A stretch of DNA of 64,000 nt, from assembly GCA_965644315.1 (NCBI GenBank), contig CBFFRQ010000091.1:62001-126000 (forward strand), in the 5' to 3' direction. The translations under genes were made by a program, and so were the position numbers. This stretch comes from Caecitellus pseudoparvulus. Its lineage: Eukaryota; Protista; Bigyra: Bicosoecida. The notes beneath the pieces are model-generated. The model had not been told where the DNA came from and did no database searches. It saw only the letters and a list, made by a program, of their open reading frames with translations. Positions 1 to 64,000 of this stretch are shown one piece after another (within the stretch, counting starts at the first letter, position 1; each line of letters begins with the position of its first letter).

Positions 1-1572
1 GCAGGGGGGGGCGGGGCCCCCTCCGCCGCCGCCGCCACAGACCCCGCCACGTACATGCTGTGTGCAGCGGCACGGGCGGCCTTGCGAGCTGCCTTGCGAG
101 AGGCGAGGGATCCACCCCCCTGCCGACCCCCCCCCCGACCCCCCTTGGAGGTGGGCACGGTGGCGGGCAGGGTGGGCAGGATGCCTCGGGGCTTGCGCTT
201 GGGTGGACCTGGTGGAGGGGGGGACCCCGCCGCCCCCTCACCCCCCTCCGTCACCCGCCCCTCCGCCACAGCCCGCCGCTCCCGTGCCGAGGCGTGCGCC
301 GACGCCGACGCCGCCCGGGCCGCCGCAGTCGCTGCGAGCTCTGCCGCCGTCGGCAGTGCGACCGACGCCGCCCGGGCCGCCGCCCGGAAGGCAGCCTTAT
401 CCCCCGCCTCCGCCGCCTGCTCCTCCCCAATCACCTGTCGTGCCGCATCCAGCAGCAGCTCCTCATCCTGCACCTGCCCCACGGCGGCATCCGCTGCCCC
501 TGCCTCGGCAGCTGCCAGCGCCGCTGCTGCCAGACGCTTGGCGTGGTACGTGTCTGGGTCAGCGTGCAGGACGGCGGAGTCGTACACAAAGTTCACCTCC
601 TCCATGGCAGCCTCTGCCTTCTCTGACGCGGTGTGCAGGAGGGGCGCGACGTTGTACGAGGTCATGTAGTTGGCGGGTGCGACGGGGTCCGTGTTACCGC
701 GACCATACGGGTGGAACGGCGGCTTCCCGAAGTACTTGGAGAAACCCGAGTCACTCAGCCACCGGCTGTTGGACACTTTGGACAGCAGGGTCGCTGTGCG
801 ACCCTCCTCCTCCGTCAACGCGACGTTGGTCGTGCGGAAGCCAGCACGTCGCCGGTGCCGACCGCTGCCGCGGCGACCGCTGCTGCGTGCCGCTACGCCG
901 CTCGCAGCAGCACGCGCTGCCCGCCGCAACGCAGCAGCGCTGCTGCGTTGCTTCGCCCCCCCACGCTGCTGCTTGGCCACCGTCGACGTGCGACCCGTGC
1001 GACCCCGACGCGCCTTGCGACCTGCCTTGGTCGACCGCCCCGCTGCCAGCACACGGGTCGCCTCAGCGTCCGCGTCGGCAGACCCCCCCTCCTCCAGACC
1101 CGCAGGGGGGGCATCCGCCGCCGCCGCGCCCCCCCCCTCCTCCTCTTTACTCTCCAGGTGACCTGCCTCCCCACCCTCCTGCGCGGAGATGTGAACCCGG
1201 GCAGTGGCGGGGGGTGCGTGGGATCCCCCGCTCCACCCATCACCACAGTAGCACGCCTGGCCAGGCTCAGCCTGCGTGAAGCGGCTGAAGGCAAAGTCCG
1301 CCTCCGTCTCCCACCGATTCAACAACACTGGTGGGTCATTGCTACTAGTGCTGCAGCATGTGCGGGAAACCTGTGCGGGGAGGCGACGCCCAGCGTGTGG
1401 GAGGGGGCGCGTGGGTGGTTGCGGTTTGGCGCGGAAATTGACACGACACACGCACAGTGTCCCCCGGCCCCTCAGGGTCCCCGCCGCCGCCCCAGGACAG
1501 CAGCGTGAACATGGAGGGCTGTGCTGAGCGTGGCAAGCTGCGAGCACCTGCTGTGAAGCCCCGCTGGGCCAT
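1..1572 (-). CDS. Hypothetical Ala/Arg-rich protein, runs off the left edge (3' partial); 5' exon structure uncertain
   Basis: The minus frame is open from ~1370 to base 1 (not in the ORF track because it has no stop). It reads ...HLESKEEEGGG...SKVSNSRWLSDSGFSKYFGKPPFHPYGRGNTDPVAPANYMTSYNVAP... The plus ORFs 55-669 and 670-1161 are its antisense shadow. The start at 1572 is only a guess. Confidence 0.55.
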
Positions 1573-1802
1573 GGTGGTGTGTGGGCGGTGCGTCGACTAG
1601 TGCTGTGTCGCACGCGGCGCGCGGCGTGGCGGTGAGCGTTAGGCGTGCCTGCACGGAAGCGATGTGGAGTGAGCAAGTGCGCGGCACACTGCACAGCAGC
1701 ACATTGCAAGATACGTGTGGCATTTTGCTGCATTGCGCAATATGCGGGGGGGGGATGGCACAGGGGACGCACGGGGAAGGGAGGGGGGTCTGAGCACACT
1801 GC

Positions 1803-3907
1803 TCAGTCCAGGCCAGCGACATTCTCGAGAACGTACACCAGGACGATGGAGAGGGGGAAGAGCGCCGCGACGACCCACGCCCAGTACGTGGGGAAGCGCG
1901 TGCGCAGTGCGATGGCGAACATGACGATTTCCACGACGAGGATGACGAGCGTTTCTGCGGAGAAGGCCCAGCGCAGGGAGTTGTTGCCGGCCATGATGCC
2001 GAGGAAGACGGCCAGAACAAAGGTGTTGTTCATGGTGGCTGCGCCCAGCAGCGCGGAGAAGGTCATGGTCATGCTACTGACGGTGCGCTTGGAGGCGAAG
2101 AGGATGCTGGCGATGAGCTCGGAGGCGTTGGAGACGAGGGGCGTGACGATGAAGGAGATGTAGAAGGGCGGCACGTGGATGCGGGCGCCGAACTCGGACA
2201 GGACGTCCACCATGGGGTCTGAGAACAGCGTCACGACGCCCACGCCCACGGTGATGAGGGCCGCCGCCTTCAGAGTGATCTGCGTCGGCGTCAGGTGTGC
2301 GTTCTCGTCCTCCTCCTCGTCCTCCTCCTCCTCATCATCCTCTGCCGCCGCCGTCTCCGACGCCTGCTTCTGGAAGCTGGCAGCACGGTCAGGGCTGGCG
2401 TCGGGGTTCAAGGAGAGGCTAGGGGCAGAGGCGCCGGAGGAAGGGCCGCCCTCCTCCCCACCTGTCGCCTTGTGTTCCTGGTGCGACGCCACGAACTTGT
2501 AGAACAGCGCCTCGAATTCGGGGAACTCCAGCGTGGAGCTGCGGTCGACGTCAAATTCCGCCATGAGCCGCTCCACCTCCGCCGCCGGCACCTCCGACAT
2601 GTGCTTCGCCTTCACCGCTTCGCACAGCAGGAAGCGCAGCTCATCCTTGTCCAGCCGCCCGTCGTGGTTCATGTCGGCTCGCGACCACAGCGACCGCACG
2701 ACGGGTGCCAGGCGCTCCTTCACCTCGGGGGGGGGGCTGCCAGACAGCAGGGCGGCGTGGGCGCCCGACGTCTCCCCCACGGCGGCGGTGAGGAAGGAGT
2801 AGATGTTGAAGGACACATCCCGCTCGAAGCGCTGGCGGATGAGGGCGGCCTGGCGCTCCTTGTACGCCTCTGCTGCGTTGGCGGAACGCACCATGTACCA
2901 GGAGTACGCGACGAAGGCGACGGCAGTGATGGCGAGGCCGGCGATGGCGAAGGGGTGTTCCAGCTTCGCCTGTTCCGCCTCGCTCTTGTCGTTGTAGGTG
3001 AGGGAGGGCACCCAAATGATCAGGTACGCCGCCGCCGTGCCCAGCATGATCCAGGCGTTGGTGGGGATCTCCTTCGTCACCTGCACGCCGGAGGAGGCCA
3101 GCCCGGCCAGGGAGAAGATGCTGTTGCCGGGAGACAGCTTGGGCTTGCCCTTGTAGTTGTACGTCTCGCCGCCGTCGGCGCCGCGCACGATGTCCACGCG
3201 GCCGATGAAGTGGCAGAGGGACCATGGGATGGTCAGCAGCATGATGGTGCTGCCAGCCAGCGTCCCCACGCCCACGCTCAGCTGCTTCTGGGCGTCAGGG
3301 CCCAGACCAGAGAAGAGCACGATGGCGCCGTCAGGCACTGCGAGCGGGGGACAAGCGGTACTGTGCACTGACCAGCTCTGCGGGGCGTTTCTCGCGCAGC
3401 GCAAGTTGCAGCGGAGCGGCGCCGGGGGTCAACGCCGCCCTGGCCTCGGCAGGGGGGTGCACACCACAACATGCTGTGGGCAGGGTCAATGTGGTACCAG
3501 GCAGGGCTGCCGTGTGCCCCCCCTCCCCGCCACGGCACGGCACTGCACTGCACGCACCGGCACCCATGACAGGCAGCACAAGTCCGCCAATGAGCCCAGG
3601 GCTCATGACAAGCTCCAGCATTTCAGAGCCACCAGCGATGAGGTTGGAGGCCAAGTACAAGATGTACCCGTATGCCCCCATGCTGTGCAAGGCAAGGCCG
3701 CAGTCGGTACGGGGGGTGCCGGAGGCGCTGCAGCGGAGCAGGCGAATGGCTGGCAGCGCAGGCGCGCGCCACGCACAGGAACAGCAGCTGCACCAGCCCA
3801 AATCCATTGTCGGGAATGGCGTAGAACGTCGTGGCCTCCGTGGAATTCACGGGGATGTACTCCACTGAGGCGCTGACGTCCACAAAGAGGTCTGCCAGCC
3901 CTGACAT
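1803..3907 (-). CDS. NCL: Na+/Ca2+ exchanger-like protein with central EF-hands (NCL / EF-CAX type); exons 3777-3907, 3558-3682, 1803-3337
   Basis: The spliced product contains alpha-1 repeat GLIGGLVLPVMGAVPDGAIVLFSG and GVGTLAGSTIMLLT, two EF-hands (DMNHDGRLDKDE, DVDRSSTLEFPE), an acidic linker and alpha-2 repeat SFIVTPLVSNASE...GAATMNNT. Canonical GT-AG introns keep the frame. Confidence 0.93.
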
Positions 3908-4814
3908 GACGCGGCCAGCGGAAGTTGGAGCTGTTGCACTGCAGAAGGCTGAAGGTGCAGGCGGCGACAGGGGAACGGCGACTGACACCCAAGTGCACCT
4001 GAATAGGCCCTGAGTGTGAATGTGGAAGGGGGGGGAGCTTGGGTGGTTGGCATTTGCCCTCGGCCCTACACAGCACCACATTGTATCATGGTGTCCGGGT
4101 GCCAAGATGGTTTGATGTTGGCGTGCCATGCTAGCGTGGCACCGACGTACACGCCAAGGCCAGCTACACATGGACCGAGATGGACGATTTCACTCCACCT
4201 CACGGCTGCAGGAGGTAGTTGCGCCGGAGCCCATGGGTAGGCGCTCGAGTCAATAGGGCGAAGTGCTGCAAGATCGGTTGTGACGTCAGTCCCCCCCCAC
4301 AAAGTAGATTCAGTCAGTGCAAACTGCTAAGAAAATCGGGCAGTCCTAGAAGGCAGCGACTGAACCCCCGGCGCTTCGACCCCACGCCACTCTGCGACAG
4401 TCGGGAGACAGTTGCGCGGCGGAGGATCCACGCGAACGGAGAGCCAACGCAGTGAGCATGCGAGCGTTTGGGCAAGGATGCCGTTGCAGCGCAGAGGCAC
4501 GCTGGAGTGAACTCACGACCCGCCATAACGAGGTGCTGTCCACGAAAATGCTTGCCCATAAGGTAGTTGCCGCACCTCCTGGATGGGGCCAAGTCCTGGT
4601 CACTTACACCCGGTACTGTGAGATCGCTGTCCATCATGCACTGATGTTCGGCTTCAAGGCTCAGGTGTGGAATGCGGACAGCCCGCCGCGGACCTCGCAC
4701 GGCGAGCCCGCACCATGTTTGCCTCTCCTGCCGCCTGCATCACGCCGAGCCACCTCGCTCCGGGGCCAGGTGGAACAGAAGAGGCGAAAGCACAGAGCGG
4801 GCGTTGTGGAAAGC

Positions 4815-7800
4815 AAGAGGCTGGCAAGCAACTCAGTTCCAACTCCGACACGCATACTCCAAACACATCACTTTCCCGCCTCTCATACAGCAAGGATTGC
4901 ATTCTTCACTCACTGCACTCTCAAAATCAGAACACAAGATCCCCGTGCAAACCGCTCTGAGGGGACGAACTCCGACTCCAGCCTGCAATCCACCAACAAA
5001 GCGCAGTCAGCACCGGCAAGGACGAATGTGGCAACAGCGGAGCTATTTTGACTTCGGCAACTGCCTCCGAGGCAAGGGCGACGACACCTCGACGTTGACT
5101 GAAAGCTGGGATTCCAGGGACTTCATCTCGGGGGGCAGGAACCCGTCCCTGAACACACCAAAGAAGCCAGGGATACCAACATGCTTCAAAGCATGGTGCT
5201 CCTTTCCTTTGTCCTGACCCTTGGACGTGCAGTAGATGAAGTAGACCTTCACGTCATCTTTGGATCGGATTAGTGTCATGAGAGGAGGCTCTGTGCTACT
5301 CACAACCTGTGCATCAGCATGGGGCTGCACTTCCATGGCCTCAGCCCCAGCGCCAGGCATGTCGGACGTTGCTTCGGATGTCTCACTGACGTCATCGGTG
5401 GCCTCTTGCCCAAGGTCTGTGGGTGACGCACTTTCCTCGAAAATAGCTGCTGAGAGCATTGCGTCTCTGGCAGCTTGAGTTGTCGCCAGTCGAAGCAACT
5501 CCCCGGTGGCCGCCCCAACTTGCTGACGTTGCTCCTCACCCAACATCGTCGGATCCATGGCCATCCTGGTGAAGTTGCCGGTGGATGGACTCGACTCAAT
5601 CGTGCAATTCAGGTCAATGGGGACCCCAAACATCCACAAGATGGAGTTCGCCATAGTTGTCTTCCGCTGACCTCGCTTCCCAGCTGCTTGCGTGAACTTC
5701 ACCCTGTTCCCGTCCAATTCTGTGTGGTAGTTCAGATTGCACGCAAGGTTGGCAATGTCTTTCAGCGTGTTCGGAAGCTTCAACTTCTTCAAGTCTTCCG
5801 GGGGAGCGCCTGCGAACTTCAGCTTCTCCAGGGTTCTCCCGTTACCGTGCACGGAAAGGGAAGAAATGGTGGTCTCGATGAAGGCCACCTCCAGCTGCCC
5901 CTGCTCCGACGCCTTCGGCCGTCTGAATACAACGAAGTCAACAGTTGGAAACACGTGGGGAGTGCGCACTACATGCGTGTTCCCAGGCTCCAGGTTCTGC
6001 ACAATCTGCACGTCCATTGGAGACAAGCCAGCCCCTGTCACCTCAAGCTTGACCCTTTCCGCCGGGAACGAGTCCTTGTCCAGCCCAAAGGAGTACGTCC
6101 GCAGCATCTGAATCGGGGGCTTGCCAGCAGTCCCAGACAGTGGCGTGTACTCCGACCCGAACAGCCCCAGCTCCAACAGGGTCGTCACAGAGTCCTCGAA
6201 CAGCTGCCCTGTGCCAAAGACGGTCGCCCCAGACAGCAGGGCCTCCCACGCCTTTTGCGTCGCCGGGTCGTGGCGGTTCTTCGCAGCTTCTGTGTGCTTC
6301 TGGAACAGAGCTCGCATGTAGGCGTGCCTCGCTGTGTGCGACGAAAACTCCACGTTGTCCTCCAACGCAAGCTCGTTCGAGTCGATCCTCGAGAGGATCG
6401 AGGATGCTGCCAAGGAGTGATTCCAAAACACCGACAGTCCACCCGCGTTGCCCGCAAGCTCCTTGAGCGACTTGTCGGAGAAATGATCGAAACAGCGACG
6501 CTGCATGCTCTGCATGCTTTTCTTCCAAGCGTCGTGGAGCACGTTGAAGAACCACTCTTCTGGGTTCGCCGCCAATCCACGCTCTTTCAACAGACTGGCG
6601 ATTTCTGCTTTATTCTCACTGCGATTCTCGATCTCTCTACGAGCCTTCTCCTGCTTGGCTGCAACCTTGACAACCCGACGCAAACTCCGGGGAACCCCGC
6701 CCAACGAATGGATCAGTTTCCGAAGGAGCTCCCGTTGCTCGTCGTCTTTCACGACAGTCAAGGCAAGGGGCGGAAGCTGAAGCGAAGTGTCTTCACCCGC
6801 CCCACTGCCAACAGCCAGTGCTCCCTCGTCTGCATCCGTGAGCCGCTTAGGCACCTCATACTCGGCCGGCCCCAGCATGAGCTTCAGCGCCAAGTTCGGA
6901 TCCAGCCGCTGCATCTCGAAGAAGGGGTGCTCTTTGTCAGCTGAAGAGGACGTGTCAAACGCCTTATTCACTGTCTGGTTCGTCTGACGGAGTGCTGCAG
7001 CGTGGAAGTCAGGGGAAAAGGCGACCACCTTGCTCGCACTTGAGTTCCAGCTCATCAAGCGCTTCAGCAACGCCCACCACCTTACATGCTCCGTATGCTT
7101 CTTCACCAGCTGCCTGTGCAGGCGGTTGGCTTCGTCAATGATGAAAGCACTTGGCAACCCCCCCTTCTCGATTGGTGCGTAGTCACCTGGGTTGTATATT
7201 GAGTCTTCCACGAATGCTCGGAGGAACGCTAGGTGTGCATCGGTACCATGCATGCCAATCTCAGCAATCTGCTGACACAGCTCGGGAGTCCGCACACTCC
7301 TGCCACATGAGAACGAGAATCCCCCCTGAAGAAGTCGCTCAAGGAGCTTGTCAAACTTGTCAGAGTTTGGAGCGAGCACTTCTGACTCTGACAAGTACAT
7401 GACGTCGCCCCCAGCCCCGATCCCGATCATCGCTGCAAGAGCCCGCAGAGAAGCAGACTTCCCCGTCCCGTGCACGGCAGTTGTCATGGTACCAAGCTGG
7501 GCTCCAAGGCAGTTGTATGCTGCCTTCACGAGCAGCTTTGCCCGTGAGCGAGTCAGAACATACGTCGTAAACGTCAACTCCTCTTGTGGCACTTCAGACT
7601 CAGGCAGGTGAAGGAAGCCGTGCGCACCGGGCCGCAAGCCTGGCAATGTCAGCCCATCCAACGAGCGGCTGATCAAGTCAGTCTTCTCGTCTTTGAGCAG
7701 GAAAGGCAGTGATACCCAGATGGGAATTCGCAGCACTGCAGCTTTGAACTCGCCATTGACAAAGACAGGGTAGCATCCAGCGCTCCACGTGATGTCCTTC

Positions 7801-10800
7801 ACTGGGTCAACGCTATCCTTGAACTCTTTGTCGTTCACAAGTCGCTCTGCAGTCAAGGGTGACTCGGGGCGAAAGGCATGCACGACGTCCCAGTACCACG
7901 CATCTTGGGTGGTGAAGGCACGTTCAACATTGAGCAGCCAGCCAAAGTTGTCGGCCAAGGTGCTAAGCTTCTTCTGTTCAATATTGAGGAGCCTGTCGAT
8001 GTAGCTTGCATCTGTGACCCCCGCGCTCTCGAGCAAAGCTCGAGCCTTGGCCTTGCCATCTCGTTTTGCGATCAAGAGTGCGCGAAGCGGGAGCCCCAAA
8101 TTCACTACCTTGTGCTTCCGCACTGCTTCGTTGAACCACGCAGAGCGAACAGCCTTCTCAAGTTGCTTTGGAAGCCTCGAATCTGGCAAGTGCTCAGGGG
8201 CCTCAGACACCAACTTCCTGCTGTACTCAATAGGGTCGTGTGCCGCCAGGCTGGACACTGATTGGTTACAGAGGTTGAACACAATGTGAGTCCGCTCCTC
8301 AGGGGACTTATGGCGCTCCAGCATTTCCATGGATGTGCTGATGATTCCACTTTCCTTCAAAATCTTCCACAGCTCGGGCCCCGCCTTGGCCTGTGCAAAG
8401 CAAAGGAAGAAGCCGAAGTGCAGCGATGTCAGCCAACGGACAAGTCAAGCGCCCAACTCACCTCACATACTTCCATAGCACTCTTCGTGTCTGCAATTAA
8501 CTCTTGCCGCTTTACTCGTTCAGCTTCCCTCGCATTTCTCATGCTCTGAAGCTCCTTGTTCAGAGCCTTGTCTGCTTCGACCAGGCTCGTGTAGTACCCC
8601 CCTGCATTGGCCAGCATCTCTGGCAGATCTATGATCCAAGCCTTTGAGCTGGCGTTCTGCAGCTCGACCCCCAGGTCACTGAGGTAGTTTTCGCCCTTGA
8701 CCAGCCTCAGTGAAGCATTGATCGGAACGGACAGCAGAGACGAAAGGAGTTGCGTCTGCACGTCCATGGCATTCTTCTCCGTCCGAAGCCCGAACTCTAG
8801 CTCAGCTATGAAGCCGCTTGTAGCGAAGGCTTGAAACAGGAAAGCGTCAGGAGGCGTCTGTGAAGAATGCGAAGCCGAATGAAGGGCGTGGTGACTCGCC
8901 CAAGCACGGCCCGCGCGCAAACCAACGCACCTCCAGCTTCTCGAGGGCTGCCAGAGCCAACTTCGCTGGCAGTCCTTGTGGGTTGAGATCATCAAATACA
9001 GAGAGCACCTTCTTCTGCTTCGTTTCATCCAGCTGTCCCCACCATGACGTGCTCGGAAGCACATCGCTGGCCAACCGAGGTCCCTCCACTGCAGCACCAG
9101 ACACAGATGAAGCATGACGCACCAGGCTGGGTGCCTTGTACGACTGGGGTGCGCGCGGTGGAGGCCAAAGCACTGGAGCAGCAGCAAATTCCGCCCCAAC
9201 ACTGCGCAACGCCAACAAGGGCCGCAATGACGCCCCCAGGCCACGTGACAAGGCCGAGGCAGCCTTCAAACTCATGCTACGCCGTCAAGATGTGCAGACT
9301 CCGACGGTGCTCGCTCACTCGTCAAGGCCGCGCTGGTGCGGAAGTATGCACGACTCCGAGCAGCGCAGAGCTGCACAAAGCGGAGGTGAGGCAAGGTTCA
9401 ACACAATGACCCACGCGCACAGCGTAAAGACTGTGATGTTTGAATTGTGGGATTACTGAGTATTGTTTGCTTGCTTCCTTAGCACTGTTTCACAGCCATA
9501 GCAAGCCAGTTGGCACGCCAATTAGGGGTTTTTAAATGTGCGCGAATGATGCAAAAATGCGGCTGAAGGCGCAGACGCCAAGAAAGCACCGCCAAACCTT
9601 GAAGGAAGACACGCGGCGCCTGAAGTAGTGCGTGAGACGAACAACGCGACCCATGAGACCCCAGCGACCCGTTCCTCGCTTCGCTCACCCCCCCCACACA
9701 CCGCGGATGACGGCGGAGTATGTCAGCATTCAAACGGCCAAGCGCCAAACGACACTGAAGCCCCCACAAGGCATTCAACACAAGGAGCACGCTCTTGCAC
9801 TTGTGGCCCTGTCGAGCACCGACACCGCAAGCATCAAGTCTGCCTGCCGCGCGCGGCAAGCTTCCAGCGAGCAAGCTGCCGTCGCGTTTACGTGGACCAG
9901 TCCACCACGATTGACGGATCTCACGCTACACCACGCAACACACCGAGTCCAACAGCAGTCCATCTCACAAGCTGCATGGAGAGATGCTGTCCAAAGTGCG
10001 GCTGAGTTGTGAGATTCGTGCAGTGCGGGCCAGGCTGCGAGGTAGCACGCTCGCACAGAGGCCAGCCACTGCCCCGGCCATTCCCCGTACACTGCAGACC
10101 ACCAAGTGGCCCCTCCTCAAAACGACACCACACAGCGTATCTGTCCGCACAATGCCCATTCCACGTCAAGCCCTCCCTTGCGATGACCCGCGGGCCAAGA
10201 TCTGCCAGACGAACGTGCAGCACCACAGCCCAGCTTGTCAACCTCGCCCAGTCAATGCGACCAACAGCAGCTGTTCGCGGAGTGCCCTGAAGCGACACTG
10301 CAGGTCATGCGCTATCCCCTTAGCATCCTGAAGCGGCGGCGTCGCAATGACAGCTGACGCAGGCAGTCCCAGACCCATGAACTGCGCAGGAGACACCAGC
10401 TGCCCTGGCTGTCTCACTGACAAAGCGCTGCACGTCCCCCCATCCTGAGCGTCCAGCCACTTGGCCTGGCCACCAATCCCAGCACGAGGCGAGAGCAGTG
10501 CCGTCCTTCCCCGCCCCCACTGGCCCATGCCCCAGCAAGCCGATGCCTCGGAGCCCAGACGGCCACAGCGGGCCAAGCTGTGTGACCTTCAAACCAAAGC
10601 ATCCGCGCACTGAGGCTGCGCATCGAAGTCAGCGTGGCCGTGCACAGTGGCAGAACCGTGCACGTAGCGCACCAGCCCAGCCCTGCCAAGGTCCAGGCAT
10701 ACCTGGAGCACACTGCTTGAAAGCGTGACCCAGCGTTCAGTGGCCACCCTCCTCGGCTCATGCGAGTCACTCCAAAGAAAAGAAGCGGAGGGTGCCAGGA

Positions 10801-11184
10801 GCTGGCAAGAGGCGTCTGTCCCGACGAACTTCAGAGCAATGCCGTAAAGGAGCGATGCATGATATCCACACCATGTGATCAGGTACCAAAAGTTTTGTGG
10901 ACCTGCTCGCGATGGGCAGTGATGGTGAATTTCGATTCGTGCGTCCTTACCAGCAAAATGTGAAAGCTGGCGCTGAGCTTGGCTGCCACACACGTTGCCA
11001 TTCTGCACCCACGACGGTGGTGATCAAGGCCACACCGTTAACCCTCGCATCACAAACATCAAGACTCCTTTCGTGCACTTTGTTTTCGCGTGAAGCGGCA
11101 CTCTGAGCACATCTCTCCACCAAAGAGGCATTGATACCCGCACTCGATCCAATTTACTAGGCCAAGTTACCCACCAGCCCAAAA
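4815..11184 (-). mobile_element. Duplicated ~6.4 kb unit, copy 1 (candidate selfish/mobile element carrying a CR-type NTPase-nuclease gene)
   Basis: Colinear similarity to 55526-61229 covers coding and non-coding DNA, from aagaggctggc at 4815/55526 to ...cccaaaa/ccctaaaa at 11184/61229. It is visibly lower in GC than host genes. Degenerate similarity may extend left to ~4300/55000. No convincing TIR or TSD was seen, so mobility is inferred. Confidence 0.6.
5043..9275 (-). CDS. Crinkler/RHS (CR)-like P-loop NTPase + PD-(D/E)xK-type nuclease with predicted mitochondrial presequence, copy 1; exons 8931-9275, 8462-8830, 5043-8390 (~1353 aa if spliced as copy 2; the intron-1 acceptor is altered)
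   Basis: Walker A AVHGTGKS (~7456-7479), Walker B FIIDEAN (~7131-7145), VVAFSP, GGVPR (~6687-6701), GQLFED (~6192-6209) and PHVFPTVDFVVF...AFIETTISSLSVH (~5850-5960). This motif order matches the CRN/RHS NTPase+REase module. Intron 2 (8391-8461, gtgagt...gcacag) is conserved with copy 2. Confidence 0.8.
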
Positions 11185-11685
11185 TGTGTGCATTTTTTTA
11201 TTTGTGGTAGGCAGTGGGGTAAGTCTCTGGGGTGGGGTGTCGGGTGGGCGCTGTGGTTGGCTTCACTGGCGATGCCTGCGACGAACTCCAAGGAGCTCCA
11301 AACTGGGCAAACAGCCCTTTTCACGAAAGCCCCCGACTCCCCATCACCTCACGATGCCGGCGACCCATAAAGGAGCAGGTAGGCAACCTCCCGTTTCCCA
11401 TTGCCCTGGGTGAGGTGCAACGCAGCCTCACTTGCACCTTGAAAGGAGCACAAGCGTTTCAGAGCAGAACCGCAATGGGCCGTGCAGCTCAGTGTGCCAT
11501 GCACTGCAAAACTCTGCAACGCAGGTGACCCTAACCCACTCCAGGCGTCCATCCACAGTGCGCTGTGCCAAGGTTTGCGTTGCTTTGCCCGCCCCCCTGC
11601 TAGCAACGCTCGAATCACCAGCGAGGCACGCAACGCCGTCGGCAGAGGCGCGGGAGCTGGCACACCAGCACAGCAACGCAGCACC

Positions 11686-14291
11686 ATGACAAGCCAAGGT
11701 GATGATCCCCGCTTCTTGCACCTGTTGCAGCCCCTTCGGTAAGACCAGCGCCCCGGTGAGGTTTGTGGCATTGCGGAAATCGGACGATGCTCCCCATGTG
11801 CTCGCGCACAGAGATCTGGCGCAGAACTGGAGCATTGACGTGGCGCGGGACTTGGAGGAGTACCTAGACGAGCTGGAGAGCATCAGCATCAGCTTCGATG
11901 GCGGCAAGACCAACCTGAACTTTGCAGAGGCGGCCCTGCTCATCCAGGTGCGCCACGTGCTCTAACGGGTGTCAGCGTGGCAGCGTGGCACCGATTCACT
12001 GCCGCCGCCGCAGGGCTCTGCCTGCATCTACTCCAAGAAGGTGGAGTACCTGTACAGTCTGATTTACAAGACCCTGGATATGCTCATGACCAAGGAGAAG
12101 CGCCGCAAGGTGAGGGTGCTGCGCCGGCAGCAGTTCACGCGCCATGTGCACTGCAGCTGCGACCCTCCCCCACCAACACAGCAAGCCAGCAGCATCAACG
12201 CCGAGGGTGTGGACACGGACGCCATGTTCGCAGCGACAGAGGAGTTTCTGTTGCTGGATGACATCATCGAGGGCTCTGGGAACGTGGACCTGGAGGAGGG
12301 CAGTGACGAATTCGCCGCCATTGCGTCGGCTGCCGTTACCGACCCACGCCGGACCCCCCGAGGGCCAGGCACTCACCAGAACATCATGGCCAAGTAAGGA
12401 CAGGCGGTGCCTGCGTCCAGCTGGTCGGTGCATCACCCACCCCTCCCTGATGCTTTGCAGGACACCCCTCTCTCGTATGGGCACCTATGGCAGCTTGGGC
12501 AGCGGGGGGGGGCGGCGGAGCAATTTCCGCCTCGCCTCCACGCCCCTGCACGAGGCCAGCGGGACGCTGCTCCTGGACGGCAACGCCGCCTGCCTGCTGG
12601 ATGCCCCCCTGGATGCCAGTGCGGCGGGGGCGTCCATGCTTCTGGGCGGGGCCTCCCCCGGCCCCGCCACAGGCAGCCTCTTCGGGCCAGGTGACTGGGC
12701 AGCAGGTCTCGCCGATGCCGACGCGCCCGTGGCTGGCGGCGGCGAAGAGGTGCCGGGCGGTGACTGGGGGGATGACGGTGCGGAGGGGGGGGATTGGGCC
12801 CCCCTGCAGCCGGCAGGGTCAGGCGGCGGCGCGCCGGTGGTGGGCAGTGGCACCCTGCGCCCACACGCCACCCGCCACACGGCCCCCGCCCACACTGACG
12901 CCTGGGCAGCTCTGGACATGTATGACGCCAGCATTGTGCACGTGGTGACGGAGGGTGGGGAGGAGGAGGCCGTGCCCACTGCCGCAGTGCAGGCTGTGCG
13001 GGCGGTGCCAGCGGCGCGCCCTCTCCGGGTGGCCTCCACGCGCCAACGCATCAGCAACGCAGCAGCCGTGGCGCGTTACGGCGGCCCCCTCGCCGCCGCC
13101 CGTGCCAAGGCCCTGCGCACACGGCCCAGGGGTGGCGCCTGGCGGGAGGCTGTGGCGGTGGAGGTGCAGGCGTGTGTGCCACTGCGTGGACCCGCTGCGC
13201 CCACACTGCACGGGGGAGCGTGCCTGCCAACTGCCGCGGCTCCATCGGCACCTGACATGGCGCCACACGCTGCAGCGTACAAGAAGGCCCTGGGGCGTGC
13301 GCGGTGGGCGGCCATGGCCGCGGCTGCGGCAGCGACACCAGGCTCCATGTTGTCCATGGAGGATGGCGGGGGGGGTGCCGACCTGGATGACATCCTGGGG
13401 GGGGGCTTCGACGACTTCGAGGGGGGGGGTGCCGAGGATGGCCCCCCCCCTGCCGACCTGGACTTCGCCGTCACAGGGGGCGCGGGCAGCGCCGCAGTGG
13501 CTGCCGCCCTACGCTTCGAAGAGGGTCTACCAGATGCCGGGGACATCGGGTACGAAGCTGCGGTGCGGGGGCACATCGAAGCGTACTTGCGCGAGGCGGC
13601 GGGGTTTGCCACGCAGACAGCCCTGACACGGCGTGTGGACGCTTGGCAGGCGAAGTTGGAGCCGCTGCTGGCTGCCCAGGAGGCAGAGGCGCCGTTTGAC
13701 ATGGCAGTGTACACGGCTGGCGTGGCGCAGGCGCTGGAGGGGGCGGGGTCCGGAGCAGCGCACCCAGTGCCCTTCGCGAGCCTGGTGGCTGGGGAGGGGG
13801 CCAAGGAGGTGGGGCGGCAGTTCCTGGCCCTGCTGCAGCTGGCCAACACGGGGGGGGTGTGTCTGCTGCACGAGGGGGTGGATGCGGCGGGGGAAGATGT
13901 GCCTTGTCCGACTGGGCACCCCCGCTGTCCACAGGTGGTGGGGGGGGCAGCGACTCCCCCCTCCCCGGCCGTGGACCCCCCCTCAGGCTGGGGCCAGCCA
14001 GGCTTCTCCGTGGCACTGCTGGTGCACCCCCCCTCACCGCAGACTGTGCAGCCCCCCTCCCAAGCCGCACAGCTTGAGCACACTCTCGAAGCCCTCACGC
14101 CCAGCAAGGCTGGGACCGGGCCGGGTGAGGTGGCAGCGACCAAGACACGTGGCGGACGGCGGGGGACTCGCCGGGCCCTGGCGCCCCTGCCCCAGGACCA
14201 GGCACCCCACCCCTCCCCTGCGCGCAAGGTCCGGCGGGGGGGGCGGAGGGGGCGTGCCGAGGCTGATGCCCCTGTGGCTCTGCGAGCGTGA
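11686..14291 (+). CDS. NCAPH2: Condensin II kleisin subunit CAP-H2 (multi-exon)
   Basis: The spliced N-terminus [71 protein letters not shown] is the CAP-H2 signature. The C-terminus has T.L..RV..WQ.KL.P.L..QE....FD and [16 protein letters not shown]. Confidence 0.93.
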
Positions 14292-14428
14292 GCCGCGGAC
14301 CCACGCCGGCGGAGGAATGCAATGTTGCTGTGCTTGCCAAATGCTCGCACTCGACCACACTGTCGCCCACGCCTTTCGCCCGTTTGCGCCAGCAACGCTC
14401 CACCCTGGCGCCGGCAGACCAGTGCAGC

Positions 14429-15378
14429 ATGCTGCCTCAACACGTGGACCATGGCCGGCACCGGGCCAGCTACGGCCGGGGGACCGTCATGCCCGCCTTT
14501 CTGCGCAAGTTGTGCAATGTCAAGTCCATGAACTTTGAAATCGCCGCGTACCACATGCTGGAGATGCTGCGCAACCCCGACAAAGTGTGCGTGCGCAGGG
14601 TGCCGGGCAGCAGCAAATACCGCACCTCGACGCCGCCTCCTCACAGCTTCGCTTTCGCTGCTCGGCGCAAACGTGAGAGTGCCCTGCATGCACAGCTTGT
14701 CAGTGCCACTGCACTGCCCCTGTCCCCGCACGCCACTGGCGCAGAACAAACCAACATGTGGGCCAGGGAGGACCCGGCTTTCCTGGTGCTGCAGTGTCTG
14801 CTGTTGGCGGTGGGTGGCACCCCGTCGTGAGCTGCCAGGCCGCCAGGACACACGCCACCCGCTCCCCCCTTGCACAGATCACAGCTGTAGTGTACGGACT
14901 GGTGCTGGGGCGGCCCACCCTGGCCAGTCTCCTGTGGCTGGCCCTGGGCAGTGTGGCGCAGTACCTGGTGCTGGGCGGGCTCGTGGCTTCTTTCACAGTG
15001 TGGCTGTGCAACGCCCACCTGCGAGGGCCGGCCCAGCCCCACACCGTGGAGCAGAAAGTGGAGTGGATGTACGCCCTGGACGTCCATGCCAACGCCTTCT
15101 GGGTGCTCTTCCTGCTCCTGCACTTGGGCCAGCTGCTGCTGCTGCCGTTGCTGGCCGGGCCAGGCTTCTCCTGCATGCTGCTGGGCAACTCGCTGTACGC
15201 CGCAGCCCTGGGCGTGTACGTGTACTTGACCTTCAGGGGCTTCCTCGTCCTGCCCTTCCTGCAGCGCCCTTCCCTTCTCCTGTACCCCCTCGTGCCCCTG
15301 GCGCTGGGCCTGCTCCTGTCTATTGCGCTGCAGGTCCACGTTGCAAGGGGCCTGCTGGGATGGTACTTTGCGCTGTGA
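14429..15378 (+). CDS. UNC50: UNC-50 / Gmh1 family Golgi membrane protein (multi-exon)
   Basis: Motifs MNFEIAAYHML, WAREDPAFLVL, VEWMYALDVHANAF and GNSLY...YLTFRGF..LPFL, with multiple hydrophobic segments. Confidence 0.9.
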
Positions 15379-15540
15379 GGGGCAAACTCGTCACCACCAA
15401 CATTGCGCGTCGCCGTCAGTCTGTTGCACACGTACCCCTGTCCTGCGCTGCACTGGCTGCGCGCCCTCTACGGCGCTGCATAGGCTGCACTGCTTGGCGT
15501 TGTGGCCGTCAAAATCCGCACCGCGCGCCGCCGACACAGC

Positions 15541-16020
15541 ATGGACGTGTCTGACAAGGTCGCCGCCGCACGCAGCAAGTTTGCGTCCCCCACCAACACC
15601 TACGTGTCACCAGTGTCTGCCAGGCTGGCTGCCATGCGCCGCCGCGGCCATGCTGGCTGTGCCGTGCAGGGGCCCAGCCTCATCACTGGCCTGGGCGACA
15701 CAGCGCCAGCGCAGGCAGGCAGCACGACACCCCCCCCTGCGCGGGCAGCCCCACCCACGGCTGCCACCACTCCCACAGCAGCGTCCACCTCTGCCCTGGT
15801 GCCCCAGGCCACCCTGCCCACCATCCTCAGCCCAGGCCGGCCCAATGGTGTGTCGGGCAGCACCAGCACCAAGACCTCTCGAGGCGGCAGCCGCCGTGGG
15901 CAGGGCCGCACTACACAGCGCCGCCCAGCAGGAGTGCGCGACGTCAAGGTGGCGCCACCCAGCGGCTTGGGCGGCACGCGTCGCGCCGGCGGCGTGCTGT
16001 CCCCCCGCATGATGCGGTGA
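15541..16020 (+). CDS. Small basic disordered protein with Spo12-like motif
   Basis: 159-aa ORF from the ATG at 15541. Its N-terminal KFASPTNTYVSPVSARL resembles the Spo12 family core SPTD..lSP.S.kL. Confidence 0.6.
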   Translation: MDVSDKVAAARSKFASPTNTYVSPVSARLAAMRRRGHAGCAVQGPSLITGLGDTAPAQAGSTTPPPARAAPPTAATTPTAASTSALVPQATLPTILSPGRPNGVSGSTSTKTSRGGSRRGQGRTTQRRPAGVRDVKVAPPSGLGGTRRAGGVLSPRMMR

Positions 16021-16254
16021 GCACCGCGCCCACAGCACGAGTCCTCACAAACGCTGCGTGCCAGCCCTTGAAGAGCGGCACATGGTACAAGCCCACTGGT
16101 CCTGCACAGCCCTGGCGCCGGTCCTGGCCTGGGAGTACGGGGAGCGCTGCCGCGCACACGGCAAGCCTGCGCCACAATTCAACCACCCCCTCACACGCAG
16201 CGTGGCCGTGCAGCGCCATGCGGCAGGGCACCACATGAGCACTGTACGCTTGCC

Positions 16255-17877
16255 ATGCAGAGTGCAGCGTCCGGCGCCGCCGCGACGGGCGGGCCGGAGG
16301 GACTGTCCATTCGCACTCCCAACACGGGCGCTTCGCCTGCAGTGCAGCAAGGCGGCGGGCACGCCGGCGGCGCCGCAGGCGGCGGCGATGACGGCGGCTC
16401 CATCACGCTCAAGTGTTCCGATGCGTCACTGGGCACGGTGACGCACCACAGGGTGACGGTGCAGCACGTGAGCATCGGGGCCAACCAGGCCCTCGTGTGG
16501 CACTGCCCACAACGGCGCAGTACTTATGCACACGTCAAGGACTCTGAGCAGTGCCAGCAAGGGCAGGTGCGCATCGTGGCCAAGTGCAAGATGAAGGATG
16601 ACGGCACAGTGCGGTACGTCAGCCCGTACCAGTACTTCGCCCTCAAGATCCAGGACAAGGTGAGTGGCGGCGTTTCGGCGGCTTGGCACGCCCGCGCCCG
16701 TCAAGCCCTCCCCCCGCGCCGGTCAACGCCACATGCCGCTGCAATGCCCACACAGGACCGAGTGGCTGCACAGCAAGCCCGGCTGTCGGAAGGCTACGGC
16801 GGCGACGACACGCTGCTTGAGAAAGCCCTCATGTACAACTTGTCGTCCCACCCGCACGTGGCCCGCATCGTGGAGTGCTGGCACGAAGCCCGTAACATCT
16901 ACACCGTCATGGAGTACGTGAACGGGGAGCTGCTGTCCCGTGTTTCGGCAGGGGGCGCCTTCGACGAGGCCACGGCGCGCCACTTCTTCCGCCAAATCCT
17001 GGCTGGCGTCAAGGCCCTGCACGACATCGGCTACTGCCACCGCGACCTGTCCCTGGAGAACGTCCTCGTCACGGACGATGACGTGGCCAAGCTCATCGAC
17101 TTCGGCGCCGCGGCGCGCCTGCCGCCGCTCTCCCGCGTCACGGCCCCCGACGGCTCCACGTCGTGGGTGGACACGCCCCTGCAGCCGCCCGCGACACCCT
17201 TTGGCAAGACTGCCTACATGCTGCCTGAGTACTACCACAAGCTGCCCTACTCGGGCCGCCAGTTCGACCTCTGGTCTGCCGCCGTCTGCCTGTACATCAT
17301 GCTGGAGGGCGAGTACCTGTATGCGGCTCCATCGGCAGCGGATGCCAAGTTCATGGCCCTGCACACGGGCAACTTCGCGGGGCTGTTCGAGGCGCGTAAT
17401 ACGGCACGGGCGGCGGCCGGGCGCCCCCCCCTCTCCCCCGCCCTGCAGGACCTCCTGGCCGGCACGCTGCACCCAGACCCCAACGCACGCCCCCACACTG
17501 TGGACGTGCTACTGGGGCATGTGTGGGTGAGCGGGAGCACTCCCCCTCCACCCCCCCTCTCCTCCACCGCCTCCACTGGCTCCGCTGGCATAGCTGCCCT
17601 GGCCCTGGGCGTCGCAGGGCTGTCTGTGGAGCAGCAGGCAGCGCTGGATGCGCTGGAGGATGAGGAGGACGCCGAGCTGGGGGGGCAGGGGGGGGACACC
17701 GCCGCCACCTACATCGGTGCTCTGCACGCTCAGTTCAGTGCTGGGGCGGGGGCGGGGGGTGCACCTGCACCGGCACAGCCCCCCCCCGCGCCCGCTGGTG
17801 GCGTCTTCGGGGGGGCTTCCTCTGTGGTGGAGACACGGGCGGGTGTGCGGGAGGTGAGGGTGGGAGGAGGGCGGTGA
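16255..17877 (+). CDS. Ser/Thr protein kinase (CAMK-like, HRDLSLEN subgroup); probable in-frame intron ~16660-16755
   Basis: FALK, VMEY, CHRDLSLENVL, DFG, GKTAYMLPE, DLWSAAV and DPNARP motifs. Confidence 0.92.
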   Translation: MQSAASGAAATGGPEGLSIRTPNTGASPAVQQGGGHAGGAAGGGDDGGSITLKCSDASLGTVTHHRVTVQHVSIGANQALVWHCPQRRSTYAHVKDSEQCQQGQVRIVAKCKMKDDGTVRYVSPYQYFALKIQDKVSGGVSAAWHARARQALPPRRSTPHAAAMPTQDRVAAQQARLSEGYGGDDTLLEKALMYNLSSHPHVARIVECWHEARNIYTVMEYVNGELLSRVSAGGAFDEATARHFFRQILAGVKALHDIGYCHRDLSLENVLVTDDDVAKLIDFGAAARLPPLSRVTAPDGSTSWVDTPLQPPATPFGKTAYMLPEYYHKLPYSGRQFDLWSAAVCLYIMLEGEYLYAAPSAADAKFMALHTGNFAGLFEARNTARAAAGRPPLSPALQDLLAGTLHPDPNARPHTVDVLLGHVWVSGSTPPPPPLSSTASTGSAGIAALALGVAGLSVEQQAALDALEDEEDAELGGQGGDTAATYIGALHAQFSAGAGAGGAPAPAQPPPAPAGGVFGGASSVVETRAGVREVRVGGGR

Positions 17878-18089
17878 GGGGGGGTGTGCGTCCCCCCACC
17901 CCCCTCCCCACCACTGACCATACGCCGCCGCCTGCCGGGATGTAATGCAACAGCAGTCTTCCTGTCGCGGGCACTGCGCCCGTGTGTGTGCGTGTGAGTG
18001 CATTGGCGGGACAGCAAAGAACAGAACAACCCGAACACCGAGAACACACAGATTCCGCAACACACACACACGCACACACCGCGGGGGCG

Positions 18090-19938
18090 TCACCTGCCCC
18101 GACGCCGAATGCGCATTGCTCCGCCCAGCCCCACCCCTGCCGGGGCGGGGTGTCGCCGCCCTCCCCCCCCTGACAGTATCCCGGAGCGCGCCGCTGCCGT
18201 GGGCCCATGCCCCGCAGCCGCTGCGGCGGAGGCGGAGGAGGACTTGACTGGGGCGCGGGCGGCGGCGGTGGCAGCCTTGCCGGCTGACTTGCTGAGGGGG
18301 TTCACCTTCACCCGTGCGCCGTCTGTGAACAGCGCCGTCAGCTGCACGCCCTGCAGCCCGTCACCGTGCCGGATGCCAGAGGTGTTGGACCGGGCCCGCA
18401 TGGAGGCGGCGACGTCCAGGGGGTTCCGCATGCCCCCGCCGCCCCCGCCGCCGCTCATGGCGCCCAGCACTGTGTCGCCCAGGGCGGCACTGGTGACACC
18501 GCCCTCCGCCGGGGCTGCTTGCGCCGTCGGACGCCGTCGGCGCCGGGGGGCGAAGTCCAGGGTCAGCGTGGCGAGGGGAGGCAGCGCCGACACAGAGACG
18601 GGGCGTGCCGTCTGGCGTGCAGCCAGCTGCTCTGTAATGGTCAGGCTGTCGCGCAGGCTGGAGTGCCCTGTGGGGGGCAGGGGGGTCACGGGGTCCACCA
18701 CCAGGCTGGGCCGGTGCTTCATGGCCAGGACACTGGCCCGGCGGCGAGAGGAGCCCGACTCCACATCCCCCTTGCCGGGGGCGGGCAGGGCCGGTGGCTT
18801 GGACCGGCCCATGCGGGTGAGCAGGAACACGGCAGCCAAGAACACGACGCCCCCTGCGGCGATGCCGAGGATGGCGGGCAGGGGCAGCCCGGCGGCGGCG
18901 GCGTCGGCGCCGCCGCCGTCATCGTCCCCGAACCGGTTGTTGTTGATGATGTCATCCAGATTGTCCACTGGCACCGTGACGCTGGGGGACACGCTGGGGG
19001 ACACGCTGGGCGAGCGGCTGGGCAGAGGCGTCGGCGTGCGGGAGGGGTCCACACAGTCGTCACTGCCAGTGCTGGCGTCATCCCGCACGCCGCCACAGTT
19101 GCGGATGGGGGAGGCTGAGGCGCTGGGCGTGGCCTGCTGCAGGCTCCGGGGGTCCTCCCACGCTCGCGAGGCGCTGGGCGTCGGCCACGGCGCCTTGCGC
19201 ACGCCCTGGCCACTTCCCGGGCCGCCTGCACCAGGCACCGACGGCGCCCGAGCTCCGACATAGGCACATGCCACAGCAGCGCCGACGCCGGGCTGGCAAC
19301 GCGCCGAGGAACAGCGCACCTCCACGCTGGACTTGGCCTGCTGAGCCTGCCACTGCAGGGCACAGGTGCTGGGAGATGTGCACCCTGTCGAGGGTCCCTG
19401 CAGCGCCTGCCCTGCTGCAGTGATGAGGCGGCCGAGGCTGGAGCGTTGCCAGGCGCTGTGAGGCGTGTGCAGGGCGCACAGCATGCCAGGTTGCACAGCA
19501 ACAGTGCCACTGCATATTGGCCCGCGCTGCCCACGCCTGTGCCTGCGTAGGGCGCGGTGGCAGGAGGGGGTAGGTGCTGCAGGCTACCGAAGCTTGCCGG
19601 CGTCGCAACGCGGCCAGCCAGGCCTTCACTACGCACCGCTCACACGTGGCGTTCAGAGCCTGGACGAGGGCTTGGGCGCCTGGACCATGGCTAGGCGCGT
19701 GCTTGGCGCCCACTGCTTGCCTTTCCCCGCCTGCACTGCCCTGGATTGCCCCTGTGAGCTCCCAACGCACGTGCACCTTGCCAACCTCCGCAACTTGCCT
19801 CCAAGCCCGACCGTGCCACACCACTGCATCGTGCAGAAACGCAGACCCGCTCACTTCAAGAGGGTGCACAAGGGCAGCCAAGCAGAGCAGCGCCATCACG
19901 GCCAGCGGCCTGGGCCACGCCCTACCTTGCCGCAGCAT
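18090..19938 (-). CDS. Putative type I single-pass membrane protein with Ser/Pro/Thr stalk (multi-exon, 5' structure uncertain)
   Basis: Signal-like LAVMALLCLAALVHP near 19900, PSRTPTPLPSRSPSVSPSVSPS stalk, TM segment LPLPAILGIAAGGVVFLAAVFLL followed by basic residues and a disordered tail. Confidence 0.6.
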
Positions 19939-20101
19939 GATGCGCTCAGCCCTCAAGCGCAGGTCTCCGAGCCGGGCCCTGCCCACGCCGCTGCGCCGGC
20001 CGACATGCGTCGACAGGGGGTGAGACGCAGGGAGTACACCCTGTGTGCCCCTTGCCATACTTTGAGTCACGTGCATTGTGCGTGCAGGCGCCTCCTGGCC
20101 G

Positions 20102-21641
20102 TCACTTGCCTGCCCACGCCCCATGCCCCAGCCACGCCTTGACCAGCTGGCCCATCCGGGCAGCAGCAGGGGGCGTCACGGCAGGCGCGCCGTTGGAGGC
20201 AGGCACGAGCCCCCCCCACCACATGACGTACTTCACCCCAACACCGCCCACCTGCTCTTTACGGGCCACTGCCGCAGCTGCGTGGGCCATGATGCCCCTG
20301 TCCAGGGTCATGTTGAAGCCAGGCAGGAAGGGTCTGCGAGGGGGGGGTGAGGGGGGGGGTGAGGAGGGTGTGGGCGCCTCACGCTTTGCGAGGGCTCACC
20401 TGAACCACACCAGCACCGGCTTCAGCAGCTGCAGGATGGCGGGAGTCAAGTGAGTCATCACGGCGCCAGGGCACACCACCACTGACTGCACCTGTGACGC
20501 ACTGGCCAGATCAGCCTGCGCAGGGGGGTGGGGAGGCGGCACGATCACAGTGCTGCCGCTCAGCAATGCGCCACGCCAGCACTCACACTGTACAGGTCAG
20601 TAGCGAACTTGGCCTCGCCATAGCTCTCGCCGTGGCCACCCGTCACGTTCACCTCCCCCTCATGCTCCGCCGGTGGTGGCGCCAGCGCCTCCCACACCAG
20701 GTGTGCCGCTGACGCCGCCCTGGAGCCAGACCACACCACCCGCCCTCCCGCCTCGTCGTCGTGCACTCGCCCTGGCGCCAGCAGCAGCCGCAGCTGCTCG
20801 ATGAGCAGTGCATGCCCCAGCACGTGCGTTGCAAAGACATTGGGGGCGCCGGCGCACGAGTAGTTGTGACCCCACAGCGGCTGCGGCAGGAAGTGCACGC
20901 CAGCAGCGTGGGCGCGCCCTGTCTCGAAGAAGTGTGGGATGGCAGCGCGCAGTGTGGCCTCCACAGCCACGCCCCAATTCATGCGCTCCACAGGCATGTT
21001 CCCGGCGTTGCAGAACAACACATCCAGGCGACGCAGGCTGCGCGGAGGGGGGCGTGGGGCGCATGTCTACGCGGCTGCGCTGCTCTGCGGCGGCGAGGCT
21101 CACCTGGCGCGCAGGGAGGAAGCTGCCTTGCGAATGCTGGCGGGGTCCGCCACGTCCACCACGCACAGCTGCAGCTTGGCGCCAGGCACAGCCTCGCGGA
21201 TGGCCTGCAACGCAGCATGCCCACGCTGAGCGCTCCGGCACCCCATGATCACCTCCACACCTTGCTCTGCTAGCCGCTTGCACAAGTGAAAGCCAATGCC
21301 ACTGCGCATAGTTCCAGGGGCACCGCAATTTCCGCAGCTGCTCCGCGGCGTGGCGCGCCCCTCACACACCTGTTTGCGCCTGTGACCATGACAGTGAAGC
21401 CATTCGTTCGCTTTGACAGTGTTCCCGCCAGCTCCAAGCTCTCCTTCAACATCTGCGACCACAGCATGCGCCAGGGCGCTACTTTTGCCAGCAAGCGACA
21501 CGCTGCCGCTGCGCCACAGCGTACCTTCTTCTCGGCAGCGTCCTGCAGGAACCCTGCCACGACCAGGGCCACGGCAGCGACAAGTGCCACGATGCCAACC
21601 CACTGCCACAGGCCCACGTCGGCCAGCGTGGAGGTGTCCAT
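20102..21641 (-). CDS. HSD17B7: 3-ketosteroid reductase-like SDR (HSD17B7/Erg27 type) with N-terminal membrane anchor (multi-exon)
   Basis: Spliced VTGANSGIG..LCKRL, CNAGNMP, VFATHVLGH, VVWSGSRAA, ESYGEAKFATDLYS (YxxxK) and VVCPGAVMTHLT parallel HSD17B7 NAGIMP / VFETNVFGH / IWTSSRSA / EPYSSSKYATDLLS / ACPGTALTNLT. Confidence 0.75.
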
Positions 21642-21963
21642 GCCACTCAACTGGCCAGTTGTCCGGACAGGGCTTCACGCAGTCTGCTGGCACAGAGCAA
21701 CACTTGCCTTGGCTGAAAACCACACAAGGCGCCGCTGCAAGACAGCGAAGGGCCGAATGTGGTGTTTGCAGAGGTGCTGAAGGTTGCGGGAGCGCTCGAA
21801 AAGTGCCATTTCTGGCGACTTGCGCTTCGGGCACCTGAACAATTGAACAGCAGATGTAGTGGGGGAGAGCCCAAATGCAGACTGCTTACATATCCGTCCC
21901 TTTTAATACCGATGAAAGGAGAACACTGAATTGCGAAAAACGAACCAGAACATCATGTGCCCA

Positions 21964-24900
21964 TCACAACCACCCGGCATCGCCACTTCCCTCCCCATAC
22001 CGCATGGCAGTCTTGCCGCGCACCCCCACCACCCGCACAGGGGACGCCGGTGCTGGCGTGTCAGGCCCGGTAGTCGGCTCACCGCCCCCCTGCCCCTCCT
22101 GCAGCGCCCCCACCAGCGCAGCATACGCCGCTGTCCGGTGCTGCACAGGGTTCCGCAAGCGAGGCTTGGTGGCCACTGGACCTCGCCGCTTGCTGGGTGC
22201 CCGGAGTGTAGCAGCGTACGCCGCCGCGCGCTCCCGGGCTGACAGCTTGGGCGGCGGCGCAGGGGACGGCGCCAGGGCAGCGGCAGCCTCCGCCGCCCGT
22301 CGCCGGTCCCGATCACTGGGCGCGGCGGGGTGGGGCAGTGGCACGTCCACCGCCCGCACAGCACTGACGGGCGCCACACGAGGGGGGGGAGGGGGGGTGC
22401 TGGGGGCCTCCGACGCTGGCACAGCTGGGGCGGGGGCGCTGACCCCCCCCCCAGGTGCACGCAGCGCTGCCTGCACAGCTGACGCCGCCGCTGCTGCGGC
22501 TGCCTCGGCCGCCTGCTCCTGGGCTGCGGTGGGTGGGGGTGTGGCAGGTGTGGCGGCGGCGGCCGCACCGCTGCGCGCGTTGGAGCGGGGTCGAGCCAGC
22601 GCCTCACGTGCAGCTGCCACTGCCGCAGACAGCACAGCTTGACTGCTGTGCATGAAGGAGACGGTGTCTGCTGCGGCGTCTGCCAGCTCCAGCCCCTGGG
22701 CTGACAGCTCCCCCACAGCCCGCTGCAGGTCACTGTGGTCTTGCACAGGCGTCGCCACCACAGTGCGTGGCGGTGGCGTGGGCGCAGGGGGGGCCTCCGT
22801 GGACTGTGCGGCTGCACCGCTGCGCGGGACGACTGTGGCTGTATCAGGGGCCATGCCGTCCTCGTACGGGGGCGCCCGGTCCGCCTCCCGCACACTGGTG
22901 CGAGCCACTGCCGAGGCGGGGTCAGCCGGCGAGCGGGGAGTGCATGCAAAGCCAGACGGGGCGGCGCAGGGAGCAGGCGGGGGGGTCACCTGCCCCACCT
23001 GCCGGACCCGCCCCCCTGCTCCCGGCACGTGCAGTGTGGTTGCCACACCCCCCTTCACAGACCTCCGCCTACCCGAGGTGTGTGCGGGGGGGGCGCCAGG
23101 GGGGGGGTGTCGCGGTGGAGGGGGCAGCTCTGCTCCCAGTGCAGGCGTCTCTGGCGCACGGGCGGAACCCCCCTCCCGCTTCAACACGTGGGGGGCGGCG
23201 TCTCGGGGCACCTTGAACGTCACCGTGGCGCCCTTGGGGGATGCCGTCATGGTGGGCCCCTTGCTCGCTTCTTCTCGAACGGGGTAGCCACCGCCCGGAC
23301 CTGCGGCAGGCTGTGGCGGCGGGGCGTACGAACGCGCTCCTTCCAGCCGCTCAGCCTGCAGCAGGCTCAGACGGAAGGCGCGTGTGCTGCGGCCCAAGTC
23401 GTAAGGGTGCACTGACAGTGTGCTGGCGGTCAAGTGCTGGCTGGACCCTTGCTCGCTGGACGGGGGGGAGAGTGGCTCACCCCCCTCCTCCTCACTCTCA
23501 CGTGACTCTGCCTCGGCAATGCTGCCGCTGTCAGAGTGCGCCTCGGACAACGGACTGTGGGGCCTCACCGCGTCACTTGCCCACCGCTGGGAAGCAGGGG
23601 TGTAGTCTGCTGCTCCCCCAGGCACACTCCGCGCCCCGGGCACCACCATGACTGCACCCTGCGCGCCTTCCTCCCGCCCAGAAGGGGTGCTCGCCCCACC
23701 CACGGCGACACGGGTGCAGTGGTGCGGGGACAAGGCAGGCGGAGGGCTGGCGCGAAGCAAGCCTTGCCGGGAGCGTGTGGCAAGGGAGGCAGCCTCGCGT
23801 CCCGCCATGTCGGAGTGCCGGCCTGCAGCACGCCGCAGCAGTTCCTGCTTCCCCTGCACCACGCGCATGCTGGTGAACGGCGATCCTGGGGTGGAGAGCG
23901 CCAGAACCTCGCTTGCTGGGCGGTGGCGTCCAGAGGAGCGGCCAGCGTGCCAGGAGCTCTCTTGCGCTCTAACAGTGGCGTCGAGGGCGGACCATGCACC
24001 ACCTCCCGGCAGACTGTGCAGTGCGCTGCTGGTCAAGCTATCACCATGCATGCTTTGGGCGGTGGAGTAGGAGCTCAACCCCCCACCAGGCGTCAAAGCT
24101 TCCGAGCCAGGCCATGGGACGTGCACTCGAACAACGTGCTCAACCGGTGCAGCAGTGGCCCGATGTGCCTGCGACACACCAGGTGGCATCATGCCCACGC
24201 CCCCCACACTGGACCCCACCATGCCCCCGCCCGACACACCAGGCGGCATCATGCCCACGCCCCCCACACTGGACCCCGCCACGCCCCCGCCCGACACACC
24301 AGGCGGCATCATGCCCACGCCCCCCACACTGGACCCCACCATGCCCCCGCCCGACACACCAGGCGGCATCATGCCCACGCCCCCCACACTGGACCCCACC
24401 ATGCCCCCGCCCGACACACCAGGCGGCATCATGCCCACGCCCCCCACACTGGACCCCGCCATGCCCACACTCGACACACCAGGTGGCATCATGCCCACGC
24501 CCCCCACACTGGACCCCACCATGCCCCCGCCCGACACACCAGGCGGCATCATGCCCCCGCCCCCCACACTGGACCCCGCCATGACCCCGCCCGACACACC
24601 AGGCGGCATCATGCCCACGCCCCCCACACCAGGCGGCATCATGCCCACGCCCGACACACCAGGCGGCATCATGCCCCCGCCCCCCACACTGGACCCCGCC
24701 ACGCCCACACCCGACACACCAGGCGGCATCATGCCCACGCCCCCCACACTGGACCCCGCCATGCCCACACTCGACACACCAGGTGGCATCATGCCCACGC
24801 CCCCCACACTGGACCCCGCCATGCCCCCGCCCGACACACCAGGCGGCATCATGCCCACGCCCCCCACACTGGACCCCGCCATGCCCCCGCCCGACACACC

Positions 24901-27900
24901 AGGTGGCATCATGCCCACGCCCCACTCACTGGACCCCGCCATGCCCCCGCCCGACACACCAGGCGGCATCATGCCCACGCCCCCCACACTGGACCCCGCC
25001 ACGCCCCCGCCCGACACACCAGGCGGCATCATGCCCACGCCCCCCACACTGGACCCCGCCATGCCCCCGCCCGACACACCAGGTGGCATCATGCCCACGC
25101 CCCCCACACTGGACCCCGCCACGCCCACACTCGACTCACCAGGCGGCATCATGCCCCCACCCCCCACACTGGACCCCGCCATGCCCCCGCCCGACACACC
25201 AGGCGGCATCATGCCCACGCCCCCACACTGGACCCCGCCATGCCCCCGCCCGACACACCAGGCGGCATCATGCCCACGCCCCCCACACTGGACCCCGCCA
25301 TGACCCAGCCAGACACACCAGGCGGCATCATGCCCACGCCCAACACACTGGACCCCGCCATGACCCCGCCCGACACACCAGGCGGCATCATGCCCCCGCC
25401 CCCCACACTGGACCCCGCCATGACCCTGCCCGACACACCAGGCGGCATCATGCCCCCGCCCCCCACACTGGACCCCGCCATGCCCCCGCCCGACACACCA
25501 GGCGGCATCATGCCCACGCCCCCCACACTGGACCCCGCCATGCCCCCGCCCGACACACCAGGCGGCATCATGCCCACGCCCCCCACACTGGACCCCGCCA
25601 TGCCCCCGCCCGACACACCAGGCGGCATCATGCCCCCGCCCCCCACACTGGACCCCACCATGCCCCCGCCCGACACACCAGGCGGCATCATGCCCCCGCT
25701 CCCCACACTGGACCCCGCCATGCCCCCGCCCGACACACCAGGCGGCATCATGCCCACGCCCCCACACTGGACCCCGCCACGCCCCCGCCCGACACACCAG
25801 GCGGCATCATGCCCACGCCCCCCACACTGGACCCCACCATGCCCACACTCGACACACCAGGCGGCATCATGCCCACGCCCCCCACACTGGACCCCGCCAC
25901 GCCCCCGCCCGACACACCAGGCGGCATCATGCCCACGCCCCCCACACTGGACCCCGCCATGTCCACGCCCCCACACTGGACCCCGCCACGACCCCGCCCG
26001 ACACACCAGGCGGCATCATGCCCCCGCCCCCCCCACTGGACCCCGCCATGCCCACGCCCCCCACACTGGACCCCGCCATGACCCTGCCCGACACACCAGG
26101 CGGCATCATGCCCCCGCCCCCCACACTGGACCCCGCCACGCCCACACCCGACACACCAGGCGGCATCATGCCCACGCCCCCCACACTGGACCCCACCATG
26201 CCCCCGCCCGACACACCAGGCGGAGGAGGTGGGCGAGATACTGGATGTGCGCCAGTTCTTGCACTTATCTTGAGTGAATCTGATGGCAGAACCTGTGTGC
26301 CCACCGTGTCGACCAACAGCAAGCTCTGCGGCCCAGGATGGGCCTGTGGGCTGCTTGATCGGGTCGAATGAAGACTACGAGTCAGCAGTCCAGATGCTGT
26401 TCCTGCAGCTTCTGATGCTGAGTGCCGGAGCAAGTCCGATTCCTCCACTTCCACCAAGGCGCGCACAGCAGACAGCTCCGTGTCGTGTCTGGCTTGCAAT
26501 GCAGCCTTCTCTGCATCATGTGCCTTCAACTCAGCTTCGATGCGGCGGCTTTCCTGCAGTGCAAGGCGATCAGCTTGCTCGGCGAGAGCTGCCTCTGTGG
26601 CAGCCATGGCATCTTCACTTGCTGCCACTTGCCGTCGCAGGGCAGAGATCTCCTCCTGAAACTGCCCCTCTCTTTCACGGGACGCGTCCAGTACGTTGCG
26701 CATGTCCTGCAACTTCTCCACAAGCTTCATGGCAGACTCAGCAGACAAAGCACCTTCCGGCAGCTTGGGTTGGGCTTCAGTTGTTTCTGACATTGCCTCT
26801 TGTGCTTCTTGCGCAGCCCTGGCCGCTTCGGCCTGGCTTGTTAAACTTTCCACGCGGTCCTCAAGCTGCGAGAGCTGCCGCTGCTGTTCGGCACGAGCTT
26901 CAGCTGCTCGTATTTCCCGCTCCATATCCTTCAGCTGGAGCTCGAGCGCATCTGCATCGCGCTCAGCCTTCAGTCGTTGCAGGCCATCTGGTTGATCCTT
27001 CAGCTGACTTCTGACATCCGCCAGGACCTGCTTGGCAGCCTCCAAGTGCCCATACCGTTTCTGAAAGTTTGAGTGGCTTGCCGTCTCAGGTGCTTCCCCA
27101 CCACTTGGCTCCCTTGCAGACTCGAGCATCCGTTGCAATGTGCCAAGCAGATGGTCTGCCGATCGTACAGCAGAGGCATCAACCGAACGTTCTTCCAGAG
27201 ATTCCGGGCCCTCATGTGAGCTCACAGACTGATCTGACGTAAACGAAACAGATACAGGCGGGAACTGCCGCGTTCTCAGCAATGGGCGCACGCGGGGAGT
27301 GAGAGGCGCCGTGCGGAACGACGAGCCAAGCGAATGCATACCCACAGCAGTCCTTCCTTCAAACGAAGATCGCTTTGGCGTCTGAAGGACCACTGGACGA
27401 GAGGTTAAATCTACATCTGGGGCAATCAATCTTGGTGATGCAAGCCGAGCCACAGCCCGCTGCAGCGCCGCCACATCCCCAACCGACACGCCGCCCCCCG
27501 ACGCCAGACCCCCCACACCCACACGCACCACGTCCGACACACCCATCACACGGTCCACGCCCGGCACCTCACCACTGCCATCACGGCACCCCGCATCCAC
27601 AACGTGCCCTGCCACTGCACCCACCATGTGCGGCAGGCCCTCATCCGACAGCCACGACAGGACCTCCGGAGACACGTGTGCCACACGCGGACCCCCCCCT
27701 CCACCACTGCTGCTGCTGGTGCCGCTGCCCCCCTCCCCACGCGGCAGCATGACGCTCACGGCGTCACCCATGGGCCCTCCCACGCCCCGCCCATCGCCCC
27801 CGGACGCCCGCCCCCCGCCCACACGAGACACAGCCCGCTGCAGCGCCGACACATCCCCAACCGACACGCCACCCCCCGACGCCAGACCCCCCACACCCAC

Positions 27901-30900
27901 ACGCACCACGTCCGACACACCCATCACACGGTCCACGCCCGGCACCTCACCACTGCCATCACGGCACCCCGCATCCACAACGTGCCCTGCCACTGCACCC
28001 ACCATGTGCGGCAGGCCCTCATCCGACAGCCACGACAGGACCTCCGGAGACACGTGTGCCACACGCCGACCCCCACCACCACTGCTGCTGCTGGTGCCGC
28101 TGCCCCCTCCCCACGCGGCAGCATGACGCTCACGGCGTCACCCATGGGCCCTCCCACGCCCCGCCCATCGCCCCCTGACGCACGCCCCCCGCCCACACGA
28201 GACACAGCCCGCTGCAGCGCCGCCACATCCCCAACCGACACGCCGCCCCCCGACGCCAGACCCCCCACACCCACACGCACCACGTCCGACACACCCATCA
28301 CACGGTCCACGCCCGGCACCTCACCACTGCCATCACGGCACCCCGCATCCACAACGTGCCCTGCCACTGCACCCACCATGTGCGGCAGGCCCTCATCCGA
28401 CAGCCACGACAGGACCTCCGGAGACACGTGTGCCACACGCGGACCCCCCCCTCCACCACTGCTGCTGCTGGTGCCGCTGCCCCCCTCCCCACGCGGCAGC
28501 ATGACGCTCACGGCGTCACCCATGGGCCCTCCCACGCCCCGCCCATCGCCCCCTGACGCACGCCCCCCGCCCACACGAGACACAGCCCGCTGCAGCGCCG
28601 CCACATCCCCAACCGACACGCCGCCCCCCGACGCCAGACCCCCCACACCCACACGCACCACGTCCGACACACCCATCACACGGTCCACGCCCGGCACCTC
28701 ACCACTGCCATCACGGCACCCCGCATCCACAACGTGCCCTGCCACTGCACCCACCATGTGCGGCAGGCCCTCATCCGACAGCCACGACAGGACCTCCGGA
28801 GACACGTGTGCCACACGCGGACCCCCTCCACCACTGCTGCTGCTGGTGCCGCTGCCCCCTCCCCACGCGGCAGCATGACGCTCACGGCGTCACCCATGGG
28901 CCCTCCCACGCCCCGCCCATCGCCCCCCGACGCACGCCCCCCGCCCACACGAGACACAGCCCGCTGCAGCGCCGCCACATCCCCAACCGACACGCCACCC
29001 CCCGACGCCAGACCCCCCACACCCACACGCACCACGTCCGACACACCCATCACACGGTCCACGCCCGGCACCTCACCACTGCCATCACGGCACCCCGCAT
29101 CCACAACGTGCCCTGCCACTGCACCCACCATGTGCGGCAGGCCCTCATCCGACAGCCACGACAGGACCTCCGGAGACACGTGTGCCACACGCGGACCCCC
29201 CCCACCGCCACTGCTGCTGCTGGTGCCGCTGCCCCCTCCCCACGCGGCAGCATGACGCTCACGGCGTCACCCATGGGCCCTCCCACGCCCCGCCCATCGC
29301 CCCCTGACGCACGCCCCCCGCCCACACGAGACACAGCCCGCTGCAGCGCCGCCACATCCCCAACCGACACGCCACCCCCCGACGCCAGACCCCCCACACC
29401 CACACGCACCACGTCCGACACACCCATCACACGGTCCACGCCCGGCACCTCACCACTGCCATCACGGCACCCCGCATCCACAACGTGCCCTGCCACTGCA
29501 CCCACCATGTGCGGCAGGCCCTCATCCGACAGCCACGACAGGACCTCCGGAGACACGTGTGCCACACGCGGACCCCCTCCACCACTGCTGCTGCTGGTGC
29601 CGCTGCCCCCCTCCCCACGCGGCAGCATGACGCTCACGGCGTCACCCATGGGCCCTCCCACGCCCCGCCCATCGCCCCCTGACGCACGCCCCCCGCCCAC
29701 ACGAGACACAGCCCGCTGCAGCGCCGCCACATCCCCAACCGACACGCCACCCCCCGACGCCAGACCCCCCACACCCACACGCACCACGTCCGACACACCC
29801 ATCACACGGTCCACGCCCGGCACCTCACCACTGCCATCACGGCACCCCGCATCCACAACGTGCCCTGCCACTGCACCCACCATGTGCGGCAGGCCCTCAT
29901 CCGACAGCCACGACAGGACCTCCGGAGACACGTGTGCCACACGCGGACCCCCCCCACCGCCACTGCTGCTGCTGGTGCCGCTGCCCCCCTCCCCACGCGG
30001 CAGCATGACGCTCACGGCGTCACCCATGGGCCCTCCCACGCCCCGCCCATCGCCCCCCGACGCACGCCCCCCGCCCACACGAGACACAGCCCGCTGCAGC
30101 GCCGCCACATCCCCAACCGACACGCCACCCCCCGACGCCAGACCCCCCACACCCACACGCACCACGTCCGACACACCCATCACACGGTCCACGCCCGGCA
30201 CCTCACCACTGCCATCACGGCACCCCGCATCCACAACATGCCCTGCCACTGCACCCACCATGTGCGGCAGGCCCTCATCCGACAACCATGATACCATACT
30301 CTCGTCGACAGCAATGGCCTGTCCTTGATGACTAACCTCAACCACCTTTGGAAGATTCTGAGAGAGTGTGTGGTTGGGGGTTGATGTCTGTGCCCACGGT
30401 CCAGAATCAGTGAAGTCCCTGAGCATTTGCGCAGCTTGAGCCTGAGGTGTGGCTGGAAGTGGTTCCAGGTTCTGTTGCTTTGTAGCGCCAGGAGGCGTCC
30501 ATGTACTGCGAGGAAGTCTTCCGGATGGAAAGGTAGGAGCTTGGCTTTCAGGGCTTGGCTCCTGCTTGTCTGGTGAAGCGTATGTTGGAGTTGAGGCGGG
30601 CTTCGTGGCAGCCCTAAGATCTGCCCTTTCAGTTGAGAGCGGAGGAGACGCCACTTCACCCGCTGCCCCTTGCACCAATCCCATGACGGTACCACGCCCA
30701 CCCTTGCCTCCTGGACCGCCGGGATGCTGGGGGGATGGGTGGCCGGGAGCGCTGCCGTGGGCCCCGCCATCAGTGGGTGGGTTCTGCTGTGAAGAAGACT
30801 CGGAAGCAAGTACACCATGGAGAGAATGACCTACTCTCTGTTGTGTTCCTGGGTACAAGGGGGGCTTGATTATGCGTCCCCTGGATGGGGTACGTGTGGC

Positions 30901-31930
30901 CACTGAGCTTGGTGTGTGCGGTGCATCGTGCATGTGCGGATGCATGGACTGTGCAGGCAAGCCACCGGCAAGTGGTTGCTGCCGTGGGCTGTAAGGGTGA
31001 GTAAGTGAAGCACTGCTGCGCTCACTGCTGGTGTCAGATGCCACAGTCGCCCTCATGGGCGAAGACGGTGCCTGTACAGTGCCACGCGGCCCGCTTACGG
31101 GGATGATTGGCAGCGAAGTCGAGGGCGTGGAGTCCGCTTCCATGGGCGGTGGTGGTGGCTGCGGCGGCGAAGGAACGCCAAGAGAAACTGAGCCCACCAC
31201 GAATGGTGGTGCCAGAGGCGTTGTCTGTGCAACGTCGGCACTTTGGCGCAGCAGGTGCCCTTCCTGCTGCGCCTGGGCCAGCTGCACTTCCAGCATGCGC
31301 ACACGGGCCTGGTGCTGCAACAGGCCCACGTCGGGAAGGGCCTCCGCTGAAAAAGGCACACCAGGAGCAGCTCCCACATGCTGCACAGGCGAGGAGGGTG
31401 CTGATGGCTGCAGAGCTGCAGAGACGAGGGATCGTGTCAAGCTCTCGTCTGAGCTATCGGACGAACTGCCTTCGCTTGAAGTGCTGCTGGTCCTGGGTCT
31501 AGGGAGAGGGGGCTGGTCGGATCTGCTCACAGCAACTTGAAGAGGCCCTGCTGCATGCCAGCGCTGTGACACTACCTTCAAGGCAGTTGCCACGCTGCTC
31601 CGTGCTGCGCTGCGGGAGGATGGCCTCGAAGCATGGCTTGCACCACTGTCCATGCTGCTCATTCCGGGGCTCGTTCTTCGCTGAGAAGGAAGGAGAACGA
31701 AAGGTGGTTGAAGAACCAAGTAAGTGCTGCATATCCGATACGTAAATCCACAAGGATTATGCCAAGAAGTGCCCTAGTAGTCGGCGCTGCGAGGGTGCGG
31801 AAATAACGCAGCCGTTGCATTCACTCACCTGTTGCTGAGATGCCCTCCGCGAAGCTTCTAGCGCCATGAGGCGCTTGGCCTTTTCTCGTAGCATAGCAGA
31901 GGTGGCCAAAACTGTACTGGGTGTATCCAT
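21964..31930 (-). CDS. Giant (~3,200 aa) low-complexity protein with two tandem-repeat blocks and a coiled-coil segment; apparent frameshifts inside the repeats
   Basis: Exon 1 is 31829-31930 (MDTPSTVL...QQQ|gtgagt) and splices at ttctcag ~31682. ORFs 29050-31719, 27924-28814, 25927-28062 and 21964-25797 are consecutive pieces, switching frame at single-base C-run differences. Coiled coil at ~26450-27050. Confidence 0.7.
24171..26220 (-). repeat. Coding minisatellite, 60-bp unit x ~34, encoding GVSGGGMAGSSVGGVGMMPP
   Basis: Unit aggcggcatcatgcccacgccccccacactggaccccgccatgcccccgcccgacacacc visibly stacks line on line. It is built from two related 30-bp halves. Confidence 0.97.
27450..30283 (-). 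repeat. Coding tandem repeat, ~378-bp (126-aa) unit x ~7.5, near-identical
   Basis: acagcccgctgcagcgccg recurs every 374-378 bp. It encodes VAHVSPEVLSWLSDEGLPHMVGAVAGHVVDAGCRDG...DVAALQRAVSRVGGG... Confidence 0.97.
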
Positions 31931-32147
31931 GCTTGCAAAGAGCCTTGGTCACGTGCAGGGTGCCTTGGACTCCTGCTCAAGTCTTGGCAGGCAAACGAAG
32001 CTGGCCTCGGCGACGCATGTGCTGGAGTTGGCCAGCTCCAGGCAGAGATGCAGCATTCAAGCGGGCTCCAGGCCTGCAGACTCTTAGTGCATTGGAGACG
32101 CTGCATCTCGAATGTATCACCCTCCATGTCCTGCACGTAGGAGCCGG

Positions 32148-35100
32148 CTACTTTGAGCTGCTCGCCGGCGCCGCAGCAGACGACACAAACTCCAGCATGC
32201 TGCGCTGAGATGCACTCCCTCCCTGAGAGACACCGCCCTTCTTGGCTCGCTTTGCCTCGCTTGCTTGTTCGCCCGTGTCCCTAGGTCGCTTGCCTGCCTT
32301 GCTGGGGGGGGCAGTCTTGCCGACGTCGGCCAAGCCGGTCAAGGCCGCACCCGAATCAGGGGTCGCTGGCGGCGTGCTTGCCTTCTTGGCGTTGGCAGCA
32401 GCTGCTTGCTTGGCGCGACTGGCGGCAGCCTTGTCAACAGCACCCTGTGGGTCCTGCCCCTTCGATATGGCCTTGAACACCGCGCCATACATGAACTGCG
32501 GGGCCAGTCCCATCCACTCCAAGCCTGGGCGCAGGCGCCACTGCCCCTCAGCATTCCGGTGCGCGATGGTGTTCAGCACGCTGGACACTGCAGGGGCAGC
32601 AATGGGCCGATCTCCATTCTTTTTTACCATGGCAGGGCGGTCCAGGATGGCCAGGAGCTCCTTGACTGCGTCTGCCTCTTGTTCAGATTGCAGTCGGTGC
32701 ACGGCGTGTGCGGCTGCCATAACAACTCTGTACCCGAGGAGGTCTTCCTTGAGTGGCCCGCTCAGCAGGCCAGCCAGGTCTTTTCCGTGTTTCAGAGCAT
32801 CGGCAGCAGCTGCTTCGGCCTTTTTGGCAGCCACCTCTTTCCGCCTGGCAGCCTTCAGCCGCTCCATTGCGGCCCATGCAAGTGCGTCCACTGCTGCGGC
32901 TTCGGCGGCATCGGCAGCCCCGCCTTCATCCAGCACTGATTGCACCGCCTCTTCGATCTTGTCATCTTCCGCCTTGAGAGCCGCCAAGTGTCCCGGCATG
33001 GCCTTGTCCAGGCGACGCAGCAGGCTGTCACACCGTGTCCGGAGCTGTGCCAGGGTTCGCGAGCGGAAGAAATGGTCGAACCTCCAGCGAGCTGAGGCGA
33101 GGATTGCGCGCCGCATGGCCCTCCACTGGCCATGCCCCACACAAGCGAGGGTGCACAAGAGGAAAGTATCATGCTCTCGGGTGTATGCATCACCCGGGCG
33201 ACCGACAGAGCGCAGCGGCAGGTGGTCCCACGGACTGCCACATCCCCCCGCGAACACCCCGCCAACGCTCCCAACCCGTGGCTTTTGGAGGGACTGCATG
33301 AGGGAAGGGGGCATAGAGGGGGTATCACCACGAGCATTCTGGTACTGTGCCACGATGGCGGCTGCGGGAGAGGGGGACGTGAGCTGATGCAGCGGCACTT
33401 TGCCAGCCTCTATCAACGCCACATCAGGCAGGGGCGGGCGACAGCGCGCGACAGCGGCCGTCAGCATGCGTTTCCAGGTCACCAAGTCGCGCAGCTTGCT
33501 CTCCGCCCTCGTGATGGTGCGCAAGATGCGAGGACCTTCTGGCAGTTCGTGCACTTTCCCGTCTTCGTAGCTGCCGTGCAGTTTGGGAGCTTCGGACGTT
33601 GAGGGCGGGGCCAGGCCGCCCAGGCCAGCTGCCTCCGTGCGCGCAGCGCCAGGAGGGCCCGCCGCAGCCTCTGCAGGATGCACCTGCATGCGTGCCACCG
33701 TGTTCTTGCCGAACCACAGCACATTGTAGTAGCGCTGCACTTCTTCGGGCGTGCGGCCAGGTACTGCGCTGCAGATGTCATCAATGGCCTCACGGCCAAA
33801 CCGCTTGCATGCTTCGAGAATGGCACCCAGATCGCTGCGCTTCCAGTCAGGGAAACCCTGTTGAAGTATGGAGTCGCGCTGCTCTGCCAGGTCAGGGTGG
33901 GCAGCAGCAAACGGGGTGTAGGTGGGCGGCTGCAGGGAAGTGGGCTCAGCCCCTGCAGCTTTCACTGCCTCCTTGTGCTGGGCCAAGGCCTCCACGTACG
34001 CTTCCACGTGATCTGCTTCTGCCTGCGCGATGCTCATAGCTGCGGCCTTGTCAATGAACTGCCAAGGGTGCAGGTGGGGAAGCCAGGGCTCCTCACCAGT
34101 GTTTCCTGCGGCATGTAGCTTCTTAAGAGTGCCCCGCATGCGAGTGACCGGGTCACTGGAGCTGTTCATGCTCGCCTGTGTCGTCTTCTTGAAGTACGCA
34201 GCTTCGTTGTAGGTGCCCACGCGCGTGCGGCGCTCGTTGCGGGCCACCTCCTCCTCCGCCGCCGCAAGAGCCGCAATGTCGGCCAAGGCATCCCGGTCAG
34301 CTCTGCTGCGGGCCACCTCTGCCTTGTAGTCCACGCCCTCAAACACAGAGGAGGTGACGGCCGAGTCCAGCTTGAAGTCGAGGAGAGAAGCACTCCCCTC
34401 CTGACCCGCCTTGGCCCCACCGACGGCCTCTGCCTTGGCACTCAGGGCCCGCGTCCGCTCCTGCCCCTGTGCCAGGAGCCTGTCCATGTCCTCATCCGAC
34501 ACCTGCCCGTCCTTGGACGCCTCCGCCCTGAAGATGTTATCGGCTCCGTACTGGATCATGGCCACCATTTCGCCCTTGGACAGGCGGTTGCCCTTGTCTG
34601 CCAGGCGGCCCTGCTGCACCACAACGGCATCCAGCTTCAACTTGATCATGGCGCGCTCCACGATCTTCTCCTCCACGCTGTCTGAGGAAATGAGGCGGTA
34701 CACCTTCACAGGCTTAGTCTGCCCGATGCGGTGGGCGCGATCCTGCGCCTGCAAGTCCACCTGCGGGTTCCAGTCGCTATCGTACAGCACGACGATGTCA
34801 GCGGTAGCCAGGTTGATGCCCAGCCCCCCGGCCCGCGTGGACAGCAGGAAGATGAACTTGTCGCTGCCAGGGGCGTTGAACGCGTCAATTCCCTCCTCCC
34901 GATCTTCGTAGGAGGTGTTGCCATCAATGCGGCAGTACCGATATGCTCGCAGGGCACAGTAGTCCTCTAGGATGTCCAGCATGCTGGTCATCTGCGAGAA
35001 GATCAGCACACGGCTGCCTGCTGCTCGCAAGCGCTGCAGGAGCTTGTCCAGCACTGCCAGCTTTGTGCAGTGGCGCACCAGGTGCTCGCCGATGGGTGGC

Positions 35101-37001
35101 AGGGAGCGGTCCTCCACGCCTTCGAATAGGTAGGGGTGGTTGCAGCACTTGCGCAGTTGCATGACAATGTTGAGGAGGCGTTTTCCGGAGGCTGGCGGTG
35201 CGTCGGCCCCCCCACCCGCCGTCAGCACCGCGTCGAAGTCACGCTTGAGAACGCTGCGGTAGATGTCCCGCTGCATGGCAGACATGCCGACGTACAGGAA
35301 CGTCTCCGTTTTGGGGGGCAGGGACTTGGCCACGTCGGCTTTCAGGCGGCGCAGCATGAAGGGCTTCAGCACCGCGTGCAGCTGCCGGATCATCTTGCCC
35401 TTGGCGGTGTCGTCGCTGGTGGAGACCGTCACGTCGAACCAAGCATCAAAGGCTTCGCTGTCTCCAAACACATCTGGCAGCAGCAAGTTCAGCAGCGCCC
35501 ACAGCTCGTGCAGGTTGTTCTGCAGGGGGGTGCCAGTCAGCAGCAGGCGGTGAGCCACCACCAGCATGCGCACGGTGGTTGCCAAGGCCGACTTCTCATT
35601 CTTGCACCGGTGGGCTTCGTCGATAATGAGCATCTGCCAGGGCCACTTGGTGAGCGTGGCCCGCTCAATGTTCGCCACTTCGAAAGTCGTCACGACGACA
35701 TCCCAGGTGCGCTCGCTCTCCCGCTGCCCAGGCCGCAAGATCGTCTCACATACCTCCTTGCGGGTGGCCTTGTCCCCGTGGAACTGCATAGCACGCAGGG
35801 AAGGGCACCACCGCCCCAGCTCTGCCATCCAGTTGGACAGCGTGCTCTTGGGCACGAGGATGAGGTGTGGGCCGCGGATGTGGCGGTACTGCAGCATGTA
35901 GCCCAGCACGCTAATACTCTGCAGCGTCTTGCCCAGCCCCATCTCATCAGCCAGGATGCCGTTCAGGCCGTTCTCCTGCAGGTTGATCATCCAGTTCAGG
36001 CCCTCCAGCTGGTATGGTCGCATGGTGCCGAATTCGATGACGCTGGGCTGACGCGTGAGGCGCATTCGACTAGCACCAGGGGACAGCATGCCGGATGCAG
36101 TCGCTGCCTTTGCGGGAGGCGGTGTGGACGGCGTGGCGGCCGCCTCTGTGCCGCTGCCACTCTCCTCCCCAGCCTCCACCTCCCCCTCCAAGTCCTCTTC
36201 TTGCCGCACACGGCGCCGCCGAGGCGTGCCCGCACTCTCTGGCTTGGTGTCCACCCCATCCACACTTGCTGCTGGCATTTCCGTGCCCTGCGATCGCAGG
36301 AAATCCTTAAACAAGGCAGATTGCTCCACCAGGAAGTGGAGTCGCCGTTGCTGGGCCGCACGCTGCGCCACCCGCATGCTCTCCAGCTGCTCCTCCAAGA
36401 CACTTTCACGTGCCTCTCGCTCAGCCCGCTGCTGTGCCCTTGCAGCGATGCGGGCTGCAGCTCGAGCTTTGGCGTCGTCATCCAGCTCCCGCTCTGCCCT
36501 GGCATCTGCACGGGCTTCTCTCTCCTGTCCAGCGCGGGCGGCAGCGGGAGTTAAAGAAGCCTGCAAGCACACCCCGCCAGTAAACATGATGCATCACTCA
36601 CTTCAGCTCTTCGCGACTGCTGCTGTGCGGCTTCTGCGCGGGCCCCTCGTGCTCCGCGTGAAGTGGGCATGGCATATTCCGCAGCTTGACGGTCAGCCAG
36701 TTCCTCTGCTGCTTTCATGTCTAGCTCCAGCTGGTACGCGTCCCAAGCAGCTTTATCTTCAGCAGCCTGGGCCTTAAAGGGCTCCTTGGCTTTGCTGTCG
36801 AGGTCGCGCCACTGGTCAGGAGGAGAAAAAGCACTTGGTTGTGAGTGTTGGAGGGAGGACGCCAGGCCGAGGCTGCCTCACCTCTGCCGCAGCTGCCCGT
36901 GTCACTTCGCCCACAGCCAAGCCGCTTTCGTCTTTCCTGCTGAAGTCTGATAAGAACAGTGTCCATGCACTGCGCGGCTTGGGAGGAGGGCTAGACGCCA
37001 T
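32148..37001 (-). CDS. ISWI: ISWI/SNF2H chromatin-remodelling ATPase with N-terminal HMG box; exons 36882-37001, 36602-36811, 32148-36560
   Basis: MRPYQLEGLNW, GILADEMGLGKT, IIDEAH, LLTGTPLQNNLHELW, SRVLIFSQM, FLLSTRAGGLGINL and QAQDRAHRIGQ, followed by HAND-SANT-SLIDE (QGFPDW..., WRFDHFFRSRT). Upstream exons give PKPRSAWTLF...EWRDLDSKAKEPFKAQAAEDKAAW (HMG box). Confidence 0.93.
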
Positions 37002-37436
37002 TGTGCCTGCTCCCGTCGCCTGGCAAGCTTCGTGCGTGCGGGATTTGAACGGTTGCGCAGGTGCAGGGCACACGAGCCGGGGACGCTGCACATGCAGCGG
37101 AAAGGCAGTGGCGTAATGCCAGGCGAGACTGAGTCTTCATGGGAACAGAAGGTTTGTTGCCAACTTTTTTTTGTGTCTGTGGGACTTGCATGTCTCGCCA
37201 GGGTTGCTTAGCGGCCCTGTCCACTTGCGGCGCCTGAGCACCTGCGCAGTGCATAGTCCCACGACCGAGTGTCGGACCAAACAAATCAAAGGCCTAAATG
37301 GAACCCACGGTGTGTGTGGCTTTAGCCAAGCCCTGCGACGAGGTTGGGCCTGGCGTTGAGCTCGTTGCTCGCTGGAGCACCGCTGCACCAGCGAAACGCA
37401 AGTGTCACAAACACTGCACTGCACACGAACATAGCC

Positions 37437-40085
37437 ATGGCTGAGAGAGTTCCAGGCGATGTGTGGCAGGAACATGGGGCCTCCTTTTCTCCTACTGTCC
37501 ACGTCCCAAGCACAGCAGGGCTGAACTTGAAGCCTGTGCCTGACGCTCTGACGGACCTGACGCCGTTTGGGACGCCAAGCAGACCAAGCTCTGGACACGA
37601 CCGCCACGTGCGCTTCCAAGAGGAAGCAGGCAAAACAGGTGCTGATTGCACAACGCCGTTGTCTAAGGAAGACGAGACGTTGCTAGTTGCAGCTCGCGAC
37701 AGGCTGCTGGACCGCCTGTGCTCGTGAGTATGCCTGCTGGCGTGCCAACGGCAGCTCGCCCACCGTCTCCCTCCTACTCCGACCGCTCAGAGTACACACC
37801 GAGTCTGAAAACAAAAAGACCATCGAAGCCATTTGTAAGCAGCTGAGAGAGGACATTCGCAGGTACGCTAAGCTCGGCTCAGGCTGGCGTTGTCATCCCC
37901 CCATGAGACTGCGGCTCGCTTGTGCAGAATCGATGTGCTGCTTAGCTCTGGCAAGTCTGCAAGCAGAGTCCCCAGCAAGGAAGAAGAGGGGCCCCACCCT
38001 TCTCTTGATGCAACACCCCCCACTGCCGTCCCCTCGGTGCTTGCGTCCTCAGCGGGCGATCCTGGTACTGGCACGAGCGCAGCCAGCGCACCCCGCCAGC
38101 AGCGCAGCACGCCGTTGGCGCAGCCAGAATCACCACGCCAGGAAAGGACGCCTCAGTGCACCCATGAGACCCGCACCCCCTCTCTTGATGCATCGCTGCC
38201 CCCCAGCCGTTTGCTCCGCAAGATTATGGGAGGCAGCACTGCTGTGCCTCGCTGCCTGGCCGCTGACCCGCCTCAAACCACCCCCACCGCGATGCCCGAC
38301 GAAGCACCCTCCAGCACGGAAGCTCCAGTGGAATCTCCTGTGCTTTCTGATGTGTCCTCAGCGAGCCTGCACTCACCAGCTGAGGTGTCTGCGCTGCACA
38401 CGGCTAGGTCGGGCAGAGTCAGCCCCGTTGCAAGCCCGCTGCAGCCCACACAACGCGAGGGGCCTCCAAGCCCAGCCCTGCAGCCAGTGCCGAGCCCGCA
38501 CCCCAGCTCCACGTTGGCCGAAGCACACGAAGAAGCCCTTCCCGCCCATGAAGAGCACGCCCAGTCTCGAGATAGCGATGCGGAGTCAGCTGGGCCTCTT
38601 GAGCTCTTAGGTGGACTGCCTGCCACGCCTCCCAACCCACACCGACACCGCAGCATGGGCGCCGCCGTGTCGCTGTCTGACTCCTTCCCCCTCGGCATGG
38701 GCGCTGCTGCAGCGGATTCCACGCCGCCAGGCGCCACCCGCTGGTCTTGGGATGGAGGCTGTGGGGCGTCACCATGTCCCGCAGCGCCTGAAGGCCTCAA
38801 TGCCTCAGTGGGGCGCCGGCTGCAGCTGTCTCCGCCAGCCGCTGCGGCGTCACCTGCTACTGCTGCTGAGCTGGCACGCTTGCTGCAAGCCACCCCACGG
38901 CTCAGTGCCAGCAAATCCGCGTTGGATGCTACCTCGGAGTTGCAGGGACACAGTTGCCTTCTGCCTGTACCGGATGCGTGCAGTCGGCCACAGAACCCTG
39001 TCAGCGCAGTTCTGATGCGGCAGCGGCCGACCCACCTTGAACGCAGCAGCGTGGATAGCCCGACGTTCTTGCTTGCTGGGGCGCGGGCTGCACAGGCCAG
39101 GCCACAGGCGGCGCGCCCCAGTGCACTTGGTGACACGGCGCGCCCCCTCCCGGAGGTGTGTCTGTCCCCAGTGCTCCCCCACCCCGACTCGCCTCGGCAG
39201 GGACACCCCGATACAGCTCCAAGTAGTCCAGCCACGTCTCGCCTGCCTCTGAAGCGCAAACTATTCAGCCCGGCCCCCACCAGCGTGAGGTCCAGGCAAC
39301 GTGCGACGTCCCCCAGCACCCCGCCATCCAGACTCCCAACCCTTGCGCCAGGGAAAGCAGAGTTCATGTCTCCTGGACCGGGTGGTGGTGGTGTTGGTCG
39401 TGGAAGAGGTGCGTCAGGGAAGGCAGAGTTCATGTCGCCTGGACCGGGTGGTGGTGGTGTTGGTCGTGGAAGAGGTGCGTCAGGGAAGGCAGAGTTCATG
39501 TCGCCTGGACCGAGTTCGCGCCACACTATGCCTGGCAGCAGCACTCATCAAGCCCAGCCACACCCTGCAGCAACGTCGCGCGCCAAACAGCCAGTGCGGG
39601 GGTCTTCCTACGGAAAGCAAGCCCTAGCCATTTCTGTGAACCTGCTGCGCTCTCCGCCTGTTCGCAGCCGGTCAGTGCAGCGTCGCCGTGGAAAGCCAGC
39701 AGGCAAGGCAAAGGGCAAGGGGCGCGCAAGCTCGTTGGGGCGCAAGGGAAGTGCATCTGCGTCTGTGTCGCTGTCAGAGTGGCAGGCTCGCCCGGGTGGC
39801 ATCGCTTTGGCCTTCTCTGGCGGCAGCAGGTCTGCACCCGGGTCAGCCAGCAAGCCCAAGGGCCGAAGAGATGCCGCCCCTCCACGGGCACCAGCGACCA
39901 CTGGGCCCAGTCGGCGAACCACCCGTCACCGAAGCACGGCGACAGTACCAGCACCACCCCTCCCACCTCCAGCGTCCTCCCAGGCCATTTTGCAGGCGCT
40001 GTTGAGGTCGCCCGTACTGGGTGGAGCAGGAGTCCCAGCTCAGATGAGGGGCCACAGCAGTGCTACTACTGCCCGTGGAAAATAA
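37437..40085 (+). CDS. Hypothetical large Ser/Pro-rich disordered protein (two short introns near the 5' end)
   Basis: ATG at 37437, GT-AG introns at ~37724-37790 and ~37863-37928, then the 731-aa ORF ending at 40085. Many SP/TP sites; no recognisable domain. Confidence 0.6.
39351..39512 (+). repeat. 66-bp coding direct repeat x ~2.5 (GKAEFMSPGPGGGGVGRGRGAS)
   Basis: Units start at 39351, 39417 and 39483. Confidence 0.9.
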
Positions 40086-40260
40086 GGGTCACCCAAAATC
40101 CATTTCATCCCCTGTGCCGGTCGCCTCTCAGCTGTCTCCTGTTCAGGTTCGCAAACTTGCCGCAGCTGGCAAGCCATCAACACACCAGCGAGCTCCCCAC
40201 CAGCCCAGCGCGGTTTCACACCGCTTCATCGAAGCACAGCCTTGAACCCATTGTTCCAGG

Positions 40261-42053
40261 ATGGCTTTGAACATCGACGGGTCTGATGACCCCTCATACC
40301 GTGCGTAGTGAAGGCAGGCGGACGGCGGGACAGGCAGAGCATGAACCTGGTGCGAGCTCTCTTCGCAGGCTACAAGATGCCGCGCCTGGCCTCAAAGACC
40401 GAGGGCCGCGGCAACGGAATCAAGACGAACGTCTTGAACGTCACAGACTTGGCAGGTGCGAGGCGCCCGCGTTTGCCTGCCCATGCACGAGAGGACTGAC
40501 ACGGCCTTTGAGGCGGCAGGGAAAGCCTAGCGCGGCACGTTTGCCCTTGCTCCTCCTCGCAGTTGCCCTCTCCCGCCCAGCAAATGTGATCATCAAGGTG
40601 CGTTGTACTGTTCCACTACCAGGGTCCTCCCACAGCGCACGCGCGTTCCGATTTGTTGGCGTTGTTGCCTGTTCGCTTGGCGTGAGCGGAAATTGGCCTG
40701 CAGCACCAGATTCGGTCAGCGCCCGTGCCACTGTCACCCGCCGACACTGCACGCACCCCTTCCCCCGACACGCAGTTTTTCGGCATTGAACTGGGTGCCC
40801 AGTCCAAATTCGATGTGGAGGTGCGTGTGTCAGCTCTCTACCTCTCCGCACCTGATTGTGCAGGTGTGCAGGGTGGCGTTGCGCGCTGTTTCTTGCCAGG
40901 GGCCACACGCCCTCACTGTGCAGTGGGCGGCCCGTGGGCTGCACCGCTATGAAAACTATCCAAGGCATACCTTCATCCTTGCTTCTGCATCCCATCCCTG
41001 CCACAGAACACCAAGGGCACCGTGAACGGCGCCCATCAGACAGGGGACTTGCAAACCTTGACCCACACTTTCATCCAGAAGTTTGTGCTGTGCCCCGAGT
41101 GCAACCTGCCTGAGACGCAGCTGACTGTGAAGAAGTCAGGGCAGGTGTGGCACAAGTGCTCCGCTTGTGGCTTCAAGGGCCCCGTGGTGGACCTGGCGCA
41201 TCGCCTGAACACTTTCATCGTGAAGGAGGCTGAGGCCAGCGCCAAGTCCAAGAAGGCTGACAAGAAGGACAAGAAGGACAAGAAGGAGAAGAAGGAGAAG
41301 AAGGAGAAGAAGGAAAAGAAGGAGAAGAAAGAAAAGAAGGAAAAGAAAGAGAAGAAGGCCAAGAAGGCTGCCGCTGCTGCCGCGGGTGGTGCTGCAGCAG
41401 AGGTATCTGAGCTGGCTGACTCGGAGGGTGACGGTGAGGGCGCAGACAGCAGCGACGAGGACATCGTGGCCACTGCCGACGCGATGGTGGTGGACAACCT
41501 GGCCGCCATCGAGAGTGCTGCGGAGCAGGTGAAGAAGTACGTGGCAGAGTCCACGACCCCCCTGTCCTCCGGCGACATCGTGTCCAAGGTCATGGAGGTG
41601 TCCACGAACGCCGCCCTGCCAGCGGCAGAGCGCGTGGCAGTGTACGCCACGGCAGTCTTTTCTGACAAGGTCCTGACGGAGAGTGCCGACGCAGACATTG
41701 GCGCCACCATGGTGGCTGTCATGGAGTCCTGCGGGTCAGCCAAGCTGTTTGCGCTTCAGCAGCACACGTTGCTGGTGCTGCTGGAGCGCACGCTGGCGGG
41801 CGAGGCGGCCACCAAGCCCTGGCTTCTGGCTGCCACACCCCTGGTGTTGCTGAACCTGTACAAGGCCGGTGCCCTGTGGGAGGACGCAGTCGTGGCGTGG
41901 GGCGCCGCTGATGGGTGTGATGTGCACAAGGCGGCAGTGGCTGCCGCCGAGCCCATGCTGGCGTGGCTGCGCACTGCTGAGGTGGAGGAGGAGGTGAAGG
42001 CAGAGGGCCCCGTGGAGGTGGCTCCTCCAGCAGTGCCCGAGGCGACTGCCTGA
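40261..42053 (+). CDS. EIF5: Eukaryotic translation initiation factor 5 (multi-exon)
   Basis: Spliced MALNIDGSDDPSYRYKMPRL..KTEGRGNGIKT, FFGIELGAQ, VNGAH, FIQKFVLCPECNLPET...CSACG zinc site and a C-terminal W2-like domain (AEPMLAWLRTAE). Confidence 0.95.
41251..41365 (+). repeat. 9-bp coding microsatellite (AAGAAGGAR)n encoding KKE/KKD repeats within eIF5
   Basis: KKDKKDKKEKKEKKEKKE... is visible directly. Confidence 0.9.
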
Positions 42054-42366
42054 GGCAGCTGACGGCTCCGGGGTGGCTTGTTTGGTGGCGGCCTGGCGTG
42101 CCCTGCACTGGGCCAGCGCGTGGCACATTTCGAAACGGCCTCCACGACGACGGGGGTCAGAAGCCAAGCATGGACGCCCACTACTTTCTGGAAATGCACG
42201 CACCCTTGCTCCTCACGCCTGCGCACTGAGGCTGGAGGGCGTGTCAATTGGGAGTGGCACCAGCGGTGGCATGGCAGCAGCCAGCGAAGGAACCCCTGTG
42301 CCAGGCGCTGCGGGCAGTCAGGGAGAGGGGCCTGGCTTACCGGGAAGGCAGCGGGCTGACACAGCC

Positions 42367-45300
42367 ATGAGTGGTGCTGCTGATGGCGCCCCTGTGGCGA
42401 AGGGCCGCTCCAAGCGATGGGGGATGGAGGTGAGCGTGGCGTGTTGGGTGGTGCAGTGCCTCTGCAGCCTGCACAGCGCCTGCCTGCCACTCGTGCAGGA
42501 CTACGTGGCCAACCCCCAGGCCAAGCTGCAGGACCTCCCTGCACACTTCCATGATGCCGACTTTGACCCTGTTCGATGGGTGCTTGTGAGTTCGCCTGAG
42601 GGCCAGCAGCGTCAACCGGCTGGGCACACTGCCGCTTGTGGTGCTGGCGCCTGCGCAGGAGACCATGCCGCTGGACCTGGGCGAGTTCGCGCAGTTTGCC
42701 ATGGAGCAGCAGACGTCCAAGGATGAAGCCCGTGACGCAGTGCTGTCCCAGCTCTCCCGTGCCGTGCTGGGCAACTACACCGCCTTCATCGATGGCATGC
42801 GGCAAATCCACGAGGTGGACATGGACGTCAGCCGGGCCATGGTTCACGTGTCCAACGCCCTGCGGCAGCTGCGCGGCGGCAAGGCTGCCCTGGCCACGCA
42901 CTCCCTGCGCATCACAGCCCAGCAGCGCCACTTGGTGCGGGCCAAGGGCGTCCTCACCCGCCTGCGCTGGATGCGGTCGGTGCTGCAGGCAGGCTCCCAC
43001 ATGAAGGCGGCAGTGGCACAGGGGCACTTCCAGGAGGCAGTGCGCGTGGCTGCCACGGCTGCCGCCCACCTGGAAGAGGCAACTGCCAGCAAGTTCGTCG
43101 CGCTGGAGCACGCACGCTCACAGGCCGCGGCGGCTCTGCCGGGGGTTAGGGATGCCATGGATGCCGCCCTGGGCACCCTGGTGCAGCAGTGGGTGATGCT
43201 GGATCCCACCCCTGCCACAACACAGGTGCTGCCACGGGTGGCGCACTGGTTGGACAGCCTGGCAGCTGGCGCCACAGGCAGCTCTCTGTTGCTGGGCCAG
43301 CGGGAGGCATCGCCCGCCTCCGCTGCCGCTTCCAACTCGGGTGGCAGCGAGGGGGCAGAGGCGCCGGCGGCTCCAGGGGGCTTTTGGGAGTCCTTGCCCC
43401 CACTACTGCGCCTGCCAGAGTCATTCCCCTCCCTGCTGAATGCGTACATGCAGCTGGACGAAGCGGGGGTGGATGTGCGGGTGCCAGCAGTGCACTCTGC
43501 TGCGCCCGCTGGCGGCCTCGCCTTCGGGGGAGGGGAGGGGGATGCTGGTGGCGACGAGGCAGATGCCCTGCTGGGGGAAGTGACGCCTGGCAGCCACTTG
43601 GAGGTGCTGCCGCTGCGCCTGCACGCCTGCCTGCGCCTGGCCCTGCGGAAGGCAGCCAAGGGTGTGTTGGTGGACTTGCTCTTGCGGAGCTGTGGAGCCC
43701 GGCGCCTGGCAGTGGCGGCCATGCGTGCCCGGGCCAGCCTGGCAGGGGACACGTCTGAAGCCAGCGCTGCCTTGCGCCGCGCCATCGAGGACGCCCTGTC
43801 TGCCTACTCTGCGGAGCACGGGCGGCTGTGGGGCTGCCGCATGCGGGATGTAGCGCGGGAGGTGGGGGAGGCACTCGCCGAGAAGAGCCGTGAGTCTGCC
43901 GCCAGTGCGCAGGCAACCAGTGCGCAGTCCTGGGCCCCGCCTGCCTCACACACCGGGCAGGGGCTGTGGGCTGCCCAGCTGCAGGTCCTGGCCAGTGCAG
44001 CGGCAGCAGCGGGGCAGGAGCTGCCGGCGCAGGATGGCGACGTGCCGTGCCCACCGGGAGCCTGGGAGTTTGAAGGCAAGGGGGCAGTGGCGGGGGGGTA
44101 CATGCTCACGTACGCCATGGGGCGCCTGGCAGCGGCTGTGTCGTCCACCCTGCACTGCCACCTGCTGCTGCTGGCCCTGCTGGGGGGGCACGGCGACCCG
44201 CGCCTGGACTCCTGGGAGTTTCTGCACCGAGACCTCCGAGCGCCAGACCAGGTTAAAAGCCCAGCGAGCGAAGCGCAGGGGCGCATCCGGGCCCTGGTGC
44301 CTGCCGTGGCTGCCAGTGCACCCACCTTGTGGGCGTCTGCACAACACGCACTGGGGGGCGCGCTGGTGGCCATGGTGGCGGGCAGTGGGGACGCCCTGCC
44401 GCCGTCCGCCCTCACACAGTGCCTGGCAGTGGGTCTGGACGTGCAACGCATGGGCGTGGAGTACCTGCAGGCTGCGGAACGGGCAGGTGGCGGGGAGGGG
44501 GGCAGCGACACCCCCCCTCTGCACAGCACAGTGTCCCCCCAGCAACTCGTGCAGCACTGCGCGCCGCTGCGTGCTGCCCTGCGCCTGGCTTGCAGCACGT
44601 TGCTGGACGCGACGCACGCCGCCACGCTTCAGAAGCTGCGCGGGCTGCTGGGCAAGGAACTGTGGACGCCGCAGCCCTTGCCGGTGACGTCAGTGGCGGC
44701 TCTCCTGCAGCGCGTGACGCACAGCCGCCCCCTGTGGTGGGCCTGGCGCCCCGCGTGGACTGCCCGGCTGCCCTTCCTGCCCAGCGCAGCGGACGGCGTG
44801 CCACCGTGGCTGGCGACTGCCTCCAGCCCTGGACGCCGGGGGACGGCGGCGCCGGGCTCTGGGCGTGCCTGGCGGGGTCTCACCCGCACGCCGCCATGGC
44901 TGGGGTCGCCCCTGGAGGCCATCGACACGGCTGCCCTCGTCACTGCCCCTGCTGCCGCGTCGTCTGCACAGGAGCGCACGCTTGGGTGGGGGTACACTGC
45001 CCGTCTGTGGCTGGGCAACGCCACTGGGAGCCGCAGCACCCCGCCCGCGGCACCCTGGGTGAAGGCTCTGGTGCACGCCAATGGCTTGCTGGCGGCGAAG
45101 GACGTGCCAGCGCGCCTGCACCACCCCATCATCGCGGCGTCGGTGGCGGCTGTCGCCGACGTGGGGGACGGCGTGCTGCTGGGGAAGGAGGCGGAGGACC
45201 GCGTGACGGCGGCGCTGTGCCTCGTGACGAAGCCCGGCGCCACCCCGCCCGAGGAAGCGTCAGACCTCCTCTGCCTGGCCAGGGCAGAAGTGCTGGGGTA

Positions 45301-47965
45301 CCGTGCCGGGTGGCAGGGCAGCCACACGTGGGCATCCACGTACCGTGCCGCAGGTGAGCCCACCGCTCCGCAGCGGGGTGTGCCTACGCCAGCGCTGGTG
45401 GGCGGCAACCCCTTTGGTCGGGTGTGTGATGGCGCCCTGCCCACGCCAGAGCAAGTGCAGCGCCATGTGTCTGCGCTGCAACGCATCGCGACCAGCTCCG
45501 CCAAGTTGTCACGTGTGGCTGACTCGGTGACTCTGGCGCCGGAGGGTGAGGCGACCCCGGCGAGTGCTTTGGACGCTCTGGTGCTGCATGTCGTGCCGGC
45601 CCTGTGCTGGGCCCGTGACGACGTGTACGTGCACGGCACGCCGCTGTTGCCCGTGCCCACCACGTCGGCGCCTGAGGAGGGTGAGGAGGAGCAGGAGGGT
45701 GACGCCGAGGCGACTGCGCTGCTGGACGGCGACGAGGAGGCCAGCGACGGAGAGGGCAGCGTGGCGGACGGCGGAGGGGAGGCCGGCGCAGCGGCTGGCA
45801 TGGACCTGTCCAGCACAGGCACAGTGGTGCAGCAGGCCATCGGGGAGCTGGTGGCGGGCGTGCTGCCCGAGGGAGGCCTGACGCTGGGCGTGGAGTACCT
45901 GCTGCCTGGTGTGGTGCTGACGTCCGCCGGCCTGAAGGGGCTCCTGCACGGCGTGAGCCGGTACGTGAGGCTGCTGCAGTGCTGCCCGGCGCAGGCGGTG
46001 GAAGTGTGGGAGGGCCTGGCAGGCCTGGTGGACCTGTACATGCACGCCGCCGCCAGCGTGGCGCTGCCCCTGCCCGCCCAGCAGGCCGTGGTGGGGGGGC
46101 AGGGGCGCCGCATGGCTGCTGTCGCAGCGGGCGTCACCTCCCCCACGCCCAAGGCCCTGACTGCCGCGGACATCCCCCCCGCAGCGCTGGAGGACGACGG
46201 GCAGAAGGGCTTCCCCTACCTGGACAGCAACTCTGTGCCCATGGTGGTGGTGACGGGCACGGCTGCGCTGGGCGCTCTGCACCTGGCTGCTGCCGGGACG
46301 GGCCATGCCTCCATGGCCACCCTGGCGACGCACGCCGCCAGCATCCTGCACGCCGCCAAGCGCGACCCATGGAACCTGCCATTCCTCACCCTGCGCTCCT
46401 TCCTGCTGCATGCCGGCGCGCGGTTGAGCGCACTGCCCTTCTTCGAGTCGGCGCGAGGCAGCGGCAGCGGCAGCGGTGGGGGAGACACCGGCACCGTCGG
46501 CTCCGGCACCAGTCGCACCAGTGGCCGCACGTCGGCGTCAGGGCGAGGCGGTCCCCGTACGCCCCAGGCGGCGCGCGGGAAGGCCCGCGCCGGCGAGCTC
46601 GCCACGCCCTTCCACAGCCCCAGCGTCGTGCGGCAGGGGCGGGGGGGTGGGCAGGCCGGCGCGTGGCTGCACTTTCACCAGACGGACGCCGCGGCGCCTG
46701 CCGCCCTCATGCACTTCAACGAGGCCGCCGACCTGGGCCCCGAGATGGACAGCGAGACGTGGGGGGTGAGCCCCCTGCCCCCTGCCCCAGGGCCGGAGGG
46801 CCTGCCTCCCCTGGAGTGCACGGGCGTTGCCCCGCGCACCGTGGCTGCCCAGTCAACTCTGCTGCTGCCCCTGCTGCTGGCTGCCGTGCGCCCCTGGTTG
46901 CAGGGGGTGCTGCCCCCCGCCGGCCTGGGCACCCTGCGCTCCTGGTACGCCACCCTGGCCACCACCGTCGTGCAGCTGCGCGCAGTGGCCAGCAACGCCC
47001 TCGTGCCTCGCCTGGTGCCGGAGGTGGGCACCCTGCCCCAGGCGCTGGCGGCACAGGACTGGGCAGGCATGCGGGACATCTCCAGCTCTGGCGCCAGTGA
47101 CTATGTCCAGCGCGTGCAGGGCGTGCTGGGGCGCGCTGGGCGCGTGCTGGGCACCCTGCGCAACCGTGGCGCCCTGCCCCCCCTGGGGCACCTGGACCTG
47201 TGGACGGCGGTGGGGGGGCGCCTGTTCACAGCGGCAGCCCAGGGTGTCGCCGGCGTGCCACGGGCGTCCCTGGAGGGGCGTGGCGTCATGGCCATGGACA
47301 TGAATGCGCTGGCTGTGGCCACGGCGAAGCATGGCCCCACCCTGCCCGCCCTGGTGGCTGTGGCGCCGGCGCCGTCGACTCACTCGGGCGTGGCAGCCGT
47401 GGCGGGGCACGGCCGCCCCCTGCCGGACAAGGCCTGGGTGGACGCCTTCATCAAGGCGTTCTACTTCGAGGACCTGTCCACAGATGCGCTGGCTTGGCTG
47501 GAGGCGTCGGCCTGCGTGTCAGGCGCTGAGCAGCGGGAGGCCAGCATCGTGCCGCTGGCGGCATGGGGTCAGCTGCTGCCCCACGTCCTGGCGCCGGGAG
47601 GCACCCTGCCCAGCGGCGGCGACCCGCTGCTGGTGTCTGCGCAGGCCGTGGGCAAGCCGCCTGCCCTCAGCCTCACCAGCAGCCACAGCAGTGGTGCCCG
47701 GGGGACGGGGGCGGGCGTGTTCCGAGCACACTACCCCCGCAGCGTCGGCGGTGGGCTGCTGCTGCACGGGCCCGGCGCTGCCGAGCGTGGCAGTATGCTG
47801 GGGCGGGGCAACTCCGCCCGGGCCAAGGCCGTCAAGGCACACATGGCCACGCTGCTGCACTGGCACGCTGCTGCCGCTGCGCTGGATCTGAACGTGCTGC
47901 TGTCCCTGGAACAGGAGGCGTCAGGCGCCTTCCTGGGCGTGGAGGGCGGCGGCGGCGCGCTGTGA
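42367..47965 (+). CDS. VPS50: Syndetin / VPS50 (EARP complex), expanded by low-complexity insertions; alternative start at 42271
   Basis: N-terminal F...DFDPV...VLSQLSRAVLGNYTAFIDGMRQIHE (Vps54_N-like). C-terminal GVAGVPRASLEGRGVMAMD and PLPDKAWVDAFIKAFY match syndetin KCSNEGRALMQLD / PIPDKEFVETYIKAYY. Confidence 0.82.
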
Positions 47966-47972
47966 ATGCATT
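47965..47972. terminator. Palindromic AATGCATT, candidate bidirectional 3'-end signal (VPS50 / CudA-like)
   Basis: Lies at the 24-bp gap between convergent stop codons, overlapping the last base of the VPS50 stop. The same hexamer follows most stops in the window. Confidence 0.45.
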
Positions 47973-47989
47973 GTGCAGCTTTTGCTGCG

Positions 47990-49210
47990 TCACGTGCGCC
48001 GCTTCTTGGGCTGGGAGGGGCCCGTGCCGGCAGATGGCGGCCCGCTGGCGGGCGCCGGCGGCAGGAGGTGCCCTGCGCTGGACAGTGCCTCCACTGCCGT
48101 GCGTTCATCCTGGGCCATGGCCAGGCCATGGCTGCCTTGCGTGAACGTGCTGAACATGTGGTCCAGGCTGGTCATGCGGGGGACGCCGGCCAGGTGCCCA
48201 CCAGCGCCACCGGTCGGCACTGGCGGGGCAACGGTCGTGTCCCCGCCCCCCGTGGTGCCGTCCGGAGCAAAGCTGAACTGCAAGTCGGAGCTGCGGATGC
48301 GCTTGATGCCGGCTGCGGCTCCGGAGCCGCCAGCGGGGCTGGGGCGTGCAGCTGCCGGCACACCGGCTGGGTTGCTGGCAGTGGTGAGGGGCAGCCCAGT
48401 GGCGGTGTGGGAGGCAGGTGCCGACACGCCTGGCAGGGGCATGTGGGCCGTGGCCATGCCTGCGTGCTGCATGGCCAGCTGGTGGCTGCGTCCCTGCTGC
48501 TGTGCCTGCAGGGGCGACCAGCCCCGCCCCGCCATGCCCATGTTGCGACCGGCCGGGCTCGTTGCCATGCTGCGCAGCACCGACTCCATGCGGGCCATGC
48601 GGGTTTCCTGGCTGTGCAGGAGGGACCGCAGGCTCTCTGTGGAGGAAGCCAGGTTGGCAATCTGCCCGGACATGCCCTGCAGCATTTCCAGCACTGCAGC
48701 CGGGACGGCGCCGTCTGCCTCGTGACGGTTGGAGCGGGGGCGCGACACGAAGCGCTCGCCAGTGCGGCGCTTGGACATGACGACGATGGCGCGGGAGAAG
48801 ATGCCACCCGTGGCGTGCTTGCCCAGCGCCTTCAGCGCGGCGGCATCCTCAGCAGGCATGCTGTCCACGTCGGGTTGCACATGCAGCTTGAAGCGCTGCC
48901 CGTCTTTGCGGCGGGACACTTTCTCCAGGCGAAAGTTAATGGTGACATTGGGCTCATCATCTGTCAGCTGGTACCGCTCGAATTTGTTCTTGAGCAGGTT
49001 CAGAATGCTCTGGTCGGCGTCCCCGACGCGCTGCTCCGATTCAAAGTACAAGTCGATTTTCAGGGGCACAGGGCAGGGCAGGGCAGGCGCAGCCAGTCCA
49101 ATGGTGCAGCTGAGGTGGTTGGCCTTGCCACCCTCGTCCTTGTAGAACTCTGCTGACGGCTCGACGAGCACTTGCAGGAGGCTTTTTGCCTTGCGAGTGG
49201 AGGCGGCCAT
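47990..49210 (-). CDS. Putative transcription factor with CudA-like (beta-sandwich) DNA-binding domain plus coiled coil
   Basis: FYKDEGG...VPLKIDLYFES...QSILNLL...INFRLEKVSRRKDGQRFKLHVQPD...FSRAIVVMSKRR, then a heptad segment and a disordered tail. The family call is from motif memory. Confidence 0.55.
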   Translation of the reverse strand: MAASTRKAKSLLQVLVEPSAEFYKDEGGKANHLSCTIGLAAPALPCPVPLKIDLYFESEQRVGDADQSILNLLKNKFERYQLTDDEPNVTINFRLEKVSRRKDGQRFKLHVQPDVDSMPAEDAAALKALGKHATGGIFSRAIVVMSKRRTGERFVSRPRSNRHEADGAVPAAVLEMLQGMSGQIANLASSTESLRSLLHSQETRMARMESVLRSMATSPAGRNMGMAGRGWSPLQAQQQGRSHQLAMQHAGMATAHMPLPGVSAPASHTATGLPLTTASNPAGVPAAARPSPAGGSGAAAGIKRIRSSDLQFSFAPDGTTGGGDTTVAPPVPTGGAGGHLAGVPRMTSLDHMFSTFTQGSHGLAMAQDERTAVEALSSAGHLLPPAPASGPPSAGTGPSQPKKRRT

Positions 49211-49736
49211 TTTGGCAGACCCTGTGTACGGGATGGGCACCGTGTTCAGGGGCAGGGGGGCCGAGACTTGCGCCACTGGGGCGAGGGTGACCATGTTTTC
49301 ACGGTCCACAACACAACAATCACGCCACAGCACACGCGCGCTGCGTGGCAAGCTCAGCTACGTCAGCGCTTGATGGGAGAAACGTCACGGCGGAAGCAGG
49401 GAAACACCCTGGCTTTCACGGCACGTTCCAGGAAAGGCACACCGATGGAGGTGTGTTTCTGGGCACAATGGGGGGCATTCTGCGCACTCACGCAGTTGTA
49501 GATTGGCGAGGGAGGCGTTTGGTGCTCGAAGAATCGGAGCGGGCGGGTGGTGCGCCGCCTGGCGTCGGCTGGCTTGCCTGGTACAACGGGCCGCGGCAGG
49601 GGTGTGCGGGGGGGCTGCGTGCGTGAGCTTTGCAGGCGAAAAGTCAGGGAGCCTTCTCAACATCAACCGAGCGGAGAGGTGACTGGGTTTTGCGTCGCCG
49701 CAGCAGCTCTCCTGCTCGCTGCAGCCCCCCACCGCC

Positions 49737-50217
49737 ATGGCAAGCACGGCAACCTCCCCTGCTGCACCCCTGGTCACGGTGCAGTTGCTCCCTGGCCATG
49801 CTCCATCGAGCACTGTGCAAGTCGGCCCCGACCAGGCCCCCGCGAAGGCAGAGGAGGTGGATGCGGGGGACTTCTCGCACGGCTACACGGGTGTGCACGA
49901 CCATGGGGCGTTACCAGCTCCCGCTGTGAATGCGTACACTGCCGTCCTGCGGGCCATGGAGGTGGGTGCCGGGCGGTTGGGCTGCACGCGTGGCCAGGGC
50001 GATCGCACTGCCTGCCTCAACCCTTCCCAACTGCAGGTTGCAAAGGACCAGACAGATGCTGCGCTGAAGGCGCTGGATGCCCAGGAGAAAGCGCAGGATG
50101 CCACACAACCGCCGGCCGGCAAGGTGAGGGTGCAAAATCCGCAGCCCGTCACCAACGGTGGGCCTCACACTGCCCCTCCTCATGCCTGCAAACCTCCAGA
50201 GAACCAAAGCGAGCTGA
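49737..50217 (+). CDS. Small hypothetical protein (3 exons)
   Basis: ATG in gccATGg context. Introns gtgggt...ctgcag (~49962-50036) and gtgagg...ctccag (~50124-50199) give a ~110-aa product ending RTKAS*. Confidence 0.55.
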
Positions 50218-50234
50218 CATATGTGTATTATCAT

Positions 50235-51880
50235 CTACATACTGCGCCGAATGCGCCGCGCCTTCGCCCGGAGGGTCCGCAAGAAGGGGGGCGCTGGAGG
50301 GCGCCGTTTGGTGCCGCGGCGGCCAGACGTCTCTGGCGCAGGGGCGCCTGGCCCAGAGGGCACGCTTGTGTCTGGAGCTGGGGGCGGGTGCTGGGAGACC
50401 ACTTGCTGATCTGAGGCTGGTGGTGGTTGCCAGGAGGCGGGGGGCAGCTTTGCAGTCCAGCCTGCGTGGGCCAAGGCACTCGCGGCCGCCTCCTGCACTT
50501 GTACCAAGGCACCGGCGCACGCTGTGACACTTTCCGAAAGGTACGCGCCTGAGGGCCCACCACTCGCTTGCAGGCACCGCTTCCACGCCTCGCACCAAGA
50601 ATGCAGCACACGCAAGTCCGCTGCCGCGTCAGCAAGGCTGGCTAGGTACACCTCAGCACCCTCCGGGACAGCCGCCGTGCCGGTCACTGCGCTGGCCTCC
50701 TCGTCACTCTCCCAGCCCTCATCGTCGCTGTCCTCCGCTGCACCCTCACCAGCACGCCTCTGGCTTGCTGTGTCACCCGGTGGTGCTCCGGGGCTTGCAC
50801 GGGGCGCCTTGCAGCCGGCGGCTGTGAGGGCGGAGGTCACCTGTGGCGGCAGCACGCCCCAAGGCAGTTGGAACAGCCCCTCCAGGGCGCCTCTCGCGGC
50901 AGCCACAGCGCTGCGACAGGTGTCAAGGCTTGGCACGCCCCCCTGCAAGGCTTCCCCAGCACACTGCTTTGCAGCTTCGGCAGCTGGGGCATGGGGTGCA
51001 CCGAGTGTGCTACTTCGCTCACGAGTTGGCTCCTCATCCTGGCGCGGCTCTTGCGCCTGTGCAAAGTACTGCTGGAGCTGCCCCCGAGCTGAAAAAAGGT
51101 GGTCGCGGACTGAGATGGGGGTGGAGGGTTGCTGCCCTGCAGCGATGCCAGCCTGCACCAGGTCTGTCATGTGCACCCGCAGCGCAGCGAGGTGCTCAGG
51201 TTGCACCACCAGTCCCGCTGGCGCAGCAGCACTGGCGATCAGCGCAGCTGTCAGCTGTGGCAGGTGCTTCGCAGCCCACCCGGCAACGTCGGGTGCTGGG
51301 ATGGGACGCAGCATGCGCTTGGCCAGGCACGCCGCGGAAGCTGCTTGGGCCAGGGCAGCCATCGCCTTGCGACGGTGCAGGGCACTGTTGCCTGCACCGT
51401 GCAGGGCAGACAGCTTGGCGGCGCTTGCGTCAAGCGCTTTCAGGCAAGTGCGCAGGGCCAGGCGCAGGCCACGGGGCTGGCCTCGAATTGTTTGCTCCAG
51501 CAGCTCCGCAAGCCCAGTCCACACTGCTGCCTGGGTATCGGGGTGCGCGTCTATGATGCGCTCTAGCAGTGACTGTGCCCGCTCATTCCAAGGCGCTGCG
51601 CTGTCTGCTGCTTGGGGAGGACTTTGCATGCTGCGGAGCAAAAGCCGCACGTGCCTTCCAACAAGCACTCGTTCGAAGCCGGGGAGCAGTCGGCGCACTT
51701 TCCAACCAACATCCATGCACCTTCTGCACAGACAATAGTCCGCATGCGACAGTCGTGAGAAGTTTTATTGCCTGCCCACGCCTGCTTTGCTTTCTGTGCT
51801 GCAAGGCTGAGCATCACTTGCTCAAACGCGGGCGCGCTCAGCGCAACCCCTCCCTGCTGTGTGCCACGGCACCAACATAG
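50235..51880 (-). CDS. Hypothetical Ala/Leu-rich helical protein (5' exons uncertain)
   Basis: 493-aa ORF 50235-51716 preceded by a gtgcag acceptor at ~51724. Acidic patch EDSDDEGWESDEE and a basic C-terminus. Confidence 0.6.
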
Positions 51881-51994
51881 CAAGGTGAGCTGCTAATATT
51901 CCCTTGTGATTCCTCTTTTCCCTGCTGCACTGCAGCTCACCTCCTCCCTGCAGCTGCTGAGCAGGAGAGCTTCGAGTAGTAGCCTCGCTGAAGC

Positions 51995-52640
51995 ATGGCT
52001 TCTGGCGACGAGGAGGGCTCGGCGAGTCCCGTCGCAGCGGCAGCAGGTGCAAGCGGCGGCACAGCACGCGCCGAAGCACCCTCTATTGATGATGCTCCAG
52101 GTATGGCATCGCGGGCAGCCCTCATCCGCTTGAGGCAGGACTTGCGAGGGATGCTGGTAAGGTCCCGCGTTTCACGGCGAAACGCCACTCTTCCACCCGC
52201 CACAATTGCCGCCACCGCTGCTGTGCGCGCAGGAAGACCCGCCAGCCGGTGTCAGTGCTGGGCCACTCGTGGAGAGCAACCTCTTTCAATGGCAGGCCAC
52301 CATTGTGGGCCCTGATGAGACGCCGTGGGAGGGAGGCATGTTTCGCCTGCGCCTGACCTTCCCAGACGAATACCCCATGAAGCCGCCCAAAGCACGCTTC
52401 ACATGCGACATGTGGCACCCCAACGTGTACCCTGACGGGACGCTGTGCCTGGACATCCTGCAGGAGAACTGGAAGCCAGTGTACTCCGTGGGCACCATCC
52501 TGTCCTCCATCCAGTCCCTGCTGGAAGACCCCAACACCGACAGCCCTGCCAACGTCGAGTGCTCGGACATGTACCTGAAGAACAAAAAGGAGTACAAGCG
52601 CCGTGTGCGCAGGTGTGCCGCCCGCACGCTGGACGACTAA
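51995..52640 (+). CDS. UBC2: Ubiquitin-conjugating enzyme E2, Rad6/UBC2 family (intron ~52157-52232; start 51995 or 52103)
   Basis: RLRQDL..M.EDPPAGVS, GPDETPWEGG, HPNVYPDGTLCLDILQ (catalytic Cys), SIQSLL.DPN.DSPAN and EYKRRV. Confidence 0.92.
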
Positions 52641-52675
52641 GCAGCGCCCACGCCTGCGCTGTGGGTGGGGGAAGT

Positions 52676-52685
52676 CAATGCATTG
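52676..52685. terminator. Palindromic CAATGCATTG, candidate bidirectional 3'-end signal (UBC2 / CCT8)
   Basis: Lies in the 49-bp gap between convergent stop codons. Confidence 0.45.
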
Positions 52686-52689
52686 CACT

Positions 52690-54670
52690 TTACATGTCTG
52701 GCGCCTGGGGTGCGCGGGGCTTGGGCCCGCCTGCCTGCTTGGCCATGATGATCTGGTCCACGCGCAGCACTGTGATGGCGGCGTCGAAGGCCAGGCGCAG
52801 GGCACTGATCTTGACGGCGGCGCTGTCCAGAATGCCGTCCGCCGCACCGTCCACGACGGAGCCACGGTCGTCCCCCATGACGTTCACGCAGGCCGACACC
52901 TGCCCGCCCGCATGCGCTGCGTACAGCGCCGCCATGGTCTCGCTGGCCTTCAGCCCCGCGTTCTCCGCCAGTGTGCGTGGGACGACCTCGAATGCCTCAG
53001 CGAAGGCACGGATGGCGTACTGCTCCAGGCCGGGCGTGCTGCTGGCCAGGGTGGTCAGCTGGTGCGCCAGCTCAGTCTCTGTCGCGCCGCCGCCGGGCAG
53101 CAGGCGTGGGTCGCGGCACAGCTGCTTGGCCACCGCCGTCGCGTCGTCCACGCTGCGGGCGACGTCCTCCAGGAAGCTCTGCGTGGCACCCCGCAGGACA
53201 ATGGTGGCGATGCCGCTGTCCTCCGCCTCGTCCTGGCGGAACACCGTCACGCGGCGCGAGGCGATCTCCTGCACCTCCACAGCCGTGGCGTGGCCCAGTT
53301 CCTCCGGCACGGGGGGCCCCACACGCACGAGGGCGGTGGCGCCGATGGCCCGGCACAGGCGGCGCAGCTCGAACTTGGACACTACCTTCACCACCATGAG
53401 CCCGTACTTCTCCAGGAAGTGCAGGGCGATCTCCGAGACGGAGCCGCCAGAGACCACCACCTTGGCGCCCGTGGCGGCGATGGCGGCAATGGTGCTCTCC
53501 ATGGCTGCCTCTTCGCCCTTGGTGAAGTCACGCAGCTGGTCGGCGTCCTTCAGCACGACGGTGCCCTTGGTGTCGGCCTCCATGGCCTCGATGCCCACGG
53601 AGAAGACGGCGATGGGCGCGTCGGAGACGGCCTTCACGGTACCCTCAGTGTCGCGGCGCACCACTGCGCCAGTGACGACGGCGGAGTTGCCGATGGTGCC
53701 GCCAACCATGGGGCTGACACGGACGCTGTCCACGTTCACGGCAGGCGCCTTGGGGGCCGCCGGCATGACGGTCGTGGCGGCCTGCGCCACCAACGGCGCG
53801 ATGATGTCCTCGTACCCGAACTGCTTGGATGCGATGACAGGCTTGAGCATGGCGGTCATGCTCGCGACGTCGCGGGGCGCCTCCAGCTTCTGCACGGCCA
53901 GGGAATCCAAGACCTCCAGGGCTTTCTTGGATGCGTTGGTGTAGCCTGAGACGATCTCAGAGGGGTGCACGCCCTGATGAGGGGGGAGGGGGGCAGGCGT
54001 AGTGCACAGCGTGAGCCAGAAACGCTGCGTGAAACGCCGGCACACGCACCGTGCGCAGCAGCTCCTCGGCCTTGCTCAGCAGCTCGCCAGCAATGGTCAC
54101 AACAAGGTTAGTTCCGTCACCCATCTGTGGGGCGAGTGGGGGGGCAGTGGCGAAACCTGGCCCGCGCGCAAGGTCGACTTCGCGCTCTCACCTCCTGCTC
54201 CTGCATCTTTGCCGCCAGCACCAGCATGCGCGCAGCGGGGTGCTGCACCTCCAGCTCACTGCACACTGTCGCAGCATCACCAGTCACGAAGATGCGCTCC
54301 AAGTGGTTGATGACCTGTGGAGCGGCCGTGCTAGGGCAGGGGTGAGCAGCAGCAAGGGCACAGCCGGGCACTCAGCACAACGGCACAGCGCAACGGCATG
54401 GCTTGTCAGTACCTGCCGTGCTGAGCCTGTGCCCCGCGCCGCGGGGCACGAAACACACAGCACAGGCATGAAGTGCAAACAACATGTAGCACACACCAGC
54501 TTGTTCATGCCGTTGGGGCCCAAGGAAGTCTTGGTGATGTCGGACAACTTCTTGGCCGCCTCGATGTTGCGGAGCACTGCCTCCTCCACGCCAGAGAAGT
54601 GCTTGAAGCCCTTCTTCAGCAGGCCGCTGACACCTGGGCGCCCTGTTTGAAAGCGCATCTTGCCGCTCAT
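52690..54670 (-). CDS. CCT8: T-complex protein 1 subunit theta (4 exons)
   Basis: KHFSGVEEAVLRNIEA, TSLGPNGMNKL, VINHLERIFVT, GDGTN, SKFELRRLC and the C-terminal VLRVDQIIMAKQAGGPKP. Confidence 0.96.
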
Positions 54671-55758
54671 GGTTGGCGCAGGTGACGGGTCTGGGTGGCT
54701 TGCAACAGGTGGGGTCCGTTCGCAGGCGATATCTAGTGCAACGCAGGTGAAACGCTGGCTGCACTCTAAAGTGAACTACGCCACATGCAAACAGCTGAGC
54801 GTGGGGTGGGTGCTTGGTAAATTAAATATATGCTCCTACTGAACCTGTGCGCAGCCAGCGTTTGTCAGGGTGTCCCACTGCCTGGGCACCTTCACTTAGG
54901 GCCTCCTGGTCTTTGATCCAGTCCGTACAGGTGCGAGCGCCAAGTGTCCATTGGCTTGCACTGCAGAAGAAAGCGCGAACGAAATTCCCGTTCCAGTGCC
55001 CAGAAAGGGATTTGCAGTGCAAGAAATGCTGCCAGTTCCAGACTGTGGCCTTTTCTGGCGTGCGTGTGCCCGAGCTTGCTAGGCATTAGCGGCCGCTCGC
55101 CCAACTGCCGCAGCTCGTACATTCTAAAATCCTACCATCAAACTTGCTCGGAATGTAAGCGTTGCATGGCATGCAGTAGCCCTGACTGCTGCTGGCGGCA
55201 GAGGCAGGCTGCGGGGAAGTTGCTCAAGAACAAAGGTCCGGCTGTCACAGATCCGGCAGACGCTCCATGTCGGGCCAGACATGTGCCACGGGCATGCTTT
55301 CGACGGCACCATCATCAGCACAAGCAACAGATATCCCGTGTCCCTGTCTCGGCGGGGCGGCTCAAGGTGGTGCGAGCGATGGCGGAGCCAAGGACAGCAG
55401 ACGCAAGCCACGGCCTCACATTGATGCCTAATCGCACACCGCCATCCCCACGCTCTACCCTCACTCTGCCCTGTCCATGGACCACACCCACAGGCGAGGC
55501 AAGTGCGTGGGGAGCGGTGAGAACAAAGAGGCTGGCGATGCAACGTAGTTCGAACACCGGCACGCATACTCCAAACACACCACACTCTCCCGCCTCTAAC
55601 GCTGCAATGTCTGCATTCTTCACTCACTGCACTCTCAAAATCAGAACACAAGATCCCCGTGCAAACCGCTCTGAGGAGACAAAGTCCGACTCCAGCCTGC
55701 AAAGGCCATCAACAAAGCGCAGTCAGCACTGGCAAGGAGGAATGTGGCAACAGCGGAG

Positions 55759-58700
55759 CTACTCTGACTTCGGCAACTGCCTCCGAGGCAAGGGCGATGA
55801 CTCTTCAATACTGACTGAAAGGTGGGATTCCAGTGACTTCATCTCGGGGGGCAGGAACCCGTCCTTAAACACTCCGAAGAAGCCAGGGATCTCAACGGCC
55901 TGTAAGTCATGGTGCTCTTTTCCCTCGTCCTGGCCCTTGGATGTGCAATAGATGAAGTAGACCTTCACATCATCTTCAGATCGGATTAGTGTCATGAGAG
56001 GAGGCTCCGTGCTGCTCCCAACCTGTGCATCAGAGTGGGGCTGCACTTCCATGGCCTCAGCCTCAACGCCAGGCATGTCGGACGCTGCTTCGGATGCCTC
56101 ACTGACGTCGTCGGCGGCCTCTTGCCCAAGGTCTGTGGGTGACGCACTTTCCTCGAAAATAGCTGCTGAGAGCACTGGATCTCTGGCAGCTTGAGTTGTC
56201 GCCAGTCGAAGCAACTCTGCCGTGGCCGCCCCAACTTGCTGACGTTGCTCCTCACCCAGCATCGTCGGATCTGTGGTTATCCCGGTGAAGTGGCCGGTGG
56301 TCGCACGTGCCTCAATTGTGCAGTTCAGGTCAATGGGGACCCCAAACATCCACAAGATGGAGTTCGCCATCGTTGTCTTCTGCTGACCTCGCTTCCCAGC
56401 TGCCTGCGTGAACTTCACCCTGTTCCCGTCCAATTCTGTGTGGTAGTTCAGATTGCACGCAAGGTTGGCAATGTCTTTTAGCGTGTTCGGAAGCTTCAAC
56501 TTCTTCAAGTCTTTCGGGGGGACGCCGGCGAACTTCAGCTTCTCCAGGGTTCTCCCGTAACCGTGCACGGACAGGGAAGAAATGGTGGTCTCGATGAAGG
56601 CCACCTCCAGCTGCCCCTGCTCCGACTCCTTCGGCCGTCTGAATACAACGAAGTCAACTGCTGGAAAGACGTGGGGAGTGCGCACCACATGCGTGTTCCC
56701 AGGCTCCAGGTTCTGCACAATCTGCACGTCCATTGGAGACAAGCCAGCCCCTGTCACCTCAAGCTTGACCCTTTCCGCCGGGAACGAGTCCTTGTCCAGC
56801 CCAAAGGAGTACGTCCGCAGCATCTCAATCGGGGGCTCGCCAGCATCCTTCGACAGTGGCGTGTACTCTGATCCGAACAGCCCCAGCTCCAACAGGGTCG
56901 TCACCGAGTCCTCGAACAGTTGCCCTGTGCCAAAGTCGGTCGCCCCTGACAGCAATGCCTCCCACGCCTTCTTCTTCGCCGGGTCGTGGCGGTTACTCGC
57001 AGCTTCTGTGTGCTTCTGGAACAGAGCTCGCATGTAGGCGTGCCTCGCTGTGTGCGACGAAAATTCCACATTGTCCTCCAACGCAAGCTTGTTCGGTCTT
57101 ATCCTCGAGAGGATCGAGGACGCTGCCAAGGAGTGATTCCAAAACACCGACAGTCCACCCGCGTTGCCCGCAAGCTCCTTGAGCGACTTGTCGGAGAAAT
57201 GATCGAAACAGCGACTCTGCATGCTCTCCATGCTTTCCTTCCAAGCGTCATGGAGCACGTTGAAGAACCACTCTTCTGGGTTCGCCGCCAATCCACGCTC
57301 TTTCAACAAACTGGCGATTTCAGCTTTACTCTTACTGCGATCCTCGATCTTTCTACGATCCTTCTCCTGGTCGCCTGCAATCTTGACAACCCGACGCAAA
57401 CTCCGAGGAACCCCGCCCAACGAATGGATCAGTTTCCGAAGGAGCTCCCGTTGTTTGTCGTCTTTCACGACAGTCAAGGCAAGGGGCGGAAGCTGAAGCG
57501 AAGTGTCTTCACCCGCCCAACTGTCAATAACCCGTGCTTTCTTGCCTGTATACGTAAGCCCCTCAGGCACCTCATACTCGGCCGGCCCCAGCATGAGCTT
57601 GAGCGCCAAGCTCGGGTCCAGCCGCTGCATCTCGAAGAAGGGGTGCTCTTTGTCAGCTGAAGAGGACGTGTCAAAAGCCTTGTTCAATGTCTGGTTCGTC
57701 TGACGGAGTGCTGCAGCGTGGAAGTCAGGGGAAAAGGCGACCACCTTGCTCGCACTTGAGTTCCAGCTCATCAAGCGCTTCAGCGATTCCCACCACCTTA
57801 CATGCTCCGTATGCTTCTTCACCAGCTGCCTGTGCAGGCGGTTGGCTTCATCAATGATGAAAGCACTTGGCAACCCCCCCTTCTCGATTGGTGTGTAGTC
57901 ACCTGCGTTGTATATTGAGTCTTCCACGAAAGCTCGGAGGAACGCATGGTGTGCATCGGTACCATGCATGCCAATCTCAGCAATCTGCTGACACAGCTCG
58001 GGAGTCCGCACACTCCTGCCACATGAGAACGAGAATCCCCCCTGAAGAAGTCGCTCAAGGAGCTTGTCAAACTTGTCAGAGTTTGGAGCGAGCACTTCTG
58101 ACTCTGACAAGTACATGACATCGCCCCCAGCCCCGATCCCGATCATCGCTGCAAGAGCCCGCAGAGAAGCAGACTTCCCCGTCCCGTGCACGGCAGTTGT
58201 CATGGTACCAAGCTGTGCTCCAAGGCAGTTGTATGCTGCCTTCACGAGCAGCTTTGCACGTGAGCGAGTCAGAACATACGTCGTAAACGTCAACTCCTCT
58301 AGTGGCACTTCAGACTCAGGCAGGTGAAGGAAGCCGTGTGCACCGGGCCTCAAGCCTGGCAATGTCACCCCGTCCAGCGGGAGGCTGGTCAAGTCAGTTT
58401 TCTCGTCTTTGAGCAGGAAAGGCAGCGATACCCAGATGGGAATTCGCAGCACTGCAGCTTTGAACTCGCCGTCGACAAAGATAGGGTAGCATCCAGTGCT
58501 CCACTTGATGTCCTTCACTGGGTCAACGCTATCCTTGAACTTTTTGTCTTTCTTAAGTCGCGCTGCGGTCAAGGGTGACTCGGGGCGAAAGGCATGCACG
58601 ACGTCCCAGTACCACGCATCTTGGGTGGTGAAGGCACGTTCAACATTGAGCAGCCAGCCAAAGTTGTCAGTCAATATTTTATGCTTCTTTCGGTTCATCT

Positions 58701-60063
58701 TAAGGAGCCTGTCGATGTAGCTTGCATCCGTGACCCCCGCGGTCTTGAGCAGCGCTCGAGCCTTGGCCTTGCCGTTTCGTTTCGCAATCAAGAGTGCGCG
58801 AAGCGGGAGCCCCAAATTCACGACCTTGTGCTTCCGCACTGCTTCGTTGAACCACGCAGAGCGGATAGCCTTCTCAAGTTGCTTTGGAAGCCTCGAATCT
58901 GGCAAGTGCTCAGGGGCCTCAGACACCAACTTCCTGCTGTACTCGGCGGGGTCGTGTGCCGCCAGGCTTGACACTGATTGGTTACAGAGGTTGAACACAA
59001 TGTGAGTCCGCTCGTCAGGGGACTTATGGTGCTGCAACATTTCCATGGATGTGCTGATGATTCCACTTTCCTTCAAAATCTTCCACAGCTCGGGCCCCGC
59101 CTTGGCCTGTGCAAAGCAAAGGAAGAAGCCGAAGTGCAAAAATATCAGCAAACAGGCAAGTCAAATGCTCAACTCACTTCACATGCTTGCATAGCACTCT
59201 TCGTGTCTGCAATTAACTTTCGTCTCTTCGCTTGCTCAGCTTTCAGTGCCTTCTGCCTCTCCACTTGCTCAGCTTCCAGTGCCTTTTGCCTCTCCACTCG
59301 CTCAGCTTGACTTACCTCTCGGCGTCGATTGAGTTCTTCGTTCAGAGCGTTGTCTGCTTCGAGACGCTGCGTGTAATACTCCCCTGCTTTGGCCAGCATA
59401 TCTGGCAGATCTATGACCCAAGCCTTCGAGCTGGCGTTCTGCAGCTCGATACCCAGGTCTGTGAGGTAGTTTTCGCCCCTGGCCAGCCTCAATGAAGCAT
59501 TGATCGGAACGGACAGCAGAGACGAAAGGAGTTGCGTCTGCACGTCCATGGCATTCTTCTCCGTCCGAAGCGCGAACTCAAGTTGACGTATGAAGCCGCA
59601 TGAAGCGAAGGTCTGGAACAGGAGAGTGTCAGGAGGCGTCTGGGAAGAAAGCGAAGTCGAGTGAAGGGTGTGGTGACTCGCCCAAGCACGGCCCGCGCGC
59701 AAGGTCACGCACCTCCAGCTTCTCGAGGGCTGCCAGAGCCAGTCTTAGTGGAAGCTCTCCTTGTGTTTCTTCAAGCTCAGACAAAGCCACAAGCAACTTC
59801 TCCCTCTTCTTCTCCGGAAGCTGTCCCCACCATGACGTGCTCGGAAGCACATCGCTGGCCAACCGAGGCCCCTCCACTGCAGCACTAGCCACAGATGAAG
59901 CATGACGCACCAGGCTGGGTGCCTTGTGCGCCTGGGGTGCGTGTGGTGGAGGCCAAAGCACTGGAGCAGGAGCAAATTCCGCCCCAACACTGCGCAACGC
60001 CAACAAGGGCCGCAATGACGCCCCCAGGCCACGGGACAAAGCCAAGACAGCCTTCAAACTCAT
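55759..60063 (-). CDS. Crinkler/RHS (CR)-like P-loop NTPase + nuclease with predicted mitochondrial presequence, copy 2; exons 59713-60063, 59178-59612, 55759-59106 (1377 aa, apparently intact)
   Basis: Both introns are canonical and phase 0 (gtgcgt...ttccag, 100 bp; gtgagt...gcacag, 71 bp). It has the same Walker A/B, GGVPR, GQLFED and FPAVDF...FIETTIS..VH motifs as copy 1. Exon 3 is 3348 nt in both copies. Confidence 0.85.
59231..59307 (-). repeat. 33-bp (11-aa) coding tandem expansion specific to copy 2
   Basis: AERVERQKALE-AEQVERQKALK-AEQAKRRKLIA versus a single AERVKRQELIA in copy 1. Confidence 0.85.
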
Positions 60064-61331
60064 GCTACGCCGTCGATGTGTGCAGATTCCGACGATGCTC
60101 GCTCACTCGTCAAGGCCGTGCTGGTGCGGAAGCGTGCCGACTCCGAGCAGCGCAGAGCTGCACAGAGCGGAGGTGAGGCAGGGTTCAACACAATGCCCCA
60201 AGCGTACAGTACACAGGCTGTGCTATTTGAGTTGCGGGAATCCCGATTGTTGTTTGTTTGCTTCCATATCACCGTTGCACAGCCCTAGCAAGCCAGTTGG
60301 GACATGAGATGGTGCTTTTCGATGTGCGAATGATGTAAAAATGCGTCTGAAGGTGCAGACGCAAAGGAAGCACCGCCAAATCTTGAACGAAGACACGTGG
60401 CGCCTGCACTAGCAGACAAGACGAACAATGTGGCCTCTGAGATCCCAGCAACTCGTCCCTCGCTTCACTCGCCCCCCGCACACAACGCGGATGACGGCGA
60501 AGTATGTCAGCATTCAAACGGCCAAGCGCCAAACGACACTGAAGCCCCCACGAGGCATTCAACACAAGGAGCACGCTCTTGCACTTGTGGCCCTGTCGAG
60601 CACCGACACCGCAAGCAGCAAGCCTGCCTGCCAAGCTCTGCAAGCTTCCAGCGAGCAAGCTGCCGTGGCTACGATGTGGACGGACTCGCCCGCCACGATT
60701 GACGGATCTCACGCTACACCACGCAACGCACCGAGTCCAACAGCGGTCCATCTCACAAGCTGCACGGAGAGATGCTGTCCAAAGTGCGACTGAGTTGTGA
60801 ACCTCGTGCAGTGCGGGCCAGGCTGCAAGGTAGCATGCTCGCACAGAGGCCAGCCACTGCCGGGCCCAAGCCCCGAACACTGCAGACCACCAAGTGGCCC
60901 CTCCTCAAACGACACCACACAGCGTATCTGTCCACACAAAGCCCATTCCACGTCAAGCCCTACCCTGTGATACCCCCGCAGGGTCCTTGCCCGCAGAGAG
61001 ATTGAAGGCTGGCGCTGAGCTCGGCAGCCACGTACTTTGCCATTCTGCACCCACGACGGTGGTTACCGAGACCAAACCGTTAGCCCTTGCATCACAAACA
61101 CCAGGACACCTTTCTTGTGCTTTTAGTTTTCGTGTGAAGCGGCACTTGCAGCACTTCGTCAAGACGAAGAGACATGGATACCCGCACTCGATTCTATTTG
61201 CCAGGCCAATGCACCCCCCCTCCCTAAAACGAATGAGGCCATTGAACTTGGGGGTTCTGTGACGACTGCGGGTGCGTCGAGGGTGCTCATCTGAGCTGTG
61301 TGTGCAGACGTACCCCCCTGTGCAGCATGCG

Positions 61332-64000
61332 ATGGCTGCCCCGCTGGTCCACATGCATGTGAAGGCGGGCCACGGGCAGCAACATTTGCTGGAGCTGTTG
61401 GAGGGACAGGACGCAGGGGAATGTGCAGCAGCCTTTGTTCGGCGTCATGGCCTCCCAGATCACGCTGCAGAGGTGCTGACAAGCCAGCTGGAGGCCCAGG
61501 CTGCGGTGGCCCGGCAAAAGCTGGCTGAGACTCGAAACGCGCGCGGCGAAACGCTGCCGAGGCAGGCCGCAGCGCCTCCCCCCTCGTGTGCTTCAGGCCA
61601 GCAGGAAAGCATAGATGCCGATAGATCTGATACGTACGAGGCGTCCATGTGGCGGGGCAGTGACGCTGATGCAGGGTCGGTCAGCGTGGGTTCGTTGGGA
61701 GATGTGACTTCAGCTTTGGGCCTGCCAAGCCCAAACGTCGCCGTGGCACCCGCTAACTCTCCAGGCGGGGGTAGTGCCATGACTGCCAGCTCCCGCATGA
61801 TGGCCCAAGATGACTTTCAGCGGGAATTGCAGTTCAACGCGGTGCGCGAGGCAGCGGCGGCTGCCCTGGAGGCAACTGCGGCCAAAGCGCGCCGGCGCCC
61901 GCGCCCCCCCTCGGCGCCCACAGGCACTGACCCAGACGCCCCCATGCCGGCAGTGTACAACCGCCTGGTCAAAGATGCGCGTGACCGCGCGGCAGCAGAG
62001 CCTATGGCGGACACAGCGGAAGAGGCTCCTGCCAAGCCAGGGCTGCACCTGCGGCCACATCTGGACCGTGGCGCCCCTGAGTCGCCACCAGAGCACTCCT
62101 GGCCTGCCGTGCGACCGAGCAGTGAGCAGGATGCACGGAGTCTGCCCTCCTATGCTGCCAGCACGGTGTCACAAGGCAGTGCTGCGCAGGTGGCGTGGGC
62201 AGGGGGGCCGGGGGGGGCCGACCCGGGCAGGGCCGTTACTGGGTGGGTCTGCCCCGCCTGTGGCCACGCCAACTTGCCAGGGGAGGAGCTGTGCACTGCC
62301 TTGCTCAAGTGGGGTGCTGCTCTGCGGCACACTGACGGCCGAGTGCTGCGCTTCAAATCGGCACGGCGAAGGGGCGGCGGGGGGGGGACTGGTGCACCGG
62401 ACCCGCCGCGGGCGGTTAGCCCGCCACCGGAGCAGCCTGCATCCCCAGCACCGCCGGCCCCCCTGCCCACCTTTTCGTTTCCATCGCCTGACCAGGCTCT
62501 TACCGGCAAGGTGTCCCCGGCAGCCAGTGGGGTATCAGGCCACTCCCCCACCCAAGCTGCCGCAGCAAGGGCAAGTGTGCGGCCTGATGCACGGCCTGGC
62601 CCAGAGCGAAGCACACAACCTGGACCGGAGGTGGACAGGGAGGCAGCCCCCCCTTCGCCCACGGAGCATGCCGCCAAGGCCAGCCAGGGCATGTGGGCGG
62701 AGGATGTCATGCGCGGCAACGTGTTGGCGCCGGGCTGGCAGCGCGTGTGTGGCGCGCGCCGCCCGCACCACCACATGCCGCTCGTGTCCCGCCCCGCCCG
62801 CCCAGGCCACGTGCAGGCGCGTGCGGCAGCTGCCGCCCAGCGCAGGGAGGCGCTAGCACAGGAGGCCGCGGCCGCCGCGACCCGGGAGTGCACCTTCGCA
62901 CCGGCGCTGAACCGGCGGTCCCTGCGCCTGGCAGCCGCACGGGACAGGGCAGAGGCCGCATGGCAGAGCATGGCAGCGCAGGTGGGTGGCCCGGTGCCCG
63001 CCTCAGCCCGCTCGGTGCGCCAGGCGCCGCAGACCCTGCGTCTGCGCGTGACCAAGGCCCAGCCCGCCGCCGCTGGCGCCGCGCCCCCCCCGCCACAGGC
63101 CGCCAACACAGCCTGCCTGCACGCCCTGCATGCCGAGGCGGAGACACGGCGGGCGCGGCGGCGGCAGCTGCAAGCAGATGCTGCCGCAGCCGCGTCAGCC
63201 GCCGCTCGACCGCGCCCATCCCGCGCCAACGACGCGCTGGCCCAGGAGTTCGTGCGGCGCGTGGCGGCAGACACATTTGCACTGCTGGCTGCTGCAGCCA
63301 GGGTGCCTGCCGCAGACCGGGACCGGAAAGGTGCGGAGCTGGGGGCGTTGCTGGCACAATATGCAGCGGCGCTGCCGCCTGCACCACGTCTCTACCCCCC
63401 TGATCACCCGGGTGGCGCGTGGCTGGGCGTGTTGGCGCCGCCCCTCCAGCGCCACGCCAAGGCGGCAGTGGAAGCGGCTGGGCCACGGGGCGTGGATGTC
63501 CAGGGCTTCACCAAGGCATGGGTGCGGTCTCTGGCCCAGGCGCGGGCACGGGCCACGCGGGTGGTGCTGCCTCCAGGCCGCCCAGCCTGGGTCCTGGCTG
63601 GGAATGAGCTGAGGGCGCTGCAGCGGCAAGTGGTCAGGGCGCGGCAGACGCCGCCAACCTCCCCACCAGACACACCTGCCGCTGCGGAGCCATTGGCAAC
63701 CACCCAAGCAAGTGCTGCTGCCCAGGGCCACACGACGGCTGATGCTTCGTCCTCCCCGGCTCCCGCCGCCTCAGGCGACAGCAGCCAACATGACGCAGAG
63801 AGCGAGCCTGGTGATGTGGCAGATGCAGCTGGTGCCACGTACAAGCCCCGGCTCAGCCGGGAGTCAAGGCGCCTCGTCGCAGTAGCCCGGGCGGCAGCCA
63901 AGTCCGCTGGGGAGCCAGCGCTGCCAGTGCACGAGCGCTTGCTGGCTCAGGGCCAGGAGTACGCCAAGCGCGCCGCAGCGCAAAGTGCCAAGGCCGCAGC
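61332..64000 (+). CDS. Hypothetical Ala-rich protein with ECTF.P / VHERL-type motifs (possibly microtubule-associated), 3' partial
   Basis: Frame reads MAAPLVHMHVKAGHGQQHLLELLEGQDAGECAAAFVRRHGLP..., VYNRL, RECTFAPALNRRS, TYKPRLSRESRRL and VHERLL. It runs off the right edge, so it is absent from the ORF track. Confidence 0.65.
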   Translation, partial: MAAPLVHMHVKAGHGQQHLLELLEGQDAGECAAAFVRRHGLPDHAAEVLTSQLEAQAAVARQKLAETRNARGETLPRQAAAPPPSCASGQQESIDADRSDTYEASMWRGSDADAGSVSVGSLGDVTSALGLPSPNVAVAPANSPGGGSAMTASSRMMAQDDFQRELQFNAVREAAAAALEATAAKARRRPRPPSAPTGTDPDAPMPAVYNRLVKDARDRAAAEPMADTAEEAPAKPGLHLRPHLDRGAPESPPEHSWPAVRPSSEQDARSLPSYAASTVSQGSAAQVAWAGGPGGADPGRAVTGWVCPACGHANLPGEELCTALLKWGAALRHTDGRVLRFKSARRRGGGGGTGAPDPPRAVSPPPEQPASPAPPAPLPTFSFPSPDQALTGKVSPAASGVSGHSPTQAAAARASVRPDARPGPERSTQPGPEVDREAAPPSPTEHAAKASQGMWAEDVMRGNVLAPGWQRVCGARRPHHHMPLVSRPARPGHVQARAAAAAQRREALAQEAAAAATRECTFAPALNRRSLRLAAARDRAEAAWQSMAAQVGGPVPASARSVRQAPQTLRLRVTKAQPAAAGAAPPPPQAANTACLHALHAEAETRRARRRQLQADAAAAASAAARPRPSRANDALAQEFVRRVAADTFALLAAAARVPAADRDRKGAELGALLAQYAAALPPAPRLYPPDHPGGAWLGVLAPPLQRHAKAAVEAAGPRGVDVQGFTKAWVRSLAQARARATRVVLPPGRPAWVLAGNELRALQRQVVRARQTPPTSPPDTPAAAEPLATTQASAAAQGHTTADASSSPAPAASGDSSQHDAESEPGDVADAAGATYKPRLSRESRRLVAVARAAAKSAGEPALPVHERLLAQGQEYAKRAAAQSAKAA

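Follow-up and report, generated by a model that had tools for sequence, protein, structure and literature searches.

An expanded family of spliced genes in Caecitellus pseudoparvulus encodes STAND-like NTPases with a predicted PD-(D/E)xK-fold domain and a presequence-like leader

The window, the whole 64,000-nt stretch of Caecitellus pseudoparvulus DNA analysed here, carries on its minus strand at 55759-60063 an intact three-exon gene with GT-AG introns (copy 2), which is spliced as one unit. Our best explanation as a whole, held tentatively and at slightly under an even chance, is that copy 2 is expressed and spliced and belongs to a lineage-specific family of large proteins with about 35 or more members, in which a leader of about 55 aa would act as a matrix-targeting presequence, followed by a helical/coiled-coil linker, an N-domain, a STAND/AAA+ NTPase and a PD-(D/E)xK-fold domain. 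On the structure models, this layout matches that of Crinkler/RHS-type conflict proteins and of prokaryotic STAND-nuclease defence proteins.

The ORF fragments of copy 2 lie at 59629-60063, 59169-59708 and 55759-59151, and an earlier sequence-only reading had joined them into one gene for a protein of 1377 aa. The single gene is upheld by contigs without intron 1 in two public runs (X1 and X2), which omit 59640-59712, but the length is not, since 1377 aa needs an acceptor at 59613. The corrected intron 1 ends 27 nt earlier, so that exon 2 begins at 59639 and gains TPPDTLLFQ, a stretch conserved in the paralogues, and the protein has 1386 aa. Exon 1 (59713-60063) encodes 117 aa with the leader, a conserved VLPSTSWW motif and a dimorphic helical cassette, and it starts at the first ATG downstream of an in-frame stop. 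Intron 1 (59640-59712, 73 nt, GT..AG) has its donor GT at 59712. Exon 2 (59178-59639, 154 aa) encodes the helical/coiled-coil linker, contains an internal 33-nt duplication and matched no family in a Pfam search. Intron 2 (59107-59177, 71 nt, GTGAGT..CAG) is followed by exon 3 (55759-59106), which encodes 1115 aa and the stop and comprises the N-domain, the NTPase with helical and winged-helix parts, the restriction-endonuclease-fold domain, an acidic linker and a C-terminal strand. For intron 2, a loose end of X1 at 59179 joins the exon-3 start of a paralogue directly, reading AKAGAELWSI. Both junctions, for which the same reading had proposed a check on transcripts, are supported by these intron-less contigs; that X1 is RNA is a guess, and the contigs are 90-99% alike and represent paralogues or other strains. 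All junctions of copy 2 are in phase 0. A Pfam search of all ORF fragments returned no family; searches and structure models were made exon by exon and not on the joined protein.

The same structure is shared by copy 1 at 5043-9275 on the minus strand (1362 aa; exon 1 at 8931-9275, intron at 8858-8930, exon 2 at 8462-8857, intron at 8391-8461 and exon 3 at 5043-8390), whose exon 3 is 90% identical to that of copy 2 with a dN/dS of 0.37. Two paralogues, as first described, proved to be too few. The 30.6-Mb genome holds 65 exon-level matches, equal to about 35 or more copies, most with frames intact over 1000 aa. Exon 1 gave 23 genomic matches, found only adjoining family members, and about 20 copies, both of those in the window included, carry the same first exon. 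The body is under purifying selection, with dN/dS of 0.37-0.49 between close copies. Between subfamilies dS is saturated, frames are intact and dN/dS stays below 0.5, and these are therefore old genes under selection. A profile search of 1.84 billion proteins returned only 49 matches, of which nine were scanned with Pfam and gave no named family. The relatives of the family were found mostly in metagenome-derived assemblies. A subtelomeric location of the family was also considered but finds no support in the assembly: where contigs end inside copies, those ends are free of telomere repeats.

The first 57 aa of copy 2 (MSLKAVLALSRGLGASLRPLLALR...SLVRHASS; 59893-60063, minus strand) form the presequence-like leader. 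Its first acidic residue is at 29, its net charge is +5, K4, R11 and R18 lie on one helix face with a maximal hydrophobic moment of 0.50, and an RH|AS motif occupies positions 53-56. The leader of copy 1 has seven basic residues and one acidic residue in its first 57 aa and ends in VRHASS, exactly as the sequence-only reading had it. A second leader type (MHTAASVLRRLPARVWR...ARFAST) has no match to the main leader over its first ~30 residues and keeps its properties and motif position. Across the types the first D/E falls at 28-29, the net charge is +5 to +7, the N-terminal helix is amphipathic and R-x-A-S-[ST] stands at 50-56, while the 7-residue spacing of basic residues is kept in both. The maximal hydrophobic moment of the leaders is 0.50-0.60, a value matched by 1-19% of shuffles; that of the HSP60 control is 0.51. 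The R-2/R-3-type motif reads RH|ASS at 53-57 in the main clade and RF|AST at 50-54 in the second, and a comparable cleavage site, RGF|AT, occurs in the mitochondrial HSP60 encoded by this genome. The leader codons have a dN/dS of 0.37, indicating purifying selection. Charge, predicted amphipathic helix and R-2/R-3 motif thus support the view that the N-terminus bears the features of a mitochondrial matrix presequence. What had been claimed as a mitochondrial presequence therefore stands as to its properties, with import itself a prediction, to which we give about an even chance.

Other kinds of leader were considered as well. A signal peptide is unlikely as read from the residues, where an Arg recurs at 7-residue intervals and breaks up the hydrophobic stretch. 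Nor is a plastid transit peptide likely, as the genome search turned up a single GroEL-type gene and no light-harvesting genes. That the leader extends the protein beyond its homologues was considered and dropped: VLPSTSWW of exon 1 resembles by eye the N-terminus ALQWWGF of the distant homologue P0022, but BLASTP gave no alignment. In the DNA upstream of two foreign homologues, whose starts are uncertain, no presequence exon was seen.

The strongest competing explanation, quite possible though well short of an even chance, is that the leader does not direct import. The same family would then act as cytosolic or nuclear NLR-like sensors, executioners or selfish toxins, with gene conversion keeping a constant 5' cassette uniform and base composition producing the look of a presequence. 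Between paralogues that are 45% identical, likeness in the DNA is confined to exon 1 and ~130 nt of 5'UTR; dS is 0.25-0.6 in exon 1 versus more than 1.4 (saturated) in exon 3, and the exon-1 and exon-3 trees disagree. Exon 1 is conserved mainly because of this homogenisation. Moreover, Arg/Ala-rich, acid-poor N-termini occur also on probably non-genic ORFs of this genome of 65-72% GC. NB-ARC immune receptors are among the best NTPase matches, Avs, Hachiman, Shedu, Cap4 and NucC effectors appear among those of the nuclease, and CRN proteins are reported to be nuclear (PMC5289972). However, the leader sits in a gene unit of 55-58% GC and not in the 70% background, it retains the 7-residue basic spacing and the R-x-A-S-[ST] motif in two types whose first ~30 residues differ, and its codons are under the purifying selection described above.

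The NTPase spans 57007-58404 on the minus strand (exon-3 aa 235-700), with Walker A AVHGTGKS at 58171-58194 and Walker B FIIDEAN at 57841-57861, and its GTGKS and hhIDEAN are conserved. Together with VVAFSPDF, GGVPR, GQLFED and PAVDF...AFIETTIS...H, all the motifs listed in the sequence-only reading were located in the translation. The AF2 model of this region has a pLDDT of 85 and a pTM of 0.87. Foldseek matched it to CED-4 and plant NLRs (E 2e-4), and VIA to 2qen (Z 14.1 over 301 residues), 2fna (13.9), an NLR (13.1) and TnsC (11.8), with the TnsC and MuB matches together at Z 10.7-11.8. Pfam gave weak matches to AAA_16, AAA_22 and NACHT, while the sole match of a sequence-profile search of the PDB was the Walker A of ChlI. 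The model and fold searches bear out the P-loop fold proposed before, and the predicted succession of Walker A/B, helical and winged-helix domains places the NTPase in the STAND/AAA+ type.

The C-terminal region at 55762-57009 on the minus strand (exon-3 aa 700-1115) comprises the PD-(D/E)xK-fold domain, the acidic linker and the tail, with the core motif PAVD...IETT...H at 56563-56664. Its AF2 model (pLDDT 79, pTM 0.81) has the alpha-beta-beta-beta-alpha-beta core of the PD-(D/E)xK fold. Among the best 50 VIA rows most are restriction-endonuclease-fold chains, all at low Z (no more than 4.9), including BspD6I (4.9), FokI (4.8), HamA, MspJI, SgrAI, Can2 and NucC. Atlas returned SduA_C (TM 0.56 by target), PDDEXK_1, PDDEXK_7 and Hjc. 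VIA, Atlas and Foldseek against the PDB agree on the restriction-endonuclease fold, Foldseek with nothing at E<=0.001. We assign the fold because the match lists are consistent, individual scores being low; on these searches the PD-(D/E)xK fold that had been suggested from the letters holds.

In the model and the alignment, strand 2 begins with D818, and E839 lies in strand 3. Among homologues of 15-20% identity D818 is invariant, and at least 90% of them conserve E839, H848 and N915. Of 35 homologues, at least 90% have a Thr (T841) where (D/E)xK has its Lys, departing from the D...(D/E)-x-K motif, and no other basic residue is conserved across the wide family. Of the nuclease claimed earlier, the restriction-endonuclease-like fold thus remains and the catalytic Lys does not; catalysis is unproven because the Lys is a conserved Thr. 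This substitution favours an explanation that we consider unlikely, though not remotely so, in which the C-terminal domain has a restriction-endonuclease fold without nuclease function, binds nucleic acid or scaffolds, and the family is not a DNA-cutting system. The retention of D818, E839, H848 and N915 at such low identity argues instead for a variant-chemistry active site that has been kept, and Lys-less variants of the motif are known in the PD-(D/E)xK superfamily. The variant active site D...E-x-T...H is notable even without import.

The genomic setting bears on a further explanation. Copy 2 lies in a duplicated segment (55526-61209; partner 4815-11165) with a blastn nucleotide identity of 81-93%; terminal repeats were looked for in these segments and none were found, and the ends differ between the copies. 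That the unit is a mobile or self-duplicating element, its protein being its own transposition machinery with a TnsC/MuB-like ATPase fused to a TnsA-like endonuclease, is very unlikely: it would fit the high copy number, the many copies on short contigs that break inside copies, a GC and GC3 below those of neighbouring genes, the TnsC and MuB fold matches and the ties of NTPase-REase modules to prokaryotic transposons (PMC5289972), but the unit has neither terminal inverted or direct repeats, nor common ends, nor an integrase or reverse transcriptase, its subfamilies combine saturated dS with intact frames and low dN/dS, and the copies in the window are surrounded by housekeeping genes.

Under our preferred explanation, in which the leader directs import, it would be recognised by TOM/TIM23 as a matrix-targeting presequence, and the processing peptidase would cut near RH|AS, at aa 54/55. 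The mature protein of ~1330 aa would then reside in mitochondria, where the STAND module, by binding or hydrolysing NTP, may govern both oligomerisation and how active the nuclease-fold domain is on nucleic acid. A more far-reaching proposal, which we consider improbable, is that this free-living marine protist keeps a mitochondrial arsenal of expanded, recombining, NTP-gated restriction-fold nucleases, which would be a Crinkler/RHS-like or STAND-nuclease-like conflict system addressed to the organelle. Such an arsenal could police organellar nucleic acids, such as mtDNA in its inheritance, mitochondrial plasmids or viruses; alternatively, it could serve as a suicide effector that is kept apart from the nucleus until a breach of the mitochondria sets it free. 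Roles in mtDNA elimination, defence or killing are speculation.

Should import prove real, we would have here, to our knowledge, the first Crinkler/RHS-type or STAND-nuclease-type conflict module of NTPase and nuclease that is addressed to mitochondria, in the form of a large family that recombines and has two alternative cassettes of long standing. Organelle-directed immunity, selfish control of mtDNA and cell suicide by nuclease would then become open to test in a unicellular eukaryote. The family is of note regardless of import, as an unannotated expansion of ~35 copies of eukaryotic STAND-nuclease proteins, and its homogenised 5' module is useful for the study of how conflict genes diversify.

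Nucleus-encoded nucleases kept in mitochondria behind a cleavable presequence are known in the Endonuclease G type. EndoG, however, is a small, single-copy beta-beta-alpha-metal nuclease with no NTPase and differs from the family described here. The NTPase core also superposes on mitoribosome chains that we take to be mS29, from their length and a DAP3 label (VIA Z 10.7-12.2), a likeness that goes no further than the P-loop fold class, and the DAP3 label also occurs on one cluster of language-model neighbours. Unlike the family here, mS29 has ~400 aa and neither a nuclease-fold domain nor a coiled coil, and no sequence match to it was found.

Also comparable are the prokaryotic STAND or ATPase_2 NTPases that are fused to PD-(D/E)xK nucleases or paired with them, namely Avs3/Avs4, nSTAND1-Mrr_cat proteins and archaeal ATPase_2-Hjc proteins. 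Their likeness lies in the NTPase fold (the 2qen and 2fna matches), in nuclease-fold matches to the nuclease domains of Avs3/4, Hachiman HamA and Shedu SduA, and in language-model neighbours with Mrr_cat+nSTAND1 and ATPase_2+Hjc. In contrast to them, the family here is eukaryotic, with introns and a long N-terminal extension, its nuclease domain is C-terminal whereas that of Avs3/4 is N-terminal, and it has no TPR or other recognisable sensor domain and no catalytic Lys.

Crinkler/RHS (CR) proteins are the remaining comparison. NTPase, HTH and REase together form the commonest C-terminal module of Crinkler/RHS proteins (PMC5289972), and the models support the same NTPase-HTH-REase layout here. 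The Crinkler/RHS-type module of the sequence-only reading is accordingly sustained by fold searches as a domain layout and not as a family link, since HMMER gives no Crinkler or RHSP match. The Crinkler Ubl header PF20147 is absent from the proteins and from a six-frame genome search run without a positive control, and RHSP PF07999 has no match at E<=0.1 in the 35 homologues or in the genome, the latter again searched without a positive control. The N-terminus differs from that of CR proteins, being a presequence-like leader and a helical linker. For CR proteins, secretion, translocation or a nuclear location is described, and mitochondria are not mentioned in a review of them (PMC5289972). 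As in CR proteins, on the other hand, the domains follow the same order, lineage-specific expansions are large, free-living eukaryotes are among the carriers, and a constant N-terminal part sits on more divergent bodies with recombination near the junction. The only leads to membership of the CR family itself come from protein language models, whose neighbours include Mucoromycota Crinkler-family clusters (0.91) and a Euglenozoa RHSP cluster (0.87).

The three ORF fragments named by the sequence-only reading were found on the minus strand at 55759-60063, and every motif it quoted was present. In this gene, copy 2, exon 1 runs from 60063 to 59713 (117 aa, from the first ATG downstream of an in-frame stop) and is followed by a GT donor at 59712, as read from the sequence. 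Exon 2 covers 59639-59178, with GTGAGT directly 3' of its end, and exon 3, preceded by CACAG, encodes 1115 aa between 59106 and its stop codon at 55759; every junction is phase 0. Contigs of two public sequencing runs, X1 and X2, omitted 59640-59712, whose minus-strand ends are GT..AG, so exon 2 starts at 59639 and gains TPPDTLLFQ, which is conserved at the protein level in distant paralogues. The loose end of an X1 contig at 59179 ran straight into the exon 3 start of a paralogue (AKAGAELWSI), as predicted for the joining of exons 2 and 3. Another joint, from 59741 to 59819, was rejected as an intron and read as a divergent paralogue; its ends are non-canonical and it matches the position of the variable exon 1 cassette. 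Both junctions were thus seen in run contigs, as the earlier reading had asked of transcripts; since these contigs are 90-99% alike and X1 is assumed rather than known to be RNA, they support splicing of exons 1-2-3 at the family level, not as proof for the exact copy 2. The single spliced gene proposed earlier stood, but its 1377-aa product did not, as that length requires an acceptor at 59613 and the contigs place the exon 2 start at 59639. Copy 1 (5043-9275, minus strand) has the same exon structure with canonical splice sites. Exon 2 of copy 2 contains an internal 33-nt tandem duplication at 59224-59308 (AERVERQKALE/AEQVERQKALK) which copy 1 lacks, so the coiled-coil linker differs in length between them (154 aa vs 132 aa).

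The first ~57 aa, the leader, had been taken for a mitochondrial presequence. About 17 paralogues start MSLKAA.TLSRAVGASLRP.LALRSVGAEFAAAPVLWPPP...APSL.RH[AT]SS, with the first acidic residue at position 29 and a net charge of +5 to +7 over 57 aa. K4, R11 and R18 are spaced by 7 residues, which places them all on the same side of a helix. Hydrophobic moments peaked at 0.50-0.58, compared with 0.51 in the presequence of this genome's HSP60. Residues 53-56 form an R-2 type site, RH|AS; the site in the HSP60 reads RGF|AT. This HSP60 (L033, G000:C32:455923-460362) carries its short presequence, MYSRAVSKSANVARAVASRGF|ATGKDVKF, on the first exon with introns after it, and provides a useful local positive control for targeting predictions. 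A second leader clade (contigs C67 and C125) starts MHTAASVLRRLPARVWRATCG...QPARFAST. Over the first ~30 residues it did not match the main leader, but it shares the latter's properties and has the motif at the same position, which is the best argument for selection on the properties themselves. The dN/dS of leader codons was 0.37, like that of the enzyme body, and 0.60 in the remaining exon 1. More distant paralogues, such as those on contig C11, appear leaderless with an acidic N-terminus. Charge, helix face and RH|AS site are as expected of a presequence, but probably non-genic ORFs of this GC-rich genome can resemble the leader, and the sequence-only reading flagged many 'presequences' here. 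Judged from these sequence properties, import of the putative presequence-led protein into mitochondria has roughly an even chance.

In the reading that we consider most likely, and hold tentatively, the leader would direct import into mitochondria, processing near aa 54/55 would follow, and the mature protein would act there as an NTP-regulated nuclease-fold effector. The main rival, a less probable but serious one, places the same machine in cytosol or nucleus, where it would serve as an NLR-like sensor/executioner or a selfish toxin, with the leader being a homogenised constant cassette. The roles suggested in the sequence-only reading, namely mtDNA elimination, defence against mitochondrial plasmids or a killer function, are speculative. 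Between subfamilies, dS was saturated in exon 3 (1.4 to above 3) and 0.25-0.6 in exon 1, paralogue pairs with near-identical bodies could have more divergent first exons, and the DNA of paralogues 45% identical was alignable only over exon 1 and ~130 nt of 5'UTR. These comparisons indicate exchange or homogenisation of the 5' module (exon 1 plus 5'UTR) between copies. Exon 1 comes in two alternative versions at residues 82-107, ...PEKKREKLLVALSELEE... and ...DETKQKKVLSVFDDLNPQG... (59742-59818 in copy 2 and 8931-9030 in copy 1, which differ in form; also L019, L023, L026 and other loci). The forms are freely combined with different bodies and turn up in both leader clades, and the cassette resembles either a dimorphism of long standing or a segment that has been swapped repeatedly. 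Body dN/dS between close copies was 0.37-0.49, so the genes are under selection that is not tight; loose selection is usual for conflict genes.

Searches and structure predictions used single exons as queries, one by one. Pfam gave no family for the gene fragments, and a profile of 12 paralogues found only 49 matches among 1.84 billion proteins, including distant ones 1000-1200 aa long, drawn from metagenomes and a single NCBI assembly. These share the NTPase as well as the C-terminal core, and their sole Pfam matches are weak P-loop families. The AF2 model of exon-3 aa 235-700 was confident (pLDDT 85, pTM 0.87). Foldseek matched it to CED-4, plant NLR resistosomes, archaeal AAA+ ATPases, ORC and TnsC, and VIA-align to 2qen (Z 14.1 over 301 residues), 2fna (13.9), a wheat NLR (13.1), TnsC (11.8), MuB (10.9) and mitoribosome chains (10.7-12.2), which we take to be mS29/DAP3. 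These matches identify the modelled region as a predicted STAND/AAA+-type nucleotide-binding domain with helical and winged-helix parts, bearing out the NTPase assignment. Conserved motifs include Walker A (GTGKS), Walker B (IDEAN), SPD and GG.PR.

The C-terminal region (exon-3 aa 700-1115) was modelled with pLDDT 79 and pTM 0.81. Foldseek against the PDB gave no significant match, with nucleases frequent among the weak rows. An exhaustive VIA search returned mostly restriction-endonuclease (REase)-fold chains, led by BspD6I (Z 4.9) and FokI (4.8) and also including HamA, MspJI, SgrAI, LlaBIII, Can2, Card1, NucC, Avs3/4 and Cap4. The ESM Atlas search gave Shedu SduA_C (TM 0.56 by target), PDDEXK_1, PDDEXK_7, DUF2800 and Hjc. 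These scores are individually weak but agree strongly with one another. In the model, the invariant D818 (PAVD) at the start of strand 2 and E839-x-T841 in strand 3 occupy the classical PD...(D/E)xK positions. The consistent searches and motif positions support the PD-(D/E)xK fold proposed earlier, whose failure had been named as a possible refutation; the protein is a putative nuclease with Thr at the Lys position. At least 90% of homologues have Thr there, with H848 and N915 conserved instead. The domain may be a non-catalytic REase fold, which is less likely than not and is a question independent of where the protein resides.

The sequence-only reading counted two paralogues, a number that has to be raised greatly. 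A six-frame search of the assembly (30.6 Mb, 215 contigs) with exon 3 found 65 matches (26-90% identity), most within open frames of 1000-1230 aa. Exon 2 was matched 22 times and exon 1 23 times, the latter in each case adjoining a family member. Exons 2 and 3 form a single open frame of 1189-1227 aa in one subfamily (contigs C46, C111, C206 and C87; L026, L027, L008), which therefore lacks intron 2, so intron presence varies across the family. A third copy, in the same orientation, lies on this contig ~13 kb before the window starts (G000:C91:44975-49277; L004, L005, L014); it is a decaying paralogue, interrupted by several in-frame stops and a broken frame. Many copies sit on short contigs or near contig ends, and the ends that cut copies have no telomere repeats and simply break within them. 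Both window copies lie within a duplicated segment (55526-61209 vs 4815-11165, 81-93% identical) that has no terminal repeats or ends in common. Between them are ordinary genes, namely condensin II CAP-H2 (12144-14291), a protein kinase (16255-17877), an ISWI-type SNF2 remodeller with SLIDE domain (32148-36587) and a syndetin/Vps54-like protein (42638-47965). Transposon machinery is improbable as an explanation of the family, as it has no termini and no integrase, and its copies are old and under selection.

GC and GC3 were 53-61% and 59-69% in family genes, and 64-72% and 74-84% in neighbouring ordinary genes. The family units at 4001-11000 and 54001-61000 form islands of 55-60% GC in a background of 65-73%, for which origin, expression level or recombination regime may be the cause. 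Two long tandem arrays, at 24021-26000 and 27351-30379, were also observed, one with a 30/60-nt period in 57 registers and one with a ~376-nt period in 8 copies (92-100% identity); the surrounding stretch has 72% GC and extreme GC skew (-0.43), and the arrays overlap long ORFs without Pfam family. Public runs containing parts of the gene were mostly marine metatranscriptomes, no light-harvesting genes were found in the genome, and its only GroEL-type gene is the mitochondrial HSP60. The source organism is probably a marine heterotrophic protist.

The Crinkler/RHS-type assignment held in its modelled NTPase-HTH-REase layout, but Pfam searches gave no Crinkler or RHSP match in proteins or genome. 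A protein-language-model search with the whole exon-3 product gave Mucoromycota clusters labelled Crinkler family (0.91) and DAP3 (0.95), and the C-terminal part alone gave Mucoromycota hypotheticals (0.93) and a Euglenozoa RHSP cluster (0.87); these neighbours give leads but prove nothing. Prokaryotic STAND+Mrr_cat and ATPase_2+Hjc proteins were returned as well. Most Phytophthora CRN C-termini consist of NTPase, HTH and REase (PMC5289972), the layout also seen in the window family, and that review does not mention mitochondria. Membership in the Crinkler/RHS-type (CR) proteins is plausible, with the balance about equal. The family is filed, by analogy, with conflict modules of the CR or STAND-nuclease type, whose way of working it may share.
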